A stretch of DNA of 64,000 nt from Gammaproteobacteria bacterium (GTDB taxonomy: Bacteria > Pseudomonadota > Gammaproteobacteria > UBA4575): positions 672,001 through 736,000 of the forward strand of contig CBDCUI010000009.1 in the NCBI GenBank assembly GCA_965222615.1, read 5' to 3'. The position numbers were made by a program, and so were the translations under genes. Shown piece after piece: positions 1 through 64,000 of this stretch (position 1 is the stretch's first letter; each line of letters starts with the position of its first letter). Under the pieces are notes generated by a model, which did not search any database, had not been told where the DNA came from, and saw nothing but the letters and a program-made list of their open reading frames with translations.

Positions 1-31
1 AACCCGACACGTATAATTACATGTCGGGTTT
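1..31 (-). terminator. Stem-loop downstream of aceA (probable intrinsic terminator, U-tract cut by window edge)
   Basis: Inverted repeat aacccgaca...tgtcgggtt about 20 bp past the aceA stop. Confidence 0.55.
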
Positions 32-52
32 ATACAAAATTTAAGCTATATA

Positions 53-1402
53 TTAACCAGTAGCAGACTTCTCAAACTGAGCTTCCTCCGTTGAGCCTGT
101 TAAAGCAGTGACAGAAGATTGACCACCTTGGATAACGGTAGTTACATCATCAAAGTAGCCTGCGCCCACTTCTTGCTGGTGAGATACAAAAGTATATCCA
201 CGTTCGCGACCTTTAAATTCAGGTTCCTGAACCATTTCTGTGTAGTGCTTCATGCCCTCGCCTTGTGCGTAGTGATATGCGAGGTCGAATGTGCGGTACC
301 AGTTTAAGTGAATACCCGCTAATGTAATGAACTGGAATTTATAACCCAAATCAGACAACTCTTCCTGGAAGCTTGCAATTTGGGAATCACTCAAGTTCTT
401 CTTCCAGTTGAAAGAAGGCGAACAGTTGTAAGACATCAACTGACCAGGAACCGCTGCTTGTACAGCTTGTGCAAATTCACGCGCAAAGCCTATATCAGGC
501 GTACCCGTTTCACACCAAACTAAATCAGCGTAAGGCGCGTAAGCGATACCACGACTAATAGCTTGCTCCAAACCATTCTTCACACGATAGAATCCTTCTT
601 GGGTACGCTCACCTGTAAGAAATGGTTTATCATTTTCATCAAAATCACTGGTCAACAGGTTCGCAGCTTCAGCATCTGTACGAGCCAAGACAATGGTAGG
701 TACACCCATAACGTCTGCGGCTAAACGTGCAGCAAGCAATTTTTGAACTGCTTCCTGGGTTGGGACCAATACCTTGCCTCCCATGTGGCCGCATTTTTTT
801 ACAGCAGCAAGTTGGTCTTCAAAGTGGGCACCTGCAGCTCCATTAGCAATCATATTCTTCATCAGTTCGTATGCATTCAATACACCACCGAAACCGGCTT
901 CAGCATCTGCAACGATAGGCAAAAAGTAATCAATGGCATCATCTTCGGACATTTTGCCATCCGCGATGTTTTTCCATTGAATTTCATCAGCACGTTTAAA
1001 CGTATTGTTAATACGACGAACCATGGTTGGAACAGAATCGTAAGCATACAGAGATTGATCCGGATACATGGTTTCAGAAGTATTACCGTCAGCAGCAACC
1101 TGCCAACCTGAAAGATAAACAGCTTCTAAACCCGCTTTGGCTTGTTGCATTGCTTGACCAGCAGTAATTGCACCAAAAGCATTCACATAACCTTTTTTAG
1201 CAGCACCGTTAACTTTTTCCCAAAGTTTTTCAGCACCTCTTCGTGCAAGAGTATGCTCAGGCTGTACACTACCGCGTAAACGCACGACATCTTCAGCAGT
1301 ATAGCCACGTCTAACATTTTTCCAACGAGGGTTACTGGCCCATTCCTTTTCTAATTCTTTTATTTGCTCAGCTCGACTCTTGCTCACTATTGCCTCCTTC
1401 AA
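53..1402 (-). CDS. aceA: Isocitrate lyase
   Basis: Signature [37 protein letters not shown]-terminal [12 protein letters not shown]. The true start may be a few codons internal. Confidence 0.97.
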
Positions 1403-1712
1403 TTAACCCCAATATAAATATTTAAATTTGTAGTCCTAAAAACGAAGTAATCCCTAAACGGGCCGTGTATATTAACAGATACTAATTTAGCCTGACTAGA
1501 AAAATTGTTAGATTGCTGACGTAAGTCACCAATTAAAGTGAAAAAGATTTATATTTAGTCTCACAACCTACATCTAAACGCTATCTATCATGGGGTATAT
1601 TTTGGTATTAGTCCAAATCTGGGACCCACGATCTCAACTTAATATACACTGGAAAAGTGGTTATATTGAATTGACCATAACAAAATAATCAAAAAAAGGA
1701 GTTTTTAAAACC

Positions 1713-2195
1713 ATGGAATTTAAAACAGCCGACCTCTGTGATGAGCATGAAAATAGCATATCTGTGGCACAACCGTTATTTCGTGATTACGGAGGGGTTA
1801 AAACCTTCTGTGGAAAAATCAGTACGGTTAAATGTTTTGAAGATAACTCTTTAGTTCGAGAAGCCTTGAAAAGCCCTGGAAATGGTCAAGTTCTAGTGGT
1901 GGATGGTGGTGGTTCAACGCGGCGCGCCTTGGTTGGAGATTTACTTGCACAGGCAGGGGCAGATAACAATTGGGCTGGGATTTTAGTCTATGGCTGCATT
2001 CGAGATTCTGAGGTTATTGCCACTATTGATATTGGTTGTAAAGCAATAGGCTCCCTGCCGCTTAAAACAGACAAAAAAGGGATTGGAGAAAAAGATGTCG
2101 CAGTACATTTTGCAGATGTGGATTTTGTTCCAGGTCATTATCTTTATGCGGATGAAGACGGGGTAATCGTAAGCACCCAAGACTTACTGAAATAA
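1713..2195 (+). CDS. rraA: RraA family protein (ribonuclease activity regulator / HMG aldolase-oxaloacetate decarboxylase)
   Basis: TADLCD, KCFEDNS, VLVVDGGGS, GCIRD, YADEDGV motifs. Confidence 0.92.
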   Translation: MEFKTADLCDEHENSISVAQPLFRDYGGVKTFCGKISTVKCFEDNSLVREALKSPGNGQVLVVDGGGSTRRALVGDLLAQAGADNNWAGILVYGCIRDSEVIATIDIGCKAIGSLPLKTDKKGIGEKDVAVHFADVDFVPGHYLYADEDGVIVSTQDLLK

Positions 2196-2221
2196 CGTTT
2201 ACTTGCTTAGAAAAATTTTAA

Positions 2222-3178
2222 ATGACACAACCTATATACTACGATTACGATTTTGCAATTACATGCATTGATACGATGTATGTTCAGGTAGGCCATGCAG
2301 CATGCTATCTAATGGTCCACAATGATCGTGCTGCATTTATAGATACCGGCACAGGTCACAGCGTACCCTATCTATTAAAAATACTAGAAATAAAAAATAT
2401 TCCAATTGAAGCAGTAGACTATGTCATTCCAACCCATGTACACCTTGACCATGCCGGTGGTGCAGGCTTGTTAATGAACAAATTGCCGAATGCAAAACTC
2501 GTGATTCATCCACGTGGCGCCCCACATATGATCAATCCTGAAAAATTAATTGCTGGAGCCACTGCGGTATATGGAGAAGAAAAATTTAAACAAAGTTTCG
2601 GTGAAATACTGGCCATAGATGAAAACCGTGTGATCGTGGCTGAAGATAATGACAACATAGAATTATCTGGTCGCAGACTTACATTTCTAGATACCCCAGG
2701 CCATGCTCGTCATCATTTTTGTGTTTACGACGAATTGAGCGAAAGTTTTTTTACAGGTGACACATTTGGATTGTCTTACCGCGAGCTTAAGAAGGATAAC
2801 AAGGACTTTATCTTACCCACTACTACTCCAGTTCAATTTGAACCGGACCCTTGGCATAACTCATTGGATAAAATGCTTGCTCTCCAACCTAAAAACATTT
2901 TCTTAACACATTTTGGTCAAGTTACCGAAGTAGAAAAACTCGCACAAGAACTAAGACAAGATATCGAAAAATACGCAGAAATCACAAAACAGTATCTTCA
3001 TACAGAAGGCTCTAAAAACAAAATACGTAGTGACCTAGAAACTTATTTACAAGAAAGACTCAAAGCAAACTATTCCAGTGAAGAAGTAGATGAATTTACA
3101 AAATTCCTTGAACCCGATCTAAACCTAAACGCGGCCGGCCTTAAAGTTTGGCTCACCCGTCTCGAAAAAGCTGCTTAG
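2222..3178 (+). CDS. MBL-fold metallo-hydrolase
   Basis: THVHLDHAGG (HxHxDH), TPGHARHH, FTGD, THFG motifs. Confidence 0.9.
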   Translation: MTQPIYYDYDFAITCIDTMYVQVGHAACYLMVHNDRAAFIDTGTGHSVPYLLKILEIKNIPIEAVDYVIPTHVHLDHAGGAGLLMNKLPNAKLVIHPRGAPHMINPEKLIAGATAVYGEEKFKQSFGEILAIDENRVIVAEDNDNIELSGRRLTFLDTPGHARHHFCVYDELSESFFTGDTFGLSYRELKKDNKDFILPTTTPVQFEPDPWHNSLDKMLALQPKNIFLTHFGQVTEVEKLAQELRQDIEKYAEITKQYLHTEGSKNKIRSDLETYLQERLKANYSSEEVDEFTKFLEPDLNLNAAGLKVWLTRLEKAA

Positions 3179-3302
3179 TAAGCACATGGATGTGCGAATA
3201 TGACATCCATCATGGACGATGCAACCGATTAGAGTTAAGTGATTTAAAATGATGAACAGGTTGGGAAATTCAAGTGGAGTCTTTAAAATATCTGCTAACG
3301 AC

Positions 3303-3552
3303 TGTGGTCTCAATAGGTCGATGCAACACTTTGAAATAGAGTGAAAAAAGGCTGCAAAAGCTAAGAGAAATGCAATTACATCAACATCTTAAGAGTAGAT
3401 CAATAAAAGATGGCTCGAAGCAAGTAATAATGCAGTATTTAATGTAACCGGTTCATCCAAAAACAACTCAACACTAAATGGTCATCCGTTTGAGTCAACC
3501 TCTTTATTACTAAAAGTTTAGCAAGGTGTTGCATTGACCGATTGAATCGGCA
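3303..3552. mobile_element. IS30-family-derived miniature element (MITE / internally deleted IS)
   Basis: 26-bp imperfect terminal IRs (tgtggtctcaataggtcgatgcaaca / tgttgcattgaccgattgaatcggca), 2-bp AC direct repeats, palindromic flanks. The right end reads GVALTD* like the IS30 transposase C-terminus (recalled). No transposase ORF. Confidence 0.8.
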
Positions 3553-3695
3553 ACTAAAGCAGATATTAGTAATAAAGAAACGTACACAAGTAGGATAGAA
3601 CCTATTAATTTCAAAGAATTATTAAATTTATTACTCTAAGAAATAGTCTTGCTATAACATCAGTAAATTGAATTCAAATTGACTGGAGAACAGCC

Positions 3696-4391
3696 ATGGC
3701 CTCAAACGTTCCTGAATTACCTGAACAATGGAAGAACCTTGATCTTGTCAAAATTTTAGCTCAACCAGCTGCCTTTATATCGATTAGTCAATGTAACAGC
3801 CTATATAAATCTGAGGGTGTACAAGGTGGCGAAAAGCAATGGGAACGAGGCACACTAGAAAACACGATAAAAGTTGCTAAAGCATGTCGAGAAGCCAATA
3901 TGAAATTCTTTTGGATAGGCTATGATGTATTTCGTGAACACTATCCAATGACAGAATTAGACCAAGCACAATATGGGTATTGGAGTAAATCATTTAACTC
4001 AAGTGCTATGACAGATGAGCAAAAAAAATGGGATGTTGACCTAGTTGATGAACTAAAAGAAATCGCATTACCAGAAGATGAAGAATTTTTTGAATACGCA
4101 CATCAAAGTTCATTTGTTGGTACTCCACTGAAGCTAATGCTTGAAAGAGCAGGAATTAAAACTATTGTACTTTGTGGAATACATCTTGATTGGTGTATCG
4201 AAGGTAATGCACGTGCTGCAAGAGATGAAGGTTATATACCGATTGTCATTGGTGATGCCTGTTCATGTCAGGACCAAAAGAATGATGTCACTACAATGGA
4301 AAGGATAAATAACATCGTGTGCCCAGTTCTATCAGCTGACCAAGCAGTAAGTTACATCTTGCAAGGACAGGCAAAAATTAAAGTCGCCTAA
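3696..4391 (+). CDS. Isochorismatase-like cysteine hydrolase
   Basis: GIKTIVLCGIHLDWCIEGNARAARDEGY...VIGDAC family signature. Confidence 0.8.
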   Translation: MASNVPELPEQWKNLDLVKILAQPAAFISISQCNSLYKSEGVQGGEKQWERGTLENTIKVAKACREANMKFFWIGYDVFREHYPMTELDQAQYGYWSKSFNSSAMTDEQKKWDVDLVDELKEIALPEDEEFFEYAHQSSFVGTPLKLMLERAGIKTIVLCGIHLDWCIEGNARAARDEGYIPIVIGDACSCQDQKNDVTTMERINNIVCPVLSADQAVSYILQGQAKIKVA

Positions 4392-4411
4392 TCTCTGTTA
4401 ACTTCTCCGAT

Positions 4412-4480
4412 AAAAACAGGGATTTTTTGCTAGAGCGAGGAAGCACCGCGCGCCCATAAAACATTTAATTGAAGGATTCG
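4412..4480. repeat. Degenerate partial copy of the palindromic element at 31071-31212
   Basis: gattttttgctagagcgaggaagcaccgcgc...gaaggattcg matches gattttttgatgagagcaagaaagcaccgcgc...gaggattcg. Confidence 0.6.
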
Positions 4481-4510
4481 GGCTTGAGGCTAGTGAACAA
4501 TTAATATTTT

Positions 4511-4638
4511 CTCAAAATAGTAGATAATGCGCTGAATTGAGGCGCAGTTATTTTTGAGGAACGGAGTTTACTTATACAGTAAATGAGTACCGAAGAAATA
4601 ACTGCAACGAAGAGTCAGTGCATTAGATGCATTTTGAG
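4511..4638. repeat. RPE-like palindromic repeat element (~128 bp)
   Basis: Terminal IR ctcaaaat...attttgag; core acggagtttac...taaatgagtaccg is shared with the element at 42826-42954; abuts the stop codon of the ABC ATPase. Confidence 0.7.
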
Positions 4639-5442
4639 CTATACGAAGCTGGGTTGACGACGATGGTAGTACTTCACACCATCAAACGAAACGTCTTTGC
4701 CACCACCCAAATACATCTCTGCAACGTCGGTTGATTCAAGCAATTCTTTTGCAGAGCCTTTTTTCACTACGCGTCCGTTTTCAATTACGTAACCAACTTT
4801 GGCATAGCGTAGTGCAACCATCGCATTTTGTTCTGAAACTAAAAAGCTAACACCTTCTTCTTCATTGAGCCGTTTAACAATCTCAAAAATTTGCTCAATA
4901 AATTGTGGTGCTAATCCCATGGAAGGCTCATCCAACAAAATTAAGCTTGGCTTTGCCATTAAGGCACGACCCACAGCTATCATTTGTTGTTCACCACCAG
5001 AACAAAGGCCGCCTGGGTTTTTGCGACGGTCTTTAATACGTGGAAACAATTCATAGACATGATCAAGATTTCTTTTAACCTCAGCTTTGTCCATATTGCG
5101 GATAAACGAACCTGTTAATAAGTTTTCTTCTACACTAAGGTGAGCAAATATATGGCGCCCTTCTAATACTTGCACCACACCCTGCCTCACCATGTCATAA
5201 GCATTGTATGCAGCAATATCTTCTCCATTTAGCTCAATTATCCCCTTGGTAACTTCTCCACGTTCAGCTTCAAGTAAACGTGAACAAGCTTTAAGCGTAG
5301 TAGTTTTACCTGCGCCATTTGCGCCAAGCAAAGAAACAACATCGCCTTTATTTACGCTTAAAGACACCCCACGTAATGCAAGAATTACACCGCCATATAC
5401 AGCCTCAATATTATTGATTGCAAGTAGTGGTGTATCGCTCAT
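4639..5442 (-). CDS. ABC transporter ATP-binding protein (LivF-like)
   Basis: Walker A GANGAGKT, signature CSGGEQQM, Walker B LLDEPSMGLAP. Confidence 0.92.
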   Translation of the reverse strand: MSDTPLLAINNIEAVYGGVILALRGVSLSVNKGDVVSLLGANGAGKTTTLKACSRLLEAERGEVTKGIIELNGEDIAAYNAYDMVRQGVVQVLEGRHIFAHLSVEENLLTGSFIRNMDKAEVKRNLDHVYELFPRIKDRRKNPGGLCSGGEQQMIAVGRALMAKPSLILLDEPSMGLAPQFIEQIFEIVKRLNEEEGVSFLVSEQNAMVALRYAKVGYVIENGRVVKKGSAKELLESTDVAEMYLGGGKDVSFDGVKYYHRRQPSFV

Positions 5443-5461
5443 GACAAATTCCCTTGTAGTA

Positions 5462-5510
5462 CTTCTTCAGCAGCTGAACTATTTAGTGCAATAGCCCAGC
5501 TGCGAAGAAG
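5462..5510 (-). promoter_or_regulatory. Intercistronic stem-loop after the substrate-binding protein gene
   Basis: cttcttc(a)gcagctg ... cagctgcgaagaag inverted repeat. Confidence 0.5.
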
Positions 5511-5534
5511 AAAAGACTTACCTTTTAAAGATCA

Positions 5535-6884
5535 TTAAAGATCAAAATCATCATCATTATTATCGGCGGTGCAAGGACGTGCTTCGATCTTGTTATCGGT
5601 AGCATATTGCTCTGCACCCGCATCAATGATGGCTTGTGACAAGGGGACATCGCCCTCAATCCAATCCGATACGATGTTCCACTGACGTGCGCCGGCATCC
5701 CATTGCTGGAATTTCGCCAAGTGCCCGCCTACATGGTCCAAACAGGTTAGGTTGAGTTCTGGAACTAAGCCTGTGGCCCCCAGCTCTTCGATGCGCTTGG
5801 CATCTAAGCGTAGGTTCTCAAAGCCCCACCGAGCTTCGGCACTGGTCAAGGGTCGATTGCCAAAGCGCGCTTGCGCTATGCGCAACGCTTCGGTATGCAC
5901 CACGCCAGCCAGTACGCCAAGGTTCCAATACACGGAGCCTAAGCGCGACTTGTCTTGTAAGTCGCCATTGCCTGAGCCGTATACCGTCTTGATGATTTCT
6001 TGTACTACGGCGAAGTCGGTGCCCGCGGGATGCGTGGTGATCGCTTGATAGCCATCCGCAGCTTTTCCGGCGGGGATCACGTCTTCATCGGAGTTACTCC
6101 AGATGTTGCCGATCAAGCGGCTTACTGGATAGCCTGTACGTACCGCTGTCTGCATCGCTACGGGATTCATCACCCCCCAGCCTCGAAGCAGTACATAGTC
6201 TGGCTTGAGCTTGCGGATGTTTAACCACTGCGATTGTTGCTCGTTGCCGGGATGCGGCACTTCTAAAGGATGATGGGTACAGCCGTGCTTCTCGCACATG
6301 CTGTCCATGAAGTCGATCGCTTCGCGGCCATACGGTGAGCCGTGATACAGCATGGCGATCTTCTTACCCTTTAAGTTTGCGCGTCCGCCTTCTAACACAT
6401 CGCCTATGAAGTGCACCATGATGGAGTGCTCGTCATAGGTGTTGATGCCTGGCATAAAGTAGTATGGAAAGATGTCGCCGCGTTGGCCGGCCGTCTTGCC
6501 GTGGTTGACTGCAATAATCGGCATTTTGTCTTTGCGGCCCGTCTCGATCAGGGCTGTGGAGATTCCCACGGAGAGCGGATCGAAAAATACCGCGCCGCCT
6601 TCGCGATCTTTCAAGCGCTTGTAGCATTCTACGCCGCGCTCTACCGAATACTCGGTCTCACACTCTGACCAGATCAGCTTGATGCCGTTGACGCCACCAT
6701 CGCGACTGTTGAGTAGATTGTAGTAGTCCAAGATGCCACCAAAATAACCCGTGCCGCCAGCCGCATAGGGCCCTACGCGATAACTCGGAATCGGGACGTA
6801 CATGGTGTCTTCCGCCATCACGCTCGTGCTGGTGCCGAGCATCGCGATCGCGGTCATCAGGACCATCATTAGTTTCTTCTTCAT
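5535..6884 (-). CDS. ABC transporter substrate-binding protein (LivJ/K-like, class linked to acyl-CoA ligases)
   Basis: Signal peptide; YRVGPYA, RDGGVNG, ECETEY, RGWGVMNP, DHVGG motifs; operon context. Confidence 0.88.
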   Translation of the reverse strand: MKKKLMMVLMTAIAMLGTSTSVMAEDTMYVPIPSYRVGPYAAGGTGYFGGILDYYNLLNSRDGGVNGIKLIWSECETEYSVERGVECYKRLKDREGGAVFFDPLSVGISTALIETGRKDKMPIIAVNHGKTAGQRGDIFPYYFMPGINTYDEHSIMVHFIGDVLEGGRANLKGKKIAMLYHGSPYGREAIDFMDSMCEKHGCTHHPLEVPHPGNEQQSQWLNIRKLKPDYVLLRGWGVMNPVAMQTAVRTGYPVSRLIGNIWSNSDEDVIPAGKAADGYQAITTHPAGTDFAVVQEIIKTVYGSGNGDLQDKSRLGSVYWNLGVLAGVVHTEALRIAQARFGNRPLTSAEARWGFENLRLDAKRIEELGATGLVPELNLTCLDHVGGHLAKFQQWDAGARQWNIVSDWIEGDVPLSQAIIDAGAEQYATDNKIEARPCTADNNDDDFDL

Positions 6885-7138
6885 GTGTGCTCCTCCAAAG
6901 AGAGTTTTTATTTTAAAGCTCTGAATAAAGCCGCCTTGGCTTTTTCAGTGGTGAAAAAAGAAAATTGTATTTTCTTTCTCTTAATAAATCATAAACGTAT
7001 TAACAATTATGATTTGGTGTCACCTCCTTATAACACAGATATCCCTTCATAAATTAGAAATATCTTTTAAAATAGCTTGCGTTAGCTACTTATTTTTTTT
7101 TATACCTACAAAACATTAATTAATGAGACGCAAAATTT

Positions 7139-8251
7139 TTATGTCGTAAACGGCCAAATTCGCAATCTATGCTTAATAGAATTCCATAACCCAGCAAATC
7201 CTTGTGGCTGGTATATAAGTAGTAAAACTATAATAGTACCAACAATAATCTTGGAGTTATTTTCAACAAAGGCCGTATCTAGTGTGCCACCACCAAATAC
7301 TGCATCACCAAATCTAGTTATCAAAATAGGCCAACCATATACAAAGATTGCACCTAAGAATGAACCTAATATGGAACCTAAGCCGCCCAAAATAACCATA
7401 AACATGACCAAGAATGATCTACGCAAGTTATAGATCATGAAATCGAGATTACCGATGTAGCAGTATGAATACATCGCGCCAGCAACACCACAATAGAAAC
7501 AGCTTACAAAGAATGCATTTAATTTGGTTTTACCAACTGGTATCCCAATCACATTTGCTGCGATATCCATATCCCGTACAGCCATCCAATTTCTTCCAGT
7601 AGAGCTGCGCACCATATTTTTTGCAGCAACAGCCAACAGTACCGTTACGATTAAGGTAATCAAATAACGCCAAACATAGGCATTGTAGTCTTTTTCAAGC
7701 CCGAAAAAGTCGAATATTTGATCTTGGAAAGGTAAAAAACGATAGTGGAAAGGAGGTAGCGCGACCACGCCTGAACTTGTGTAATTTAAAAACCAGGGAT
7801 AGGCATTAAAAAACCACTCTGCAAAAAATTGTGCGCACAAGGTCGATACCAGTAAATAGAAACCTTTGATACGCAAACTTGGTAAACCAAATATAATTCC
7901 TACTAGTCCAGCCACAATGCCGGCACATATGAAAGCCAGCCAGATATTCATCCATTCAACTCGGAACATCAAATTGAATGCAGTAAATGCGCCAAAGCAC
8001 ATAAAACCAGCCGTACCAAGCGAAAGTTGCCCAGTATAGCCCGTGGCAATATTTAAGCCGAGACTAGCAATGCCCAACACCATCATCGGAATCAAAATTG
8101 CACTAAACCAATAATCACTCGCCCAAAATGGAACTACAAAAAACATAAAGGCCAAGAACGCCCACATAATCCAACGATCTTCGCGCACTGGTACCATGCG
8201 ACGATCTTGTGAATATGACTCTACTGCTTGTCCAGTTTCACGGTAGTACAT
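7139..8251 (-). CDS. Branched-chain-type ABC permease (LivM-like)
   Basis: GLNIATGYTGQLSLG, PSLRIKGFYL, GRNWMAVRD, multiple TM helices. Confidence 0.9.
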   Translation of the reverse strand: MYYRETGQAVESYSQDRRMVPVREDRWIMWAFLAFMFFVVPFWASDYWFSAILIPMMVLGIASLGLNIATGYTGQLSLGTAGFMCFGAFTAFNLMFRVEWMNIWLAFICAGIVAGLVGIIFGLPSLRIKGFYLLVSTLCAQFFAEWFFNAYPWFLNYTSSGVVALPPFHYRFLPFQDQIFDFFGLEKDYNAYVWRYLITLIVTVLLAVAAKNMVRSSTGRNWMAVRDMDIAANVIGIPVGKTKLNAFFVSCFYCGVAGAMYSYCYIGNLDFMIYNLRRSFLVMFMVILGGLGSILGSFLGAIFVYGWPILITRFGDAVFGGGTLDTAFVENNSKIIVGTIIVLLLIYQPQGFAGLWNSIKHRLRIWPFTT

Positions 8252-8282
8252 TAGTTATCTTCTCTAATTAATTATTTTTTAA

Positions 8283-9230
8283 TTAAATTCTTTCAATTTC
8301 ACGTTCACCAAAAATTCCCGTGGGACGAATTAATATAAATACTAGTGCCGTTAAGTAAGCCCACCAGTGCTCAATACCTTGACCACCAAATACATCAGCA
8401 AAAAATATTTCACCCAACTTTTCACTCGCACCAATAATTAATCCACCGATAATGCATCCAGGAATTGAGGTCAAACCACCAATCAGTATCACCGGCAAGC
8501 CTTTTAACACTGCCCATGTCAGTGTAAATGACACACTTAGGCGATCCGCCCAAATCAGGCCTACGAGAAAAGTAATTACACCGGTTACCGCCCATACGAT
8601 GGCCCAAATTTTGGATAGTGGAATTCCCACGGCCTGAGATGCCATATGGTCATCCGACACCGCACGTAAAGATAGGCCCGTACGCGTATATTGGAAGAAT
8701 AAATACAGACCAATAACTAAGAACAATGCTACTGCCGCAGCAAACCCGTCAAATTTACTTACTAAGATATCTAACCAAGGAATGTATTCCGCAACTAAAA
8801 TTGGATCAGAAGGAATTCCTAAATCAAGTCCATGCACGGCAGAGTCCCAGGTCCCTTGCGCCAGACCTTCTAAAAAGTAATTCAAACCCACTGTCGCCAT
8901 AAACAACGACAGTAAATCTTGGTTTGCCAATGGCCGCATTACGGTGCGTTCAATAATGATTCCCATAATGATCATAACCACCGTCGTAATTGCAAAAGCC
9001 ACCCAGAAATTCACTTGTCGTTCAGTCATGCTCACAAAAGTTAGCGCAGCAAACAACAACATGGTGCCCTGTGCAAAATTAAATACGCCGGAGGATTTGT
9101 AAATGAGTACAAAACCAATTGCGACAAGAGAATACATCACGCCAGACAACATGCCGCCGATAAGCACTTCTAGCCCAAAGAAAGAGAACATTTCAGTAAA
9201 TGCGTTAGCTAGTTTTGTAAAAAATTCCAC
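8283..9230 (-). CDS. Branched-chain-type ABC permease (LivH-like)
   Basis: YSLVAIGFVLIYKSSGVFNFAQG, IRPTGIFG, multiple TM helices. Confidence 0.9.
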   Translation of the reverse strand: MEFFTKLANAFTEMFSFFGLEVLIGGMLSGVMYSLVAIGFVLIYKSSGVFNFAQGTMLLFAALTFVSMTERQVNFWVAFAITTVVMIIMGIIIERTVMRPLANQDLLSLFMATVGLNYFLEGLAQGTWDSAVHGLDLGIPSDPILVAEYIPWLDILVSKFDGFAAAVALFLVIGLYLFFQYTRTGLSLRAVSDDHMASQAVGIPLSKIWAIVWAVTGVITFLVGLIWADRLSVSFTLTWAVLKGLPVILIGGLTSIPGCIIGGLIIGASEKLGEIFFADVFGGQGIEHWWAYLTALVFILIRPTGIFGEREIERI

Positions 9231-9260
9231 TTATAAAGGTCCTCGTCTTAAATGTAATTT

Positions 9261-10049
9261 TTAATGACTGACACCTAAATATGCATCAATCACTTTTTGA
9301 TTATTTTTAACCTCTTCCGGCGAGCCATCACCAATTTTCGCACCATAATCCATTACGACTACATGATCTGAAATATCCATTACTACACCCATATCATGCT
9401 CAATCAAAACAATTGTGGTTCCACGATTGTAGTTGATCTCTTGTATAAAGCATGCCATATCGAGCTTTTCATCCAAATTCATACCCGCAATCGGTTCATC
9501 GAGTAGTAACATTTTTGGGTTCGCAGCTAATGCACGACCAAGTTCTACCCGTTTTTGCATACCATAGGATAAAGCCGATACTGGGGTTTTACGTATTGAT
9601 TGAAGTCCCAGAAATTCAATAATTTCTTCAACAGCCACGCGATGTTCTAATTCTTCTTTTTTACTACGACCAATACCCAATGCATTTTCAATAAAAGTGG
9701 ACTTCATCATCAAATTGCGACCCGTCATGAGATTTTCAACAACGGTCATTCCTGAAAATAATGCAATGTTTTGGAAAGTACGGCCAATTCCCAATACCGC
9801 TGCAGAGTGCGGTTTCATTCTTGTAAACTTCTTCCCTTCAAATGTAATTGAACCTTGTTGAGGAATGTATACACCATTAATTACATTCAACATCGAGCTC
9901 TTACCAGCTCCATTCGGACCAATCACAGCACAAATTTCACCTTTGTAAACTGTAAAACTGATATCGGTAATTGCTTTGGTACCTCCAAATGCTAGATCGA
10001 TATTCTCGATCACCATATGAGGTTCTTTCCCATTTGCTACATCATTCAC
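9261..10049 (-). CDS. ABC transporter ATP-binding protein (LivG-like)
   Basis: GPNGAGKS, RTFQN, LSYGMQKRVELGRAL, LDEP, EHDM, VIDAYLG. Confidence 0.92.
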   Translation of the reverse strand: MNDVANGKEPHMVIENIDLAFGGTKAITDISFTVYKGEICAVIGPNGAGKSSMLNVINGVYIPQQGSITFEGKKFTRMKPHSAAVLGIGRTFQNIALFSGMTVVENLMTGRNLMMKSTFIENALGIGRSKKEELEHRVAVEEIIEFLGLQSIRKTPVSALSYGMQKRVELGRALAANPKMLLLDEPIAGMNLDEKLDMACFIQEINYNRGTTIVLIEHDMGVVMDISDHVVVMDYGAKIGDGSPEEVKNNQKVIDAYLGVSH

Positions 10050-10063
10050 TTGCTAGTCACCAA

Positions 10064-11950
10064 CTATGCTGATTGTAATTTTAGTTCGGCTAGTGTTTCA
10101 CCACTAGAAGTATCTTTCACTTCAAAAATTGATTGAGAAGAGTACAAGGCATCTACCATCGCTTTATGGCGACCCATGACAACATCGCGTCTAATTTTAC
10201 GTGAACGTGTCATTTCGCCTGCATCAACGTTAAATTCACGATGCATAATTAAAAAACGCTTAATAGGTGGACTACCTTTACCCTCAATTTGCTCCATATG
10301 TGCATTTACATCGGCTACCGTTTTTTGCACAAGCTCATAAACTTCATCTTTAGTTGCCAAATCTCTATATCCTGTAAAGCGAACTCGATTTGCCTCAGCC
10401 CAACTTCCTACTGTATCACTGTCAATCACTACAAATGCAGCAATCGTATCTTTACCATCCCCCACTGCAACTGCTTCTTGTATATAGGGTGATGATTTTA
10501 AGGCACTCTCTACAAGGTGCGGAGCAAATAAATCCCCGGTACTGAACTTACCAACTGAATCTACACGATCAGTAATCTTGAGTGCGCCTTTTTCATCAAT
10601 TTCACCCATATCTCCGGTTTTAATCCAGCCATCTGCATCTACTACAGCTGCCGTAGCTTCTGGATCTCGGTAATATCCTTTAAACGCATTGATGCCTTTA
10701 AAAGCTATTTGATCATCTGCAAGTTTTTTAATCTCGATTCCGGGCGATGGCTTACCCATACTATATTCGCCCGTCGGGCTATTGAGTTGATCAGGGCCTT
10801 GTACGCAGATAAAACCTGCACTTTCCGTTGTGCCATAGGTCTTTTTGAGATTCAGGCCTATGCCACGAAAAAAGTTAAACACTTCACCACTCATAATATC
10901 GCCACCCGTATAGGCTTTGCGTAAATTAGAAAGGCCATATACATTTTTTAGCGGGCCAAACATCAACATGTTTCCCATTTTATATTTAAAGCTATCACCA
11001 CCCGAGAAAGCACCACCATTAATAAACTTCTCTCGTGCCTGTTTTGCAAAGTTATTCCACTTATCAAATAATTTTGATTTTGAACGTTGCGCCCGTGCAA
11101 TGATCTCTGAATGTAGTCTCTTATAGAAATGCGGTGGAGCATAAAGAATTGAAGGTCCGATCTCACGTAAATCAGTCATGATAGTTTCATTGCTTTCAGG
11201 GCAACAAATTGTGAAACCTTTTATTAACCAAAGCGTGTAGGTAAATAATATATTGGCTGCATAGGACAACGGTAAAAATGCAAGCACTTGTTCATCTTGT
11301 TTAATGTGTTCTTGCTCAGCAAATACCTTACCAGTTTCGATTAGACTTTTATGTGTATGTACCGCACCACGAGATTTTCCAGAGGTTCCAGAGGTGTACA
11401 AGATAAACGCGTCTGAATCTGGAGTAACATTTGCGGTTACGTCTTTATAAAAATTGGGGTGATCAGAAGCGAATTTTTTACCAGCTTCTCTTATCTGTTC
11501 AAAACTATGTAAACGAGAAGAAGTATACTCTTGCATTCCACGGCCATTGCTATAGACCATTTGTTCAAAATTTTCGCACTGTTCTTTTATTTCGTAACAG
11601 GCATCCACTTGTTGCTGATCTTGAACAAGTGCAAATTTTGCTTCGCAATCATTCATGTGCGCGACAAGTTCTTCAGGTTTAGAATCGGGATGAATTGGAA
11701 CCGCTACAGCACCTAAACATTGGATAGCGACCATTCCAAAATAAAGATTTGGGATATTGTTACCGATGATTGCAACTTTTTCATTTGGTTTGACACCCTT
11801 AGCAGCCAAACCACAAGCTGTATCACGAACAATCTCGCCAGCCTCTTCCCAAGTCCAGCTTTGCCATAGTCCATGTCGTTTTTTGCGGATTGCTATATCT
11901 GATTTGCGAGAGTTAGCTTGCTGTGAGAAAAGGCTAGGAAAAGTATCCAT
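10064..11950 (-). CDS. Long-chain fatty-acid--CoA ligase (AMP-binding enzyme)
   Basis: YTSGTSGKSRG P-loop, YGTTE, GWIKTGD, EMTRSRKIRR. Confidence 0.88.
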   Translation of the reverse strand: MDTFPSLFSQQANSRKSDIAIRKKRHGLWQSWTWEEAGEIVRDTACGLAAKGVKPNEKVAIIGNNIPNLYFGMVAIQCLGAVAVPIHPDSKPEELVAHMNDCEAKFALVQDQQQVDACYEIKEQCENFEQMVYSNGRGMQEYTSSRLHSFEQIREAGKKFASDHPNFYKDVTANVTPDSDAFILYTSGTSGKSRGAVHTHKSLIETGKVFAEQEHIKQDEQVLAFLPLSYAANILFTYTLWLIKGFTICCPESNETIMTDLREIGPSILYAPPHFYKRLHSEIIARAQRSKSKLFDKWNNFAKQAREKFINGGAFSGGDSFKYKMGNMLMFGPLKNVYGLSNLRKAYTGGDIMSGEVFNFFRGIGLNLKKTYGTTESAGFICVQGPDQLNSPTGEYSMGKPSPGIEIKKLADDQIAFKGINAFKGYYRDPEATAAVVDADGWIKTGDMGEIDEKGALKITDRVDSVGKFSTGDLFAPHLVESALKSSPYIQEAVAVGDGKDTIAAFVVIDSDTVGSWAEANRVRFTGYRDLATKDEVYELVQKTVADVNAHMEQIEGKGSPPIKRFLIMHREFNVDAGEMTRSRKIRRDVVMGRHKAMVDALYSSQSIFEVKDTSSGETLAELKLQSA

Positions 11951-12473
11951 GTTAAAACTTCAAACCCCTATTCGCTCCATCTGTTTAACTTACTAAAATA
12001 GTAAGTACGTTAATTATTTTTTTAATGGCCAGCTATTATTATTGTGTCGCTAGTCTCTTCGAGGGCCTTGCACTAGATAATAGACATTTTTACGTGTATT
12101 TACATTATACAAAGTAAGTTTTATGCGTAACTTGTTATATTCTTTATCGCAACATTGCTGAATAGCCAATTACCATCCAGTGACTCCAGGCAAGAAGGCT
12201 AAACTACACCAGCAAACCAATACTTTGCAAGCATTTGTGTATGCGATTTGTTATACATACATAATACCGATTTATATGAAAATTATATGAAAAATTTGGC
12301 TCCTCACTACCAAGATACCAGGATAAATTGCCCTTCGCTTTGATATGACACAGGATAGTGTACTAATTTATCAGGACTGTGCGCTAAGCTTAGTTATTAT
12401 AAGTAAAAACTTTGTTTTTAATGCGCATAATTAAAAGAATTAGAATGAATCTAAACGATCAAAATTTATACAA

Positions 12474-15400
12474 TTACCTCTGTTTTTGCCGGAAATGCGA
12501 TAGGACTTTGATATTGGATCGGTCCGCTAAAATAAATTGTTGTTCAAAATCCACGCTCTTCATTGGCTGGCCTATATAAAAACCTTGAATATAGTCACAG
12601 CCTTCCGCAATCAGTAAATCCTGTTGTTTTTTTGATTCCACACCTTCTGCAAGTACTTTTAAATTTAGGCTTTTTGCCAATGCAATAATGCCTTTTACAA
12701 TTAGCCGGTCTTCTTTATTTTCAGCAATATCGCGTATAAACGCTGCATCAATTTTTAGTAAATCTATCGGAAATTTACGCAAGTAATTTAATGAAGAATA
12801 TCCTGTTCCAAAATCATCAATTGAAAGTTTTACGCCCATTGCCTTCAGTTGATGCAAAATAGAAATCACTTCCTCTGGGCGTTTCATAATGATGCTTTCC
12901 GTTATTTCTAGCTCTAGGCACTCAGGATTGAGCCCAGAATGTGCAAGCACATGGGCAATTTGTGATGCAATGTCACTATTTTCTAGTTGCCTACCAGAAA
13001 GATTTACCGAAACAGGAATTGGCTGATAGCCTTTTTCAATCCATGTTTGCACCTGTACACAAGCACTGATCAAAACCCATAAACCAAGCTCTGAAATAAG
13101 ACCGGTTTCTTCTGCTAGTGGTATAAAATCTGCTGGGCTTATTAAACCTTTTTGAGGGTGATTCCACCGCACCAATGCCTCCATACCGTTTATTTTCATG
13201 GTTTGTAAATCGTATTTTGGTTGGTAATAAACGTCTAATTCATCCCGTTCAATCGAATGACGCAGATCTTGTTCAATTTCTACTTTGTTGGTGACTACAA
13301 CTTCCATCTCTTTCTCATAAAACTGGTAACTGCCACCACGTTCTTTTGCTTTAAACATTGCAGTATCAGCGCGCTTCATTAACACGCCAATATCGTCTCC
13401 ATCCTGTGGATGTAATGAGATCCCAATACTTGCTGTTACATATATATCTTTGCCTGCAAATGAGTAAGGCTCACCTAACTTTTGACATATTTTATCGGCA
13501 ATACTTGCAACAACATTTCGATCCTCAATACCATCTAATACCAAAGTAAATTCATCACCGCCCAAACGCGCAACAGTATCTGCACTACGCACACAACTTA
13601 ATATTCGTTCTGCAACTGATTTTAATAACATATCACCTACATTATGGCCCAATGTATCATTGACATACTTAAACCGATCCAAATCTAGAAACATCACAGC
13701 TAAAATTTCTGAGCTGCGTCGCACTTTCTTCAATAGTTTTTGCATTTGATTGATAAACATTGTGCGATTAGGCAATCCTGTTAACGAATCGTTATAAGCA
13801 AGTTCACGAACGTGAACTTCGGCACGACTAGCTTTCAACAAACGCGAGATGCGTTGACGCATTACGGCAAAGTGAATTGGCTTAGGAATGTAATCTGTAG
13901 CACCTGAATTAAAGGCTTGTTCAATAGATTTTTCATCATCCAATGCAGTAACAATCAGTATTGGCACGTGGCTGCTGCCTCTTAACATGCGAATTTTTTT
14001 ACACGCCTCAAAACCGTTTAGATTTGGCATAAGTGCGTCAAGAATGATGAGGTCAGGCATATTTTTCTCGCAACGCGACACCGCATCTATCCCATCTGAG
14101 ACCGCTTCTATTTCATAGCCATCTTTTACAAGTACGTTTTGCAAAGCTACTCTCATACTTCTGTCATCATCTGCAATTAAAATTCGTTCGGCATCACGAT
14201 GTTGGAGCAAGGTATCGTCTTTAAATAAATTAAGCTCTTTCTTGAGTTCACTATTTACAAGGTCTGCCTCTGTAAATAAGTATTGAACGAGCTCACGCGC
14301 ATTATTATCTATTGAATTATTGCGACCTATATCTTCAAGTTGTTTAGCAATATATGCCAAACGATTTGCACCAAAATTAGAGCTACTACCCTTGATAGTA
14401 TGTGCATAGTGCGTAAGTGTATTTGCATCTTTTTCCATGACGCTCTTTTCAAGTGAACGTAGTAATATAGCCATATCCTCTACATACACTTCCACCATGT
14501 CATTAAATGCATCACCCAAATCTTCTCTCAGCTCAGCAATTACTGCATGATCGATCGCACTGTTATCTTTGTTACCTTCTTCAAGCCTATCTACCAATGT
14601 CTTTTCTATTTCTTCCTCAATGGCTTCATCAGATGGAGCTCCTAACCATCGCTCTAATTTTGCAACCAAGGTTTCCATCTTTAATGGTTTTGAGGCGTAA
14701 TCGCTCATTCCAGCTTGAATACACTTTTCACGCTCTCCCTCTAAGACATTTGCTGTCATTGCAATAATAGGGATTTGTGCAACTTCAGAATCGAACTTGC
14801 GTATTTTTTGCGCGGCTTCATATCCATCCATGCCAGGCATATTGCAGTCCATTAAAACTGCATCATAATGAGTGGTTTCAAGAAGATCCAACGCTTCAAA
14901 TCCATTTGCAGCGATAGAAGATTTACATCCGATACGTTCAAGCATTGCTTGCGCGACTTGCTGATTTGCGCGGTTATCTTCTACTACTAAAATAGTTGCA
15001 TTGAAATTTGGTTTTTTCTTAGCCAGTGTAGCTATACTTGTTCCTTTCCCAACACTTTCAATAACAGGAGAATGAAGCAGTTCTGCAATGCAATCGAATA
15101 CACGTGATTGACGTACTGGCTTTTTAATATATGTGTCAATTTCTCTAAAACGCTCAACAAATGCCTCTGGATTAGTTTGATTAGTCATCAGCACCAGTTT
15201 CATTGGTGCAATGTGTTCGTCTTTAGTGATTTTTCGAATTAATTCGATACCATTTACTTGTGGCATTAATTCATCGATGAATGCCACATCAAATGACTGA
15301 TTAGTCCTCGTGGCTTTGCGTAAAACTTCAACCGTATCAGAAGCGTCAGGTATACAAGTAACAAAAGCGCCCCAATTTTCAAAGGTTTGTTGTAAATTCG

Positions 15401-16991
15401 CTTTAATAATTTCACTATCATCTGCAACAAATATTCGCAAACCTTCCGCAGTAGATTGCTTGGTATCAATTTGACGTACATCGGATAAGCTATCTTTAAA
15501 CGGTATTTCAAACCAGAATATACTGCCCTCACCTAGATGACTTTCTACACCAATTCTACCGTTCATAACTTCAACAAGCTGTCGACAAATCGCAAGACCT
15601 AAGCCAGTTCCACCAAACTTTTTAGTGGTAGAAGCATCGGCTTGTTGAAAAGCTTCAAAAACTTTTGCCTGAGCCTCTTCAGATATGCCTACACCTGTAT
15701 CCGAGACTTCAAACCTCAATCTTAGGATTTTGCCACCATTGGTAACATTTTTTACGCGAAACCCTATCTCGCCTTTATCCGTAAACTTAATGGCATTACC
15801 AGCTAGATTAATAAGTAACTGACGAATTCGACTCGAATCACTATTTACATTTGCAGGCACATCTTTATCTACAACATAGGCAAGATCTAAGTCTTTTGAC
15901 TGTGCTTGACCCGTTAAAATTCCGACAATGTCATCTAAGGTCTCACGAATGTTCAATGGCTCCAGCTCAACATGAGCTTTACCGGAATCGATTTTTGAAA
16001 AATTTAGAATGTCATCAATTAATCTTAATAGTGCATCGCCCGAATCATGTGCCACAGAAACATATTCTTTTTGCTTAGGACTAAGCTCAGTTTCTCTAAG
16101 AATTTCGAGCATTCCTAAGATGCCATTTAACGGTGTACGTAATTCATGACTGACATTTGCCGCAAATTCACCTTTTGCATGCGCATATTCCAAAGCAGCA
16201 CTTCGTGCAGATTCTAATTTATCTTCACGGTCCGCTATGGCGAACATCATAGTGTTAAATGCGCTTTGCATCGCTGTAATATCTTTTGTACCCCAAATTT
16301 TTGAGCGCACATTTAAATCACCTTCTTCTGCAACACGCATTAAGCGCGCAAGATTATTTAAAGGCTTTGTTACTCGATCAGTTATGGCTAATAACAGAAA
16401 TACAAGAATTCCAGACAACAATAGGGATACAAATAAATTAACTTGAAATATGCTTTTCTCAAGCGCATGCAAGGTATCCTTACTGACATGTATTCGTACA
16501 TAACCGAGTAATTCTCTGTCAATAACTTCTTCAATAAATGGTGACTCAGCAATTATGGGATCGTCACCTCTTGCATAGACGGGCGATACAAAATACCAAG
16601 CATTATCTGTTTCTTTTATAAGTTCAGCTTCAAGTGGCCAAACATTTGCATCGTCAGGTATGGTATTCACACCATCTTCTACCAAAGGTTTCTTTTCAAG
16701 ATCATAAACTCCTACGCCATGTACATCAGGGAAATTCTTAATTGCCTGGGCATTTTCTCTAGCACTTTCTTTACTAAGATATAACAAGGCAAGTGTATTC
16801 CGATCTGCAAAATCTCTGGTTATTTGGAATCCTTCTGAAACCAAATTTTGCTCTACTTCCCTTGCTGAAAAAGTTGAGATTAGATATGTAGATATTGCAG
16901 CACTCGCAATAATACCTATCACAAAGGTGGCGATTAGCTGTTCTTTAAAACCACTTGTAAACTTTTTCTTAATGTAATTATAAATTTTCAT
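12474..16991 (-). CDS. Hybrid sensor: TM-periplasmic-TM-HAMP-HisKA-HATPase-REC-REC-Hpt-REC-GGDEF-EAL
   Basis: [26 protein letters not shown], three REC domains (IDELMP, MDCNMP, LDALMP), Hpt AHTIKGSS, RSADxxxRLGGDEF, [15 protein letters not shown]. Confidence 0.93.
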
Positions 16992-16997
16992 AACAAC

Positions 16998-17963
16998 TTA
17001 TTCAGATGGAAATACTGCATCAAAACTTCTAAGTTCTGCGTTAGAGATATTTATCCCCAAGTGCTCTGCAGTTCTTCTATTAAATGCAGTTTGCAAATCC
17101 GTAACCGGTAAAATTTCTTTTTCTCTCACAGAATTTCCATTCAATTCTTCAATTGCCGCCCTACCTAAACTTTGTCCTAACTTAATATTGTCTGGATACA
17201 TGGCGAACAAAACACCTTTATTCACATGGGCAAGGCTACTTGAGAAAACTACGATATCCCGTTTCCACGCTTGATCTAGAATCAGAGACAATAGTGCACG
17301 GTTATCTACTGCAGATGGATCGGGTAGCAGCCAAATGGCTGCATTTTTCATATTAGGACGCTTAAATATTTTGCGATAAAGCTTGGCAGACTCTGAAAGG
17401 CTCTTGGTTGGATATGTAGTTAGCTGTATATCATATTTTGTCGCAGCTGATTGTGCTCTTTTAATCAGCCACTCAGTTTTATTTGGATTATATACAGCAA
17501 CTACCTCCTTGGTTTGAGAGCTTAGTTTTTTTAACTTTTCAAATAATTTATCTGGTGACGGCGCTAACGATATTCCCGTGCGCGCACTTGTGTTCGGTTT
17601 CGGAGTAATTACACCACCCAAAACTACAGGTATATTGCCCTCTAAAGTAGATGTAGCATTTTCACTGCGCACACCAAGCGCAATACATACTTTAATATCA
17701 TTCTTGCTTAGCCATTGATTGAGTTCTTTTGATGAATAATCTTTTTTCAAAACGTAACGCATCGTGCGCCCATTCACTTCTTTTTCAACACCATCTGCCA
17801 TATCGGTGAAAATTTTATTAAACGGTGCGCGCAATTCGGGATATATCACTGCAACAGAAATTGTCGAAGCTTGTGCTGCCAATACTGTGACAATAGATAT
17901 AGAGAGAAAGAATGCAATTGCTATGCATTTTTTTTTCGCTATTTGATATATCTTATTCGCCAT
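16998..17963 (-). CDS. Periplasmic ligand-binding protein (ABC_sub_bind/YfiR-like) with no cognate ABC permease
   Basis: Signal peptide; AIWLLPD, GVLFAMYPD, FNRRTAEHLGI motifs; ends 6 bp before the sensor start. Confidence 0.75.
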   Translation of the reverse strand: MANKIYQIAKKKCIAIAFFLSISIVTVLAAQASTISVAVIYPELRAPFNKIFTDMADGVEKEVNGRTMRYVLKKDYSSKELNQWLSKNDIKVCIALGVRSENATSTLEGNIPVVLGGVITPKPNTSARTGISLAPSPDKLFEKLKKLSSQTKEVVAVYNPNKTEWLIKRAQSAATKYDIQLTTYPTKSLSESAKLYRKIFKRPNMKNAAIWLLPDPSAVDNRALLSLILDQAWKRDIVVFSSSLAHVNKGVLFAMYPDNIKLGQSLGRAAIEELNGNSVREKEILPVTDLQTAFNRRTAEHLGINISNAELRSFDAVFPSE

Positions 17964-17990
17964 TATTTATATTAAGTTGCACCTAAATTG

Positions 17991-19007
17991 TTATGGTTTT
18001 TCTCCAGAAACCACTCCCCAATATCCAAATGTTTTAGTGGACTTCACATTTACAAAACCTGCATCTTTGAGAAATTTACTTAGTTCTTTACCGGAATATT
18101 GCTTACCTTCAGTCCAATTAAGCATCGCCACGTTAGCTGCGGCAGCTATGGCAGGACCGCTTTTATCATCATCAAAAAGCATCTCATGTATTAGAACTTT
18201 CCCTTTTACAGGCAAGGATTTAAAACTTTTTTCGGAAAAAAACTGGCATTTGTCTTTGGGCCAGTCATGAAAAATTTGTGAGTAGAAATGAACATCGGCT
18301 TTAGGGAAGTCATCATTCCAAAAATCTCCTTGCACTACTTTTGCACGATCAGATAAATCATATTGATTAAAGTATTCTTGAGAAACTTCGCACACAGGGG
18401 GAATATCAAAATTTATTCCCTTTAGATGAGTCCAACGATTTAATACACCAATAATATGTGCGCCAGAACCTCCTCCAATATCTAGGAATACTTTATGATT
18501 TGAGAAATCAAAAAACTCTGGCCATGCAGAAGCAGGTGCAATACTTGAACTATGCATTGCTTGTGTAAAATTTCTCGCTATATCGAACTGTTTCTCATGA
18601 CTATCAAATATTGCTTCATCCCCATAAACCTTAGGTTCATTGGATAAAACAGATTGTCTGAGACTTTCAAGAGTATTTAAGGCAAAGATGTCTAGTAAGC
18701 CTCCAAAATAAGTTGGACTATCTTTCAACAAGTATTTCTTTGCATGATCCGTCAATGAATACTTTTGATCAGATAAAGAAATAAAATTCATATTTACCAA
18801 CATTAATAACAACGCTTCAGTTGATCTAGAAGCAATATTAAGTTTTTTGGAAATTTCTTCTAACGATTTCGGGCCATCATTTAATGATGAAAACAAATTT
18901 AATTCATTTGCAAGCATTAATGTCTGATACTTAAATAAGCCTGCAAGGACATCGAAAACAGGTTTATCATCTAAATTTTTCTCATCCTCGACTTGCATTG
19001 AATTCAT
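17991..19007 (-). CDS. SAM-dependent O-methyltransferase (Methyltransf_2 type with dimerisation domain)
   Basis: LDIGGGSG, VVQGDFW, SQIFHDW motifs; N-terminal winged-helix dimerisation region. Confidence 0.88.
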   Translation of the reverse strand: MNSMQVEDEKNLDDKPVFDVLAGLFKYQTLMLANELNLFSSLNDGPKSLEEISKKLNIASRSTEALLLMLVNMNFISLSDQKYSLTDHAKKYLLKDSPTYFGGLLDIFALNTLESLRQSVLSNEPKVYGDEAIFDSHEKQFDIARNFTQAMHSSSIAPASAWPEFFDFSNHKVFLDIGGGSGAHIIGVLNRWTHLKGINFDIPPVCEVSQEYFNQYDLSDRAKVVQGDFWNDDFPKADVHFYSQIFHDWPKDKCQFFSEKSFKSLPVKGKVLIHEMLFDDDKSGPAIAAAANVAMLNWTEGKQYSGKELSKFLKDAGFVNVKSTKTFGYWGVVSGEKP

Positions 19008-19161
19008 AGTTAACTCCTTATCTTATTTGATTAGTTTTATTTTTATAAATTACTGTTATTACTTATGCAAATATTAAAAAGTCACAAGCGCTAATTGCAC
19101 TTTGAATTTCAGTAAGCTCAGGATGCTTAATCAAGATAGAGGAAGTATTACTACGAGACTC

Positions 19162-21237
19162 TTAGAAATTTACTCGCATTTCTCCAAAATAACTTCGTCT
19201 CGCAAGTGGTAGATCATTTGGTATGAATAACCCTGACGAATTGAACATACTTGGCTCATATGGCCTTGAATTGAATAAATTTCTCACAGAAAACGCAAAT
19301 TCCCATCGGTTCTGAAAAGATTTACTACGTACTGTTAAATCAAAAATATCATAATCATCAAGATCATCGGTTCTTGTATCATTATGAACTCTGTCTCGAT
19401 CCATAACAAAATTCCATTGTGGAGCTAAATACCATCCAGGTATAAACTCCCAATTAGCCTTAACATAGAACTGATTTTGAGGAGCATTTCCAGAGTCCTC
19501 ATTAACATCCTCATCTTCTGATTCTTGATAAGCATAGTTTCCTAGTAAATGAAATTTTCTATTTATTTTCCAATCGAATTCAAACTCTAAACCGTAGCCC
19601 TCTTGTTCTCCCACATTTGCTGCAATCGGTGTAAATTCAATAATGTCATCCCACTTGTACTGAAATAGATTTAAACCAAGCTGAAGATTATCTTTTGGCC
19701 GGTAGTCAAATGCTAGTTCAAGCGTCTTTATTTCCTCTGGATCTAGTTCACTGTTACCAACTGCGACAGGATTATTTTGATTCCTAAATTCGGCAAATGA
19801 TGGTGCACGAAATGCTTCACCGTATAACAGTTTAGCAGTCAAATCATGACGTGCGGCCCAAACTAACGCTAAGCGTGGATTCCATGTGTCACCAAAATCA
19901 TTGTAATCGTCATATCTCAGTCCAGCAGTCAGTTCCCAGTCATTACTGAATTGCCAGATATCTTGAATAAATGCAAAAGTATTATTCCGATGCTTCTCTG
20001 GTAGGAATGCAAAAGGCGTATCTGAGACATCAGTAAATGGGATTGGAGCAAATGCAATAAAGTTTCTATGATCTTCAACCTTATAAATATCACTATTAGT
20101 GTATCCCGCACCCACTCTTATTAGATGATCGCTAAAGCCAGAAAATAAACCAGTTACATTAAATCTCCAATGCCTCTCCCAAACTTCAGGATTACCTATT
20201 ACTCCATTCGGAAACGCTCCAAACCCAAAATTAGTACCTGGTGGGAATAAAATAGTATCGTCATCTACCACTTGACTTGTATTTAGATAACTAATTTGCG
20301 CTTGCACATCCCATGTATCAGTAAATTCAGTATTATGATAAGTCAGATCTGCATTCCACCGATCACTTTCATATGTACCATTAGGGTCTAAAGCATCTGC
20401 AACACCTGCCCCAGTTTCAACGTTACGGCGATGTTGAAGACCAGTTCGGAATTTCCAATTTCCTCGTGAAATATCTGCACGAATATCAAAACGCTCTGAA
20501 CCTGTGTTAACAGAATCCGGTGCGAATGAAGTACCAAGCGGGGTGGCTGCATCTGCACCTATATCTTCATCTTGGCCATCTGTATCACGATATTCAGCCA
20601 TAAATGCAACGTCAAATTCACCCCATTTCCCTCCATAAAGAGACCATGCATCGTAAGTATCAAAACTACCTACACGTGAACCAAATTTAGTCCCATCAAT
20701 TTCATTAGCTTGTTTTGTAACAATATTTATAACTCCTGCAAATGCATCAGCACCATATACCGCGGAACCAGGACCTCGTATAACCTCAATTCGTGAAATT
20801 GATTCTACTGGCATACCTCCCCATACCTGACTTCTATCACCAATAAATAGATTATTTACAGATATACCGTTCACCAAAACAAGAACTTGAGGATTAAAAC
20901 CAGTATGTATCCCACGGAATGTGTAAATAGGATTATAAAGAATGCTTGATCGCGAAACATGTAAACCAGGTACAGTCTCAAGTGCTTCATCCAAATCTGT
21001 AGCACCCATTTCTTTAATGTCTTTTGCAGTAATTACAGTCGCAACTGCTGGTGCACGTGAAATCGGTTGTGCCGTTCCTGTTGCTATACTTATAACTTCC
21101 TCATCGCCATAGAGCTCTATTAGTGCTTCTTCATCATAGTCTGCTTGTGCAAAGGAAATTATAAACAAGTTTATAAAGATACTTGAAATAATATTTTTGA
21201 AATTGTTCACAATAAAGACTTGATTAAACATGTTCAT
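19162..21237 (-). CDS. TonB-dependent outer-membrane receptor
   Basis: Plug motifs APAVATVITA, IEVIRGPGSAVYGADAFAGVINIVTK; C-terminal Phe. Start placed at ATG 21237 after SD aaggag. Confidence 0.92.
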   Translation of the reverse strand: MNMFNQVFIVNNFKNIISSIFINLFIISFAQADYDEEALIELYGDEEVISIATGTAQPISRAPAVATVITAKDIKEMGATDLDEALETVPGLHVSRSSILYNPIYTFRGIHTGFNPQVLVLVNGISVNNLFIGDRSQVWGGMPVESISRIEVIRGPGSAVYGADAFAGVINIVTKQANEIDGTKFGSRVGSFDTYDAWSLYGGKWGEFDVAFMAEYRDTDGQDEDIGADAATPLGTSFAPDSVNTGSERFDIRADISRGNWKFRTGLQHRRNVETGAGVADALDPNGTYESDRWNADLTYHNTEFTDTWDVQAQISYLNTSQVVDDDTILFPPGTNFGFGAFPNGVIGNPEVWERHWRFNVTGLFSGFSDHLIRVGAGYTNSDIYKVEDHRNFIAFAPIPFTDVSDTPFAFLPEKHRNNTFAFIQDIWQFSNDWELTAGLRYDDYNDFGDTWNPRLALVWAARHDLTAKLLYGEAFRAPSFAEFRNQNNPVAVGNSELDPEEIKTLELAFDYRPKDNLQLGLNLFQYKWDDIIEFTPIAANVGEQEGYGLEFEFDWKINRKFHLLGNYAYQESEDEDVNEDSGNAPQNQFYVKANWEFIPGWYLAPQWNFVMDRDRVHNDTRTDDLDDYDIFDLTVRSKSFQNRWEFAFSVRNLFNSRPYEPSMFNSSGLFIPNDLPLARRSYFGEMRVNF

Positions 21238-21573
21238 GCGACACTCCTTATGTCTTACATGTATATTTCTTTTCACTTGTTATTTGCGTCAGACAAAACT
21301 CATAAAAAAATAGACGAGTATCCGCCTCATATCCCAAGCGAAACAATACGTAATTAATGCACCTTATTTTAAGGAGTTACGTGAGAAACTAGTCGAAAAT
21401 GTATCGGAAGTTTGATACCGCGGATCTTATAGGTTTAAGCACAAATGGTATTAAATATGGGATGAACGGAATTTTTTCTTTAGGATTAAAAAATTCTGAA
21501 TTTTATATTCGACAAACACGGAAACTTAAATAAAAAATAGACAAACCAAATTAAAAACGACTATTAAGATTAT

Positions 21574-22374
21574 TTACCATTTACGAGCTTCTATGCCTTT
21601 ATAGAATATCCTGTCACAACGTAACGGAAATAATGCTCCTTCCGGTTCCATGCTTGAATCGATATAGCAAGGGAAAAACCCTGCAGTAAAACATAAGGTC
21701 ATAAAATGATAAAATTCACGAGCATTAAGTCCTTGATCTGAAGCTAGCGCTGCATCAACTGCTGCAATATTCATTTTAAAACGGTATCTAGACTTTTTTA
21801 AAATCTCTTCAATTTTTAGAAGCAAGCTTAGATGTTTCCCAGAATGGAATCCCAAATCCTTTGCTAGCTCCAATAAAGGATCTACTCTTTCATCTTTATT
21901 AATTATTGGTCGGCCAAATCCAGCAAGCCATCTTTGGTTCTTAAGTTCGCGTTTGATAATTCCTTCTAAATCTTCACCATTATCAACTTTAACTCTACAA
22001 TTTATTAAAAAATCACAAACTTTTGTTAACGGCACTTGACCATAGTTTCTAGCTTCTGAGACTGCAATAGATGCAGCAATTGCTAAGTTTCCTGTAGATC
22101 TAGTTGTTCCTGCAAGGCTTGCTACTCTATTATTCCAAATTCTCGGTTCAGGAAAGCTAGCCGATATTCTCCAGATTCCCTCAAATAGTTTTCCCTGTTT
22201 TCTATTAAACTCTCTGCCAGTAATTGCAAAAAGTAAAAATTGCATCCAAGTAAATGCCTTAAACTCAGAAAATATATCCCTCCCACGTAATACTACTCTT
22301 TCACCTGGAAACCAGGCGCCCATAGCCGTTACCCAGTTTTCCTCATAATTAATTAGTGGAGATTTTTTGCTCAT
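21574..22374 (-). CDS. Citrate synthase / citryl-CoA lyase-fold protein (divergent)
   Basis: VVLRGRD, LAGFGRP...DERV, MNIAA..AAL correspond to IRGYD, PGFGH..DPR, NVDG..AAI of the fold. Confidence 0.7.
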   Translation of the reverse strand: MSKKSPLINYEENWVTAMGAWFPGERVVLRGRDIFSEFKAFTWMQFLLFAITGREFNRKQGKLFEGIWRISASFPEPRIWNNRVASLAGTTRSTGNLAIAASIAVSEARNYGQVPLTKVCDFLINCRVKVDNGEDLEGIIKRELKNQRWLAGFGRPIINKDERVDPLLELAKDLGFHSGKHLSLLLKIEEILKKSRYRFKMNIAAVDAALASDQGLNAREFYHFMTLCFTAGFFPCYIDSSMEPEGALFPLRCDRIFYKGIEARKW

Positions 22375-22389
22375 TAGAAATATTACTTG

Positions 22390-23202
22390 TTAATTATTTA
22401 TTGGCCCGGGATCATTTTGTAGTTTCAGGGAATCCTCAAAAAAAGGATATTTACGCCAGCCATAATGTTTTTGTTCTAGAGCATGAACGGCTGCACCTGG
22501 CAACCGAAAAAAGAGAAAAAGCATTTCTCCTTGTTCCGTTGTTAATTTCAAATCAACAAATGCAGCAGCAATTACTCCTGTAAATGCTAGAGGCATGTTT
22601 GAATGTTCCTCTAAGGTTTGTCGATTTTTTTTTAGCCAATCAAGATTAGATTTCGGACCTGCTATTTCACATAAAGAAACTAAAATTTGTTGCGTTGGTG
22701 TTGAACAGCTAACCCCATTTGGATCAAATCCCGGAGGATGTTCGATAGGCGTCCATACGTCTATTCGTTCTTCATTTCGGGGATTTTTTATTGCATTTTG
22801 CCAATTCTTTATGTTTTGCCCGCATTCCTCCCAATTCTGCATGGCGAGATATACTTCCCTCGCACCACCATATTGACCTGCACCAACTGCAAGTGCGGCC
22901 ATCAATGCCGATGCTGAGGTAGAACCTCCAACGCCAGCATTCATTGCTGCGCGAACACTGTGGTCTCGTATTCCAGGATTCGCTATTGCAACCGCAATGG
23001 TTTCAAGTAATTTGGCCTGTTCTTTGGTGGGTTTTTCAAGTTTAAATAATAAATATAAGTATTCTACCCAGCTCGCTTTACCTAGAAGATCTCCATACAC
23101 ATCATAACCAGCGCAATAACATTTTTTTGCCGCGAAAGGATTATTCGGCTCTGGTTCTTCGTTCCATATTTTTGTATGGATAACTTCTTTTTTTTTACTC
23201 AC
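22390..23202 (-). CDS. Citrate synthase / citryl-CoA lyase-fold protein (divergent)
   Basis: GYDVYGDLLGK, AGQYGGA, PPGF, RLPGAAVHALEQ (cf. R..G.AAH..EQ). Confidence 0.72.
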   Translation of the reverse strand: MSKKKEVIHTKIWNEEPEPNNPFAAKKCYCAGYDVYGDLLGKASWVEYLYLLFKLEKPTKEQAKLLETIAVAIANPGIRDHSVRAAMNAGVGGSTSASALMAALAVGAGQYGGAREVYLAMQNWEECGQNIKNWQNAIKNPRNEERIDVWTPIEHPPGFDPNGVSCSTPTQQILVSLCEIAGPKSNLDWLKKNRQTLEEHSNMPLAFTGVIAAAFVDLKLTTEQGEMLFLFFRLPGAAVHALEQKHYGWRKYPFFEDSLKLQNDPGPINN

Positions 23203-23223
23203 TTGTACGACACAAGCTCAATT

Positions 23224-25143
23224 TTAAAGATGAAGATGTGGAGTTGGATGCAAAACTTGTATTCTTGTTTGCATAGGTGGGATCTCATTTGAATCAACAT
23301 GGACATCAATTAAAGTAGGACCTTTTCGTGAACATATCTCACCAAAATCCAACTTTAATAAGTCCTCTGGGCTTTTAACAACATGTGAAGGTACATTTAA
23401 AGCCTCTGCCATTTTAGCAAAACTCGCAGAAGGAAGCTGATAACTTGTAAGTTCTACTTGTCCTAGAATCTGTCCTGATTTAACCATGCCTAGTTCTGAA
23501 TCATTTAAAATAATGAATATAACTGTCAGTTCTTCATGTACAGCAACAGAAATTTCCTGGGAAGACATTAAATAACTTCCATCTCCTGTTAAACATACAA
23601 CTGGTGCATTTTTTGCCACTAATGCTGTTCCAATTGAAGCACCAATAGCCCAACCCATAGAAGCAAATTCTATACAGGCTCGAAACAACCCACCTTTGAT
23701 ATTACGTCTACCAGTAATTCTTCTATCATAAGGATGAAGATAATGTATTCCCCATGCAAATGAATTGCCTGTATCGGCCAAATAACGTGTGTTAGGAGGA
23801 AATAAATTTGGCAATTCTTTCATCAACCGCTGTGGTTTAATTGGCGTGGCATTTGAATGATATTTATCAGGCTCATCAAGAGTTAACTGAATTTTAGAAG
23901 CCTCAGAGAAAATTTGATTGCCTTTTTTATTGGATGAATGTTCAAATTGCTTTTTATTGCTACTAGTTTTATTCAGATATTCATTTATCTTCAAAAATAT
24001 ATGCTGAATAGAACCCCTGATATGTAAATTAGCCATCGGTGAACGTGTAAGATTAGTCTCCACCTCATCAATATGCACTAAGCGGCTATTAAGCAATGAA
24101 TGATCCCATGCATTGCTTTCCCATTCACTTAAAGACGACCCAATCACAATGATATTGTCTAAGCTTTTATCATTTAAGGCATCATTAGCACTTTCATGTC
24201 CAGCAAAACCAACAACTCCACGGAATAATGGGTGATAAGGACTTACAAGGCCTTTCCCTAGTGGTGTTGTAAGCAAGGTTGCATTTAAAGTACAAGCAAC
24301 TTCAAGAATTGTACCTATTGCTGGTCCAGCCTCCTCTCCAATAATCATTACTGTTCTATCGCTTTTAACTAGATCGCGACAAAGCAAACCAACCGCATCT
24401 TCATCAATCAAACTAGGTCGCCATAACAAATTAGCCAAATCATAATTAGGTTGTTTTGTGGGTGAATTTGAAGCAAAAACATCCATGGGGAGACTTAAAT
24501 GAACTGGACCTGAAGGTGACTGATGTGCAGTCATAATTGCAGAAACTAATTTTCTTTCAAATTGCTCCACGTGAGAAACTAAAGAATTATAACGTGTACA
24601 ATATTGAAACATTCCTAAAGTATTTATTCCTGTACATGAAGATTCCTGAAACGCACCTTTACCAAATGTCGATAAAGCAGTCTGTGCTGTAATCACAAGG
24701 AGTGGAATATTATTTTCAAAAGCAGATGAAACTCCCGTAATTAAATTTGTAGTTCCTGGTCCTGTGGTTGCACAACACACACCAAGATTACCGCTATTAC
24801 GTGCATAACCATCCGCCATAAATGCTGCACCGGTTTCATGTCTTGCAACGATTGGTTTTAATCCACCTCTGCGTTCGCTTCTTGCCAGCGCATTGTAAAG
24901 TGGCTCGATTGCGCCCCCAGGAATTCCAAACACATACTCAACACCGATTTGCTCTAAATATGAAACAAGCAAATCACCTACTTCATATGTTGGTAATGCT
25001 TCAGATAATTCAACTAGTTTTTCTGGTGTATGTTTTTCTGAACGAATACTAACCACATTGTTTGTGGTTGCCCGATTGAATTTATTCGCTATTTCCAACG
25101 AAATATTTTTCGTTGTACGAATCTCGTCACCGCGAGCTGACAT
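23224..25143 (-). CDS. Thiamine-diphosphate-dependent enzyme (acetolactate synthase-like superfamily)
   Basis: VFGIPGG, ARHETGAAFMADGYAR, TTGPGTTN, ASMGWAIG, GDGSYLM...ILND. Confidence 0.9.
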   Translation of the reverse strand: MSARGDEIRTTKNISLEIANKFNRATTNNVVSIRSEKHTPEKLVELSEALPTYEVGDLLVSYLEQIGVEYVFGIPGGAIEPLYNALARSERRGGLKPIVARHETGAAFMADGYARNSGNLGVCCATTGPGTTNLITGVSSAFENNIPLLVITAQTALSTFGKGAFQESSCTGINTLGMFQYCTRYNSLVSHVEQFERKLVSAIMTAHQSPSGPVHLSLPMDVFASNSPTKQPNYDLANLLWRPSLIDEDAVGLLCRDLVKSDRTVMIIGEEAGPAIGTILEVACTLNATLLTTPLGKGLVSPYHPLFRGVVGFAGHESANDALNDKSLDNIIVIGSSLSEWESNAWDHSLLNSRLVHIDEVETNLTRSPMANLHIRGSIQHIFLKINEYLNKTSSNKKQFEHSSNKKGNQIFSEASKIQLTLDEPDKYHSNATPIKPQRLMKELPNLFPPNTRYLADTGNSFAWGIHYLHPYDRRITGRRNIKGGLFRACIEFASMGWAIGASIGTALVAKNAPVVCLTGDGSYLMSSQEISVAVHEELTVIFIILNDSELGMVKSGQILGQVELTSYQLPSASFAKMAEALNVPSHVVKSPEDLLKLDFGEICSRKGPTLIDVHVDSNEIPPMQTRIQVLHPTPHLHL

Positions 25144-25690
25144 GGTTTTTTCTCCTGGTTAAATACTAGGCAAGGGAAACACACATTTTTTTAATTGTTA
25201 TACACTTATTATTATTTGTGTTAACAACTGTTTACAACGTTAATATCGATAACTTCTTAAGTGTTATACAGAATTTAACATACTTTAGTGGGGTTAATTA
25301 ACCATATATTGAGGAAGGTAAATAACTTAATGATTTAAAAGGTAGAATTTTTTTAAACCAGTTCTCGAAACAGGTAATTTTATTTTGTTAGCTAAAGAAA
25401 TTCGCTAAAAATATGTGTATCTAGTGAAATTTGAAAAAATCATTTATTTCACTCAAGCCCATTAATCACAAAATATTTATGACGCACTTTTCAAGAACGT
25501 ATCATTTGATACTCTAAATAATTGATCACTAAAAATAACTATCTTAAAAAAATATAATGCACTAGCAATTTAATTAGACTTAAAAAAGAAACACAGACAA
25601 AATTAAGTTTATTAAATTTCTCCACATAAGATTTTTCTAGATTATAAAAATGTTCTAGAAAAGAATCAGTTAAAACTGTTGCTTCAATTT

Positions 25691-25733
25691 ATACACTAAA
25701 AACGCATACTAATTGTATGTGTTTAGAGTGTAT
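25691..25733. repeat. Imperfect 19-bp inverted repeat in an AT-rich divergent intergenic region
   Basis: atacactaaaaacgcatac-taatt-gtatgtgtttagagtgtat (16/19 matched). Confidence 0.5.
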
Positions 25734-25920
25734 TAATTAACAATTTATTAATTGGAATCTTTATCTACAAATATAATAATACAAGTCACATATTTTAATA
25801 ATTTCCTTAGTGCTGCTATTGCAATCACATACTATTTTGTCATAGCAAACTACAATCAATCTAATCTAATTAGTAACCCACATAACTTCTAACTATTTAA
25901 AACTTTAGTTCTAAGCGGTA

Positions 25921-27324
25921 ATGATAAAATCAACGTTACACAAAATTGAAATTTTTGTTCTTGCGTTAGTAGTTATCGCAATTTTTGGAGTGACTTATCA
26001 CTACTACTCTCCTTCGTTGTTACAACAAATCAAAAATAATGACGAATTAGTTGTAATAACTCGCAACAGTCCTAGCACTTATTATGTTGGTAACGGTGGG
26101 CCTACAGGTTTTGAATATGAACTTGCACAGTTGTTTGCAGATTATTTAGATGTAAAGCTTGCCTTAATTGTTCAAAGTGAATTCCATCAAATTCTACCAG
26201 CAATTGTCGATGGCAAAGCCCATATCGGTGCGGCTGGAATCACACATACCAGACAACGTGAAGCCTACGTCGACTTCGGCCCTGATTACCTACAAATAAA
26301 TACTCAAGTGACCTATCAAGGAGGCAAGAAGAAGCCAAGATCTATTGAAGATCTGAATGAAAAGCGTGTAGCGGTTATCAAGGGCAGTACGCATGCACAA
26401 ATATTACAAGATCACAAAGAATTCTTTCCGTATTTGAAATGGGATGAGTACTCAGATTTGGATTCTGAAGAGCTAATGCAATTGGTTTCCGAAGGGCTCA
26501 TCGATTACACGATAGCTGATTCCAATGAATTGGCTCTTAACCGTCGTTATTTTCCTAACTTAAGAGTCGGATTTGATATTGGCCGTGAGCAATCCTTGGC
26601 CTGGGCATTTCTAAAAACAGATGATACTTCATTACAAGATTCTGCAAATAAGTTTTTTGCGCAAATCACTAATGATGGCACTCTCACACAATTAAAAGAA
26701 AAGTATTTTGGTCATATAAATGATATTACTCCTTCGGATAGTCACACCTTTATTAAACATGTAAAAGAACGGCTGCCGAAATATGAAAATATTTTTAAAG
26801 AAGCCGCATTAGAGTATGGCATCGATTGGCGTTTTCTTGCTGCCATTAGTTATCAAGAATCACTATGGAATTCAAAAGCAGTTTCTCCTACTGGTGTTAG
26901 GGGACTGATGATGCTTACCAGAAACACTGCTAAGCAATTACAAATTAAAAACAGAATTGATCCTTCAAAAAGTGTATTCGGCGGTACTGAGTATTACCTG
27001 ACAATACGCGATAAAATCCCAAGTCGCATCGAAGACCCAGATCGTACCTGGCTGGCATTAGCAGCATATAATGTGGGTTTTGGCCACCTTGAGGATGCAC
27101 GTATTCTTACCCAACAAGCTGGAGATGATCCTGATCTTTGGTCTGATGTTAGAAAATACTTACCTTTGTTGAGCAAGAAAAAGTGGTATAAAAAAACCCG
27201 TTATGGCTATGCTCGAGGTAATGAACCCGTTGAGTACGTGCAAAATATTCGTAATTATTTTGACCTATTGGTGTGGTTAGAAAACAAAGGTGAGCTACAC
27301 GAAATGCTCGCACAAAGATCTTAA
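25921..27324 (+). CDS. mltF: Membrane-bound lytic murein transglycosylase F
   Basis: N-terminal SBP-like domain (GFEYELA) plus SLT domain (YQESLW, GVRGLMMLT, AAYNVG, GYARG). Confidence 0.93.
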   Translation: MIKSTLHKIEIFVLALVVIAIFGVTYHYYSPSLLQQIKNNDELVVITRNSPSTYYVGNGGPTGFEYELAQLFADYLDVKLALIVQSEFHQILPAIVDGKAHIGAAGITHTRQREAYVDFGPDYLQINTQVTYQGGKKKPRSIEDLNEKRVAVIKGSTHAQILQDHKEFFPYLKWDEYSDLDSEELMQLVSEGLIDYTIADSNELALNRRYFPNLRVGFDIGREQSLAWAFLKTDDTSLQDSANKFFAQITNDGTLTQLKEKYFGHINDITPSDSHTFIKHVKERLPKYENIFKEAALEYGIDWRFLAAISYQESLWNSKAVSPTGVRGLMMLTRNTAKQLQIKNRIDPSKSVFGGTEYYLTIRDKIPSRIEDPDRTWLALAAYNVGFGHLEDARILTQQAGDDPDLWSDVRKYLPLLSKKKWYKKTRYGYARGNEPVEYVQNIRNYFDLLVWLENKGELHEMLAQRS

Positions 27325-27339
27325 CGCAAATCTTTAGCT

Positions 27340-27789
27340 CTATCTGCGTTTACAAAAAAACTGCTGCAGAATCTCTGCACATTCTTCCTGCATTACTCCA
27401 CCGGTAACTTCAACCGTATGGTTGTGTCTAGTATCAGACAATAAATTAAACATTGAACCTGCGGCACCGGTCTTGGGATCAGTCGCGCCAAATACCAATC
27501 TTTTGATTCTGGCATGTAACATAGCCCCTGCACACATTACGCAGGGCTCTAAGGTTACAAACATTGTGGTATCAATTAATCGATAATTATTTAGTGTTTT
27601 AGCTGCATTGCGTAAAGCAACTATTTCAGCATGCGCACTTGGGTCGTTACTACTGATGGGCTGGTTCCAACCCGATCCAATTATTTCATCTCTATAAACG
27701 AGTACTGCACCTACTGGCACTTCCTCTTGAGTTTCTGCCTGTTGTGCCAACTCAAGGGCCTTACACATCCATTGTTCGTCTTTATTCAA
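27340..27789 (-). CDS. tadA: tRNA adenosine(34) deaminase
   Basis: EVPVGAV, HAE, TLEPCVMCAGA. Confidence 0.95.
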   Translation of the reverse strand: MNKDEQWMCKALELAQQAETQEEVPVGAVLVYRDEIIGSGWNQPISSNDPSAHAEIVALRNAAKTLNNYRLIDTTMFVTLEPCVMCAGAMLHARIKRLVFGATDPKTGAAGSMFNLLSDTRHNHTVEVTGGVMQEECAEILQQFFCKRR

Positions 27790-27817
27790 CGTTTAAAAAA
27801 CTGGATATAGAAATGAT

Positions 27818-29392
27818 TTATTCCCATTCAATAGTTGCCGGTGGTTTACCGGAAATATCGTAAGTCACTCTCGAAATACCTTCTACTTCATTGATGATGC
27901 GACGTGACACGTGATCTAAGAACTCATAAGGTAGTTTTGCCCAACGAGCTGTCATGAAGTCAATCGTTTCTACGGCACGCAGTGCAATTACATATTCGTA
28001 CTTTCTACCATCACCCATCACGCCTACTGACTTAACCGGTAAAAATACCGCAAAGGCTTGCGAAATTTGATCATATAAATTGTTATTTTTGAGTTCAGTA
28101 ATAAAAATATCATCCGCCAATCGTAGTAAGTTGGCATACTGTTTATTTACTGTACCCAATATGCGAACGCCCAAGCCTGGCCCCGGAAATGGATGCCGAT
28201 AAATAATGTCTCTAGGCAAACCCAGCTCTAAACCAATCGCACGCACTTCGTCTTTAAATAATTCTCGCAAAGGTTCAATTAATTTTAATTCCATATCTTC
28301 TGGCAAACCGGCCACATTATGATGAGATTTAATTAATTGTGCTTTTCCAGTTGCTGCCCCGGCCGATTCGATCACATCGGGGTAAATGGTGCCTTGTGCT
28401 AACCATTTTACATTACTGAATTGTTTAGCTTCTTCTTCGAATATTTTAATAAACAGATTGCCTATTATTTTACGTTTTTCTTCTGGATCGGATACATCTT
28501 TAAGTGCATTTAAATAGCGTTGTTCAGCATTTACGCGATCTACTTTTACACCCATATGTTTTGCAAAGGTTTGCATCACTTGATCCCCTTCGTGTAGACG
28601 AAGAAGCCCTGTATCTACAAAAATACAAGTAAGTTGATCACCGATTGCTTTGTGTAATAAAGCCGCAACAACGGATGAGTCTACACCCCCAGAAAGTGCA
28701 AGCAAGACTTCGTCTTCGTCTACTTGTTGTCGTATTGCCTCAATCGATTCTTGAATGATGTTTGCTGGCGTCCAATCAGTTTCACAGCCACATATTTTAT
28801 TTACAAACTGTTGTAAAATTTGTTTGCCTTGTTTGGTGTGAGTTACTTCAGGGTGAAATTGCAAACCAAATAGTTTTCGCTCTTCATTTGCAATTGCAGC
28901 AATTGGTGCACTTTCCGTACTGGCAATTGTTTTAAAACCCGCCGGTAATTTCACCACACGATCACCGTGTGACATCCAAACATCTAATATATCTACACCA
29001 TTCTTTTTATCAGAATCCGTTAATCCTGTGAAAAGCGCTGAATGCCCTTCCAAGGTCACTTGTGCGTAACCAAATTCCCGTTTTGCAGAAACCTCTACAT
29101 CTCCACCCATTTGTTTTGCTAACGCTTGCATGCCATAACAAATACCCAGAACTGGAATACCTAAATTCAAAATGGAAGCCGATACCTCAGGAGTATTGCC
29201 TAAAGTAACCGACTCCGGACCACCTGACAGCACAATACCCTTTGCATGGAATGCAGTAATATTCTCTGCAGATGCATCCCAAGGAAAAATTTCACAATAA
29301 GTCCCTATTTCACGAATACGACGTGCAATGAGTTGTGTGTATTGAGATCCATAATCAAGGATCAATACCTTATCTGCGTGAATATCTGTCAT
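27818..29392 (-). CDS. guaA: GMP synthase (glutamine-hydrolysing)
   Basis: [42 protein letters not shown]. Confidence 0.98.
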
Positions 29393-29407
29393 GTATACAT
29401 ACTTTAT

Positions 29408-29569
29408 CTGGATTGCCGCGTCGCTATTGCTCCTCGCAATGACTTGGGAGAATTAGTCATAATGTAAATATAAAAATAAATTTCATTTTGTTAAAATGAA
29501 TCATTGCGAGTAAAACGAAGCAATCTAGTAAATGATCTGTATCACCACGCCCTTTATTACTGCGATGAC
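29408..29569. repeat. REP/RPE-like GTCATTGCGAG...CTCGCAATGAC repeat cluster
   Basis: ggattgccgcgtcgctattgctcctcgcaatgac (29410-29443), tcattgcgagtaaaacgaagcaatc (29501-29525) and a decayed copy ending tgcgatgac. Confidence 0.7.
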
Positions 29570-29610
29570 ATATATAAAGGACACATAACGAAAACTAGCA
29601 ACGATACTTT

Positions 29611-31068
29611 TTATTCAATATGGTAGTTCGGCGCTTCTTTGGTAATTGTCACATCATGCACATGGCTTTCACGCATACCTGCTGAAGAGATTCTCACAAA
29701 TTCCGGTTTTGTGCGCATATCACTAACGTTGGCGCATCCAACATAGCCCATACTGGAGCGCAGTCCACCAAGTAATTGCTGAATAATCGTAACAACTGTG
29801 CCTTTGTAAGGTACACGTCCTTCAATTCCTTCTGGCACATACTTTTCTGTTTCCGATTCATCGTCTTGAAAATAGCGGTCACTAGAGCCCATTTGCATAG
29901 CCGATAATGAACCCATGCCCCGATATGTTTTATACGATCGACCTTGATACAGCTCCACTTCACCTGGAGCTTCTTTGGTACCAGCAAAGAGTCCACCAAT
30001 CATAACGCTATCCGCACCAGCGGCAATTGCCTTCGCCACATCACCAGAATAACGAATTCCCCCATCGGCAATGATAGGAACCGCAGATTTGATCGCTCGA
30101 TGCACATTATCGACTGCACTGATTTGTGGTACCCCTACTCCAGCCACAATCCTTGTAGTACAAATTGAGCCAGGACCAATGCCAACTTTAACTGCATCGG
30201 CACCAGCTTTAATTAAATCTTTGGCCGCATCACCCGTTGCAATATTGCCACCGACTACTTGTACATTAGAAAAGTTTTTCTTAATCCACTTGACCCGATC
30301 CAAGACTGATTGCGAATGTCCGTGCGCAGTATCCACCACAATAACGTCTACTCCCGCTGCCACTAATTCAGGAACACGCTCATCTGTTTCTGGCCCAACG
30401 CCTACTGCCGCACCGACTAACAGGCGGCCTTCTTCGTCTTTACATGCATAGGGGAAATCTTTTGATTTTTGTATATCTTTAACCGTAATAAGTCCGCGCA
30501 ATTCAAAATCATCATTAATAACTAGGACTTTTTCAATACGGTGTTCGTGCAGCAATTGCTTAATTTCTTTTTTACTCGCGCCTTCTTTTACAGTTACCAA
30601 TCTTTCTTGAGGCGTCATGATTTTTGAAACCGGCTCGTCTTTTCTGGTTTCAAAGCGCAAATCGCGGCTGGTCACAATTCCTAATAATGATTCTCCAGAA
30701 ACAACGGGTACTCCAGAAATATCTTTTGCACGAGTGAGCTCTAGAACCTCGCCAATACTGGTTGTGGGCTCTACACAAATAGGATCCTTGATCACACCAC
30801 TTTCAAACTTTTTAACCATACTCACTTCGTTGGCTTGCCTAGCAACGGAAAGATTCTTATGAATCACGCCAAAGCCACCTTCCTGTGCCAGTGAGATGGC
30901 CAGACGACCTTCGGTCACCGTATCCATGGCCGAGGAAAGCAACGGCATGTTTAAGCTAATTTCGCTAGTCAGCTTGGTTTTAAGCTCTACATCGCGCGGT
31001 AAGATACTAGAGTGGGCGGGTACTAGAGAAACATCGTCAAAAGTCAGCGCGTCTTGTTTGATTCGCAT
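29611..31068 (-). CDS. guaB: IMP dehydrogenase
   Basis: LTFDDV, CBS domains, [25 protein letters not shown]. Confidence 0.98.
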
Positions 31069-31070
31069 AA

Positions 31071-31212
31071 GGGTACTGCTAAAAATAGTGGATTTTTTGA
31101 TGAGAGCAAGAAAGCACCGCGCACAGAGCCGCAGTGTATAAATAAATACATGAGGATTCGAGCATGGTGCTGCCGACGCTATCGCGAAAAAGATGCATTT
31201 TTAGTAGTGCCC
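31071..31212. repeat. RPE1-like palindromic element (~142 bp) in the guaB 5' UTR
   Basis: Terminal IR gggtactgctaaaaa...tttttagtagtgccc; core gcacagagccgcagtgtata...tacatgaggattcgag. Confidence 0.78.
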
Positions 31213-31240
31213 GAAGTTGTCCTTGCCATGGTGGCGGCCC

Positions 31241-31269
31241 ATTATAGTCATTGTAAATTTCGCGGTAAA
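31241..31269 (-). promoter_or_regulatory. Sigma70 promoter of guaBA
   Basis: TTTACC-N17-TATAAT followed by a GC-rich discriminator (gggccgc). Confidence 0.7.
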
Positions 31270-31320
31270 CTGAGTTTACACATTAATATTTTGAGCTAGC
31301 ACAAGATTGAATATTTCATT

Positions 31321-32694
31321 ATGCCGAAGATAGATGCTCCACAATTAGGCCTTGAACTCGAAGAGCGACAGATCTATTCCGTCAGCCAATTAAACTCTCA
31401 AGTTAAACAATTACTACAAAATAACTTCACTTTGATTTGGATTGAAGGAGAAATTTCTAACTTTGCCAAGCCCGCCTCTGGGCATATGTATTTTTCATTA
31501 AAAGATGAACAAGCCCAGGTACGCTGCGCTATGTTTCGTAATGCGAATCGAAAACTTGCTTTCCAGCCTGAAGATGGTGCTCAAGTTTTAATCCGCGCGC
31601 GCGTTGGGCTCTATGAGCCACGCGGAGAATACCAGCTTACCGTAGAGCATATGGAAGAAGCGGGTGTTGGAATTTTGCAGCGTAAATTTGAAGCATTGAA
31701 ACAAAAACTTAGCCAAGAAGGGCTATTTAGCGAAGCACATAAACAAACTTTGCCTCCTTTCCCAAGCAAATTAAGCGTTGTAACTTCAGCATCTGGGGCA
31801 GCAATTCGAGATATTCTCAGCGTGCTGCAACGCCGTTACCCCATTTTAGCCATACAGATTTACGCCGTACCTGTACAGGGCGAAGAATCTGCCAGTGCAA
31901 TTGTGCATGCCATTAAATCCATTAATCAGCACAAAAATAGCGATGTGATTATTTTAGCGCGTGGCGGAGGGTCAATCGAAGACCTTTGGTCTTTTAATGA
32001 AGAAAGTGTCGCAAAAGCGATTTATGCATCGCGACTGCCAATCGTTACAGGTATTGGGCATGAGGTAGATTTTACCATTGCCGATTTTGTTGCCGACTTA
32101 CGCGCCGCAACCCCTTCAGCCGCTGCTGAGCTAATTGTTCCACACCAGGACGAACTGCTGGAGACCTTAGATCAATTGCAAAGATCATTACTATATATAG
32201 TTCAAGATCAGCTGATTACCAGGCAACAATCCATTGACTGGCTAGCGCAACGGCTAGAATTTTTACACCCCAAACAGATGCTAGAAAGAAGTACGGAACG
32301 CCTCATCGAGTTAAGAAGACGCGTACTCAGTGCCATCACACTGCATTTCTACAGCTATCACAACCTACTCAACAAATTATCGATACGACTCGAAAACCAA
32401 TCACCCAAATCTCGTCTAGCTGAGTCAAGAATCAAGCTCACGAGTTTGCATAAAGACCTGCGATATATGACAGAACAAGCCATAGATCAACGCAGGCAAC
32501 AGCTCATGACATTAACACGCACGTTGGAGGCGGTAAGCCCCCTAGGTACCCTGAATCGTGGCTATGCGATTGTTTCTAGTACAAAAAATGGCCAGATTAT
32601 CCATGATGCACGTCAAGTGACTGAAAATGAGAAGATCCTGATCCAGCTGGCCACCGGGCGCCTCAGCGCAAGAGTTGATAAGAAAGAGACATAA
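31321..32694 (+). CDS. xseA: Exodeoxyribonuclease VII large subunit
   Basis: GEISNF, SGHMYFSLKD, RGGGSIEDLWSFN, GIGHEVD, TPSAAAE. Confidence 0.97.
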   Translation: MPKIDAPQLGLELEERQIYSVSQLNSQVKQLLQNNFTLIWIEGEISNFAKPASGHMYFSLKDEQAQVRCAMFRNANRKLAFQPEDGAQVLIRARVGLYEPRGEYQLTVEHMEEAGVGILQRKFEALKQKLSQEGLFSEAHKQTLPPFPSKLSVVTSASGAAIRDILSVLQRRYPILAIQIYAVPVQGEESASAIVHAIKSINQHKNSDVIILARGGGSIEDLWSFNEESVAKAIYASRLPIVTGIGHEVDFTIADFVADLRAATPSAAAELIVPHQDELLETLDQLQRSLLYIVQDQLITRQQSIDWLAQRLEFLHPKQMLERSTERLIELRRRVLSAITLHFYSYHNLLNKLSIRLENQSPKSRLAESRIKLTSLHKDLRYMTEQAIDQRRQQLMTLTRTLEAVSPLGTLNRGYAIVSSTKNGQIIHDARQVTENEKILIQLATGRLSARVDKKET

Positions 32695-32781
32695 CCCCTC
32701 CATCGCCCAAGGCCATATGTTGCTTGCCAGATGCGGCGTTATCTGGTATCAAAGCGGGCCTCATTTTTAAGTGATAGCTCA

Positions 32782-33669
32782 ATGCCGGTAAAAAAATCCA
32801 CGACCAAGAGAAAAACTGCAACTAAAAAGAGAGTTGCGGCCAAGAAGAAAGTTGCTACTAAAAAAAGAGTAGTAACAAAAAAGAAAGCTGTACCTAAGAA
32901 AAAAGCAGCAGTTAAGAAAAAGGTTGCCAAAAAGAAAAAGGCCGCGCCTAAAAAACGTATAGCCACGAAAAAGAAGGCTGCTCCTAAGAAAAAAACAACG
33001 GCTAAGAAAAAAGCAGCGGTTAAGAAAAAAGTATCTAAGAAGAAAAAAGCCGCGCCTAAAAAACGTGTAGCCACAAAAAAGAAAGCGGCTCCTAAGAAAA
33101 AAACGGCAGTTAAAAAGAAGGCTACTCCTAAAAAAGCAAAGGTAGTAGAAAAAAAACCAACTAAAGCTGAATTGGCAGCTGAAAAAGCCAGATTAGAAAA
33201 AGAAGAAAAAAAGAAAAAACGTATCGAATTACTCAACAAACGTTCTGTTGTAGATTTACCTGTAGATGGCATTACTCCATACACAATGCATCGTGGCGAA
33301 AGTTATATGAGCCCCAAGCAACTTGAGCATTTTCGAAACATTTTATTACGTTGGAAACAAGACTTGCTTGATGAAGTTAGCCGTACGGTTGATCACATGA
33401 AAAAAGATGCCAGTAATTTTGCTGACCCTGCAGATCGTGCTACTCAAGAAGAAGAATTTAGTTTGGAGTTACGCACTCGTGACCGTGAAAGCAAACTAGT
33501 TCGTAAAATAAATCAAACTCTAGCGAGTATTGACTCAGATGAATATGGCTATTGTGAGTCATGTGGCATAGAAATAGGAATTAAAAGATTAGAAGCCCGA
33601 CCCACTGCAACATTGTGCATTGATTGTAAGACCTTACAGGAAATTAAAGAAAAACAAATTTTTTCATAG
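32782..33669 (+). CDS. dksA: RNA polymerase-binding protein DksA with a long Lys-rich histone-H1-like N-terminal extension
   Basis: DPADRATQEEE, Zn finger CESC...RLEARP...CIDC; KKKxxx repeats at the N-terminus. Start chosen at MPVKK (the ORF extends to 32731). Confidence 0.93.
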   Translation: MPVKKSTTKRKTATKKRVAAKKKVATKKRVVTKKKAVPKKKAAVKKKVAKKKKAAPKKRIATKKKAAPKKKTTAKKKAAVKKKVSKKKKAAPKKRVATKKKAAPKKKTAVKKKATPKKAKVVEKKPTKAELAAEKARLEKEEKKKKRIELLNKRSVVDLPVDGITPYTMHRGESYMSPKQLEHFRNILLRWKQDLLDEVSRTVDHMKKDASNFADPADRATQEEEFSLELRTRDRESKLVRKINQTLASIDSDEYGYCESCGIEIGIKRLEARPTATLCIDCKTLQEIKEKQIFS

Positions 33670-33704
33670 CTCTTTGCACCATAACACTCATGCCATTTTG
33701 AACT

Positions 33705-34637
33705 ATGAGTGCACATACTAATAATAGTTCTAATTACCCAGCTTATATCGGTCGTTTCGCGCCCTCACCCACTGGCCCTTTGCACTATGGCTCGCTCCTA
33801 GCAGCCGTAGCTAGCTATCTTCAAGCCAAAAAGAACAGTGGTCAATGGTTAATCCGCATCGAAGATATAGACCCTCCACGTGAAGTGCTCGGTGCAACAG
33901 ATAATATCTTACGGACTTTAGAGCTCTATCAATTTGAATGGGACCAACGGCCACTATATCAATCTACACGCCCAGACGCTTATCATGAAAAACTTAATAA
34001 ATTAAAAGAGAAAAGCTTGCTATATGCTTGTTCTTGCTCGCGTAAACAAATTGGAGAATTCGCAAAAGATTCTGTTTTAGGTAAACGCTATCCCGGTACT
34101 TGTAGCAATAAAACGTTAGATGTAGACCCATTAAATTATAATTTAAGATTGCGCACTTCGAACCAAACTATTCATTTTATTGATGCAGTATATGGACAAC
34201 AGACCGCAACAATTTTTAAAGATATTGGTGATTTTGTAATTTATCGAAAGAATGACTTACCCACGTATGCACTTGCTGCCAGCGTTGATGATGCCTATCA
34301 AGGTATAACCGAAGTTGTGCGCGGCCATGATTTACTTGCATTTACCCCACTACAAATCTACCTGTGCAAAATATTGCAATTACCCATACCAAAATTTCTT
34401 CACATTCCAATCGTAATTGATGAAAACGGATGCAAACTAAGCAAACAATCAAACGCAGATGCTTTATCTAAAAACAACTGTACTAGTATGTTACTAAAAG
34501 CATTGAATGACTTAGGCCAGAAGACTCCTAAAATTCTTGATGATGAGAATTTAGAACAAATATGGAACTGGGCAATACAACATTGGGATATTACCAAGAT
34601 CCCTCGCTCAAAAACTCTAACACTTAATGATATTTAA
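33705..34637 (+). CDS. gluQ: Glutamyl-Q tRNA(Asp) synthetase
   Basis: GRFAPSPTGPLHYGS, RIEDID, KLSK; no anticodon-binding domain; follows dksA. Confidence 0.93.
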   Translation: MSAHTNNSSNYPAYIGRFAPSPTGPLHYGSLLAAVASYLQAKKNSGQWLIRIEDIDPPREVLGATDNILRTLELYQFEWDQRPLYQSTRPDAYHEKLNKLKEKSLLYACSCSRKQIGEFAKDSVLGKRYPGTCSNKTLDVDPLNYNLRLRTSNQTIHFIDAVYGQQTATIFKDIGDFVIYRKNDLPTYALAASVDDAYQGITEVVRGHDLLAFTPLQIYLCKILQLPIPKFLHIPIVIDENGCKLSKQSNADALSKNNCTSMLLKALNDLGQKTPKILDDENLEQIWNWAIQHWDITKIPRSKTLTLNDI

Positions 34638-34652
34638 TTAAGTGCACTCAAT

Positions 34653-34680
34653 AAAACGGCCGTACTGAGACGGCCGTTTT
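34653..34680. terminator. Bidirectional intrinsic terminator
   Basis: aaaacggccgt-actgag-acggccgtttt between convergent genes. Confidence 0.85.
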
Positions 34681-34710
34681 CTGTACTAGTTATTAGAAGT
34701 AAGCTAATGT

Positions 34711-34935
34711 TTATTCGCCATCCCCAGCCTTACTCTTATCCCACTCCCATGGCTCTTCTTTGGCAATCGTAAAAAAGATCCAAAAGTTGCCAATCAGCAT
34801 AATGACAAATAACACCGCTGCACCCAGCGCCCAAAGTGGCTCACGAAAATGCTCATCAAAATTCACAAAATTGATAATGGCAAAAATCGCAATGGTCCAA
34901 AGTACCATTACGGCTAAAGCTTGAAGTGTGCGCAT
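34711..34935 (-). CDS. Small two-TM membrane protein
   Basis: Strong SD (aggagg), two hydrophobic helices, last gene of the monooxygenase cluster. Confidence 0.75.
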   Translation of the reverse strand: MRTLQALAVMVLWTIAIFAIINFVNFDEHFREPLWALGAAVLFVIMLIGNFWIFFTIAKEEPWEWDKSKAGDGE

Positions 34936-34967
34936 ATACGCCTCCTATACTTTCTAATATCTATTCT

Positions 34968-36059
34968 TTACTTTCGCCCACCGGGCATCGAACTCGCGTC
35001 TAAGAATTTATCAAAGAAGATATCATCCTTGTTCATGCCTTGATCTACCATAACTTCTATAGCTGCATCAATCATGGGCGGAGGACCACATAGATAACCC
35101 TGTGCCTCGCCTAGGGCTAGTTTACCAGTATCTACGTAAGCTGACTTCAAATAATCGGTTACCAGGCCGGTAGCCCCTTTCCAATCACTGCCTTCCGGTT
35201 CCATGTTCAGTACAGGCACAAACTCAAAGGAGTGATTCTGATTCCATTTTGAGCCAATTTCAGCCATTTCCTCTAAACAATACAAATCGTCTTGGGTACG
35301 CGCACCAAACAAAAACAAACAATCTCGCGTAACTTGGTCATTTACAGCCGATTCTAAAATCGCCTTAATTGAGCTCACTCCACTACCCCCTGCAATACAT
35401 ACTATATGCGATGCATCAGGACGTAACCAAAAATGTCCAAATGGCCCTGAGACAGTTACCTTTTCGCCAGTGCGATCTTCTGCAAATAACCATTCTGTAA
35501 ATTCGCCGCCAGGCACCAAACGTACAAAAAATGTCATCTCATCTTTGGCTTCATTTTCAGGTGCTTTAGCAAAGGAATAAGAACGTGGAGCACTTAGACC
35601 ATCGATACTTATCTCAGCATATTGACCAGCGACGCCACTACGTTCTGGCAAAGAATATTCTGACTTTATGACGATCTCTTTAATGTCGTGAGTTAAGTCG
35701 TTAATCCGTGTAAATGTGCCTTCAAAAGAAACAACTTGATGTGCATGCTCAGAATCTTCTAACTCAACTTCAACTTCTACATCGCTTTTTAGGGCGGTCT
35801 GGCATGCTAAGATCATTCCATCCTTAAGCTGGTCTGGATCTAGTACATAGGAAAAATCGGTTAACGCCTTGATCTTGCCATCCTTAAGCTTACATTTACA
35901 AGTTGCACAGCTACCTACTCGGCAATCATGTGGCCAAGGTATGCCAAGTTCTAAAGCAGCATTTAAGAGATTATCACCAGCCTTTACGGTGACTTTATGT
36001 TCGCCAGTATTAATACTGGCCTGCCAGTCTTTTTTACTACTACCAAATAATCCAAACAT
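34968..36059 (-). CDS. 2Fe-2S ferredoxin-NAD(P)H reductase (XylA-like monooxygenase electron-transfer component)
   Basis: CRVGSCATC...LACQ 2Fe-2S motif, RSYS FAD motif, AGGSG, YLCGPPPMI, FFDKF. Confidence 0.92.
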   Translation of the reverse strand: MFGLFGSSKKDWQASINTGEHKVTVKAGDNLLNAALELGIPWPHDCRVGSCATCKCKLKDGKIKALTDFSYVLDPDQLKDGMILACQTALKSDVEVEVELEDSEHAHQVVSFEGTFTRINDLTHDIKEIVIKSEYSLPERSGVAGQYAEISIDGLSAPRSYSFAKAPENEAKDEMTFFVRLVPGGEFTEWLFAEDRTGEKVTVSGPFGHFWLRPDASHIVCIAGGSGVSSIKAILESAVNDQVTRDCLFLFGARTQDDLYCLEEMAEIGSKWNQNHSFEFVPVLNMEPEGSDWKGATGLVTDYLKSAYVDTGKLALGEAQGYLCGPPPMIDAAIEVMVDQGMNKDDIFFDKFLDASSMPGGRK

Positions 36060-36132
36060 AAAAATTAGTACCCACTGGCATCCACTCCAGTGAAAGAACG
36101 TTTAGCTATAAGTTTTAAGAGCTACAGCTCTA

Positions 36133-36786
36133 CTAGGCGTTTATTGCAATGCCTCGTAAAGTCCCTGACTTAACATCCTCAGCTGTTGGTAGACACTCAA
36201 ATGGATTGAGCTTTTCTTTACTTGTTGATGGATGTGCCTTCACCTTATTGTACCAACTATTCACTCCCTGGCGCGAACTGATTAAATCTCCTGCTCCAAG
36301 TATTTCGATACAATTGCAACAAGCAGACCAATGAATATCTGCCAGAGAAAATTCACCGCAAATGAAATCACCTTTCTTAGGTGGATTTTGAACTTGCTGT
36401 TCAAATCCATCAAGAAGTGTGGCTAAAGCTGATTTATCGATATTTTCTCCAAGCAATAGCTGAACTTTTTCAGTCGCAATACCTGCCCACTGATACATTA
36501 CTGCACGAATTACACCATTTCGTGGAACAAGTGAAGGTCCAAATCCCTTGTCATCAAGATAAGACATTACTGCACCTGTTCCATACACCACAAAATCTGT
36601 ATCTTGAAGTACTGGCGCAATACCATAAGGAGACTTTGATAAAAACTCGCTATCATCCTCACCGCTGATGATCTTAGTCTCCATATCTATGCCTTTTTCA
36701 CCTGCTGTTTGCAAACATTTACCTGTGTTTGGACAAGCTGGGTGTCCACTTAATATCATTTTTGTTCTTAGTTGATCTCCAATCAT
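36133..36786 (-). CDS. Glutathione S-transferase-like protein
   Basis: SPYGIAPVLQD, YLDD, FICGEFSLADI GST motifs; N-terminal CPxxxxC. Confidence 0.78.
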   Translation of the reverse strand: MIGDQLRTKMILSGHPACPNTGKCLQTAGEKGIDMETKIISGEDDSEFLSKSPYGIAPVLQDTDFVVYGTGAVMSYLDDKGFGPSLVPRNGVIRAVMYQWAGIATEKVQLLLGENIDKSALATLLDGFEQQVQNPPKKGDFICGEFSLADIHWSACCNCIEILGAGDLISSRQGVNSWYNKVKAHPSTSKEKLNPFECLPTAEDVKSGTLRGIAINA

Positions 36787-36924
36787 ATCTCCCCCTAACT
36801 GACAAGTCTCATTAGGCTAGTTGTAAAATTTAAAAATTATTACCAAAGACAATCTCAAACTAGATTTTCTCAGCACTTAATATCAAAAAGCAATTTAGTT
36901 ATTTTGATACGTAATTAAATTTAG

Positions 36925-37104
36925 TTAGTCTTGGATTTTCAAAGCTCCAGAGGGGCATTTAGAAACTGTTTCACGAATTTCAGCTTCAGGTGCAGCATCC
37001 GTGTCAATTACAAATTGACCATCTTCTACCTTAAATACACTGGGCGAACCTTTTACACACTCGCCAGCGTGGCTACAAACATCGGCATCGTATGTTACTT
37101 TCAT
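36925..37104 (-). CDS. Small Fe-S protein, YjdI / divergent 4Fe-4S mono-cluster type (59 aa, not in the ORF track)
   Basis: Own translation MKVTYDADVCSHAGECVKGSPSVFKVEDGQFVIDTDAAPEAEIRETVSKCPSGALKIQD; CxHxGxC...CPSGAL; SD agaggag. Confidence 0.85.
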   Translation of the reverse strand: MKVTYDADVCSHAGECVKGSPSVFKVEDGQFVIDTDAAPEAEIRETVSKCPSGALKIQD

Positions 37105-37215
37105 TCTTCTGACTCCTCTTTTTGTGTTGTCATTATCTTATTTTTTAATGCTCAGTTCACTGATTTAGATTACTATATTGCCGCTTTTTTACAATTTTTT
37201 ATAGATGTTTTTGAC

Positions 37216-37256
37216 AAAAAAAGCCCCTATTCTCGGCATCTGCAGAGAATAAGGGC
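37216..37256 (-). terminator. Intrinsic terminator after the monooxygenase gene
   Basis: On the minus strand: gcccttattctc-loop-gagaataggggc followed by T7. Confidence 0.8.
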
Positions 37257-37282
37257 GGTAGGGGGTTGGCTTCGCTAGGGGG

Positions 37283-38425
37283 CTATGCGTAGCCTGCTTG
37301 TTGATTCATCTTCGCTGCGATCTTTAACTCGCCTTCACTCGCCATCTCGTCATCCCACTTTGCCAGCTGTTGCTTCATGTAGCTGTGAAATACCGGTGGT
37401 AATAGGCCTAAGGCAAATAAGGTGAAGTACCCGCGCCCACAATTCGGCGCCCCCACTTCATCCAGCTCCCAAAAATGCGTCTCGCCGCGATCATGATGGT
37501 CGGCTTGCCGGCCGATCTCGATGAAAAACCAGCTGGTAAACGCTGTGCTGTTGTCCCAGCTATGCCGATAGTCGATCGGTTGCCCTTTCTCGCGGATCAA
37601 CCCATAGTGCTCTAAATAGTTCAGCACTTCCAGCTCGAAGTTGGAGATGATCCACACCCCCGCTAAACACAGCATGCCGATCCATCCCCCAACAAACCAA
37701 AACAAAAATAGCGTCGGTAGCGCCATGAAGTACCCCCGTATCCAGCGGTTTTGCCAGCTTAAAAATGGTGCGCCTAAGCGCTCCAGGCGTTGCTTTTCCA
37801 TCATGAATAGAAATTTGCTTTGCCCTAACCCACAGATCGGGTAGTGCGCATACATGCTGCGCCCGCGCGGGGCCGTCGCCGGGTCGTCTTGATGCCCCAA
37901 CTCTAGATGGTGGTTGTACACATGTGCATAGCAAAAGTGTGCCTTGCCACTTAAGGCCATCATCCAGCGTGAAATCACGAAGCTAAAGCCTTTGGTGTGC
38001 GCCAGCTCGTGCCCATAGATGATGCCGATACCGGCAAAGATCCCGGTCGAGTACACCGCGCCGGCCAGTTGTGTGCCGGTGATCCCGTCTTGCACCGTTA
38101 ACCCTAAAATCTCCGTGGTGCCGATCGGCACGCCATTTACGTATTGCCAGATCCGCCACGCCAACGCCACTTGTAAGCAGATGAATACGCCTAGCATCCC
38201 GTACATGGTCCCGTTTAATAACGGCACTACGCCGTAGGTGTCGCCTTCGTCATCGACCCCCGCGCCCGGCGTCTGTGCGGTCGTTAACGTATCGACGATG
38301 ATCCCGACCCCGAGCAATACCACGCCGGTCCATACCCACGGCCCGCCCGCTAATACCCCAAACATCGCGCATAAGATTAATAACGGCGCTAAAAAATAGC
38401 GGATGTTGATTATGAATTTCTTCAT
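37283..38425 (-). CDS. Membrane non-heme diiron monooxygenase (AlkB/XylM family)
   Basis: His boxes HELAH, AHVYNHH, NYLEHYG, RQADHH; TM helices. Start at MKKF after SD ggagg. Confidence 0.9.
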   Translation of the reverse strand: MKKFIINIRYFLAPLLILCAMFGVLAGGPWVWTGVVLLGVGIIVDTLTTAQTPGAGVDDEGDTYGVVPLLNGTMYGMLGVFICLQVALAWRIWQYVNGVPIGTTEILGLTVQDGITGTQLAGAVYSTGIFAGIGIIYGHELAHTKGFSFVISRWMMALSGKAHFCYAHVYNHHLELGHQDDPATAPRGRSMYAHYPICGLGQSKFLFMMEKQRLERLGAPFLSWQNRWIRGYFMALPTLFLFWFVGGWIGMLCLAGVWIISNFELEVLNYLEHYGLIREKGQPIDYRHSWDNSTAFTSWFFIEIGRQADHHDRGETHFWELDEVGAPNCGRGYFTLFALGLLPPVFHSYMKQQLAKWDDEMASEGELKIAAKMNQQAGYA

Positions 38426-38686
38426 CTTGGCCTCCATCAGTAAATGAAGAGAAAGATTGTGTGCCTTATTTGGTTACATAAGGCGATTATGAGAAGTCTC
38501 GATCAAGAGGGCAGACATACGCTTGCATCTTGATTAATAAGGAAATTATATCACTCGGAAGTACATAAATTGTAGTATGTATTTCGTAATATAGGGTTCG
38601 TTTACAGAACAAACTAACCCACTGATCCCCCATTGAACTGCGTTATTGTAGTTAGAAGCTTCGTCTTGCCTCAGCAAGGTTAGAAG

Positions 38687-39088
38687 CTAAGATGTTTCTT
38701 TAGAATCAAAATCTAAACATATGGAATTAATACAATATCTTAAATTTGTTGGAGCGGGACCATCTTCAAATACATGCCCTAAATGGGCTCCACATTGGCT
38801 ACATAATACTTCTGTACGGTGCATGCCTAAACTTTGGTCGGACTTCGTCGAAACACACTCTTGATTTGCTGGTTGCCAAAAGCTTGGCCACCCCGTACCG
38901 GAATCAAATTTATGCCGAGAATCAAACAAGGTAGCCTGACAACAAACACAGCGATAGAGCCCATGCTCTTTATGGTTGTAGTATTTACCACTGAACGCAG
39001 GCTCAGTACCCTTTTGCCTGCAAACATGAAATTGCTCCGGCGTTAATTGTTTACGCCACTCTTCGTCAGATTTTTTTATTTTTGTCAA
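38687..39088 (-). CDS. msrB: Peptide-methionine (R)-S-oxide reductase
   Basis: GTEPAF, KFDSGTGWPSF, HLGHVF, RYCINS. Confidence 0.96.
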   Translation of the reverse strand: MTKIKKSDEEWRKQLTPEQFHVCRQKGTEPAFSGKYYNHKEHGLYRCVCCQATLFDSRHKFDSGTGWPSFWQPANQECVSTKSDQSLGMHRTEVLCSQCGAHLGHVFEDGPAPTNLRYCINSICLDFDSKETS

Positions 39089-39126
39089 TTAGTTAGTTAA
39101 ATAGCCTAAAGTCAAATATTAGAAAG

Positions 39127-41211
39127 CTATGCACTTTCAACTGCTTTCATACTAAGTCGTATTCGACCCTGCTTATCGATTTCTAATACTTTGACTTTGA
39201 TAACGTCACCCTCTGAGAGCTCATCAGTAACATTTTCAACGCGCTCATGTGAAATTTGTGAGATATGAACCAGACCATCTTTCCCAGGCAGTACACTTAC
39301 AAAGGCACCAAAATCCATGATTTTCACGACCTTACCTTCATAGGTTTTACCAACTTCTACATCCGCAGTGATTGCCTCAATACGTCTTTTCGCATCATCA
39401 CCCGCCGCCTTATCCACCGACGCAATACGTACTACGCCTTCATCATCAATATCGATGGTAGTACCGGTTTCTTCTGTCAATGAGCGTATGGTGGCGCCTC
39501 CTTTCCCTATGACATCACGTATTTTGTCTGGATTAATTTTTAACACCGTAAATCTAGGCGCGTACTCAGACATCTCTTCACGTGGGCTGGCAATGGCCTC
39601 TTGCATCTTATCTAGTATATGCAGACGCCCTTCGCGAGCTTGCTGTAAAGCAATATCCATAATTTCTTCGGTAATGCCTTCGATCTTGATATCCATTTGT
39701 AATGCAGTAACCCCATTTCGTGTCCCCGCCACTTTGAAATCCATATCGCCCAAATGATCTTCGTCGCCAAGAATGTCGGTAAGCACGGCAAAATCTTCCC
39801 CTTCTTTTATTAGCCCCATGGCAATGCCTGCCACCGGTGCTTTCGTGGGTACACCCGCATCCATTAAGGATAAACTCGTACCACAAACACTGGCCATCGA
39901 ACTTGAACCATTCGATTCTGTAATTTCAGAAACTACACGGATCACATAGGGAAATTCTTCCTCACTGGGGACCACTGCCTGAATACCACGCTTGGCAAGT
40001 TTTCCATGTCCAATTTCACGTCGTTTTGGAGAACCTACAAAACCTGTTTCGCCTACACAGAATGGAGGAAAGTTGTAATGCAACATAAAATGATCTTTAA
40101 ATTCTCCTTCAATTGCATCAATAATCTGCGCATCTCTTCCAGTCCCCAGCGTTGTGATCACCAAGGCTTGGGTTTCACCACGGGTAAATAAGGCACTGCC
40201 ATGGGTTCGCGGCAATACACCCGTGCGAATTGTTATTGGCCGCACCATGGTCTTGTCTCGACCATCTATACGCTTTTCACCGGATAATATTCGACCCCGT
40301 ACAATTTTCTTCTCAAGTTTTTTGAAAGCACCTTGTACTTCCGCCTCACTTGGTCCTTCTTCATCATTTACTATGGCCTCAAGTAAACTAGTTCGAATCT
40401 CACCAACTTTGTCTTGGCGTTCTAACTTTTCTGCAATTTGATAGGCTTCGCCCAATTGTTGACTACATTGTGCATTAACATTATCAGCCAATGTCTCATC
40501 GGCCTCAGGGGCTTGCCAATCCCATGCTTCACAATTCACTTCAGCAGCAAATTCTTTGATTGTGTTGATAGCCGATTGAAGCTGCTCATGGCCAAACATC
40601 ACTGCACCCAGCATGACTTCTTCAGGCAGTACGTCTGCCTCAGACTCAACCATCAATACAGCACTTTGCGTTCCGGCAACCACTAGATCAAGTGCAGAAT
40701 TTTTCAACTGTGAATTACTTGGATTGAGAACATATTGATTATTAATATAGCCAACACGTGCAGCACCCATTGGCCCATTAAATGGAATACCAGACACCGC
40801 CAAGGCTGCCGAAGCACCAAGCATGGCAGGAATATCCGGATCAATATCAGTATTCATTGAAACAACGGTAGCAATTACTTGTACTTCATTGGTAAAGTCT
40901 TTCGGAAACATTGGCCTTAAAGGTCGATCAATCAGGCGGCATGTCAGTGTTTCTTTTTCGCTTGGTCGACCTTCACGTTTAAAAAATCCGCCAGGAATTT
41001 TGCCCGCGGCATAGGTTTTTTCTTGGTAGTTGACAGTTAGCGGAAAAAAATCACGACCCGGCTCGGATTCTTTACTTCCTACAACAGTTACCAAAACTGT
41101 GGTTCCTGCCATATCAACCATCACCGCACCATCTGCTTGGCGTGCAATTTCACCGGTTTCCAAAGTGACTTGGTGCTCTCCATATGAGAACGATTTTGTT
41201 ACTTTACTCAC
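39127..41211 (-). CDS. pnp: Polyribonucleotide nucleotidyltransferase
   Basis: [28 protein letters not shown] and S1 domains. Confidence 0.98.
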
Positions 41212-41366
41212 TGCTAGTTTCCATTTATTGATTAATCTATTTGTTAATTAAATTCATATTCATAACAAGCTTGTTTAGCCGCACAAATATGTATGAAGAT
41301 AACTTTGAATTTCTTGCTATTACTTACCAACACTAATTAACATCTCTCAATGAGAGATTTTTTAAA

Positions 41367-41636
41367 TTAGCGTCTCAATCCAAGTGAACCAATAAGATCT
41401 TGGTATCTTTTTTGATCTTTTGATCGTAAGTAATCAAGAAGTTTGCGTCGGTGATTGACCATCCTAAGAAGCCCATGACGCGAGTGGTGATCTTTTTTAT
41501 GTGTTTCGAAGTGCCCGCTGAGGTGATTAATACGTGCGGACAACAATGCCACCTGCACTTCGGGAGAACCGGTATCGGTATCGTCTCGTCGATATTTCTG
41601 AATTATCTCTGCCTTCTCTACTGCTGTAATTGCCAT
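41367..41636 (-). CDS. rpsO: 30S ribosomal protein S15
   Basis: [25 protein letters not shown]. Confidence 0.98.
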
Positions 41637-41789
41637 TTTTCAATCTTGCCTTTTCTTACTTACATTACCTACATTTTTGCCTGAAAATTTAAGAGGGCGA
41701 TTCTACCACGTAACCCATAGTGAACAACAAAAATTCCTGATTGCATCTAAAAACCAGCAAGATTTCCGAATTTGCCTCGATTTATAAAA

Positions 41790-42698
41790 CTAACTTAAGC
41801 ATTTAGGTGCAATACGACCATCTTCCAATACATTACCCACACCATAAAAATTATCTTGCTCATCATAAATTCTAACGAGCCCATTTGATGGCGCTCCTTC
41901 TACCCATATGGGAAGACCATTTTGTACTTTCTGCATGGTTTTTTCAGCTACAGACACAGCAGGGTAGTCTTGCAAGGCACTATCAGTTGATATTAATAAA
42001 TTATCTAATAATGAAGGCTGTTGCTCAGCATAATGTTGTAATTCTGAAAGAGTCGGCAATTTTGAGTCAACAAAAGGTCCAATACTCGTTCGTCTAAGAT
42101 TGATTACATGTGCACCACAGCCCAGTTTTTTTCCTAAATCTTCCACTAAGCTACGCACATAAGTGCCTTTTGAACAGTGTACATGCATAGCTAAACAATC
42201 TCCTTGTCGAGTTATTAAATCGAACTTATATATATGTACGGTTCTAGAACGTCGTTCTACTTCTATTCCTTGCCTGGCCAATTTATGCAATCTTGTCCCA
42301 TGATGTTTGATGGCAGAAAACATTGGTGGAATTTGATCGATTACACCTGTCAACTGTTCTTTGCTTTGAATGATGGCTTCATCAGTGACTAAAGATGCAT
42401 CCTTAGTCTTTAATACATTGCCATCCGCATCTCCTGTATCGGTAGTGACACCAAGCTGCAGTGTGACCTCGTATTGTTTATCTGCATTGAGTAGATAATT
42501 AGAAATTTTGGTTGCCTTGCCAAAACATATGATTAACATGCCGGTCGCAAGTGGATCTAAACTTCCGGTATGACCAGCTTTCGCAGCATTAAATAGTTTT
42601 TTTACTTTGCGTAATGCTAAATTTGAAGTGATGCCAGCAGGTTTATCAAGCAACAATAAACCATTTAATACGCGCCCTTTGCGTTGGTTAGCTCGCAT
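41790..42698 (-). CDS. truB: tRNA pseudouridine(55) synthase
   Basis: DKPAG, KAGHTGSLDPLATG, CSKGTYVRSL. Confidence 0.96.
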   Translation of the reverse strand: MRANQRKGRVLNGLLLLDKPAGITSNLALRKVKKLFNAAKAGHTGSLDPLATGMLIICFGKATKISNYLLNADKQYEVTLQLGVTTDTGDADGNVLKTKDASLVTDEAIIQSKEQLTGVIDQIPPMFSAIKHHGTRLHKLARQGIEVERRSRTVHIYKFDLITRQGDCLAMHVHCSKGTYVRSLVEDLGKKLGCGAHVINLRRTSIGPFVDSKLPTLSELQHYAEQQPSLLDNLLISTDSALQDYPAVSVAEKTMQKVQNGLPIWVEGAPSNGLVRIYDEQDNFYGVGNVLEDGRIAPKCLS

Positions 42699-42825
42699 AC
42701 TTTACTAGATAAAGATACAAATTGTATTTAGTAAGATCTTGTAGCTTCTCCAACTCATCAGTTATTTCAAATATTATTTATGATCTAGTGCAATATGAGG
42801 GGTGTACATTTACTACTTATTTAAA

Positions 42826-42954
42826 GAAGCCCTGATTTATTAATGAAATGACTGAGATTAGGCAAAATGATTTCGAAAAAACGGAGTGTATATAGGCATA
42901 CATGAGTATTTTGAGAAATCATTTTAACGACATATCAGAATAAATCAGGGCTTC
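42826..42954. repeat. RPE-like palindromic element overlapping the rbfA 3' end
   Basis: Perfect 16-bp IR gaagccctgatttatt / aataaatcagggcttc; core acggagtgtata...tacatgagta. Confidence 0.75.
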
Positions 42955-43298
42955 CTTAAGCTCTCTTGAATCAGTTGCTCAATCCTCTCACTTTTGGCTT
43001 CAGTATCATCAATAATAAATCGTAAATCCGGCATTTTACGTAGTTTTAAATTGCGACTAAGCTGAGTTTTTAAGAACCCACTTGCACTTTGTAAACCCTT
43101 GAGCGTCTCTGCAGCATCTTGCTGAATATCTATGGGTCCGAAGTAAACTCTTGCCAAGCCCAAGTCATTGGTCACCACTACATCATAGATAATAATTTCT
43201 GACACACGGGGATCTTTTACTTCGTTACGCAATAGCATAGTAAGTTCACGACGAAGTAATTCTCCCACACGCAGAGACCTTGCTGACTCCTGTGGCAT
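42945..43298 (-). CDS. rbfA: Ribosome-binding factor A
   Basis: RSLRV, KDPR, DLGLARVY, LRKMPDLRF; located between infB and truB. Confidence 0.93.
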   Translation of the reverse strand: MPQESARSLRVGELLRRELTMLLRNEVKDPRVSEIIIYDVVVTNDLGLARVYFGPIDIQQDAAETLKGLQSASGFLKTQLSRNLKLRKMPDLRFIIDDTEAKSERIEQLIQESLRKP

Positions 43299-43324
43299 GC
43301 TAGATATGTTTATTATTAATAATT

Positions 43325-45865
43325 CTAAATAGTTCGAGCGACTTCGGTGCGTTCATAGACTTCAATTTGGTCGCCGACTTTTACATCGTTGTAATTCTTA
43401 ACGGCGATACCGCACTCGGTGCCTGCCCGTACTTCATTGACATCATCTTTATGACGCCGCAAAGACTCAAGTTCACCTTCATAGATAACCACATTGTCTC
43501 GAAGTACGCGAATGGGATTACCACGGCGAATCACGCCTTCAACTACTTGTGTTCCTGCAACCGCTCCCATTTTTGAAGACCTAAATACGTCTTTCACCTC
43601 TGCCAAACCGATAATCTCTTCACGCAATTCTGGCGAAAGCAAACCACTCATTGCTTTTTTTACATCATCGATGGTTTCGTAAATGATGCTGTAATAACGA
43701 ATATCGATACCTGAATCTGCTGCTAAGCGTTTCGCAGCATTATCCGCTCGTACATTAAAACCAATAACAATAGCATTAGAAGCCTCTGCTAAATTTATGT
43801 CTGATTCATTGATACCGCCGACACTCGACATTACAATTTTTACTTTTACTTCATCTGTAGAAAGTTTCTCTAAAGAATCGCGTAAAGCTTCTGCACTACC
43901 CTGCACATCTGCTTTAATCAATACATTTATTGAAGCCGCTGCTCCATCCCCAATTTCATTAAATATATTTTCTAGTTTAGATGCTTGCTGTGCAGCAAAT
44001 CGAGTATCTCTGGATTTGCTTTTACGCAAATCAACAATTTCACGAACTTTGCGTTCATCTGTAACAACTATGGCTTCATCTCCAGCATTAGAGGTGCCAG
44101 AGAGCCCCAATACGACCACTGGAGTAGAGGGACCTGCCGTTTCAATTTCTTGACCATGTTCATTGAACATGGCACGTACACGCCCAAATTCTTCGCCTGT
44201 AAGTAGCATATCGCCTTTTGATAACAATCCCTGTTGCACCAACACGGTAGCAACCGGGCCACGGCCTTTGTCCAATGAAGATTCAATGACAACACCTGTT
44301 GCTGGCCCGTGGTCAACGGCCTTTAATTCTAAAATTTCCGCTTGTAGTGAAATTGCTTCCAGCAAATCATCGATACCTTCACCGGTCAGGGCCGAAACAT
44401 TGATAAAGATATTGTCGCCGCCCCATTCTTCTGGAATGACTTCAAGTGCAGCCAGCTCGTTACGAACACGATCAGGGTCAGAGTCTTCTTTATCGATTTT
44501 ATTCACAGCAACAATCATTGGAACATTTGCTGCACGAGAGTGTTCAACTGCTTCCGCTGTTTGTGGCATCACACCATCATCTGCAGCGGTTACTAACACA
44601 ACAATATCCGTAACTTCAGCACCTCTGGCACGCATCGCTGTGAACGCAGCGTGACCCGGTGTATCCAAAAACGTAATGGTGCCCTTATCGGTATTAACAC
44701 TATAGGCGCCTATGTGTTGGGTAATTCCACCGGCTTCGCCGGAAGCGACTTTAGTGCGACGAATATAATCAAGTAAAGATGTTTTCCCGTGGTCTACATG
44801 ACCCATGACCGTTACTACGGGATTACGCGTATGCGCTTGTGTATCATCATATTCAACTTGTAATACATCTGCCTCAATATCAGCAGCTTGCATCGGTTTC
44901 GCTTCGTGGCCAAGCTCTTCCACTACCAAGATTGCTGTATCTTGATCGATGACTTGATTAATGGTCGCCATCACACCCATTTTCATCATCACAGCAATAA
45001 CTTCCGCGGCTTTAATGGCCATCTTTTGCGCCAGATCCGACACAGAAATACTCTCTGGTACAAGTATTTCTCGCTTAATCGGTTCAGTGGGTTTTTCAAA
45101 TTTATGCTTATCGCTTGGTGCTACTTTCCCTGGTCTACGTTGTTTGGGCTTGGCTTTCCGTTTGCCGCGCTTGTCACTGGCAACATGCAATTCACGACGT
45201 TTGATTACTGTATCCGTTAATTCCTTTTCGGGTTCAGCTGGTTCTTCTTGCTGCGGTTCTTCAACTTTTACTTCAGATTCTTGTACTTCTTCCTCTTGTG
45301 ACTGTAACGGTTCTTGAGCAAGCTCTTGAACTTCAGGCACTGCTTGTTCTGTTTTTTCCTCTACTAGCTGGTCAACTTTTTCAGCGGCTTTTTGCTGCTC
45401 TTGTTCCGCTAATTTTTCTTTTTCTCTCGCTTCTGCTTCTCTTGCTGACTGTTCTAATTGCTCAGCAACTTGCTTTTCTCTTTCAGCTTCTTGCTCTAAT
45501 CTTTTTTGCTCAGCTTTGGCCTCTTCTTCTAATACAACACTTCTTTTCACGTAAGTGCGTTTGCGCCGCACTTCAACATTAACGGTTGTACCACTAGCAC
45601 CGCCTCGGCCTTGCGCTCCACTAACCTTCAATTGTGAAGTAGTTTTTCTCCGCAAGGTAATTTTTCTACCATCGTCTGCAGGTGCAGATATAACCTTGCT
45701 ACGATTGTTGCGTAAATGGTCAAGCAATTGCATTTTTTGCTCATCACTAACAACTTGATCCGCTGCATCAAATTCCATACCAGCCTCCGAAAATTGCTCT
45801 AGCAATTTCTCGACTGGTGTTTTGACTACTTCAGCTAATTGTTTAACAGTAACTTCAGACATCAT
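43325..45865 (-). CDS. infB: Translation initiation factor IF-2
   Basis: [27 protein letters not shown]. Confidence 0.98.
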
Positions 45866-45901
45866 TAATAATTATTAAACTAATATTTTTTAAAAAACCT
45901 G

Positions 45902-47407
45902 TTAACTTGTTGCACCTTCATTTTCAAACCAAGGCGCACGCGCAAGCATGATTAGTGAGCCAGCACGCTCGGCATCTAAGCCATCTATATCCAATAAATC
46001 ATCCACAGCCTGTTCGGCCAAATCTTCCATAGTGGAAATTCCTCTACAGGCAAGCTCAAAGGCTAAATCTTTATCCATGCCATCCATATTTAACAATTCC
46101 GCAGATGGCTCTGCCTCGGCAAACTTTTCTTCAACAGCAATTGCAGAAGTTAACAATACATCACGTGCACGCGTGCGCAGTTCTTCAACAATCTCTTCAT
46201 CGAATTCTTCAACTTCGATTAATTCTTTTGGTGGCACATATGCAATTTCTTCAACACTTGAAAAACCTTCCTGCGCCAAGATCACCGCAACTTCTTCGTC
46301 AACATCAAGTTGTGACATGAACATATCAACAATTTGACGTGTTTCCACTTCACTCTTTTCTTCTGCTTGACCTTCTGTCATTACATTGAGCTCCCAACCG
46401 GTAAGTTGACAAGCCAATTTTACATTTTGTCCACCACGACCAATAGCTTGAGATAGTTTTTCTTCATCTACAGCGATATCCATGCTTTTCTTGTCTTCAT
46501 CAACGACGATAGATGTCACTGCTGCTGGTGACATGGCATTAATCACAAACTGAGCTGGATTTTCATCCCATAGAATAATATCGATACGTTCACCAGCCAG
46601 TTCATTTGACACAGATTGCACACGTGAACCTCGCATACCTACACATGCACCAACAGGATCTAATCTAGGATCATTGGATTTCACTGCAATTTTTGCTCGC
46701 AATCCTGGGTCACGCGCAGCTGATATCACTTCAATCAGCCCTTGCCCAACTTCAGGTACTTCAAGTTTAAATAATTCAATTAAAAACTCTGGCGCAGTAC
46801 GAGTTAAAAACAATTGCGGACCGCGTGTTTCTTCGCGCACTTCTTGTAAAAATGCACGCACGCGATCACCTGGACGCATGGCTTCGCGTGCGATCATATG
46901 CTCACGTGGAATGAATCCTTCAGCATTGCCACCCAAATCAATATAGGTACCTGCATGGTCACTACGTTTCACCACACCCATCACCAGTTCACCAACACGA
47001 TCTCGAAAAGCATCGACAACCTGTGACCGCTCTGCTTCACGCACTTTTTGCACAATAACTTGCTTGGCGGTATGAGCAGAGATACGACCAAATTCCACTG
47101 ATTCAATCTGCTCCTCAATGTATTCACCCACTTGCATTTCAGGGTGATCTTTTATTGCATAGCTATGTAGTATTTGCCGTTCCGGTGATTCAAATTCGGG
47201 GTCTTCATCGTCCATCACTAACCAACGCCGAAACGATTCGTAGTCACCAGATTCTCGATCTATTGCAACGCGCACATCCATTTCCAGACCATGCTTTTTT
47301 CGTGTTGCTGTAGCTAATGCCGCCTCAATCGCTTCAAAGATAATCTCTTTATCCACGCCTTTTTCATTTGATACTGCATCAACAACTAACAAAATTTCTT
47401 TATTCAT
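45902..47407 (-). CDS. nusA: Transcription termination/antitermination factor NusA
   Basis: MNKEILLV start, S1 and KH domains, [19 protein letters not shown]. Confidence 0.97.
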
Positions 47408-47424
47408 ACTCTTTAACTCAATGT

Positions 47425-47901
47425 TCAACCATTAAATTTAATATCTACATCCAATTTTGCATTTTTAATTGCGTTGATAGGAACCGTATAGAAATCCTTC
47501 CCATCAACTTTAACTTCAATATCTTCATCTCCAACTTTTTCTAAGATACCGCTAAAATTCCTACGCTCTCCAATGGCCCAAAGTGTTTTAATTTTGACTT
47601 TACTGCCAATAACACCTTTCATTTGCTCGGCACTAAATAACGGACGATTAATTCCCGGTGATGAAATCTCCAATGTATAAGGCACTTGAATTGGATCTTC
47701 TACATCTAATACAGCACTTAATTGCTGACTTACTCTTGAACAATCATCCAGTGTTATTCCTTCTTGTCGATCGATGTAAATGCGCACATGCGCGGTCTTT
47801 ACACCAGATTGACATTCCAGGCCCCAAAAGTCGTAGCCCATGCCGACAATCACTGGCTCAACAACTGGCAAAATGCCATATGGGTCTCTATACAAATTCA
47901 T
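47425..47901 (-). CDS. rimP: Ribosome maturation factor RimP
   Basis: [21 protein letters not shown]; upstream of nusA. Confidence 0.95.
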
Positions 47902-47910
47902 TTACACAAT

Positions 47911-47935
47911 AAAAAAATGGGCTTATGAGCCCATT
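47911..47935 (-). terminator. rimP leader terminator/attenuator 2
   Basis: aatgggctcataagcccatt followed by a T-run, just upstream of the rimP start. Confidence 0.7.
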
Positions 47936-48016
47936 CTTATTAAATTCATTTCCTTATGCAGCGACATTTGCAACTACCTTCTCAATCTTTACAGAATGAG
48001 AAAAACAAGCTGCAAT

Positions 48017-48038
48017 AAAAAAGGCCCACTTGGGGCCC
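48017..48038 (-). terminator. rimP leader terminator/attenuator 1
   Basis: ggccc-caagt-gggcc followed by T6. Confidence 0.65.
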
Positions 48039-48086
48039 TCCTATTCATTGATTAAACAATGACTTATCACTTATCAACTGCGCAAT

Positions 48087-48115
48087 ATTATAAGTAAAAA
48101 AAATCACTTCATCAA
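48087..48115 (-). promoter_or_regulatory. Sigma70 promoter for the rimP-nusA-infB operon
   Basis: TTGATG-N17-TATAAT. Confidence 0.7.
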
Positions 48116-48218
48116 GCCAGTGACAAAAATAGACATCATAAGCTTACCAATGGGAGCAATTTGAAGATAAACCATGAATTCATCGAATTAAGAATTGATA
48201 TTAATTAGCAATGGACAC

Positions 48219-48252
48219 AAAAAAGCCTGAATACTTAGCATATTCAGGCTTT
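48219..48252 (-). terminator. Intrinsic terminator after the truncated globin gene
   Basis: gcctgaata-loop-tattcaggc with a T6 tail on the minus strand. Confidence 0.8.
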
Positions 48253-48271
48253 CTTGACTGATTAAGCGTTT

Positions 48272-48634
48272 TTAGACGTCGACAATATCACCTTTCATTG
48301 AATATAAAATGCAAAGTACTTCGTCACGTTCTTTTTGACCTACATTGTTTTTATCCAATGCAGCGAGTACGTCATCACATACAGCATTAAATTCAGTATC
48401 ATTAATATTCATGCCTCGATGTGCGGTGAGCATGTCTTGCCCAGTATACTCTTGGGGTCCACCAATACCTGAGCAGAAAAATTCCCATACCACTTGCTTG
48501 ACCTTTTCACCGTCACTATTGATATAGCGATTTTGTACTTTGGGGTTACTCGTATGATTGGCCCAAACATCCGCTACGATCTGTCTTATTTTATCGCCTC
48601 CGCCCAAACGGTCATATAAACTGGCTTCACTCAT
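48272..48634 (-). CDS. Group I truncated hemoglobin
   Basis: SLYDRLGG, GGPQEYTGQDM..AHRGM; SD gagag/ggag. Confidence 0.9.
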   Translation of the reverse strand: MSEASLYDRLGGGDKIRQIVADVWANHTSNPKVQNRYINSDGEKVKQVVWEFFCSGIGGPQEYTGQDMLTAHRGMNINDTEFNAVCDDVLAALDKNNVGQKERDEVLCILYSMKGDIVDV

Positions 48635-48922
48635 TTGCAAAACTCCTCTCTTAAATTATTGAAATTATTACGTCTTCTTTTACAAGTTTTGAGGCCTTAT
48701 TGTACCTATATCTAGACACCAGTTTCTAGCAAATATCTATACCTAATCCTAGTTGCAACGGCACTTTGAAAATTGGCTTTTAATTGCAGCTTTTGGGTCC
48801 GTAACACTAGCCAAGTTACTGAATTATGTGGGTAAATATCGATTGCAGAACAGTCTAAGAGATAAAATGCAGCCTATTCAGATAGCTAATAATAGGACTT
48901 CGTATTTGCTAAAGAATCTTAA

Positions 48923-49843
48923 TCACAGCAACAATTTGCCTGATCCTTGACTTTGGTTGAACCTTGTTAAGGTGTCTGCGGTGCGCTGATAACCAAACTC
49001 AATGAGTTCCTCTGCCCGATCAAATTCATACCACGTGCAAATATTACGTGGGATCTCAATTACCACATCTGGACGATAGGATGCCAATTTGAACCGAGCC
49101 ACTGATGTCTGCATAGTATCCATAGACTGTGTAACAAGATTAAAAACGCTTAACTCTTCAGAACTATCGTCAGTCGTTTTAGGCAATAGATTATCGATAA
49201 ATTTCTCAATCGCTTGTTGATATTTATTCTTTGCCACAGCTGTTTTTTCTTTTTGTTTTTTCTTTTGCTTTGGTTTGAATACTTCATCGGGACCATTTAG
49301 TGCCACCGCAATCGTCATTTGAGTATCATCATTTAGTGTAGGTGCAATCGGTATTGGATTGATAATACCTCCATCCACTAGCACTCGACCTGACAATTTA
49401 ACCGGCGAAAATATCATTGGTATGGCCATCGAGGCTCGAATTGCTTCAAACAAAGGCCCTTGTGTGAACCAGATTTCTCTTTGTTCGACTAGATCCGTTG
49501 CGACAGCAGTAAAACCAATAGGTAAATCTTCAATATTGTGGTCCCCGATCATCTCATTGATCACTTCAATGATTCGCTCACCTTTGAAAATCGATTTTTT
49601 ACTGAAGGATACGTCCAACAAACGCAAAATGTTTCGCCTTTTTAAAGCAGTGATCCATTCTGTGTAGACATCAAGCTCACCAGCTGCATAGATCCCGCCT
49701 ATCAAGGCACCAATTGATGCACCAGAGATATATTGAATTTTATAACCGCGTTCTTCTAAACAGTGGATAACGCCGATGTGTGCTAAACCTCTCGCGGCTC
49801 CACTACCAAGTACTAATGATATATTGAGCTTTTTTTTACTCAC
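48923..49843 (-). CDS. Patatin-like phospholipase
   Basis: GSGAARGLAHIGV, GASIG nucleophile, DGG. Confidence 0.92.
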   Translation of the reverse strand: MSKKKLNISLVLGSGAARGLAHIGVIHCLEERGYKIQYISGASIGALIGGIYAAGELDVYTEWITALKRRNILRLLDVSFSKKSIFKGERIIEVINEMIGDHNIEDLPIGFTAVATDLVEQREIWFTQGPLFEAIRASMAIPMIFSPVKLSGRVLVDGGIINPIPIAPTLNDDTQMTIAVALNGPDEVFKPKQKKKQKEKTAVAKNKYQQAIEKFIDNLLPKTTDDSSEELSVFNLVTQSMDTMQTSVARFKLASYRPDVVIEIPRNICTWYEFDRAEELIEFGYQRTADTLTRFNQSQGSGKLLL

Positions 49844-49953
49844 TTTGTTTTAAAAATCTCCTTCTTAATTTAAGAAAAGCCCTAATCATTCCTGTAGACC
49901 AAGTTGACCTCATTATAATGGAGATAAAAAAACCGTATACATTCGAACTGCAT

Positions 49954-51360
49954 TTATAAGTAAGGTGAAAATAACCACGCTATACCATCACGTATTTTTG
50001 TAAGCAATGAGCGCCCATCTACTTCTTCTAAAGTGACTTGTCTGCATGTTGGTAAGGCACCATCAACATATCGAATTAATTGTTCAGCAATATTGGCATC
50101 ATAAATTTCCAACCCGATTTCATAATTAAGCCGCAGACTTCGAGGGTCAATATTTGCCGAGCCAATCAAGCTATAGTGATTATCAACAACAAATAATTTT
50201 GAATGCGCAAATGGACCTGGCTGATAGTAAATGCATAGTCCCCTTTCAAGTAATTCCCATAGCATGTGGCGTGATGCCCAATGCACATAAGCCAAGTTAT
50301 TCTTCTCAGGAAGAATGATGTTTACTTTGACACCACGTAATGCAGCAAGTTGCAATGCACTGATTAATTCACGACTTGGTAAAAAATACGGTGTCATTAA
50401 AGTGATCTGACTCACCGCAGAATTGATAGCCGTGAGCAAGATGACGGATAAATGATCAAGGCTTTGGCCAGGACCATCAGTTATCGCTCGACAAATAGCG
50501 GGGTCGTCGGATAAATTTTCTATAGCACTGCTATTCGCAAGGCCCTTCCCTCCGGCAAAACGCCAATCCGATTCAAATACGCTTTTTAATTGTGAAGTTA
50601 TATCCCCTTGAATTTTAAAATGAATATCAACAAGCGACTTGGTAGCGCTATCATTATGGTAGTACTCATCGCTTATATTCATTCCTCCAAGATAGCTTGT
50701 TTCATCATCAATGATTAATAACTTCCGATGATTGCGTAAATTTATATATAAGTTAAAAGGAAAAAATTTGGGCGGTAAAAACAGTAGAGCCTGAATACCA
50801 TGTTTTTCTAATGCACTACGTACTTTTTTCCATGAATAAAATTCACCAATTCCATCAATTAATACATATACGCTTACACCGCGTTTATGTGCATCAATTA
50901 AAGAATTTACAAACTGACTACCGATTTCGTCATTTTTAAAAATATAGACACATAAATATATATTTTTTCTTGCGCCATTAATGGCGTTCAACATAGACGG
51001 ATAGGTTTTTTCACCTGCATATAGAATTTCTATCGTGTTGCCACCGATCAAAGGCAATTTAGTAATTTGCGATGAAACATTATGCAAATCTTTCAGCGAT
51101 TCAGGTATTTTTGCATCGAATGTTTCTGCATGTTTATTAAACTGAGCTTGAGATAAAGTAGGTTGAAGCTTTTGTGCACGCGTGTGTACGCGGTTTATGC
51201 CAAACAAAAAATATAATAGTGGGCCAAAAAAAGGCAGGAATAGACATACGGCAATCCAACCAAACGCAGCTCTCGGGTCTTTCTTATATATTAGTGCATG
51301 AACTGCCGCATAAACTGCCAGCAATAGCAAGAAAATACTGATAAGAAAGATGTAGGACAT
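49954..51360 (-). CDS. cls: Cardiolipin synthase (PLD family)
   Basis: Two HKD motifs (HRKLLIID, HSKLFVVD) and two N-terminal TM helices. Start approximate. Confidence 0.85.
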   Translation of the reverse strand: MSYIFLISIFLLLLAVYAAVHALIYKKDPRAAFGWIAVCLFLPFFGPLLYFLFGINRVHTRAQKLQPTLSQAQFNKHAETFDAKIPESLKDLHNVSSQITKLPLIGGNTIEILYAGEKTYPSMLNAINGARKNIYLCVYIFKNDEIGSQFVNSLIDAHKRGVSVYVLIDGIGEFYSWKKVRSALEKHGIQALLFLPPKFFPFNLYINLRNHRKLLIIDDETSYLGGMNISDEYYHNDSATKSLVDIHFKIQGDITSQLKSVFESDWRFAGGKGLANSSAIENLSDDPAICRAITDGPGQSLDHLSVILLTAINSAVSQITLMTPYFLPSRELISALQLAALRGVKVNIILPEKNNLAYVHWASRHMLWELLERGLCIYYQPGPFAHSKLFVVDNHYSLIGSANIDPRSLRLNYEIGLEIYDANIAEQLIRYVDGALPTCRQVTLEEVDGRSLLTKIRDGIAWLFSPYL

Positions 51361-51434
51361 ATCAAGTTTCAAATAGAGCTACGTATTAGAAAGAAATTTA
51401 ACCACACTTAGGTGTGGTAGTGGTGATCAGAATA

Positions 51435-51521
51435 GGAATCGCTTTGCGTAATAGATATGTGTGACTTCGTCACGCTTAATTTGCGCATAATACCCATGCG
51501 CACGTGTCCCACTCGCAAGTG
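51435..51521. repeat. tRNA-associated hairpin module (copy 1)
   Basis: ggaatcgct...aatttgcg..taataccca..cgca..tgt, also present at 53129-53178 and 53382-53431. Confidence 0.7.
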
Positions 51522-51563
51522 TGGTAGCGGGGGCAGGATTTGAACCTGCGACCTTCGGGTTAT
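51522..51563 (-). repeat. Duplicated 3' 42 bp of tRNA-fMet (att-like site)
   Basis: Identical to 52868-52909 (tggtagcgggggcaggatttgaacctgcgaccttcgggttat). Confidence 0.88.
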
Positions 51564-51794
51564 AAGCCTGTTTACTTTATATAGCGCACCAAGAGTCAAT
51601 TACTTACACACCTAAATTAGTCACATAGACACATTTATGGCCACACTTGTGACTATAGTTATCAAATCACTTGTGTATTACTTCCACTAGTTGACCTTTT
51701 CTCGAAATTGGCTGAAAAATAAACTTATACCCCTTTTCACCCATTAGGGAGAAAATAGGACTTTAATTTTGATTCAATCAAATGGGTGAAAACT

Positions 51795-52589
51795 ATGGCG
51801 CAGTTCTTGAGAGATCTATTTATAACAAATACAAAAATTAAAGAAGATGACATTATTCAACTAATAGAAGTATTTGCTAATAGAGGGAAAGCTCTAATTG
51901 AATATAAGAAAAATGCAGGAGTTAATGATTACAAACCTGGACTCTCCTTAGTAATTAGATTTGATGGTAAAGGTTACCGTCTTTTTAGCACAGAAGAATT
52001 ACTTAGGCATTTTAATAGAGCAAAGAAAGTAGAAAGAATGATATTCACAATCGAGTCCACAGAAAGCATAAAAAGTAACAGAGCAGCTGGTGAATATTTA
52101 GAAGTTAGATTTGATACAAAAGATTTAAATAATTGCTACCTACAAGTTTCATCAGATGATTCAGATTGGGTTGATTCTTCGTACTCGGCTGTACAAGAAT
52201 TTTTAAATAAATGTAAAACAAAATATGGTTGGGTAAGAACTGGATGGACTACCTTAGCAATTCAACTTTTAGGTGTGATAGGTGGTTTTGGTCTTAGTTT
52301 ATGGGCTGCATCAATAATTGCACCAAGTCTGAAAATAGAGAATGCATTTATTATCACTTTTTTCTTTGCCTTACTTATATTCTCTAACTTCTGGGCATAT
52401 ATATACAAATGGGTTTTATTGTATGTAGATTCAGTGTTTCCAAATATTCACTTTTATCGTCCTAATAAAGACCGTATTAACTGGTTGATGCAAGCTCTAA
52501 TAGGCGGTATTGCCACAGCATTCGCACTTTGGATATTGAATTTAATATTTAAATATATTGGGAGTGTTCTTAGCGGAATACCGAAGTAG
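51795..52589 (+). CDS. Hypothetical membrane protein (soluble N-domain plus about 3 C-terminal TM helices)
   Basis: Long AT-rich ORF with hydrophobic C-terminal segments; no recognised family. Confidence 0.75.
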   Translation: MAQFLRDLFITNTKIKEDDIIQLIEVFANRGKALIEYKKNAGVNDYKPGLSLVIRFDGKGYRLFSTEELLRHFNRAKKVERMIFTIESTESIKSNRAAGEYLEVRFDTKDLNNCYLQVSSDDSDWVDSSYSAVQEFLNKCKTKYGWVRTGWTTLAIQLLGVIGGFGLSLWAASIIAPSLKIENAFIITFFFALLIFSNFWAYIYKWVLLYVDSVFPNIHFYRPNKDRINWLMQALIGGIATAFALWILNLIFKYIGSVLSGIPK

Positions 52590-52867
52590 GTACTAATTTA
52601 AATAAGTGCCGTGGACACACAGGCAACTTCAATCAAGTTGTAGGCATTTAGTAATGCTACTATTTTTATTAGTGGTCAAAAGCAAGGTTTTAAATTACGG
52701 CCTTCGGGCTATTACCCCGATTCTTTGTTAGATACACTTGTGTAATTAAGGACTTAATTGCAATGAAGTGACAAAAATCACACTTCTAACTGTCACACTG
52801 AGTGGCAAATAAAATCACTAGTGACTCTATTTAGAACACTAACTAGATGATTTTATGAAATTTTATT

Positions 52868-52944
52868 TGGTAGCGGGGGCAGGATTTGAACCTGCGACCT
52901 TCGGGTTATGAGCCCGACGAGCTGCCAGACTGCTCCACCCCGCA
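52868..52944 (-). tRNA. tRNA-fMet (initiator, CAT)
   Basis: tgcggggtggagcagtctggcagctcgtcgggctCATaacccgaaggtcgcaggttcaaatcctgcccccgctacca: three G-C pairs in the anticodon stem, 1:72 mismatch, encoded CCA. Confidence 0.97.
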
Positions 52945-53460
52945 TCAATCTGAGCCGAGGAAGTGTACGCAGATAGCCTTAATATTTCAAGAATGTGAAT
53001 GTATCTTAAATTAATACTGACTCGCGCTCTTCATACATCCTTATATTCATTCAACTATCAGTCGACAAAAGTTTATTAAAAATAGAATCTTGTCAAGCTC
53101 GTTATACTCAACCGTTAAGACAATTTAAGGAATCGCTTCGCGATACTTGATTTGCGAGTAATACCCACTCGCATGTGTCCCCGCATCAATCTGAGCCGAG
53201 GAAGTGTACGCAGATAACCCTAATATTTCAAGAATGTGAAAGCATCTTGAATGACAAGCATCCCCTTTAGATCTCTCAGTTTATATCCAAAAATCAACAG
53301 CCAAAGATTTATTAAAATAGAATCTGCTGAGTTCAATACACTCAACTATTAGGACAATTTAAAAAATTATTTTTATATACAGGAATCGCTTCGCGATCAT
53401 TAATTTGCGAGTAATACCCACTCGCAAGTGTCCCCGCATCAATCTGAGCCGAGGAAGTGT
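52938..53460. repeat. Tandem ~241-253 bp repeat upstream of tRNA-fMet (2 full units plus a partial one)
   Basis: ccccgcatcaatctgagccgaggaagtgt at 52938, 53179 and 53432, with diverged but alignable interiors. Confidence 0.85.
52962..52990 (-). promoter_or_regulatory. Sigma70 promoter of tRNA-fMet
   Basis: TTGAAA-N17-TACACT plus GC-rich discriminator; a second copy lies at 53203-53231. Confidence 0.7.
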
Positions 53461-53566
53461 CCGGTGTACCCGGACTAGCTCACTTCGATGTTCTACTTTA
53501 CATCTCTTGTTATCAACCACTACTATTTGTGGTGCACTTTAAATTTGAACTCACCTTCTGCAACAC

Positions 53567-54592
53567 TCATGGCAATTTGTGGGAAGAGAGAAACTCCCAG
53601 ATATCGTCGTTTGTCAGTTCGCGTGTGACGGCACCAATTCTCCGCGCCGGCTGATATTGGTAGCCATTGGGCCAGGTATGTCCGCCGCCATTAATAAGAT
53701 AGCCAACGAGTGGCGCCTTGCAGCCGTTCCACGTATACCGAGTCACATGGGTAGCGTCGTCGAACTGATTCTTTAGGTTTACCGCTGTTGGTTCATTGGC
53801 GCAACCATTGATATCTCGCCACACGTGCATGCTACGTTTTATACCAACATATCTACCTTCGAATAGTCGCTTTGCACCCGCACAAGTCGGTGCGCCGCCA
53901 CTGTAGGGCCAGGCACAGTCGGCCGTTCCATGTATCTGCAAAACTGGTACTGGTCGCTTTGGTCGACAGCCTTGAACCGTGCTTACTTGATTGCCGCCTT
54001 CCACTGCCGCAATCGCCGCGATTCGTTGTGGCAATTCACAGGCTAAGCGGTGAACCATGGCGGCACCGTTCGATATACCCGTTGCATAAACCCGCCGCAT
54101 GTCCAGTTGCTTACTAAGTTCCAATGCATCTAGCAAGACGTTAAAATATCGAATGTCATCGACGTTGTTTTTACACGCTGGCCCTGACGTGCAAATCCAC
54201 TGCTTACCTACATCACCGCCACCAGCGTTCCATGAGCGCATTTTTTTCATTAGCGGACGCGATGTGCCGCGAGGGAAAACAGCAACATAGCCATTGCGCA
54301 CCGCATGGTTCGTAATGCAGTCCTGATGCTTGAGGTCACCGTTCGGACAGGTCGTGCGAATGGCATTGGATGCATCCGCGCCGCCGCCATGCAGCACAAG
54401 TAGTACCGGCGCTGGAGTTTTTAGGTCGTCTGGAATGAAAACATCATAAGGCCTCTTTGGAAATCCCGGCAGTGCGACATGCTCGCGGAGGTGACCATTT
54501 TGAGAGCCAGCAGATACCGCGTACGTTACACCCACCACCACTAGAGCAATCACAATTGCGGCGGCTTGTGTTCCAGCTTGCCTCAAGTTCAT
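53567..54592 (-). CDS. Secreted alpha/beta hydrolase, PHB-depolymerase/LpqC-like esterase
   Basis: Signal peptide, LVLHGGG, DDI, GISNG nucleophile elbow, IHGTAD, GGGHTWP; higher GC than its neighbours. Confidence 0.85.
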   Translation of the reverse strand: MNLRQAGTQAAAIVIALVVVGVTYAVSAGSQNGHLREHVALPGFPKRPYDVFIPDDLKTPAPVLLVLHGGGADASNAIRTTCPNGDLKHQDCITNHAVRNGYVAVFPRGTSRPLMKKMRSWNAGGGDVGKQWICTSGPACKNNVDDIRYFNVLLDALELSKQLDMRRVYATGISNGAAMVHRLACELPQRIAAIAAVEGGNQVSTVQGCRPKRPVPVLQIHGTADCAWPYSGGAPTCAGAKRLFEGRYVGIKRSMHVWRDINGCANEPTAVNLKNQFDDATHVTRYTWNGCKAPLVGYLINGGGHTWPNGYQYQPARRIGAVTRELTNDDIWEFLSSHKLP

Positions 54593-54686
54593 GTCGTTTC
54601 CCCCTAGTAGCCCTCAGTAATCCGACAGAATACCAGAGAGTTGTTTAATTGCTATTTGTTAACTCTTCTTTTTTTAATTCACTTGA

Positions 54687-56123
54687 TCAAGTTACTACTT
54701 GAATGCAGTAATTTAACAATGCATTAGGGAAAATAAATAAGGCAACGATTAGTAAACCATTAATGGATAGCACTGTTTGCGCAAGTATAGGTTTTTGTTG
54801 GTTAAGTAGCAGGCCAGTTTCATCGAAATACATATATTTAACTACGCGTAAATAATAATACGCACCTATGATAGACATGACGATTGCAAGAATTGCCAAC
54901 CAAAGCATGTCATTGCCGATTAAGCTTTGTAACACATACAGTTTTGCATAAAACCCAACGGTAAGCGGAACACCTGCCATCGAAAACATAAGAAGCAACA
55001 TAATTAACGCAATCCAAGGATGAGTTTTGCTTAGCCCCTTGAGGTCTACAAGATTCTCTACTTCATTGTCTTGATTACTAAGTATTGTTAACACACCGAA
55101 TGCACCAGCTGCCATTAAAACGTAAATGACTGTATAAAAAAGTGCTGCTGCATAACCAACTTCATCACCGGATAAAAACCCAAGCAGCACGAAGCCAATG
55201 TGCGAAATGGTTGAATAGGCCAACATGCGTTTAATATTGCTTTGTGCAATGGCAATGATATTTCCAAATATTAAAGACAAAGCCGCTAATATCATAAGCA
55301 TGCCTTGCCAATCATCAAGCAACTCTAGTAAACCATCATTTAATAAACGAAATGCCATCACAAACGCTGCCAGCTTAGGCGCGGATGCAATAAACAGTGT
55401 AATCGCGGTGGGTGCCCCTTGATATACATCTGGAACCCACATATGAAAAGGAATTGCGCCAAACTTAAAGGCGATGCCAACTACCACAAATGTCAGCGCA
55501 AATACTAAAGCGATACTAAACTCTTTTTGACCTCCCAGATATAAATTCAACCCAGCTAAATCTAGTGTTCCAGATACTCCATACAATATGGATATTCCAT
55601 ATAAAAGCATTCCTGAAGCAATCGCTCCCAGTACAAAATATTTGATGGCCGCTTCCGATGTGTCATTAGAATCGCGTACATAAGCAACCAAGGCGTATAA
55701 ACATAATGATAAGAGTTCTAAACCTAAATAGATCAGGATAAAGTTATGCGCAGACGCCATAACTAACATTCCAAGCGTGGCAAAAAGACCTAGAATATAA
55801 AATTCAGCTTTGGCGTGACCACGTTGAATTAAATATGGGCGCGCGTAGATAAAAACCACAGCAACCGCTACACAAACAAATAGTTTAATTGCCCTTGCAA
55901 GTTCATCATTAATATACAAACCCTCAAAGGCAAACGATTCAGAGTGTTGTGGCGCTAAATAGATGGTGATAAATGTAATCAGCAAGGCAACTAAACTTAA
56001 CCAATATGCCATAACCTCGCTTGCCCGCCCTGCAAAGAGACTAAAGAGCAGTACCAACGTCGTAGCCGCTAACAACACAACCTCTGGCATTGCTATGATT
56101 AGATCTGTATTTAGATTTTCCAT
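54687..56123 (-). CDS. nuoN: NADH-quinone oxidoreductase subunit N
   Basis: EAAIKYF, FKFGAIPFHMWVPDVYQGAP, KRMLAYS. Confidence 0.95.
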   Translation of the reverse strand: MENLNTDLIIAMPEVVLLAATTLVLLFSLFAGRASEVMAYWLSLVALLITFITIYLAPQHSESFAFEGLYINDELARAIKLFVCVAVAVVFIYARPYLIQRGHAKAEFYILGLFATLGMLVMASAHNFILIYLGLELLSLCLYALVAYVRDSNDTSEAAIKYFVLGAIASGMLLYGISILYGVSGTLDLAGLNLYLGGQKEFSIALVFALTFVVVGIAFKFGAIPFHMWVPDVYQGAPTAITLFIASAPKLAAFVMAFRLLNDGLLELLDDWQGMLMILAALSLIFGNIIAIAQSNIKRMLAYSTISHIGFVLLGFLSGDEVGYAAALFYTVIYVLMAAGAFGVLTILSNQDNEVENLVDLKGLSKTHPWIALIMLLLMFSMAGVPLTVGFYAKLYVLQSLIGNDMLWLAILAIVMSIIGAYYYLRVVKYMYFDETGLLLNQQKPILAQTVLSINGLLIVALFIFPNALLNYCIQVVT

Positions 56124-56128
56124 ATTCG

Positions 56129-57640
56129 TTATCTAATATTGGTCAGCTGCGCCTGTTGCAACAGATGTGTAACTGATGCATCCATCATTTCAATCAAAGG
56201 AGCCGGCCAAAGCCCAAGCCATAACACAAGAACAGTTAACACAAATAAGCAAATGAATTCTCTATGATTGAGATCATTTAATTCTGCGACCTGTTCGTTA
56301 CGTACTTCTCCAAATACAACACGTTTTATCATCCAAAGCGTGTATGCCGCACCAAGAATTAGTGTTAAGCCTGCAAGAAATGCATACCAAATATTTGCAT
56401 TAAAGCTCGCTAAGATCACCATAAATTCTCCGACAAAACCGGAAGTACCCGGTAAACCTGCATTGGCCATGGCAAAAATTACAAAAAACGTTGCAAATTT
56501 AGGCATGCTATTCACGACACCACCATAGTCTGCAATTTGTCGACTGTGCATACGGTCATAGAGCACGCCAACGCATAAAAACATTGCGCCCGAAATAAAT
56601 CCATGTGAAATCATTTGTACCATTCCGCCTTGCATCGCTAATGCAGCATGGGCATGACTTTTAGAGAACAAAGAAAAAATTACAAAGAAGCCAAGTGTGA
56701 CAAAACCCATGTGGGCAATGGAAGAATAGGCAATCAGTTTTTTCATATCACGTTGTGCCAAGGCCACAAACCCGATATAAACCACTGCGATCAGCGACAT
56801 GGCAATAATTAAATAAGCAAGCTGATCACTGGCGTAAGGAGTGATCGGAATGCTAAAGCGCAAAAAACCATAGCCGCCTACTTTCAACATGATCGCTGCT
56901 AACACAACCGATCCACCCGTGGGTGCTTCTACATGGGCGTCGGGCAACCAGGTGTGTACCGGCCACATTGGAATTTTTACTGCAAATGCAATCAGAAAAG
57001 CCAAAAAGATAAGTATTTGTTCATTAGCTTCTAAGGTGAATTTTTGTAGTTGCGCAATCTCAAAAGTCCCGGCATTCAAATATAGATAAATCAATGCAAT
57101 CAATAAAAAAACCGAGCCAAAAAAAGTGTATAAAAAGAACTTGATGGTTGCATAGACTTTTCTAGGTCCACCCCAAATCCCAATAATTAAGAACATGGGG
57201 ATTAACATGCCTTCAAAGAACACATAAAAAAGAATGGCATCCAGCGCACAAAACACGCCTATCATCAAGCCTTCTAGAATTAAAAACGAGGCAAAATATT
57301 CTGCAATACGCTCTTGCGATACTTCCCATCCAGCAATAATTACCAGGACTGTGATGATGGTTGTTAATAGAATTAACGGTACCGATATGCCATCTACACC
57401 GAGTGAATAAAAAATATCAAAAGCCTGAATCCAAGGGAAATGTTCCTTAAACTGCATTGCATAGCTACTACTATCAAAACCATTGGCTAAGGCAATGCTT
57501 ACCAAGAAGGTAACTACAGCAATTATTAATGACAGCCAACGCACTGTATTTACCGAGACTTTTTTAGCAAGCAGCACTAACACGCCGCCCAAAATGGGCA
57601 GCCATATCAAAACACTAAGTATCGGTAATGAAGCAAACAT
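56129..57640 (-). CDS. nuoM: NADH-quinone oxidoreductase subunit M
   Basis: GVDGIS, WLPDAHVEAPTGGS, KKLIAYSS. Confidence 0.96.
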   Translation of the reverse strand: MFASLPILSVLIWLPILGGVLVLLAKKVSVNTVRWLSLIIAVVTFLVSIALANGFDSSSYAMQFKEHFPWIQAFDIFYSLGVDGISVPLILLTTIITVLVIIAGWEVSQERIAEYFASFLILEGLMIGVFCALDAILFYVFFEGMLIPMFLIIGIWGGPRKVYATIKFFLYTFFGSVFLLIALIYLYLNAGTFEIAQLQKFTLEANEQILIFLAFLIAFAVKIPMWPVHTWLPDAHVEAPTGGSVVLAAIMLKVGGYGFLRFSIPITPYASDQLAYLIIAMSLIAVVYIGFVALAQRDMKKLIAYSSIAHMGFVTLGFFVIFSLFSKSHAHAALAMQGGMVQMISHGFISGAMFLCVGVLYDRMHSRQIADYGGVVNSMPKFATFFVIFAMANAGLPGTSGFVGEFMVILASFNANIWYAFLAGLTLILGAAYTLWMIKRVVFGEVRNEQVAELNDLNHREFICLFVLTVLVLWLGLWPAPLIEMMDASVTHLLQQAQLTNIR

Positions 57641-57648
57641 TATTGTTT

Positions 57649-59595
57649 TTATAAAAATAATTTAGTAAGCAAGAACAGCAATCCTATAATCATTGCAAAC
57701 GCATAATGGTATAAGTAGCCGGTTTGTATTTTGCGTACCTGTCCTGAAAACCAATTGATAATTTTGGCCGAACCGTTTACGACCAAACCATCAATCAACA
57801 AACGATCTCCAAACGAATCACAAAACGAGCCCATCTTTTTCACGCCACCTGCAAATAAAAATTGATAGAGCTCATCAATTCCATATTTATTCAATAAAAT
57901 TTTATAAATGAAATTGAATTTTTGTTTTAATTGCTCGGCAAGTTGTGGTTGTTTGATATAAATCCACCACGCACAAATAATTCCGGCAAAAGCAAGCCAC
58001 ACTGCATAGCCTTGAAAACCATGCGTAATAAACGACCAGACGCCATGGTAATGCTCTTTCATTTCTGCAATCGCACGATGATCATCGGCTACAAAAATAC
58101 TATTGGCAAAATAGTCGCCAAAAACAAATTGGCCAATAAATAACCCGGCAACGATTGAAGGGATAGCTAATAAAATAAGTGGTACGGTAATGACCTTAGG
58201 TGATTCTTTTACATGCTCTAATGTATGAGCATCCATTCTGGTTTCACCGTGAAAGGTCAAAAACAATAATCGAAATGAATAAAATGCCGTAACGAAAACT
58301 CCAATAAGTACGAGTACATAGGCAAACTGGGCACCTGGCAGATGGGAATGATGTACTGCTTCTATGATGGCATCTTTAGAGAAAAATCCTGAGAACCCTG
58401 GAAATCCGATTAATGCAAGTGTGCCAATAAATGCAGTCCAATAGGTGATCGGCATGTATTTTCGTAATCCACCCATGTTGCGCATGTCTTGTTCATGATG
58501 TAGCGCGACAATTACCGAACCTGCGGCGAGAAATAACAGTGCCTTAAAGAAGGCATGTGTAAATAGATGAAAGATTGCAATGGAATATGCCGAAGCACCT
58601 AAGGCAACCGTCATATAACCCAGTTGTGACAAGGTAGAATATGCCACTACTCTTTTTATATCGTTCTGCACAATGCCCACTAGGCCCATAAAGAACGCAG
58701 TCAATGCACCAATCACTAAAATTACAGAAAGCGCCGTTTCACTGAATTCAAACAAAGGCGACATTCTTGCCACCATAAAGATACCTGCCGTCACCATGGT
58801 TGCCGCATGAATGAGTGCAGAGATTGGTGTTGGACCTTCCATCGAATCCGGTAACCAGACATGTAATGGGACTTGTGCAGACTTGCCCATTGCGCCTACA
58901 AACAGACATAAACAAATTACCGTGATCACGGGCCAATGAATATTTTCTGAAATGGAGAAGGTCTGATCGGTAACCGTAGGTGCTTGCGCGAATACAGTTT
59001 GATAATCCAAGCTATTAAATACCGCTAAAATCGCCGCGATCCCTAAAAGAAACCCAAAATCCCCAACCCGGTTAACTAAAAATGCCTTTAAATTTGCAAA
59101 TATGGCAGATTCTCTTGTATACCAAAATCCAATCAATAAATAAGAAACTAGACCAACGGCCTCCCAACCAAAAAATAACTGCAGGAAGTTGTTTGCCATG
59201 ACTAACATCAACATGGAAAACGTAAATAAAGAAATGTAACTGAAGAAACGTTGGTAGCCCGGATCATCATGCATATAACCGATGGTGTAGATATGTACCA
59301 TTAATGACACAAAGGTCACGACCAGCATCATCGTTACCGTTAGGGGATCAATTAAAAATCCGATCTCGAAATCAAGACCGTTTAGACTGAACCAGTTATA
59401 AACATCGATTATGGTTTGTGGTTTATTCTCAAAAATTACTTGCTTGAAAACTACTAGACTTAAAACAAAAGAAATAAATACACCTAAAATTGTAACGCTG
59501 TGTGCACCAACGCGACCGATCTTGCGACCAAACAACCCCGCAATTAGCGAGCCGAGTAATGGCGCAAGTACAATTATTAAGCACAGAAGTTTCAT
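57649..59595 (-). CDS. nuoL: NADH-quinone oxidoreductase subunit L
   Basis: GKSAQVPLHVWLPDSMEGPTPISALIHAATMV. Confidence 0.97.
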   Translation of the reverse strand: MKLLCLIIVLAPLLGSLIAGLFGRKIGRVGAHSVTILGVFISFVLSLVVFKQVIFENKPQTIIDVYNWFSLNGLDFEIGFLIDPLTVTMMLVVTFVSLMVHIYTIGYMHDDPGYQRFFSYISLFTFSMLMLVMANNFLQLFFGWEAVGLVSYLLIGFWYTRESAIFANLKAFLVNRVGDFGFLLGIAAILAVFNSLDYQTVFAQAPTVTDQTFSISENIHWPVITVICLCLFVGAMGKSAQVPLHVWLPDSMEGPTPISALIHAATMVTAGIFMVARMSPLFEFSETALSVILVIGALTAFFMGLVGIVQNDIKRVVAYSTLSQLGYMTVALGASAYSIAIFHLFTHAFFKALLFLAAGSVIVALHHEQDMRNMGGLRKYMPITYWTAFIGTLALIGFPGFSGFFSKDAIIEAVHHSHLPGAQFAYVLVLIGVFVTAFYSFRLLFLTFHGETRMDAHTLEHVKESPKVITVPLILLAIPSIVAGLFIGQFVFGDYFANSIFVADDHRAIAEMKEHYHGVWSFITHGFQGYAVWLAFAGIICAWWIYIKQPQLAEQLKQKFNFIYKILLNKYGIDELYQFLFAGGVKKMGSFCDSFGDRLLIDGLVVNGSAKIINWFSGQVRKIQTGYLYHYAFAMIIGLLFLLTKLFL

Positions 59596-59605
59596 CGGAG
59601 TTTAT

Positions 59606-59911
59606 TTAGCCTTTTAAATTCTCAAGATCTTGAACATTTATGGTTATTCTATTTCTGTACAACACAACTAAGATCGCTAAACCAATGGCTGCCTCTGCAG
59701 CCGCAACCGTAAGAATAAAAAATACAAACACCTGTCCAGATAAATCATTTAAATAATGGGAAAAGGCAATAAAGTTCATGTTTACTGCTAGTAACATTAA
59801 CTCTATGGCCATTAACAGTAGAATCACATTCTTTCTATTTAAAAATATGCCCGCAATACTAATAGAAAACAGAATTGCGCCCAGCACAAGAAAGTGAGTT
59901 AAACTAATCAT
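59606..59911 (-). CDS. nuoK: NADH-quinone oxidoreductase subunit K
   Basis: [19 protein letters not shown]. Confidence 0.96.
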
Positions 59912-59966
59912 TGTTATAGTTTTAAAAAAGTTTCCCTATTTAATTACAAGCTTTGTTACAAAATTA

Positions 59967-60554
59967 TTATTCTTTTTCTATTGAGACCAAACGTATACGA
60001 TCCTCTCTATTAACGTTAATTTGTTTTGATGGGATCTGATGTTTTTTATACGCTCGCTTGCGCATGGTTAACGTAATCGCTGCAATAATCGCTACTAATA
60101 AAATTACGCCCGCAATTTCAAATGGATATACGTACTGGGTATACAAAAGCTCACCTAACTCTTGGGTATTATCGTAATTTGCTGGTTTGGGAGGTGGTTT
60201 TTGCAAATCAAAGGCTGGACTATTAAGTACAACAAACATCTCTACCACCATAACTGCGCCAACCAATATGCCCAGTGGTAAATATTTAGCAAAACCTGCA
60301 CGCACCTTTGCAATATTGATATCAAGCATCATCACCACAAACAAAAACAAGACCATTACCGCGCCGACATACACTAACACTAAAGCAATGCCTAAAAATT
60401 CTGCTTCAAGTAACAACCATAGTGCGGCACTAGTAAAAAATGCCAAAACTAAAAATAATGCTGCATGTACAGGATTGCGCACTGTAATCATTGCCAGTGC
60501 CGAAAGAACTAACACTGCGGCAAAGAAATAAAAAACTGCGCTTTGAATTATCAT
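59967..60554 (-). CDS. nuoJ: NADH-quinone oxidoreductase subunit J
   Basis: NPVHAAL, VYVGAVMVLFLFVVMML. Confidence 0.96.
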   Translation of the reverse strand: MIIQSAVFYFFAAVLVLSALAMITVRNPVHAALFLVLAFFTSAALWLLLEAEFLGIALVLVYVGAVMVLFLFVVMMLDINIAKVRAGFAKYLPLGILVGAVMVVEMFVVLNSPAFDLQKPPPKPANYDNTQELGELLYTQYVYPFEIAGVILLVAIIAAITLTMRKRAYKKHQIPSKQINVNREDRIRLVSIEKE

Positions 60555-60570
60555 TTGTTTTTATTTTTAC

Positions 60571-61059
60571 TTATCTATAGGCAGAATCGGTTTCACGATC
60601 CGCCGCTATTTGCTCTTCATGCTGTCTTCCTACATCAAGCAACATATCTTTCGTCATAATCTGCGTGCCACGTTCAAAGAATGAGTACTCAAAAATGCGT
60701 GTTTCCACAATGGCGTCGACTGGACATGCCTCTTCACAAAACCCGCAGTAGACGCACTTAAATAGATCAATATCATAGCGTGTGGTACGTCGACTTCCGT
60801 CTTCGCGTTCTTCAGTATCAATGGTGATCGCAAGTGCGGGACATACTGCTTCACATAACTTGCAACCAATACAACGTTCTTCTCCACTTGAATAACGACG
60901 CAGGGCGTGCAAACCTCGAAATCTTGGCGATTGCGGAGTTTTTTCTTCTGGATAACGAATCGTAGACTTCTTTGTTCCAAAACGTTTCCCCGTCAAACTC
61001 ATACCCTTAAGTAATTCAGATAAGGTAAAGCTACGAAAATAATGTTTAAAGGTATTCAT
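60571..61059 (-). CDS. nuoI: NADH-quinone oxidoreductase subunit I
   Basis: Two CxxCxxCxxxCP 4Fe-4S motifs, PRFRG. Confidence 0.97.
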
Positions 61060-61067
61060 ACTTAATA

Positions 61068-62138
61068 CTAATCAAACCATGGGGAAATTTTAAAATACAG
61101 CAGCACACCTTCGACAAATATCCAAATTAATGTCAGTGGCAATAACACTTTCCAACCCAAGCGCATGATTTGATCATAACGATAACGTGGAAAGGTTGCA
61201 CGAAACCATAAAAAGCAAAATATAAAAAAGCAGGTCTTGGCAATAAACCAATGTGGACCAGAAGATAATACCGAGCCTATAAATGGCAAATGAAACCAAT
61301 GTGCTGGGAAGAAAGGTATTCCTTCTAAAGGACTTAACCAACCGCCTAAAAACAGTAACGCCGTCAGTGCAGAAATTAAAATTATATTGGCGTATTCTGC
61401 CAAGAAAAATATCGCAAAGCCCATGCCGGAATATTCAACATGAAATCCAGCGACGATTTCGGACTCTCCTTCAACTACATCAAATGGTGCACGATTGGTT
61501 TCAGCTACTCCGGCAATTAAATAAGTCAGAAATAACGGTAACAACGGCAACCAATACCAATGCAAAACACTCCCCTGCTGTGCCCTGACAATATCTCCAA
61601 GATTAAGGCTACCACTCGCCATCAGTACACCGACTAAGGCAAATCCCATGGCAATTTCATAGGCCACAATTTGTGCAGCCGAACGTAACGCGCCTAATAG
61701 TGCATACTTTGAATTCGAGGCCCAACCCGCAACAATGACGCCATATACCCCTAGTGATGTCATTGCCAAGATATATAACAAACCTGCATTAATATCGGCA
61801 AAATTCCAACCATCTGCAAATGGAATCACAGCCCATGCCGCTAATGCGGGGATCATGGACAACAATGGCGCAATTCGAAATAAAAAACGATCTGCATCGG
61901 TTGGCAAGATCATTTCTTTAAACATCAGTTTTAATGCATCGGCAATCGGTTGACCAAATCCCTTTGGACCAACTCGATTTGGGCCCAAGCGCACTTGCAT
62001 GAAGCCAATGACCTTACGCTCTGCTAAGGTGACATAGGCAACACAACCAAACAACACCAGAATAAACATAAACATATAAATAGTAGTCAGCACTACTGGA
62101 GGAATTGCCGCGATAATGTTCATTATCCAATCAAGCAT
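61068..62138 (-). CDS. nuoH: NADH-quinone oxidoreductase subunit H
   Basis: [28 protein letters not shown]. Start at MLDW. Confidence 0.96.
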
Positions 62139-64000
62139 TTGCCACCCTCTGGATTTCAACTGGCGCAATGGCAGTTCCAAGCTGATCGATGTGTTTTGAA
62201 CTTCTTTCTATCCAAACACATTCCATTGGAATGGTTTGATCTATTTTCAAATCTAGTGTCATTTCCTTGTTGCCCTGTACAACACGTACTTTTGTTTCTT
62301 GCAAAACATCAAGTTGTTGCGCCTGTTGTTCACACATACTCACACAAGGTGGTCTTTCATATACAGTTTCTTGCAAAGAGTTGGCGCGGCGAACAATATT
62401 GTCGGTAGCATAAATCGGTGTGCTGGATACTCTATACAACTTCTCTTGTCTGCCATTTAAATTCACCACACTTAAATCTTTGAGACTACTGTTGAATTCA
62501 ACGTCTACTTCAAATTGTGCTTTAAGTTCTTCGCGTACATCTTGGCAAGTTTGATATTGCGCATCTTCAAGGCCTAATTTATTTGCTAGCACTCTTAATA
62601 TGCGCCATGCAGGACGAGATTCACCTAAGCTTGGTACAGATTGGTTTATACTTTGCCATCTTCCTTCTGCATTAATATACGTACCATCCGTTTCTGAAAA
62701 AGTAGCGATGGGTAAAATAACATCTACATATTCCTGCATTGATTCAGTTATATAAGGAGTGAAAAGCACTACGAAGTCTGCTTGTTGCATGGCGTCGATT
62801 GCCAATGGCGCATTGGCAAAATCAAACTCTGGTTCCAAATTAAATAACACATAAGCTTTTCTAGTATTTTCAAGCATTTCATTGGTATTTAAACCAACAT
62901 TTGCATTGCTTTTTCCTGCAGGCAATCTATGTGGAATCATTCCAGCCAACCATGCGCCTGCAGTATTTCCAGCCGATGCAATGATTCCAAAATTTGAATT
63001 CGTTGCGTTCGCAATAAAATTTGCCAGTGCGCGCAAGCAGGATGCTTGCGGATGGGAATCAACCATTGAACCTAGCAATATACTTGTGCAATTTGTATTA
63101 CTCAAAGAATTGAAAATATCCTGAGCATAATCTGAAACTGATACTTCATTGATTAACTGCTTCAGCGTATCTGGTAATTGTTGCACAGCATTTGTTTCTG
63201 CACATTTTGCAATCTCAGCAAGTGCACCTACCCATTGTTGCGGCGCACAATTCCAAGTATTTTGATGGGCAAAAAGAAAATCAAAATTTTGTGCATTTAA
63301 ACTTACAACCTGACAACCATTCGCTTTACGTATTCGATGCGCAAGCATCGGCTGTTCGGTTCGAACATCACAACCAATTAAAAAGATGGTGTCATTTTCT
63401 TCAATCGATTCAATTGATTGGCCCAAATAAGGAAACAGTGGCATAGACTCCTGATCAACGAAATCGACTTGTCGTGTGCGGTGGTCGAGATTTTGGACAT
63501 TCAGGCGACGAAATATTTTTTGCAATAAATATAACTCTTCCACTGATGAATGTGGTGATGCCAATACTCCAATTTGTTCAGTAGAGATGCTTTGTAATTT
63601 TTCTGCTACTTGGTCTAAACATGTATTCCAGTCCGGCGTTTGCCAGCCATGATCACCTTTAAGCATGGGTTGATCTGCCCGTTCATTTGAATGTAAACCT
63701 TCGTAACTAAAACGATCACGATCGGATATCCATGTTTCATTTACTGTACTATTTTCTCTAGGCACAACCCGCATGACCTTGTTGCGCAAAGTATGTAAAT
63801 AAATATTTGAACCAACACTATCATGTGGTGCAACACTGGAAGATTGCAACATCTCCCAAGCTCGTGCATGCATACGTGATGGTTTGGCGTTTAATGCACC
63901 AACTGGACAAACATCAATTATATTGCCAGACAACTCTGAACTAAGGGAACGCTCTATATAAGTACCGATTTCCATAAACTCGCCACGTCCCGTTGCGCCG
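62131..64000 (-). CDS. nuoG: NADH-quinone oxidoreductase subunit G (5' part outside the window)
   Basis: [24 protein letters not shown]; the reading frame continues to the window edge. Confidence 0.95.

Follow-up and report, generated by a model that had tools for sequence, protein, structure and literature searches.

A conserved six-gene module of Gammaproteobacteria that may make and sense a small extracellular molecule

The window, a 64,000-nucleotide stretch of gammaproteobacterial DNA, carries seven co-oriented minus-strand genes at 12474-25143. Six of them form one conserved module, encoding a ThDP enzyme, two citrate-synthase-like proteins (CSa and CSb), a TonB-dependent receptor (TBDR), a periplasmic binding protein (SBP), and a hybrid sensor kinase (HK). 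We consider the chances about evenly balanced that the cluster is a single functional unit that both makes and senses a small extracellular molecule; from the sequences, this product is probably butenolide-like. If true, the cluster looks like an undescribed self-signaling circuit from a small molecule to c-di-GMP, and we found no published description of the module in the literature. The original prediction of such a circuit held up in its synteny and its orphan binding protein and gained support for an acyloin- or butenolide-like product, but it did not hold up in treating a methyltransferase as a core part, in building on citrate-synthase aldol chemistry, or in taking YfiR beyond an analogy.

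The ORF list confirmed the predicted arrangement of the seven genes, which are separated, from the ThDP gene to the kinase gene, by gaps of 21, 15, 297, 154, 27, and 6 nt. Also as predicted, neither a permease nor a catabolic gene lies within 12474-25143. Directly downstream (4639-11950) are an AMP-dependent ligase gene and a full set of Liv-type ABC transporter genes, binding protein included. We regarded this block as a separate unit because the ligase has an orthologue in 21 of the 24 genomes of the window's family, versus 9 of 24 for CSa. Upstream, the 777 nt AT-rich intergenic region (25144..25920) that separates the ThDP gene from the divergent mltF presumably serves the cluster as promoter region; the GC content is ∼0.26 over an 800 nt stretch upstream of the ThDP gene. 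An Rfam search of 25144..25920 returned no match, and promoter- and terminator-like sites at the cluster were not above chance.

One alternative is that the enzyme genes are a small biosynthetic operon, unrelated to a common SBP-kinase pair that is its neighbor only by descent. Synteny within the window's family is no evidence on its own, since the mltF-livM region is wholly collinear there. However, among 28 loci from other gammaproteobacterial families, 19 had all six core genes on one contig, four were cut by contig ends, and five lacked parts; in another class, all six were on one contig in two of four loci (L065 and L068). The SBP-kinase pair was inverted in six loci (L041, L042, L048, L058, L073, and L075), and three others (L070, L071, and L076) had the order ThDP-TBDR-CSa-CSb-SBP-HK. 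Kinase outputs were fused or separate and included REC-REC-PAS-GGDEF-EAL, PAS-GGDEF-EAL, and, in L044 and L047, REC-SpoIIE-HATPase_c_2. Because gene order, strand, and output domains are rearranged among loci, mere vertical inheritance is ruled out. The enzyme trio thus stays with the receptor/sensor trio far outside the window's family, as the original prediction had proposed to check, a linkage that neither inversion and reordering nor domain fission nor transfer to another class has broken. Two unrelated units fail this synteny test, and we regard them as very improbable.

Co-occurrence pointed the same way. In a single sample of 401 genomes, 400 of which were scored for the binding protein, CSa was present in 39 and the binding protein in 48. 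Both were found in 36 genomes, CSa alone in three (G183, G201, and G365), and the binding protein alone in 12, two of which hold divergent CSa/CSb. The binding protein therefore occurred in 36 of 39 CSa-positive versus 12 of 361 CSa-negative genomes, which again argues against unrelated neighbors, although the three CSa-positive genomes without it count against the circuit. Decay, too, affects the parts of the module jointly. G015 and G008 have lost the enzymes and retain no more than a remnant of the receptor, while the SBP-HK pair persists; in L059 the SBP, TBDR, CSb, and ThDP genes are all broken. G325 has TBDR, SBP, and HK without the enzymes, and G346 and G312 have SBP and HK only; a CSb profile search of these three genomes found nothing.

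The 639 aa ThDP enzyme (23224-25143, minus strand) matched Pfam TPP_enzyme_N/M/C, and NCBIfam ALS-type models all scored below cut-off (287 bits versus 538). Its best solved relatives were BbmA (8x3x, 296 bits, residues 55-632 aligned) and CsmA (8x3z, 248 bits), ahead of an acetolactate synthase structure (189 bits). It is not the housekeeping ALS, as a true ALS is encoded elsewhere in the genome (667 bits); in a tree, the module ThDP genes formed a clade separate from the host genome's own ALS paralogues. The sequence carries GDGS...LND and HETGAAF, which we take to be motifs of ThDP enzymes. Sequence comparison thus points to a CybE-type ThDP-dependent carboligase. PMC12395478 describes CsmA and BbmA (which we equate with its "BpmA") as homologues of CybE, an enzyme of the furanolide pathway. 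That the closest solved relatives are, by this account, acyloin-forming enzymes of furanolide (butenolide) biosynthesis is new here and gives independent support to the predicted acyloin or butenolide. Because these are also its closest characterized relatives, the enzyme would form a labile alpha-hydroxy-beta-keto acid by joining two 2-oxo acids. Six ThDP-CSa fusion proteins exist (858-886 aa); they share only 53-61% pairwise identity, indicating that the fusion is old and maintained. Given these fusions, we infer a physical complex, in which the ThDP enzyme would work together with a heterodimer of remodeled CSa and CSb.

CSa (22390-23202, 270 aa) and CSb (21574-22374, 266 aa), both on the minus strand, are predicted to be paralogues with a citryl-CoA-lyase fold. 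Pfam Citrate_synt matched CSa weakly (24.2 bits, under the cut-off of 27), a Pfam search of CSb gave no match, and NCBIfam citryl-CoA lyase models matched both proteins, every one below cut-off. CSa aligned to PDB 6hxp with an E value of 1e-9 and the CSb profile with 3e-15 over almost its full length; hhalign paired CSa with CSb at 98% probability and 19% identity. The AlphaFold models (pLDDT 88.9 for CSa and 86.2 for CSb) had citryl-CoA lyase structures as their best Foldseek matches (TM 0.67-0.80), with 6hxp the top match of CSa (TM 0.67-0.70) and matching CSb at TM 0.77-0.80. In fold and length, both proteins are thus like citryl-CoA lyase (6hxp, ATP-citrate lyase module). That lyase is, however, a single gene whose product forms a homodimer, whereas CSa and CSb are a pair, and CSa is fused to the ThDP enzyme in some lineages.

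The canonical catalytic residues of the lyase, His (AHGGA), His (GYGH), and Asp (NVDG), are all replaced in CSa and CSb, and other residues are invariant instead: N75, G77, R79, G158, F159, P235, G236, H240, and E243 in CSa (24-row alignment), and R78, W80, N82, R155, D161, E162, R163, N202, D213, and C236 in the CSb alignment. CSa has a rebuilt site. CSb lost the catalytic His and Asp but kept two substrate-carboxylate arginines, which align with the GYGHR and DPR motifs. Without the canonical triad, the acyl-CoA aldol chemistry on which the prediction had drawn does not transfer to this pair, and the two proteins may bind or chaperone an intermediate rather than catalyze.

Two lineages carry a KAS III-like enzyme in place of the CS-fold pair, between the ThDP and receptor genes, a result that is also new here. 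When we compared L082 with L042, from genomes of the same genus, an SDR and a KAS III-like enzyme whose Cys-His-Asn triad is intact lay exactly at the CSa/CSb position in G216, one of 400 sampled genomes. Metagenome contigs L088 and L089 showed the order ThDP, KAS III, TBDR. The two KAS-associated ThDP genes belong to different subclades of the module ThDP tree (support 100 and 80), making two independent instances. The KAS III-like enzyme is assigned to the enzyme family of CybF, which implies no closer kinship, and cyanobacterial CybF was absent from 47 database relatives of the KAS III-like family. Variants in which the ThDP gene is followed by a KAS III-family enzyme, sometimes together with an NAD(P)-type SDR, match the CybE-CybF-CybG logic of furanolide biosynthesis (PMC8777810), and this replacement supports the biosynthetic, butenolide-like reading. 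Because of the displacement, we infer that CSa/CSb take the furanolide step of CybF, which here would be the next step, probably acyl-CoA-dependent and ring- or C-C-forming. One precedent is nostoclide, a furanolide that serves Nostoc punctiforme as a cell-density-dependent mediator (PMC9324945). The pathways of furanolides (cyanobacterin, nostoclide, and enhygrolide) share the ThDP subfamily of CybE with the module, but they use KAS III (CybF) where the window has a His-less citryl-CoA-lyase-fold pair. The module also lacks an ammonia lyase and a dedicated CoA ligase, and its hosts are Gammaproteobacteria rather than cyanobacteria or myxobacteria. In the excerpts available, a TonB receptor, binding protein, or kinase is not reported with known furanolide clusters.

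The same genes might instead serve nutrient or xenobiotic sensing and catabolism, with TBDR importing an exogenous compound, the SBP-kinase pair reporting it, and the ThDP and CS-fold proteins degrading it in the cytoplasm. ThDP enzymes and citrate-synthase-fold lyases are also catabolic, and both the joint loss of enzymes and receptor while SBP-HK persists and the receiver-only G325 would fit. However, none of the loci examined encodes an inner-membrane importer, and no DNA-binding regulator that could induce catabolic genes is among the outputs, which comprise c-di-GMP enzymes and a PP2C partner-switch protein. The nearest characterized ThDP relatives are biosynthetic carboligases, and a KAS III-type condensing enzyme can substitute for the CS pair. 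The accessory genes, which encode a SAM methyltransferase in the window and an asparagine-synthase-like amidotransferase in L060, are anabolic, and the host genome is small (3.1 Mb) and encodes RuBisCO. We consider catabolism quite unlikely; given the CybE-like ThDP enzyme, anabolic accessories, importer-free loci, and RuBisCO-encoding host, the genes look biosynthetic.

The TBDR gene (19162-21276, minus strand) has the enzyme genes as neighbors in almost every related locus. Its 704 aa product matched Pfam Plug and TonB_dep_Rec_b-barrel, all NCBIfam receptor models scored below cut-off, and it has no N-terminal signaling (STN) extension. The nearest solved structures, CirA, PirA, BtuB, and FepA, were weak matches (≤91 bits), with PfeA also among the nearest. 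These are catecholate-siderophore and B12 receptors, and TonB receptors import mostly metal chelates. The product might thus be metallophore-like, an alpha-hydroxy-acid or tetronate-like chelator whose complex is imported by TBDR, with the metal freed in the periplasm and reported by the SBP-kinase pair; as with pyoverdine, periplasmic release needs no cytoplasmic importer. We regard this as unlikely. Fur-box matches upstream of ThDP and TBDR genes were no better than in shuffled sequence except in L014 (50 regions from 27 sources), and none in 25144..25920 beat shuffled sequence. Metal-handling, reductase, and recycling genes were absent from all loci, the output is c-di-GMP turnover rather than uptake-gene transcription, and CybE-type products are not known as chelators. 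A TonB receptor would be an unusual route for a small lactone, which counts against the proposed circuit.

Only 6 nt separate the SBP gene (16998-17963, minus strand) from the kinase gene downstream of it, and in all rearranged loci where it occurs, the SBP gene is still next to a sensor gene. Its 321 aa product has an N-terminal signal peptide and is the sole match to Pfam ABC_sub_bind PF04392 (47.7 bits, cut-off 25.9) in the genome, bearing out an orphan periplasmic binding protein, likely a co-sensor of the kinase. Solved PF04392 members bind Trp, Tyr, or Phe (PMC10443332, Table 1). The 1505 aa kinase (12474-16991, minus strand) matched Pfam HAMP-HisKA-HATPase_c-3xREC-Hpt-GGDEF-EAL, and its full architecture is TM, periplasmic domain, TM, HAMP, HisKA, HATPase, REC, REC, Hpt, REC, GGDEF, EAL. 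Hydrophobic segments at residues ∼19-41 and ∼184-204 enclose the periplasmic domain (residues 42-183; 16443..16868, minus strand), a borderline match to the Pfam single-Cache domain sCache_4 (22.3 bits, cut-off 22.1, E 1.2e-4) that recurs in the orthologous kinase of L041. The predicted outputs (12564..13799, minus strand) were recovered as GGDEF (1065-1220, 166.9 bits) and EAL (1241-1476, 268.7 bits) domains, in which the GGDEF motif with its RxxD site and the EAL-domain motifs, as we presume them to be defined, are intact. Control of the YfiR type remains an analogy only.

NCBIfam TorS and LuxQ models matched the kinase core below cut-off. LuxP/LuxQ (AI-2) and TorT/TorS (TMAO) are binding-protein-dependent hybrid kinases, and the module likewise places a permease-less periplasmic binding protein next to a hybrid kinase with a periplasmic domain. 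It differs from them in its PF04392 binding protein, Cache-type sensor domain, upstream TonB receptor, and fused GGDEF-EAL in place of a separate response regulator. In PfeA/PfeS-PfeR and PirA/PirS-PirR of Pseudomonas aeruginosa, whose receptors are among the nearest solved relatives of TBDR, a histidine kinase senses a foreign TonB-imported siderophore in the periplasm, and the receptor gene is induced via a DNA-binding regulator. The module differs in interposing a binding protein, in having c-di-GMP as its output, and in that its ligand is probably made by the cell itself.

In the circuit that we propose, the product would leave the cell by a route not assigned to any cluster gene, and the dedicated TBDR would re-import it into the periplasm, where the orphan PF04392 protein and the Cache-type domain would detect it. 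The REC-Hpt-REC phosphorelay would then switch the fused GGDEF-EAL output, so that c-di-GMP would track how much of its own product surrounds the cell, as happens in quorum sensing. None of the loci encodes an exporter, which counts against this circuit, as do the occurrence of displacement in only two instances and the persistence of sensor genes without enzymes (G325, G346, and G312). Alternatively, the product might act inside the cell or on the envelope, with the TBDR-SBP-kinase set sensing a different external cue and merely co-regulated. The missing exporter and the solitary SBP-HK pairs would fit, as would L066 and L067, where the enzyme trio lies beside cytoplasmic sensor kinases (Pkinase-AAA_16-GAF-HisKA_3) and a LuxR-type regulator without a receptor. 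Yet enzyme-receptor adjacency is the tightest in the data set and is kept when the second enzyme is swapped, and the receptor decays once the enzymes are lost. This adjacency and joint decay make a TBDR ligand unrelated to the enzymes hard to explain, and we hold an internal product to be rather unlikely.

The seventh gene of the cluster (17991-19007, minus strand) encodes a 338 aa protein matching Pfam Methyltransf_2 and Dimerisation, with the family-2 O-methyltransferases RedM and DSYB as its nearest solved structures. It was found in six of 11 relatives in the window's family, at two different positions, and in none of 28 other-family loci, and so is not the core part that had been predicted. 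We assign it as a putative accessory SAM-dependent small-molecule methyltransferase, restricted to the window's family, that would sometimes tailor the product there; methylation is a common tailoring step in furanolide-type pathways. In CqsA/CqsS, LqsA/LqsS, and PhcB/PhcS, too, the synthase gene adjoins a sensor-kinase gene, with PhcB, a methyltransferase, completing its signal. The module shares this adjacency of signal-making and membrane-kinase genes, but its enzyme families are unrelated to CqsA, LqsA, and PhcB, whose signals need neither a TonB receptor nor a binding protein to cross the envelope.

The cluster lies on the minus strand of the window (12474-25143), where the ORF list contained seven genes in the same orientation, separated in order by gaps of 21, 15, 297, 154, 27 and 6 nt. 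ORF coordinates and Pfam domain content together confirmed the gene set on which the original prediction had built a circuit of self-made signal, TonB re-import, periplasmic sensing and c-di-GMP output. The Pfam search recovered a 639-aa ThDP enzyme with three ThDP domains; CSa (270 aa), with a Citrate_synt match below threshold; CSb (266 aa), without a match; a TonB-dependent receptor with Plug and barrel and without an STN extension; a family-2 O-methyltransferase with a dimerisation domain; a solute-binding protein of PF04392 (47.7 bits vs a cut-off of 25.9); and a 1505-aa hybrid kinase with HAMP-HisKA-HATPase_c, three REC, Hpt, GGDEF and EAL domains. None of the seven proteins reached a curated NCBIfam cut-off. 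The host genome measures 3.1 Mb, is 99.8% complete and encodes RuBisCO.

The module is flanked by mltF (SBP_bac_3 + SLT), tadA and guaA (25921-29392), and by a minus-strand stretch (4639-11950) encoding an AMP-dependent acyl-CoA ligase (FadD11-like, 628 aa) and then a complete Liv-type ABC transporter (LivG, two permeases, a Peripla_BP_6 binding protein and LivF). Every family member that carries the module has it in the slot between mltF and the ligase gene. We considered the ligase and the transporter genes as module members and rejected them: the transporter already comes with a Peripla_BP_6 protein, and the ligase orthologue, found in 21 of 24 family genomes, is distributed independently of the module. 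The left end of the window (53-4391) holds genes for isocitrate lyase, an RraA-like protein, a metallo-beta-lactamase-fold protein and an isochorismatase-family protein, none of which is linked to the module in other genomes.

An Rfam scan of 11900-26000 returned a single match at chance level (E 0.57), indicating that this region contains no riboswitch. A promoter and terminator scan of the cluster found fewer sites than shuffled sequence did, and weak terminator-like sites at 21312-21327 and 19086-19102 were not above chance. When 50 upstream regions from 27 sources were scanned for Fur boxes, none beat shuffled sequence except that of the related locus L014, where a match with four mismatches was equalled in 2 of 100 shuffles. 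With Fur boxes at chance level and no metal-related genes, we consider it quite improbable that the module serves a metallophore.

Among solved structures, the ThDP enzyme came closest to BbmA (8x3x, 296 bits, residues 55-632 aligned) and CsmA (8x3z, 248 bits), vs 189 bits for the best acetolactate synthase (ALS) and at most 143 bits for glyoxylate carboligase, pyruvate oxidase and HACL. Against TIGR00118, the biosynthetic ALS large-subunit model, the enzyme scored 287 bits where the cut-off is 538; a separate ALS gene on contig C8 of the host genome scored 667 bits. The translation contains GDGSYLM...LND, which we take to be the ThDP-binding motif GDG...N(N/D), and RHETGAAFMADGYAR, presumably the region with the catalytic Glu of the N-terminal domain; both align with BbmA. 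We found no literature on BbmA under that name, and the link came via CsmA and acyloin. CsmA is called a CybE homologue in PMC12395478, with Liu et al. (Nat Chem 2025;17:1107) as the source cited there; the name CsmA is identical in the PDB and in PMC12395478, and we infer that the BbmA of the PDB is the 'BpmA' of the latter. The CybE-type placement of our enzyme rests on comparison with the homologues BbmA and CsmA.

CybE is described, in the available portions of three papers, as the ThDP enzyme of cyanobacterin (furanolide) biosynthesis, joining two 2-oxo acids by acyloin condensation to an alpha-hydroxy-beta-keto acid; CybF, a KAS III-type 'furanolide synthase', combines this acyloin acid with an acyl-CoA to form the gamma-butyrolactone core, and a third protein, CybG, binds NAD(P) (PMC12395478; PMC8777810; PMC13288894). 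The acyloin acid decarboxylates spontaneously, according to the text available from one of them (PMC8777810). By homology, the product of the module is likely to be related to CybE-type acyloin acids or lactones. The window contains no KAS III-type gene as a CybF-like partner; a KAS III-like gene takes that position solely in three variant loci, L082, L088 and L089. We also considered a ThDP gene swap between lineages inside the family and rejected it, the family ThDP and CSa genes each being monophyletic (support 99 and 95).

What accompanies the ThDP enzyme in the window is the CSa-CSb pair. The citryl-CoA lyase structure 6hxp was matched by CSa (E 1e-9) and, over nearly its full length, by a 24-row profile of CSb (E 3e-15). 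An hhalign comparison of the two (probability 98%, 19% identity) indicated that they are paralogues. AlphaFold models (pLDDT 88.9 for CSa and 86.2 for CSb) both had 6hxp and the citryl-CoA-lyase (CCL) modules of ACLY as their best Foldseek matches (probability 1.0, TM 0.67-0.80), and an ESM Atlas search with CSa returned citrate-synthase-like clusters only. Sequence, profile and Foldseek matches therefore agree with the citrate-synthase fold first proposed for both small proteins, and on the predicted models each carries its C-terminal fold.

The catalytic residues tell a different story. Among the families tested for the pair (PF00285 and the NCBIfam PRK06224 models), CSa scored 24.2 bits with the Pfam Citrate_synt model (cut-off 27) and CSb had no Pfam hit; the best NCBIfam scores, 64.5 bits vs 212 for CSa and 51.8 vs 245 for CSb, fell below the citryl-CoA-lyase cut-offs. 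We aligned 6hxp with 24-row families of each protein, using 23 of 30 CSa orthologues (five rows from within the family, a fusion and a broken copy were set aside) and 23 of 27 CSb orthologues (four in-family rows were set aside). At the AHGGA, GYGH and NVDG sites of 6hxp, which we take to hold the catalytic His, His and Asp of citrate synthase (H274, H320 and D375 in the pig enzyme), CSa has Q(Y/L)GGA, PGFDP and (F/M)(T/S)G, and CSb has YG, GYG-R with the His deleted, and NIAA. Other positions were invariant: N75, G77, R79, G158, F159, P235, G236, H240 and E243 in CSa, and R78, W80, N82, R155, D161-E162-R163, N202, D213 and C236 in CSb. The canonical His/His/Asp is thus replaced in both proteins, leaving the acyl-CoA aldol/retro-aldol chemistry envisaged for these folds unsupported, and judging by these residues the two proteins are neither a lyase nor a synthase of the conventional kind.

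A pointer to its role came from two loci of one genus. In genome G374 (L042), the order is GGDEF-EAL, ThDP, CSa, CSb and two TonB receptors, with kinase and binding-protein genes on the opposite strand; in G216 (L082), it is GGDEF-EAL, ThDP, an SDR (284 aa), a KAS III-like protein (316 aa) and the receptor, again with kinase and binding protein on the opposite strand. What stands in place of the CS pair in G216 is therefore precisely the two kinds of enzyme with which CybE is partnered. A Cys-His-Asn triad is retained in the KAS III-like protein, which belongs to a compact family of ~40 database clusters at 41-79% identity, with FabH apart at 28%; at E<=1e-40 its gene occurred in 1 of 400 genomes of the class sample. 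Its 47 database relatives, gammaproteobacterial or unnamed and followed by FabH at 28%, included no cyanobacterial CybF, and the PDB hits contained no CybF structure, so that orthology to CybF is unsupported. A second displacement was observed on metagenome contigs with an identical KAS gene (L088 and L089, counted once), in the order ThDP, KAS III, receptor, where the ThDP enzyme is 56% and the receptor 52-56% identical to those of the window. A ThDP tree of 37 rows, with the host genome's own ALS paralogues as root and without the truncated L058 and broken L059 sequences, placed the module enzymes in one clade (support 98-100) and the KAS-associated genes in different subclades: L082 was sister to L042 (support 100) and L089 grouped with L049 (support 80). 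We concluded that the CS/KAS swap occurred at least twice, with ThDP enzyme and receptor retained each time.

We also found six database proteins (858-886 aa) in which ThDP enzyme and CSa are fused, one of them corresponding to the fused ORF of L051. Their mutual identity of only 53-61% indicates an old, maintained fusion clade instead of assembly errors. Taken at sequence level, the most likely arrangement is a single complex of ThDP enzyme and CS pair. Within it, the pair would take over the labile product of the ThDP enzyme and fill a role that is also open to a condensing enzyme of the CybF type.

On the reception side, the TonB receptor combines Plug (85 bits) and barrel (163 bits) matches, as expected of a plug with a 22-strand barrel, and reached none of the cut-offs for specific TonB receptor subfamilies. 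The binding protein has a signal peptide and is the sole PF04392 protein of the host genome. No locus examined had a cognate permease or ATPase linked to it inside the module, and the neighbouring Liv-type system has a Peripla_BP_6 protein of its own, bearing out the proposal that the binding protein lacks an ABC permease. Trp, Tyr or Phe are the ligands of the three solved PF04392 proteins listed in one survey (PMC10443332, Table 1), which by analogy gives only a hint of a fit with an aromatic acyloin-derived ligand. The binding-protein gene lies 6 nt from the kinase gene, and the pair is kept when inverted or moved; LuxPQ- and TorTS-type kinases share this arrangement of an orphan periplasmic binding protein gene adjoining a kinase with a periplasmic domain. 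Two membrane segments of the kinase flank a 142-residue periplasmic domain with a borderline sCache_4 match (22.3 vs a threshold of 22.1 bits). A predicted complex of binding protein residues 34-321 and kinase periplasmic domain 42-183 scored 0.18 against a mark of 0.32, a value that speaks neither for nor against contact. At the output end, the GGDEF motif with its RxxD site and the EAL-domain motifs, which we take to be the catalytic motifs of c-di-GMP enzymes, are intact (Pfam 166.9 and 268.7 bits). These output domains are probably capable of both synthesis and breakdown of c-di-GMP, controlled by the phosphorelay.

The mltF-livM stretch was collinear in all 11 other family genomes examined (12 loci, two from one contig). 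Eight in-family loci held all six core gene families (ThDP enzyme, CSa, CSb, receptor, binding protein and kinase) in one stretch, including one (L016 in genome G006) with the ThDP frame broken into at least three ORFs (L016:2207-3904); contig ends cut three others. Such collinearity alone can be explained by shared descent, so the decisive data are loci outside the family. We searched 401 evenly drawn gammaproteobacterial genomes (E<=1e-20) and found CSa in 39 of them, across many families, and then inspected 20 kb around 28 of the 39 matches, choosing a single locus for each family from the better matches and adding eight of the divergent ones. The six core genes lay on a single contig in 19 of these 28 loci; four (L043, L051, L053, L074) were cut by contig ends, each time with the binding protein on another contig, and parts were absent from five (L054, L055, L060, L069, L072).

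Linkage persisted through rearrangement. In L041, L042, L048, L058, L073 and L075, the binding protein-kinase pair points the opposite way from the enzyme genes; the divergent clade L070, L071 and L076 has the order ThDP, receptor, CSa, CSb, binding protein, kinase; and in genome G292 the enzyme trio and the receptor-binding protein-kinase trio stand ~10 kb apart. With 400 of the 401 genomes scored, the binding protein was present in 48 (E<=1e-30): CSa and binding protein occurred together in 36 genomes, CSa alone in three and the binding protein alone in 12, two of which hold divergent CSa/CSb and a full module (L079, L084). These counts take in two unpublished genomes, G063 (both proteins) and G165 (binding protein only), without which CSa stands at 38, the binding protein at 46 and both at 35. 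Mirror-tree distance correlations over 19 rows (CSa-CSb 0.74, receptor-binding protein 0.88, ThDP-CSb 0.19) are confounded by phylogeny and carry little weight. Synthase genes and receptor/sensor genes are genetically linked, as they are in quorum-sensing circuits. Had the two trios not been syntenic elsewhere, the original prediction would have fallen; instead, their linkage recurs outside the family and the class, and these comparative locus data exclude chance adjacency of enzyme and sensor genes.

A 401-genome sample of the phylum gave CSa-like matches in eight genomes of other classes, four of which were examined. L065 and L068, from another class, have the order receptor, CSa, CSb, ThDP, PF04392 binding protein, kinase. 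The ThDP-CSa-CSb trio of two further families from another class (L066:331-2292; L067:8392-14201) lacks a TonB receptor and adjoins a Ser/Thr-kinase-STAND (AAA_16) protein; the L067 version of this protein has GAF-HisKA_3-HATPase domains, and a LuxR-type response regulator follows it. This arrangement may represent cytoplasmic sensing of the same product. Output also varied among the loci. Where the kinase is short (~540 aa), a separate protein supplies REC-REC-PAS-GGDEF-EAL (L041, L048) or PAS-GGDEF-EAL (L042); in L044 and L047, the kinase itself is a hybrid that includes REC and Hpt, with a REC-SpoIIE-HATPase_c_2 protein encoded separately beside the cluster. In G353 (L086), the binding protein is followed by a membrane HAMP-PAS-GGDEF-EAL protein with an N-terminus 32% identical to the kinase sensor region.

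The methyltransferase behaved differently from the core. It was present in 6 of the 11 other family genomes, between receptor and binding protein in G014 as in the window and between CSb and receptor in the other five, and in 0 of 28 loci outside the family, which makes it accessory and not, as first proposed, a core part of the circuit. In L060, a glutamine-dependent asparagine-synthase-like amidotransferase gene (L060:6698-8611) stands between the CSb and ThDP genes, an insertion that suggests an amidated product in that lineage. We weighed whether the module might degrade an imported compound. Such a catabolic role is a weak candidate: the module lacks both an importer for the inner membrane and an output to transcription, its accessory genes (methyltransferase; asparagine-synthase-like in L060) are anabolic, the relatives of the ThDP enzyme are biosynthetic, and the host has a small genome that encodes RuBisCO.

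Partial modules indicated which genes move together. In the same mltF-ligase slot of two small family genomes (G015, G008), binding protein and kinase are intact, ThDP, CSa and CSb are gone, and the receptor is a remnant. In L059, from the complete genome G068, frameshifts or stops interrupt each of four genes (binding protein, receptor, CSb and ThDP), with the kinase, the GGDEF-EAL gene and long neighbouring genes intact. The receptor gene of L050 is split by a ~1-kb insert (L050:7627-8628), which holds a 333-aa ORF on the opposite strand without a Pfam match, and in L055 CSa is followed by an IS66 transposase. Sensors were also found without a CS pair, as receptor, binding protein and kinase in G325 and as binding protein and kinase in G346 and G312; a CSb profile search of these three genomes found nothing. 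Together, these cases suggest that enzymes and receptor tend to travel together and that the binding protein-kinase pair can stand alone.

The best reading of the module is therefore the circuit of the original prediction with three corrections: an accessory methyltransferase, an unconventional CS pair and a CybE-type product. Export, re-import, binding and the c-di-GMP effect are steps that we infer, and we hold the case for the full loop, from self-made product through export, TonB re-import and sensing to a c-di-GMP effect, to be evenly balanced. A furanolide sets a precedent in Nostoc punctiforme, where nostoclide is a cell-density-dependent mediator (PMC9324945). That the module represents a widespread, unrecognised form of Gram-negative cell-to-cell signalling, with a furanolide- or butenolide-like autoinducer made by a CybE-type ThDP enzyme complexed with a repurposed, His-less heterodimer of the citryl-CoA-lyase fold, concentrated in the periplasm by a dedicated TonB-dependent receptor and read through binding protein and Cache-kinase into c-di-GMP, is possible and, on balance, rather doubtful. 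We found no published description of the gene combination in the full-text literature, in which coverage of subscription journals is poor. If true, acyloin-derived lactones would be a new chemical language in Gram-negative signalling, including that of small-genome chemolithoautotrophs; the receptor would be the first TonB-dependent receptor to serve signal reception, and the route the first in quorum sensing to need TonB-powered import; the CS pair would put a citrate-synthase fold without the textbook residues to a new catalytic purpose, analogous to the KAS III 'furanolide synthase'; and an extracellular small molecule would be linked directly through c-di-GMP to biofilm and motility decisions.

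Two further variants concern the receptor. In L054, a module without binding protein and kinase, a YfiR/HmsC-like DUF4154 protein (L054:19087-19650, equal to L064:4887-5450) lies directly upstream of the receptor gene, and no YfiN-like cyclase was found within the 9 kb examined; the comparison once drawn with YfiR thus has a physical counterpart in this locus but is otherwise an analogy. L042 and L057 each carry two tandem paralogous TonB receptors in the module, 54% and 47% (L042) and 42% and 35% (L057) identical to the receptor of the window.

What the first reader, a model, noticed from the sequence alone, without database searches (positions are those of the whole stretch)
21574..23202. 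Tandem citrate-synthase-fold proteins that both lack the canonical catalytic His/Asp residues
Seen: ORF 21574-22374 has GFGRP where the fold has GFGH, and NIAA where it has NVD. ORF 22390-23202 has GQYGGA for GPLHGGA, PPGFDP for PGFGH, and AFTG for NVDG. The two are only distantly similar and lie 15 bp apart. Established: His-His-Asp is needed for the enolisation step of citrate synthase. Inference: they form an obligate heterodimer with a rebuilt composite active site and new chemistry (C-C bond formation or cyclisation on the ThDP product), or act as a non-catalytic CoA-ester-binding scaffold.
Basis: partly seen in the sequence, partly recalled or inferred. Interest (0 to 1): 0.7.

Follow-up and report, generated by a model that had tools for sequence, protein, structure and literature searches.

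The report
Triad-less citrate-synthase-fold pair with ThDP enzyme
Two neighbouring genes encode distant relatives of citrate synthase that have lost its catalytic residues, nearly always travel with a thiamine-dependent enzyme and an outer-membrane receptor and sensor set, and probably form a two-part partner of that enzyme whose chemistry is still unknown.

Summary
Both ORFs lie on the minus strand, 15 bp apart, have the citryl-CoA-lyase (CCL)/citrate-synthase fold, and lack the His/His/Asp triad. They are ancient paralogues with 18% identity. I call them CclB (22390-23202) and CclA (21574-22374).

They are not a local oddity. In 33 of 34 genomes whose context I read, CclB sits directly upstream of CclA. 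In 32 of 34 an ALS/BbmA-like ThDP enzyme is in the same stretch. ThDP-CclB fusions (6) and CclB-CclA fusions (5) exist. A complex model supports an A-B dimer: ipSAE 0.78, best control 0.00.

Residues conserved across 36-37 diverse homologues sit in the old active-site loops but are different amino acids. This argues for a rebuilt ligand pocket, not decay.

The trio is usually linked to a TonB-dependent receptor, a periplasmic binding protein and a sensor kinase/c-di-GMP protein. No functional name or paper was found.

Best reading: an obligate heterodimer partnered with the ThDP carboligase in a small-molecule pathway tied to a dedicated uptake and sensing module. The chemistry is inferred, not shown.

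The parts
23224..25143 (-). ThDP-dependent enzyme, 639 aa, ALS/BbmA-like. It is the first gene of the core trio. It keeps the cofactor-activating Glu (RHE103TGA) and the GDG520-522...N547D548 ThDP motif.
   Evidence: three TPP domains, and the motifs read from the sequence. TIGR00118 scores 286.8 bits, below its 538.35 cut-off; best PDB match is BbmA 8x3x (E 6.1e-87, 295.6 bits), against 188.9 bits for the best ALS; the genome has two other ThDP paralogues at 26-27% identity.
22390..23202 (-). CclB, 270 aa. It has the CCL/citrate-synthase fold without the triad. It keeps the R233-x-P-G-x3-H240-x2-E243 helix, which I recall as the citrate-synthase Arg401 motif. It has a family-specific N75-P-G77-x-R79 loop. 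In some lineages it is fused to the C-terminus of the ThDP enzyme.
21574..22374 (-). CclA, 266 aa, an ancient paralogue of CclB without the triad. Conserved polar residues occupy every former active-site loop: R78, W80, N82, Y111, R155, D161, R163, N202, D213, C236, Y258, R264.
19162..21276 (-). TonB-dependent outer-membrane receptor, 704 aa, with Plug and barrel domains. Pfam found no N-terminal signalling domain.
   Evidence: It co-localises with the trio in 26 of 34 genomes examined.
17991..19007 (-). Small-molecule O-methyltransferase, 338 aa (PF00891 plus dimerisation domain). It lies inside the module only in the window and its closest relatives.
   Evidence: It is present in L002, L004 and L026, where it lies between CclA and the receptor; that is 3 of the 23 loci.
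16998..17963 (-). Periplasmic solute-binding protein, 321 aa (PF04392), with a signal-peptide-like N-terminus by eye. No ABC transporter partner is in the module.
   Evidence: It is the only PF04392 protein in this genome. Its homologue is present in 29 of the 32 sampled genomes that carry Ccl.
12474..16991 (-). Membrane hybrid sensor, 1505 aa: HAMP, HisKA, HATPase, 3 receiver domains, Hpt, GGDEF, EAL.
   Evidence: Homologous sensor kinases or GGDEF proteins flank the binding protein in most loci.
25144..25920 (.). 777-bp intergenic region with 25% G+C between the divergent mltF and the ThDP gene. The promoter-proximal part holds blocks conserved in four relatives.
   Evidence: No Rfam family and no good Fur-box match (best 13 of 19).

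Best explanation
CclA and CclB form an obligate heterodimer built like a citryl-CoA-lyase/citrate-synthase dimer. They are neither a citrate synthase nor a citryl-CoA lyase, because the His/His/Asp triad is gone in both.

The dimer works as a fixed partner of the adjacent ALS/BbmA-like ThDP enzyme. CclB is the subunit that docks to that enzyme. CclA carries most of a rebuilt, arginine-rich pocket (R78, R155, R163, with Y111, D161, N202, D213, C236). That pocket binds an anionic ligand, most likely the carboxylate product or substrate of the ThDP carboligation.

In my reading the pocket also carries out or guides the next step on that product, such as decarboxylation, dehydration or cyclisation of a tertiary alpha-hydroxy acid, which resembles the citrate centre the fold evolved to hold.

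The three-protein core makes or transforms a small molecule, which is O-methylated in this organism's clade. That molecule is functionally tied to a dedicated route: an outer-membrane TonB receptor, then a periplasmic binding protein, then a sensor kinase/c-di-GMP enzyme. Together these would form a production-and-perception module.

Shown here: fold, loss of the triad, paralogy, conserved synteny, co-occurrence, fusions.
Supported by a model only: the A-B interface.
Inferred: pocket function, chemistry, direction (synthesis rather than breakdown), and the identity of the ligand sensed.
For: (1) Fold and triad loss.

(2) Gene linkage. CclB lies directly upstream of CclA in 33 of 34 genomes whose context was read (23/23, 5/6, 5/5). 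The one exception, G276, has an ISL3 transposase inside the module. The ThDP gene is in the same stretch in 32 of 34.

(3) Co-occurrence in one sample of about 300 same-class genomes. CclB is found in 29 of 301 and CclA in 31 of 300. 28 genomes have both. Of the four single-hit genomes, two hold only short fragments (G182, G068). In the other two (G215, G298) the partner gene is seen next door once the locus is read.

(4) Fusions. There are 6 ThDP-CclB proteins of 858-886 aa (sequences seen). There are 5 proteins of 503-574 aa with a CclB-like N-half and a CclA-like C-half, out of 16 long hits checked among the best 150.

(5) Complex model. The score is 0.78 and the best of 3 controls is 0.00. 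That mark was reached by 58 of 80 solved complexes and 2 of 110 mismatched pairs; these counts hold only roughly, because my own alignments were used. The runs agree in at least 98% of contacts and the partner's pLDDT is at least 89. The interface is an N-arm/C-arm swap plus helices around residues 95-105.

(6) Conservation. In 36 CclB-type and 37 CclA-type sequences, including other classes and fused forms, the columns at least 90% identical lie mostly in the loops that align with the canonical active-site loops, not only at the modelled interface. Both paralogues share a derived Arg at aligned positions (R79 in CclB, R78 in CclA).

(7) Purifying selection. Median identity to the window is 57.4% for CclB and 46.0% for CclA, against 52.3% for the ThDP enzyme.

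(8) The genome has a normal gltA (463.8 bits to PF00285) and two other ThDP paralogues, so the trio is an extra system.

(9) The module composition survives three different gene orders: ThDP-B-A-TBDR, ThDP-TBDR-B-A and TBDR-B-A-ThDP-SBP-HK. The binding protein is found in 38 of 300 genomes and in 29 of the 32 Ccl genomes.

(10) A small-molecule methyltransferase is embedded in the module in this clade.
Against: No assay, structure or expression data exist for any member.

Citrate-synthase and CCL homodimers are solved. The complex pass may therefore only reflect likeness to them, and homodimers were not modelled for comparison.

The tools do not return coordinates. That the conserved residues line one pocket rests on sequence alignment to 6hxp and to the genome's own GltA. 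The GltA comparison has low hhalign probability (24.5%), and the CclB profile aligned to GltA only over 31 N-terminal columns.

CclB has few conserved polar residues outside the interface, which fits a structural role as well as a catalytic one.

The module has no exporter and no inner-membrane importer, so direction of flow is open.

8 of 34 genomes lack the receptor in the stretch read. Two of these contigs end right after CclA. Three loci from other classes have cytoplasmic STAND-kinase/LuxR-type regulators or an AMP-binding enzyme instead.

9 of the 38 genomes with the binding protein have no Ccl hit.

Related genomes are not independent, so the co-occurrence counts overstate the evidence.
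Confidence: 0.5

Rival explanations
1. Pure pseudoenzyme scaffold or regulator. The A-B dimer has no catalytic role. It is the oligomerisation hub and/or allosteric subunit of the ThDP enzyme. This would resemble the ACT-domain small subunit of acetohydroxyacid synthase, or the CCL module that forms the core of ATP-citrate lyase. The old pocket would be kept only as an effector-binding or CoA-binding site.
For: The triad is lost in both proteins. ThDP-CclB fusions place the CCL-like domain at the C-terminus of the enzyme, the same position the CCL module has in ATP-citrate lyase (PDB titles). CclB is the most conserved protein overall, as expected for a subunit with two interfaces. Several conserved residues lie at the modelled interface: E15, G32 and Y33 of CclB; P250, Y258, G260 and R264 of CclA. 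No ACT-type small-subunit gene is in the module.
Against: CclA keeps about a dozen conserved polar or charged residues in the former active-site loops, away from the modelled interface. That is more than a binding platform usually needs. An effector-binding pocket would however give the same pattern, so this rival is hard to separate from the best explanation by sequence alone.
Confidence: 0.27
2. Catabolic module. The TonB receptor imports an external compound, and the binding protein and sensor detect it. The ThDP enzyme works as a lyase and, with CclAB handling a CoA thioester, breaks the compound down in the cytoplasm.
For: The trio is linked to a TonB receptor in 26 of 34 genomes. No exporter is present. 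An AMP-binding (acyl-CoA-ligase-type) gene follows CclA in L065 and sits next to CclB in G276. The P-G-F/Y-G loop kept in both proteins is, from recall, the adenine-binding loop for CoA in citrate synthase.
Against: The module has no inner-membrane transporter, so an imported compound has no encoded route to the cytoplasmic enzymes. A tailoring O-methyltransferase is embedded in this clade, which is typical of biosynthesis. The closest solved ThDP relatives are carboligase-type enzymes (BbmA, CsmA, ALS; names only). The AMP-binding neighbour appears in only 2 of 34 genomes, and one of these is a rearranged locus.
Confidence: 0.15
3. They are still citryl-CoA lyases or citrate synthases, as public annotation says, and use substitute catalytic residues.
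For: Source names for close homologues are 'citryl-CoA lyase' or 'citrate synthase'. CclA keeps the Arg of the DPR motif (R163) and CclB keeps the R-x-P-G-x3-H-x2-E helix.
Against: All three triad residues are absent in both proteins and across both families. Each subunit keeps only one of the substrate-binding arginine motifs. The scores are far under every curated cut-off. PDB entries trap citryl-CoA simply by mutating the Asp (D1026A, D541A; titles). The genome has a canonical gltA. The invariable partner is a ThDP enzyme, not a citryl-CoA synthetase.
Confidence: 0.03

Closest known systems
Citryl-CoA lyase of Hydrogenobacter thermophilus (PDB 6hxp) and the CCL core module of ATP-citrate lyase (6hxo, 6hxk, 6qcl and others)
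   Same: Same short (about 260 aa) all-helical fold: TM 0.69-0.73, and the best hit for both models. It is also the best sequence hit in the PDB. Dimerisation through terminal arms and central helices appears in the model. In the fused forms the domain sits C-terminal to a larger catalytic module.
   Different: The catalytic His, His and Asp are all replaced. The pair is a heterodimer of 18%-identical paralogues, not a homo-oligomer. The partner is a ThDP enzyme, not a succinyl-CoA-synthetase-like module. Both proteins fall below all curated family cut-offs.
Citrate synthase / 2-methylcitrate synthase (PF00285)
   Same: Homologous large and small domain core. CclA keeps G-F-G, D-x-R and the Asn of NVD. 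CclB keeps the R...G...H..E helix.
   Different: The proteins are about 170 residues shorter. They have no triad and only partial sets of the substrate arginines. The genome's true gltA is elsewhere.
BbmA / CsmA (PDB 8x3x, 8xod, 8x3z) and acetolactate/acetohydroxyacid synthases, as relatives of the partner ThDP enzyme
   Same: Three-domain ThDP architecture, with the cofactor Glu and the GDG...ND motif. BbmA is the best solved match at 295.6 bits.
   Different: I know BbmA and CsmA only as PDB molecule names. Their paper was not found in the library, so I do not know their reaction or whether they have CCL-like partners. The window enzyme is below the ALS equivalog cut-offs and has no ACT-type small subunit.
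Periplasmic binding protein plus membrane sensor pairs such as LuxP-LuxQ and NspS-MbaA (recalled, not tested)
   Same: A binding protein without its own ABC transporter, encoded next to a membrane sensor kinase or GGDEF-EAL protein.
   Different: The binding-protein family differs (PF04392). It has an obligatory TonB receptor neighbour and is linked to a ThDP/CCL-like enzyme trio. No homology to these systems was tested.

Membership tests
Citrate synthase / citryl-CoA lyase (PF00285; NCBIfam PRK06224 models) | Citrate-synthase/CCL three-dimensional fold | tested here: met
   AF2 models (pLDDT 89.7 and 78.4) match 6hxp at TM 0.69 and 0.70 (query-normalised), Foldseek E 4.2e-09 and 1.5e-08.
Citrate synthase / citryl-CoA lyase (PF00285; NCBIfam PRK06224 models) | Score at or above the curated family cut-off | tested here: not met
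   Pfam: CclB scores 24.2 bits, below 27; CclA has no hit. NCBIfam best hits: CclA 51.8 bits against a cut-off of 245; CclB 64.5 against 212.
Citrate synthase / citryl-CoA lyase (PF00285; NCBIfam PRK06224 models) | First catalytic His (..HGGA.. loop) | tested here: not met
   6hxp AHGGA aligns with Q-Y111-GGA in CclB and N-Y111-G in CclA. The position is variable (Y/L/F/N) across CclB homologues.
Citrate synthase / citryl-CoA lyase (PF00285; NCBIfam PRK06224 models) | Second catalytic His (PGF/YGH loop) | tested here: not met
   CclA has GFG-R155-P: the His is absent or replaced by Arg, against both 6hxp and the genome's own GltA. CclB has PGF-D160-P, but this stretch aligned poorly.
Citrate synthase / citryl-CoA lyase (PF00285; NCBIfam PRK06224 models) | Catalytic Asp (NVD) | tested here: not met
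   CclA has N202-I-A204. CclB has A-F-T208 in the window and A-L/M-S/T in relatives.
Citrate synthase / citryl-CoA lyase (PF00285; NCBIfam PRK06224 models) | Full set of citrate/oxaloacetate-binding arginines in one subunit (Arg329 and Arg401 by pig numbering, recalled) | tested here: not met
   CclA keeps only the D-x-R163 arginine. CclB keeps only R233 of the R..PG..H..E helix.
Citrate synthase / citryl-CoA lyase (PF00285; NCBIfam PRK06224 models) | Enzymatic activity: Claisen condensation or citryl-CoA cleavage | not testable with these tools
Acetohydroxyacid/acetolactate synthase large subunit (partner ThDP enzyme) | Three TPP-enzyme domains, cofactor Glu, GDG..N(N/D) motif | tested here: met
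   PF02776, PF00205 and PF02775 all score above cut-off. E103 and GDG520-522...N547-D548 are read in the sequence.
Acetohydroxyacid/acetolactate synthase large subunit (partner ThDP enzyme) | Score at or above the equivalog cut-off | tested here: not met
   TIGR00118 scores 286.8 bits against 538.35. All 25 ALS-type and other NCBIfam models shown are below cut-off.
Acetohydroxyacid/acetolactate synthase large subunit (partner ThDP enzyme) | Paired with an ACT-domain small regulatory subunit | tested here: not met
   The genes that follow are CclB and CclA in 32 of 34 genomes. No other conserved neighbour family was found.

The most novel reading that the evidence does not exclude
The six genes form a self-contained, previously undescribed chemical communication or public-good system of Pseudomonadota. 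A ThDP carboligase is welded to a neo-functionalised citrate-synthase-fold heterodimer, which would be a new enzyme activity on an old fold. Together they make a small acidic metabolite, O-methylated in this clade. That metabolite is recaptured through its own TonB-dependent receptor, bound by a periplasmic binding protein, and read out by a hybrid kinase that sets c-di-GMP levels.
Probability: 0.25. Interest if true: 0.85.

Novelty: new variant of a known kind. Interest (0 to 1): 0.62.

Why it matters
First, annotation. Close homologues are named 'citryl-CoA lyase' or 'citrate synthase' in public records. Citryl-CoA lyase is used as a marker of the reductive TCA cycle, so these triad-less proteins could produce false calls of autotrophy in gammaproteobacterial genomes assembled from metagenomes.

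Second, enzymology. The citrate-synthase fold is a textbook example of a fold tied to one reaction. Here a conserved heterodimeric branch has replaced every catalytic residue yet keeps its pocket loops under selection. It is also physically coupled, and sometimes fused, to a ThDP enzyme. That makes it either a new activity or a new kind of ThDP-enzyme subunit.

Third, biology. The trio is found in about one in ten sampled genomes of its class (29 of 301), and also in other classes of the phylum. It is co-inherited with a TonB receptor, an orphan binding protein and a sensor/c-di-GMP protein. This gives a concrete, testable candidate for an unknown small-molecule uptake and signalling circuit in environmental bacteria.

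Tried and rejected
- Literature: ten searches, listings only, no paper read. The searches combined citryl-CoA lyase or citrate-synthase-like with ThDP, TonB or diguanylate cyclase, and also tried BbmA/CsmA, the PDB code and COG2984. None returned a paper on this gene set or on BbmA/CsmA. Several of these queries were noisy (BBMap, '8x3x'). The library lacks most subscription journals, so this is not proof that nothing is in print. No supplementary files were opened.
- Rfam scan of 12000-28000 at E up to 1: only a chance-level IsrM hit, 16.3 bits against a gathering score of 376. There is no riboswitch.
- Fur-box scan of the three intergenic regions: best match 13 of 19, no better than the window background of 20 sites at 13 and 10 at 14. 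There is no sign of iron regulation, but the test is weak.
- Promoter and terminator scans were at or below shuffle expectation.
- G+C of the module is 35-40%, against 40% for the window. There is no sign of recent transfer.
- tblastn of CclB against plasmids found no match.
- Protein-atlas look-ups gave only generic names.
- The TonB receptor and binding protein have no close solved relative that would name a ligand.
- Sequencing runs: no RNA holder was listed.
- hhalign of the CclB profile against the genome's own GltA aligned only 31 N-terminal columns, so the CclB triad mapping rests on 6hxp alone.
- Two of the five loci (L003, L005) were dropped from the context counts because their contigs end inside CclB.
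- Considered and rejected: a canonical CCL of the reductive TCA cycle (no triad, no citryl-CoA synthetase neighbour), and a decaying pseudogene pair (intact frames and 46-57% median identity across families).
Full report
1. What is there

Between 12474 and 25143 the minus strand carries seven tightly spaced genes:
- a 639-aa ThDP enzyme (23224-25143);
- a 270-aa protein that I call CclB (22390-23202, GTG start, 21 nt after the ThDP stop);
- a 266-aa protein that I call CclA (21574-22374, 15 nt after CclB);
- a TonB-dependent receptor (19162-21276), after a 297-bp gap;
- a family-2 O-methyltransferase (17991-19007);
- a PF04392 periplasmic binding protein (16998-17963);
- a 1505-aa hybrid sensor with HAMP, HisKA, HATPase, three receivers, Hpt, GGDEF and EAL (12474-16991).

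Upstream lie a 777-bp intergenic region with 25% G+C and the housekeeping genes mltF, tadA, guaA and guaB.

2. The observation

The finding's coordinates, spacing and all five quoted motifs are correct, but the genes are on the minus strand.

Both proteins are homologues of citryl-CoA lyase (CCL) and citrate synthase:
- NCBIfam CCL models hit them at 51.8 and 64.5 bits, far under the cut-offs of 245 and 212.
- Pfam Citrate_synt hits only CclB, at 24.2 bits against a threshold of 27.
- Family profiles hit PDB 6hxp at E 3.3e-16 and 4.6e-18.
- AF2 models match the CCL structures with TM about 0.7.

The alignments to 6hxp, and for CclA to the genome's own GltA, give the following:
- CclA has Y111-G for AHGG, R155 for the His of GFGH, and A204 for the Asp of NVD.
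- CclB has Y111, D160 and T208 at these positions. The second-His stretch of CclB aligned poorly, and the CclB profile aligned to GltA over only 31 columns.

None of these positions is His/His/Asp anywhere in alignments of 23 CclB and 21 CclA sequences.

That the triad is needed is established knowledge, which I recall from pig citrate synthase (His274, His320, Asp375). The PDB titles show citryl-CoA being trapped in D1026A and D541A mutants.

The two proteins are true but ancient paralogues: hhalign probability 98.1%, E 7e-14, 18% identity.

3. They are a fixed pair and a fixed trio

In a sample of the window's class, CclB was found in 29 of 301 genomes at E up to 1e-20. CclA was found in 31 of 300 at E up to 1e-10 (one genome was not scored). 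28 genomes have both.
- The single CclB-only genome holds a 71-residue fragment.
- One CclA-only genome holds a 59-residue fragment.
- The other two CclA-only genomes (G215, G298) have a divergent or broken CclB next to CclA when the locus is read.

These tallies include one genome (G039) flagged unpublished. The binding-protein tally below also includes G141.

I read the context in 34 genomes:
- 3 of the 5 loci (two short contigs were dropped);
- 20 regions;
- 6 further genomes;
- 5 genomes of other classes of the phylum.

CclB lies immediately upstream of CclA on the same strand in 33 of 34. The gap is often a 4-bp overlap. The ThDP gene is in the same stretch in 32 of 34.

The exceptions look like decay, not independence:
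- G276 has an ISL3 transposase inside the module, with CclB on another contig.
- In G178 only the first 72 codons of CclA remain beside CclB, and the rest lies about 517 kb away.
- In G044 the ThDP enzyme, CclA and the receptor are all fragmented together.

All-against-all clustering of ORFs in 23 loci found no other conserved neighbour family beyond the ThDP enzyme, CclB, CclA, receptor, binding protein and sensor.

4. Physical association

A search of longer proteins found six ThDP-CclB fusions of 858-886 aa. These were all 6 hits among 2021 candidates. Their sequences show a linker of roughly 25-35 residues, as I read it.

A profile of CclA against 1.84 billion representatives found 1028, 550 and 170 proteins at E up to 1e-3, 1e-10 and 1e-30. 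I checked 16 long hits among the best 150. Five (503-574 aa) have a CclB-like N-half and a CclA-like C-half, in the same order as the genes. One has two CclA-like halves.

The one complex job, with CclB and CclA given as alignments, returned 'supports binding':
- score 0.78, with the best of 3 controls at 0.00;
- that mark was reached by 58 of 80 solved complexes and 2 of 110 mismatched pairs, which holds only roughly because my own alignments were used;
- the runs agree in at least 98% of contacts, and the partner's pLDDT is at least 89.

The interface pairs the N-terminal arm of each chain with the C-terminal arm of the other. It also pairs helices 95-105 of CclB with 93-107 of CclA, as in citrate-synthase dimers. 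Such homodimers are solved, so the pass may be memory of that likeness. Homodimers could not be run for comparison.

5. Dead or rebuilt?

I enlarged the alignments to 36 CclB-type and 37 CclA-type sequences, including other classes and fusion halves. The columns at least 90% identical are:
- CclA: G19, G31, T52, G53, P75, R78, W80, N82, Y111, G112, G152, R155, P156, D161, R163, N202, D213, G232, C236, L248 (Phe in most homologues), P250, Y258, G260, R264.
- CclB: E15, P22, G32, Y33, L51, P58, N75, G77, R79, A85, A86, G90, G92, L100, L104, G109, G113, G158, F159, A212, D217, L228, P235, G236, H240, E243, P253.

Set against the 6hxp and GltA alignments, the CclA residues occupy every canonical active-site loop:
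- the loop aligned to DHGIAPP;
- the HGGA loop;
- the GFGH loop;
- the DPR arginine, kept as R163;
- the Asn of NVD;
- the G..H helix, where the His is C236.

CclB keeps the R233-PG-H240-E243 helix and shares with CclA a derived Arg (R79, aligned with R78).

Only a minority of these residues are at the modelled interface: E15, G32 and Y33 of CclB; P250, Y258, G260 and R264 of CclA.

Median identity to the window is 57.4% for CclB, 52.3% for the ThDP enzyme and 46.0% for CclA.

This pattern fits a re-used ligand pocket, with arginines pointing to an anionic ligand, better than a relic. It cannot separate catalysis from effector binding.

6. The partner enzyme and the rest of the module

The ThDP enzyme has all three TPP domains, the cofactor Glu (E103) and GDG...ND. 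It is under all ALS-type cut-offs.

Its best solved relatives are BbmA and CsmA (295.6 and 248.3 bits), against 188.9 bits for the best ALS. I know these only as PDB names. The genome has two other ThDP paralogues at 26-27% identity and a normal gltA.

Public names for homologues are only 'thiamine pyrophosphate-binding protein', 'acetolactate synthase', 'citryl-CoA lyase' and 'citrate synthase'.

The receptor accompanies the trio in 26 of 34 genomes. This holds through three different gene orders: ThDP-B-A-TBDR, ThDP-TBDR-B-A and TBDR-B-A-ThDP-SBP-HK.

The binding protein is the only PF04392 protein in this genome. Its homologues occur in 38 of 300 sampled genomes, including 29 of the 32 genomes with a Ccl hit. 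Nine genomes have it without Ccl.

Three loci of other classes instead carry a STAND Ser/Thr-kinase/GAF/histidine-kinase giant with a LuxR-type regulator, or an AMP-binding enzyme.

The methyltransferase is confined to the window's clade but stays inside the module at two different positions. Its solved relatives are small-molecule methyltransferases.

No exporter or inner-membrane importer is conserved.

7. Reading

The data best fit an obligate CclA-CclB heterodimer that is a standing partner of a ThDP carboligase, in a small-molecule pathway coupled to a dedicated outer-membrane uptake and periplasmic sensing route.

My preferred mechanism is that CclA's pocket binds and processes the tertiary alpha-hydroxy-acid product of the carboligase, while CclB docks the dimer to the enzyme. 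This is inference.

The main rival is a purely structural or regulatory pseudoenzyme pair. A catabolic reading and the annotated CCL function are less likely, for the reasons given under rivals.

8. Novelty and limits

No description of this pair, trio or module was found in ten literature searches, of which I saw listings only. The library misses most subscription journals, and the BbmA/CsmA paper could not be found, so a published relative may exist.

Taxonomic counts come from samples of related genomes and are not independent. Everything about 3-D placement rests on alignments and on models whose coordinates I could not inspect.

Noticed in passing
window 32731-33669 (+): This 312-aa ORF has an N-terminal ~150 residues that are an extremely Lys/Ala/Pro-rich repeat (KKKAAPKK-type, histone-H1-like). 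Its C-terminus carries a DksA/TraR-type C4 zinc-finger motif (C-x2-C...C-x2-C) by eye. The antisense ORF at 32739-33284 is probably spurious.
   Followed up: no
window 25144-25920; L001:5191-5903, L002:4943-5942, L004:5208-5963, L026:5889-6600: The intergenic region upstream of the ThDP gene is long (about 710-1000 bp) in all five close relatives and has 25% G+C in the window. Conserved blocks such as AATCATTAAGTTA and repeated TTGTTGTAA / TTGTTAA(C/T)AC words lie in the part nearest the ThDP start. They could be regulator sites. No Rfam family matched.
   Followed up: partly
L044 (G044:C1:3407000-3425000): In a complete one-contig genome the ThDP gene, CclA and the TonB receptor are all broken into several ORFs, while the binding protein and sensor look intact. 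The module appears to decay as a unit.
   Followed up: partly
L040 and L050 (G178:C1): CclA is split. A 72-codon N-terminal remnant stays next to CclB and the ThDP gene. Residues about 49-266 are encoded about 517 kb away. No receptor is nearby. This is probably a rearrangement.
   Followed up: partly
L048, L049 (G276): An ISL3-family transposase and a cohesin/TSP3-repeat ORF lie between the TonB receptor and CclA. CclB sits on another contig, beside an AMP-binding enzyme, a FadB-like enzyme and a rhodanese.
   Followed up: partly
L064:1654-6969 (-), L066:9892-15075 (+), L065:331-2292 (-): In other classes of the phylum the trio is flanked by giant STAND-type proteins (Ser/Thr kinase, AAA_16, GAF, histidine kinase) with a LuxR-type response regulator, in place of the receptor, binding protein and sensor set. 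Only the L064 and L065 proteins were scanned against Pfam; the L066 ORF was judged by its size and position.
   Followed up: partly
window 21312-21327 (-): A terminator-like hairpin with a T-run lies about 35 nt before the TonB-receptor start, in the 297-bp gap after CclA. It may separate the trio's transcript from the receptor's. The scan as a whole was at chance level.
   Followed up: no
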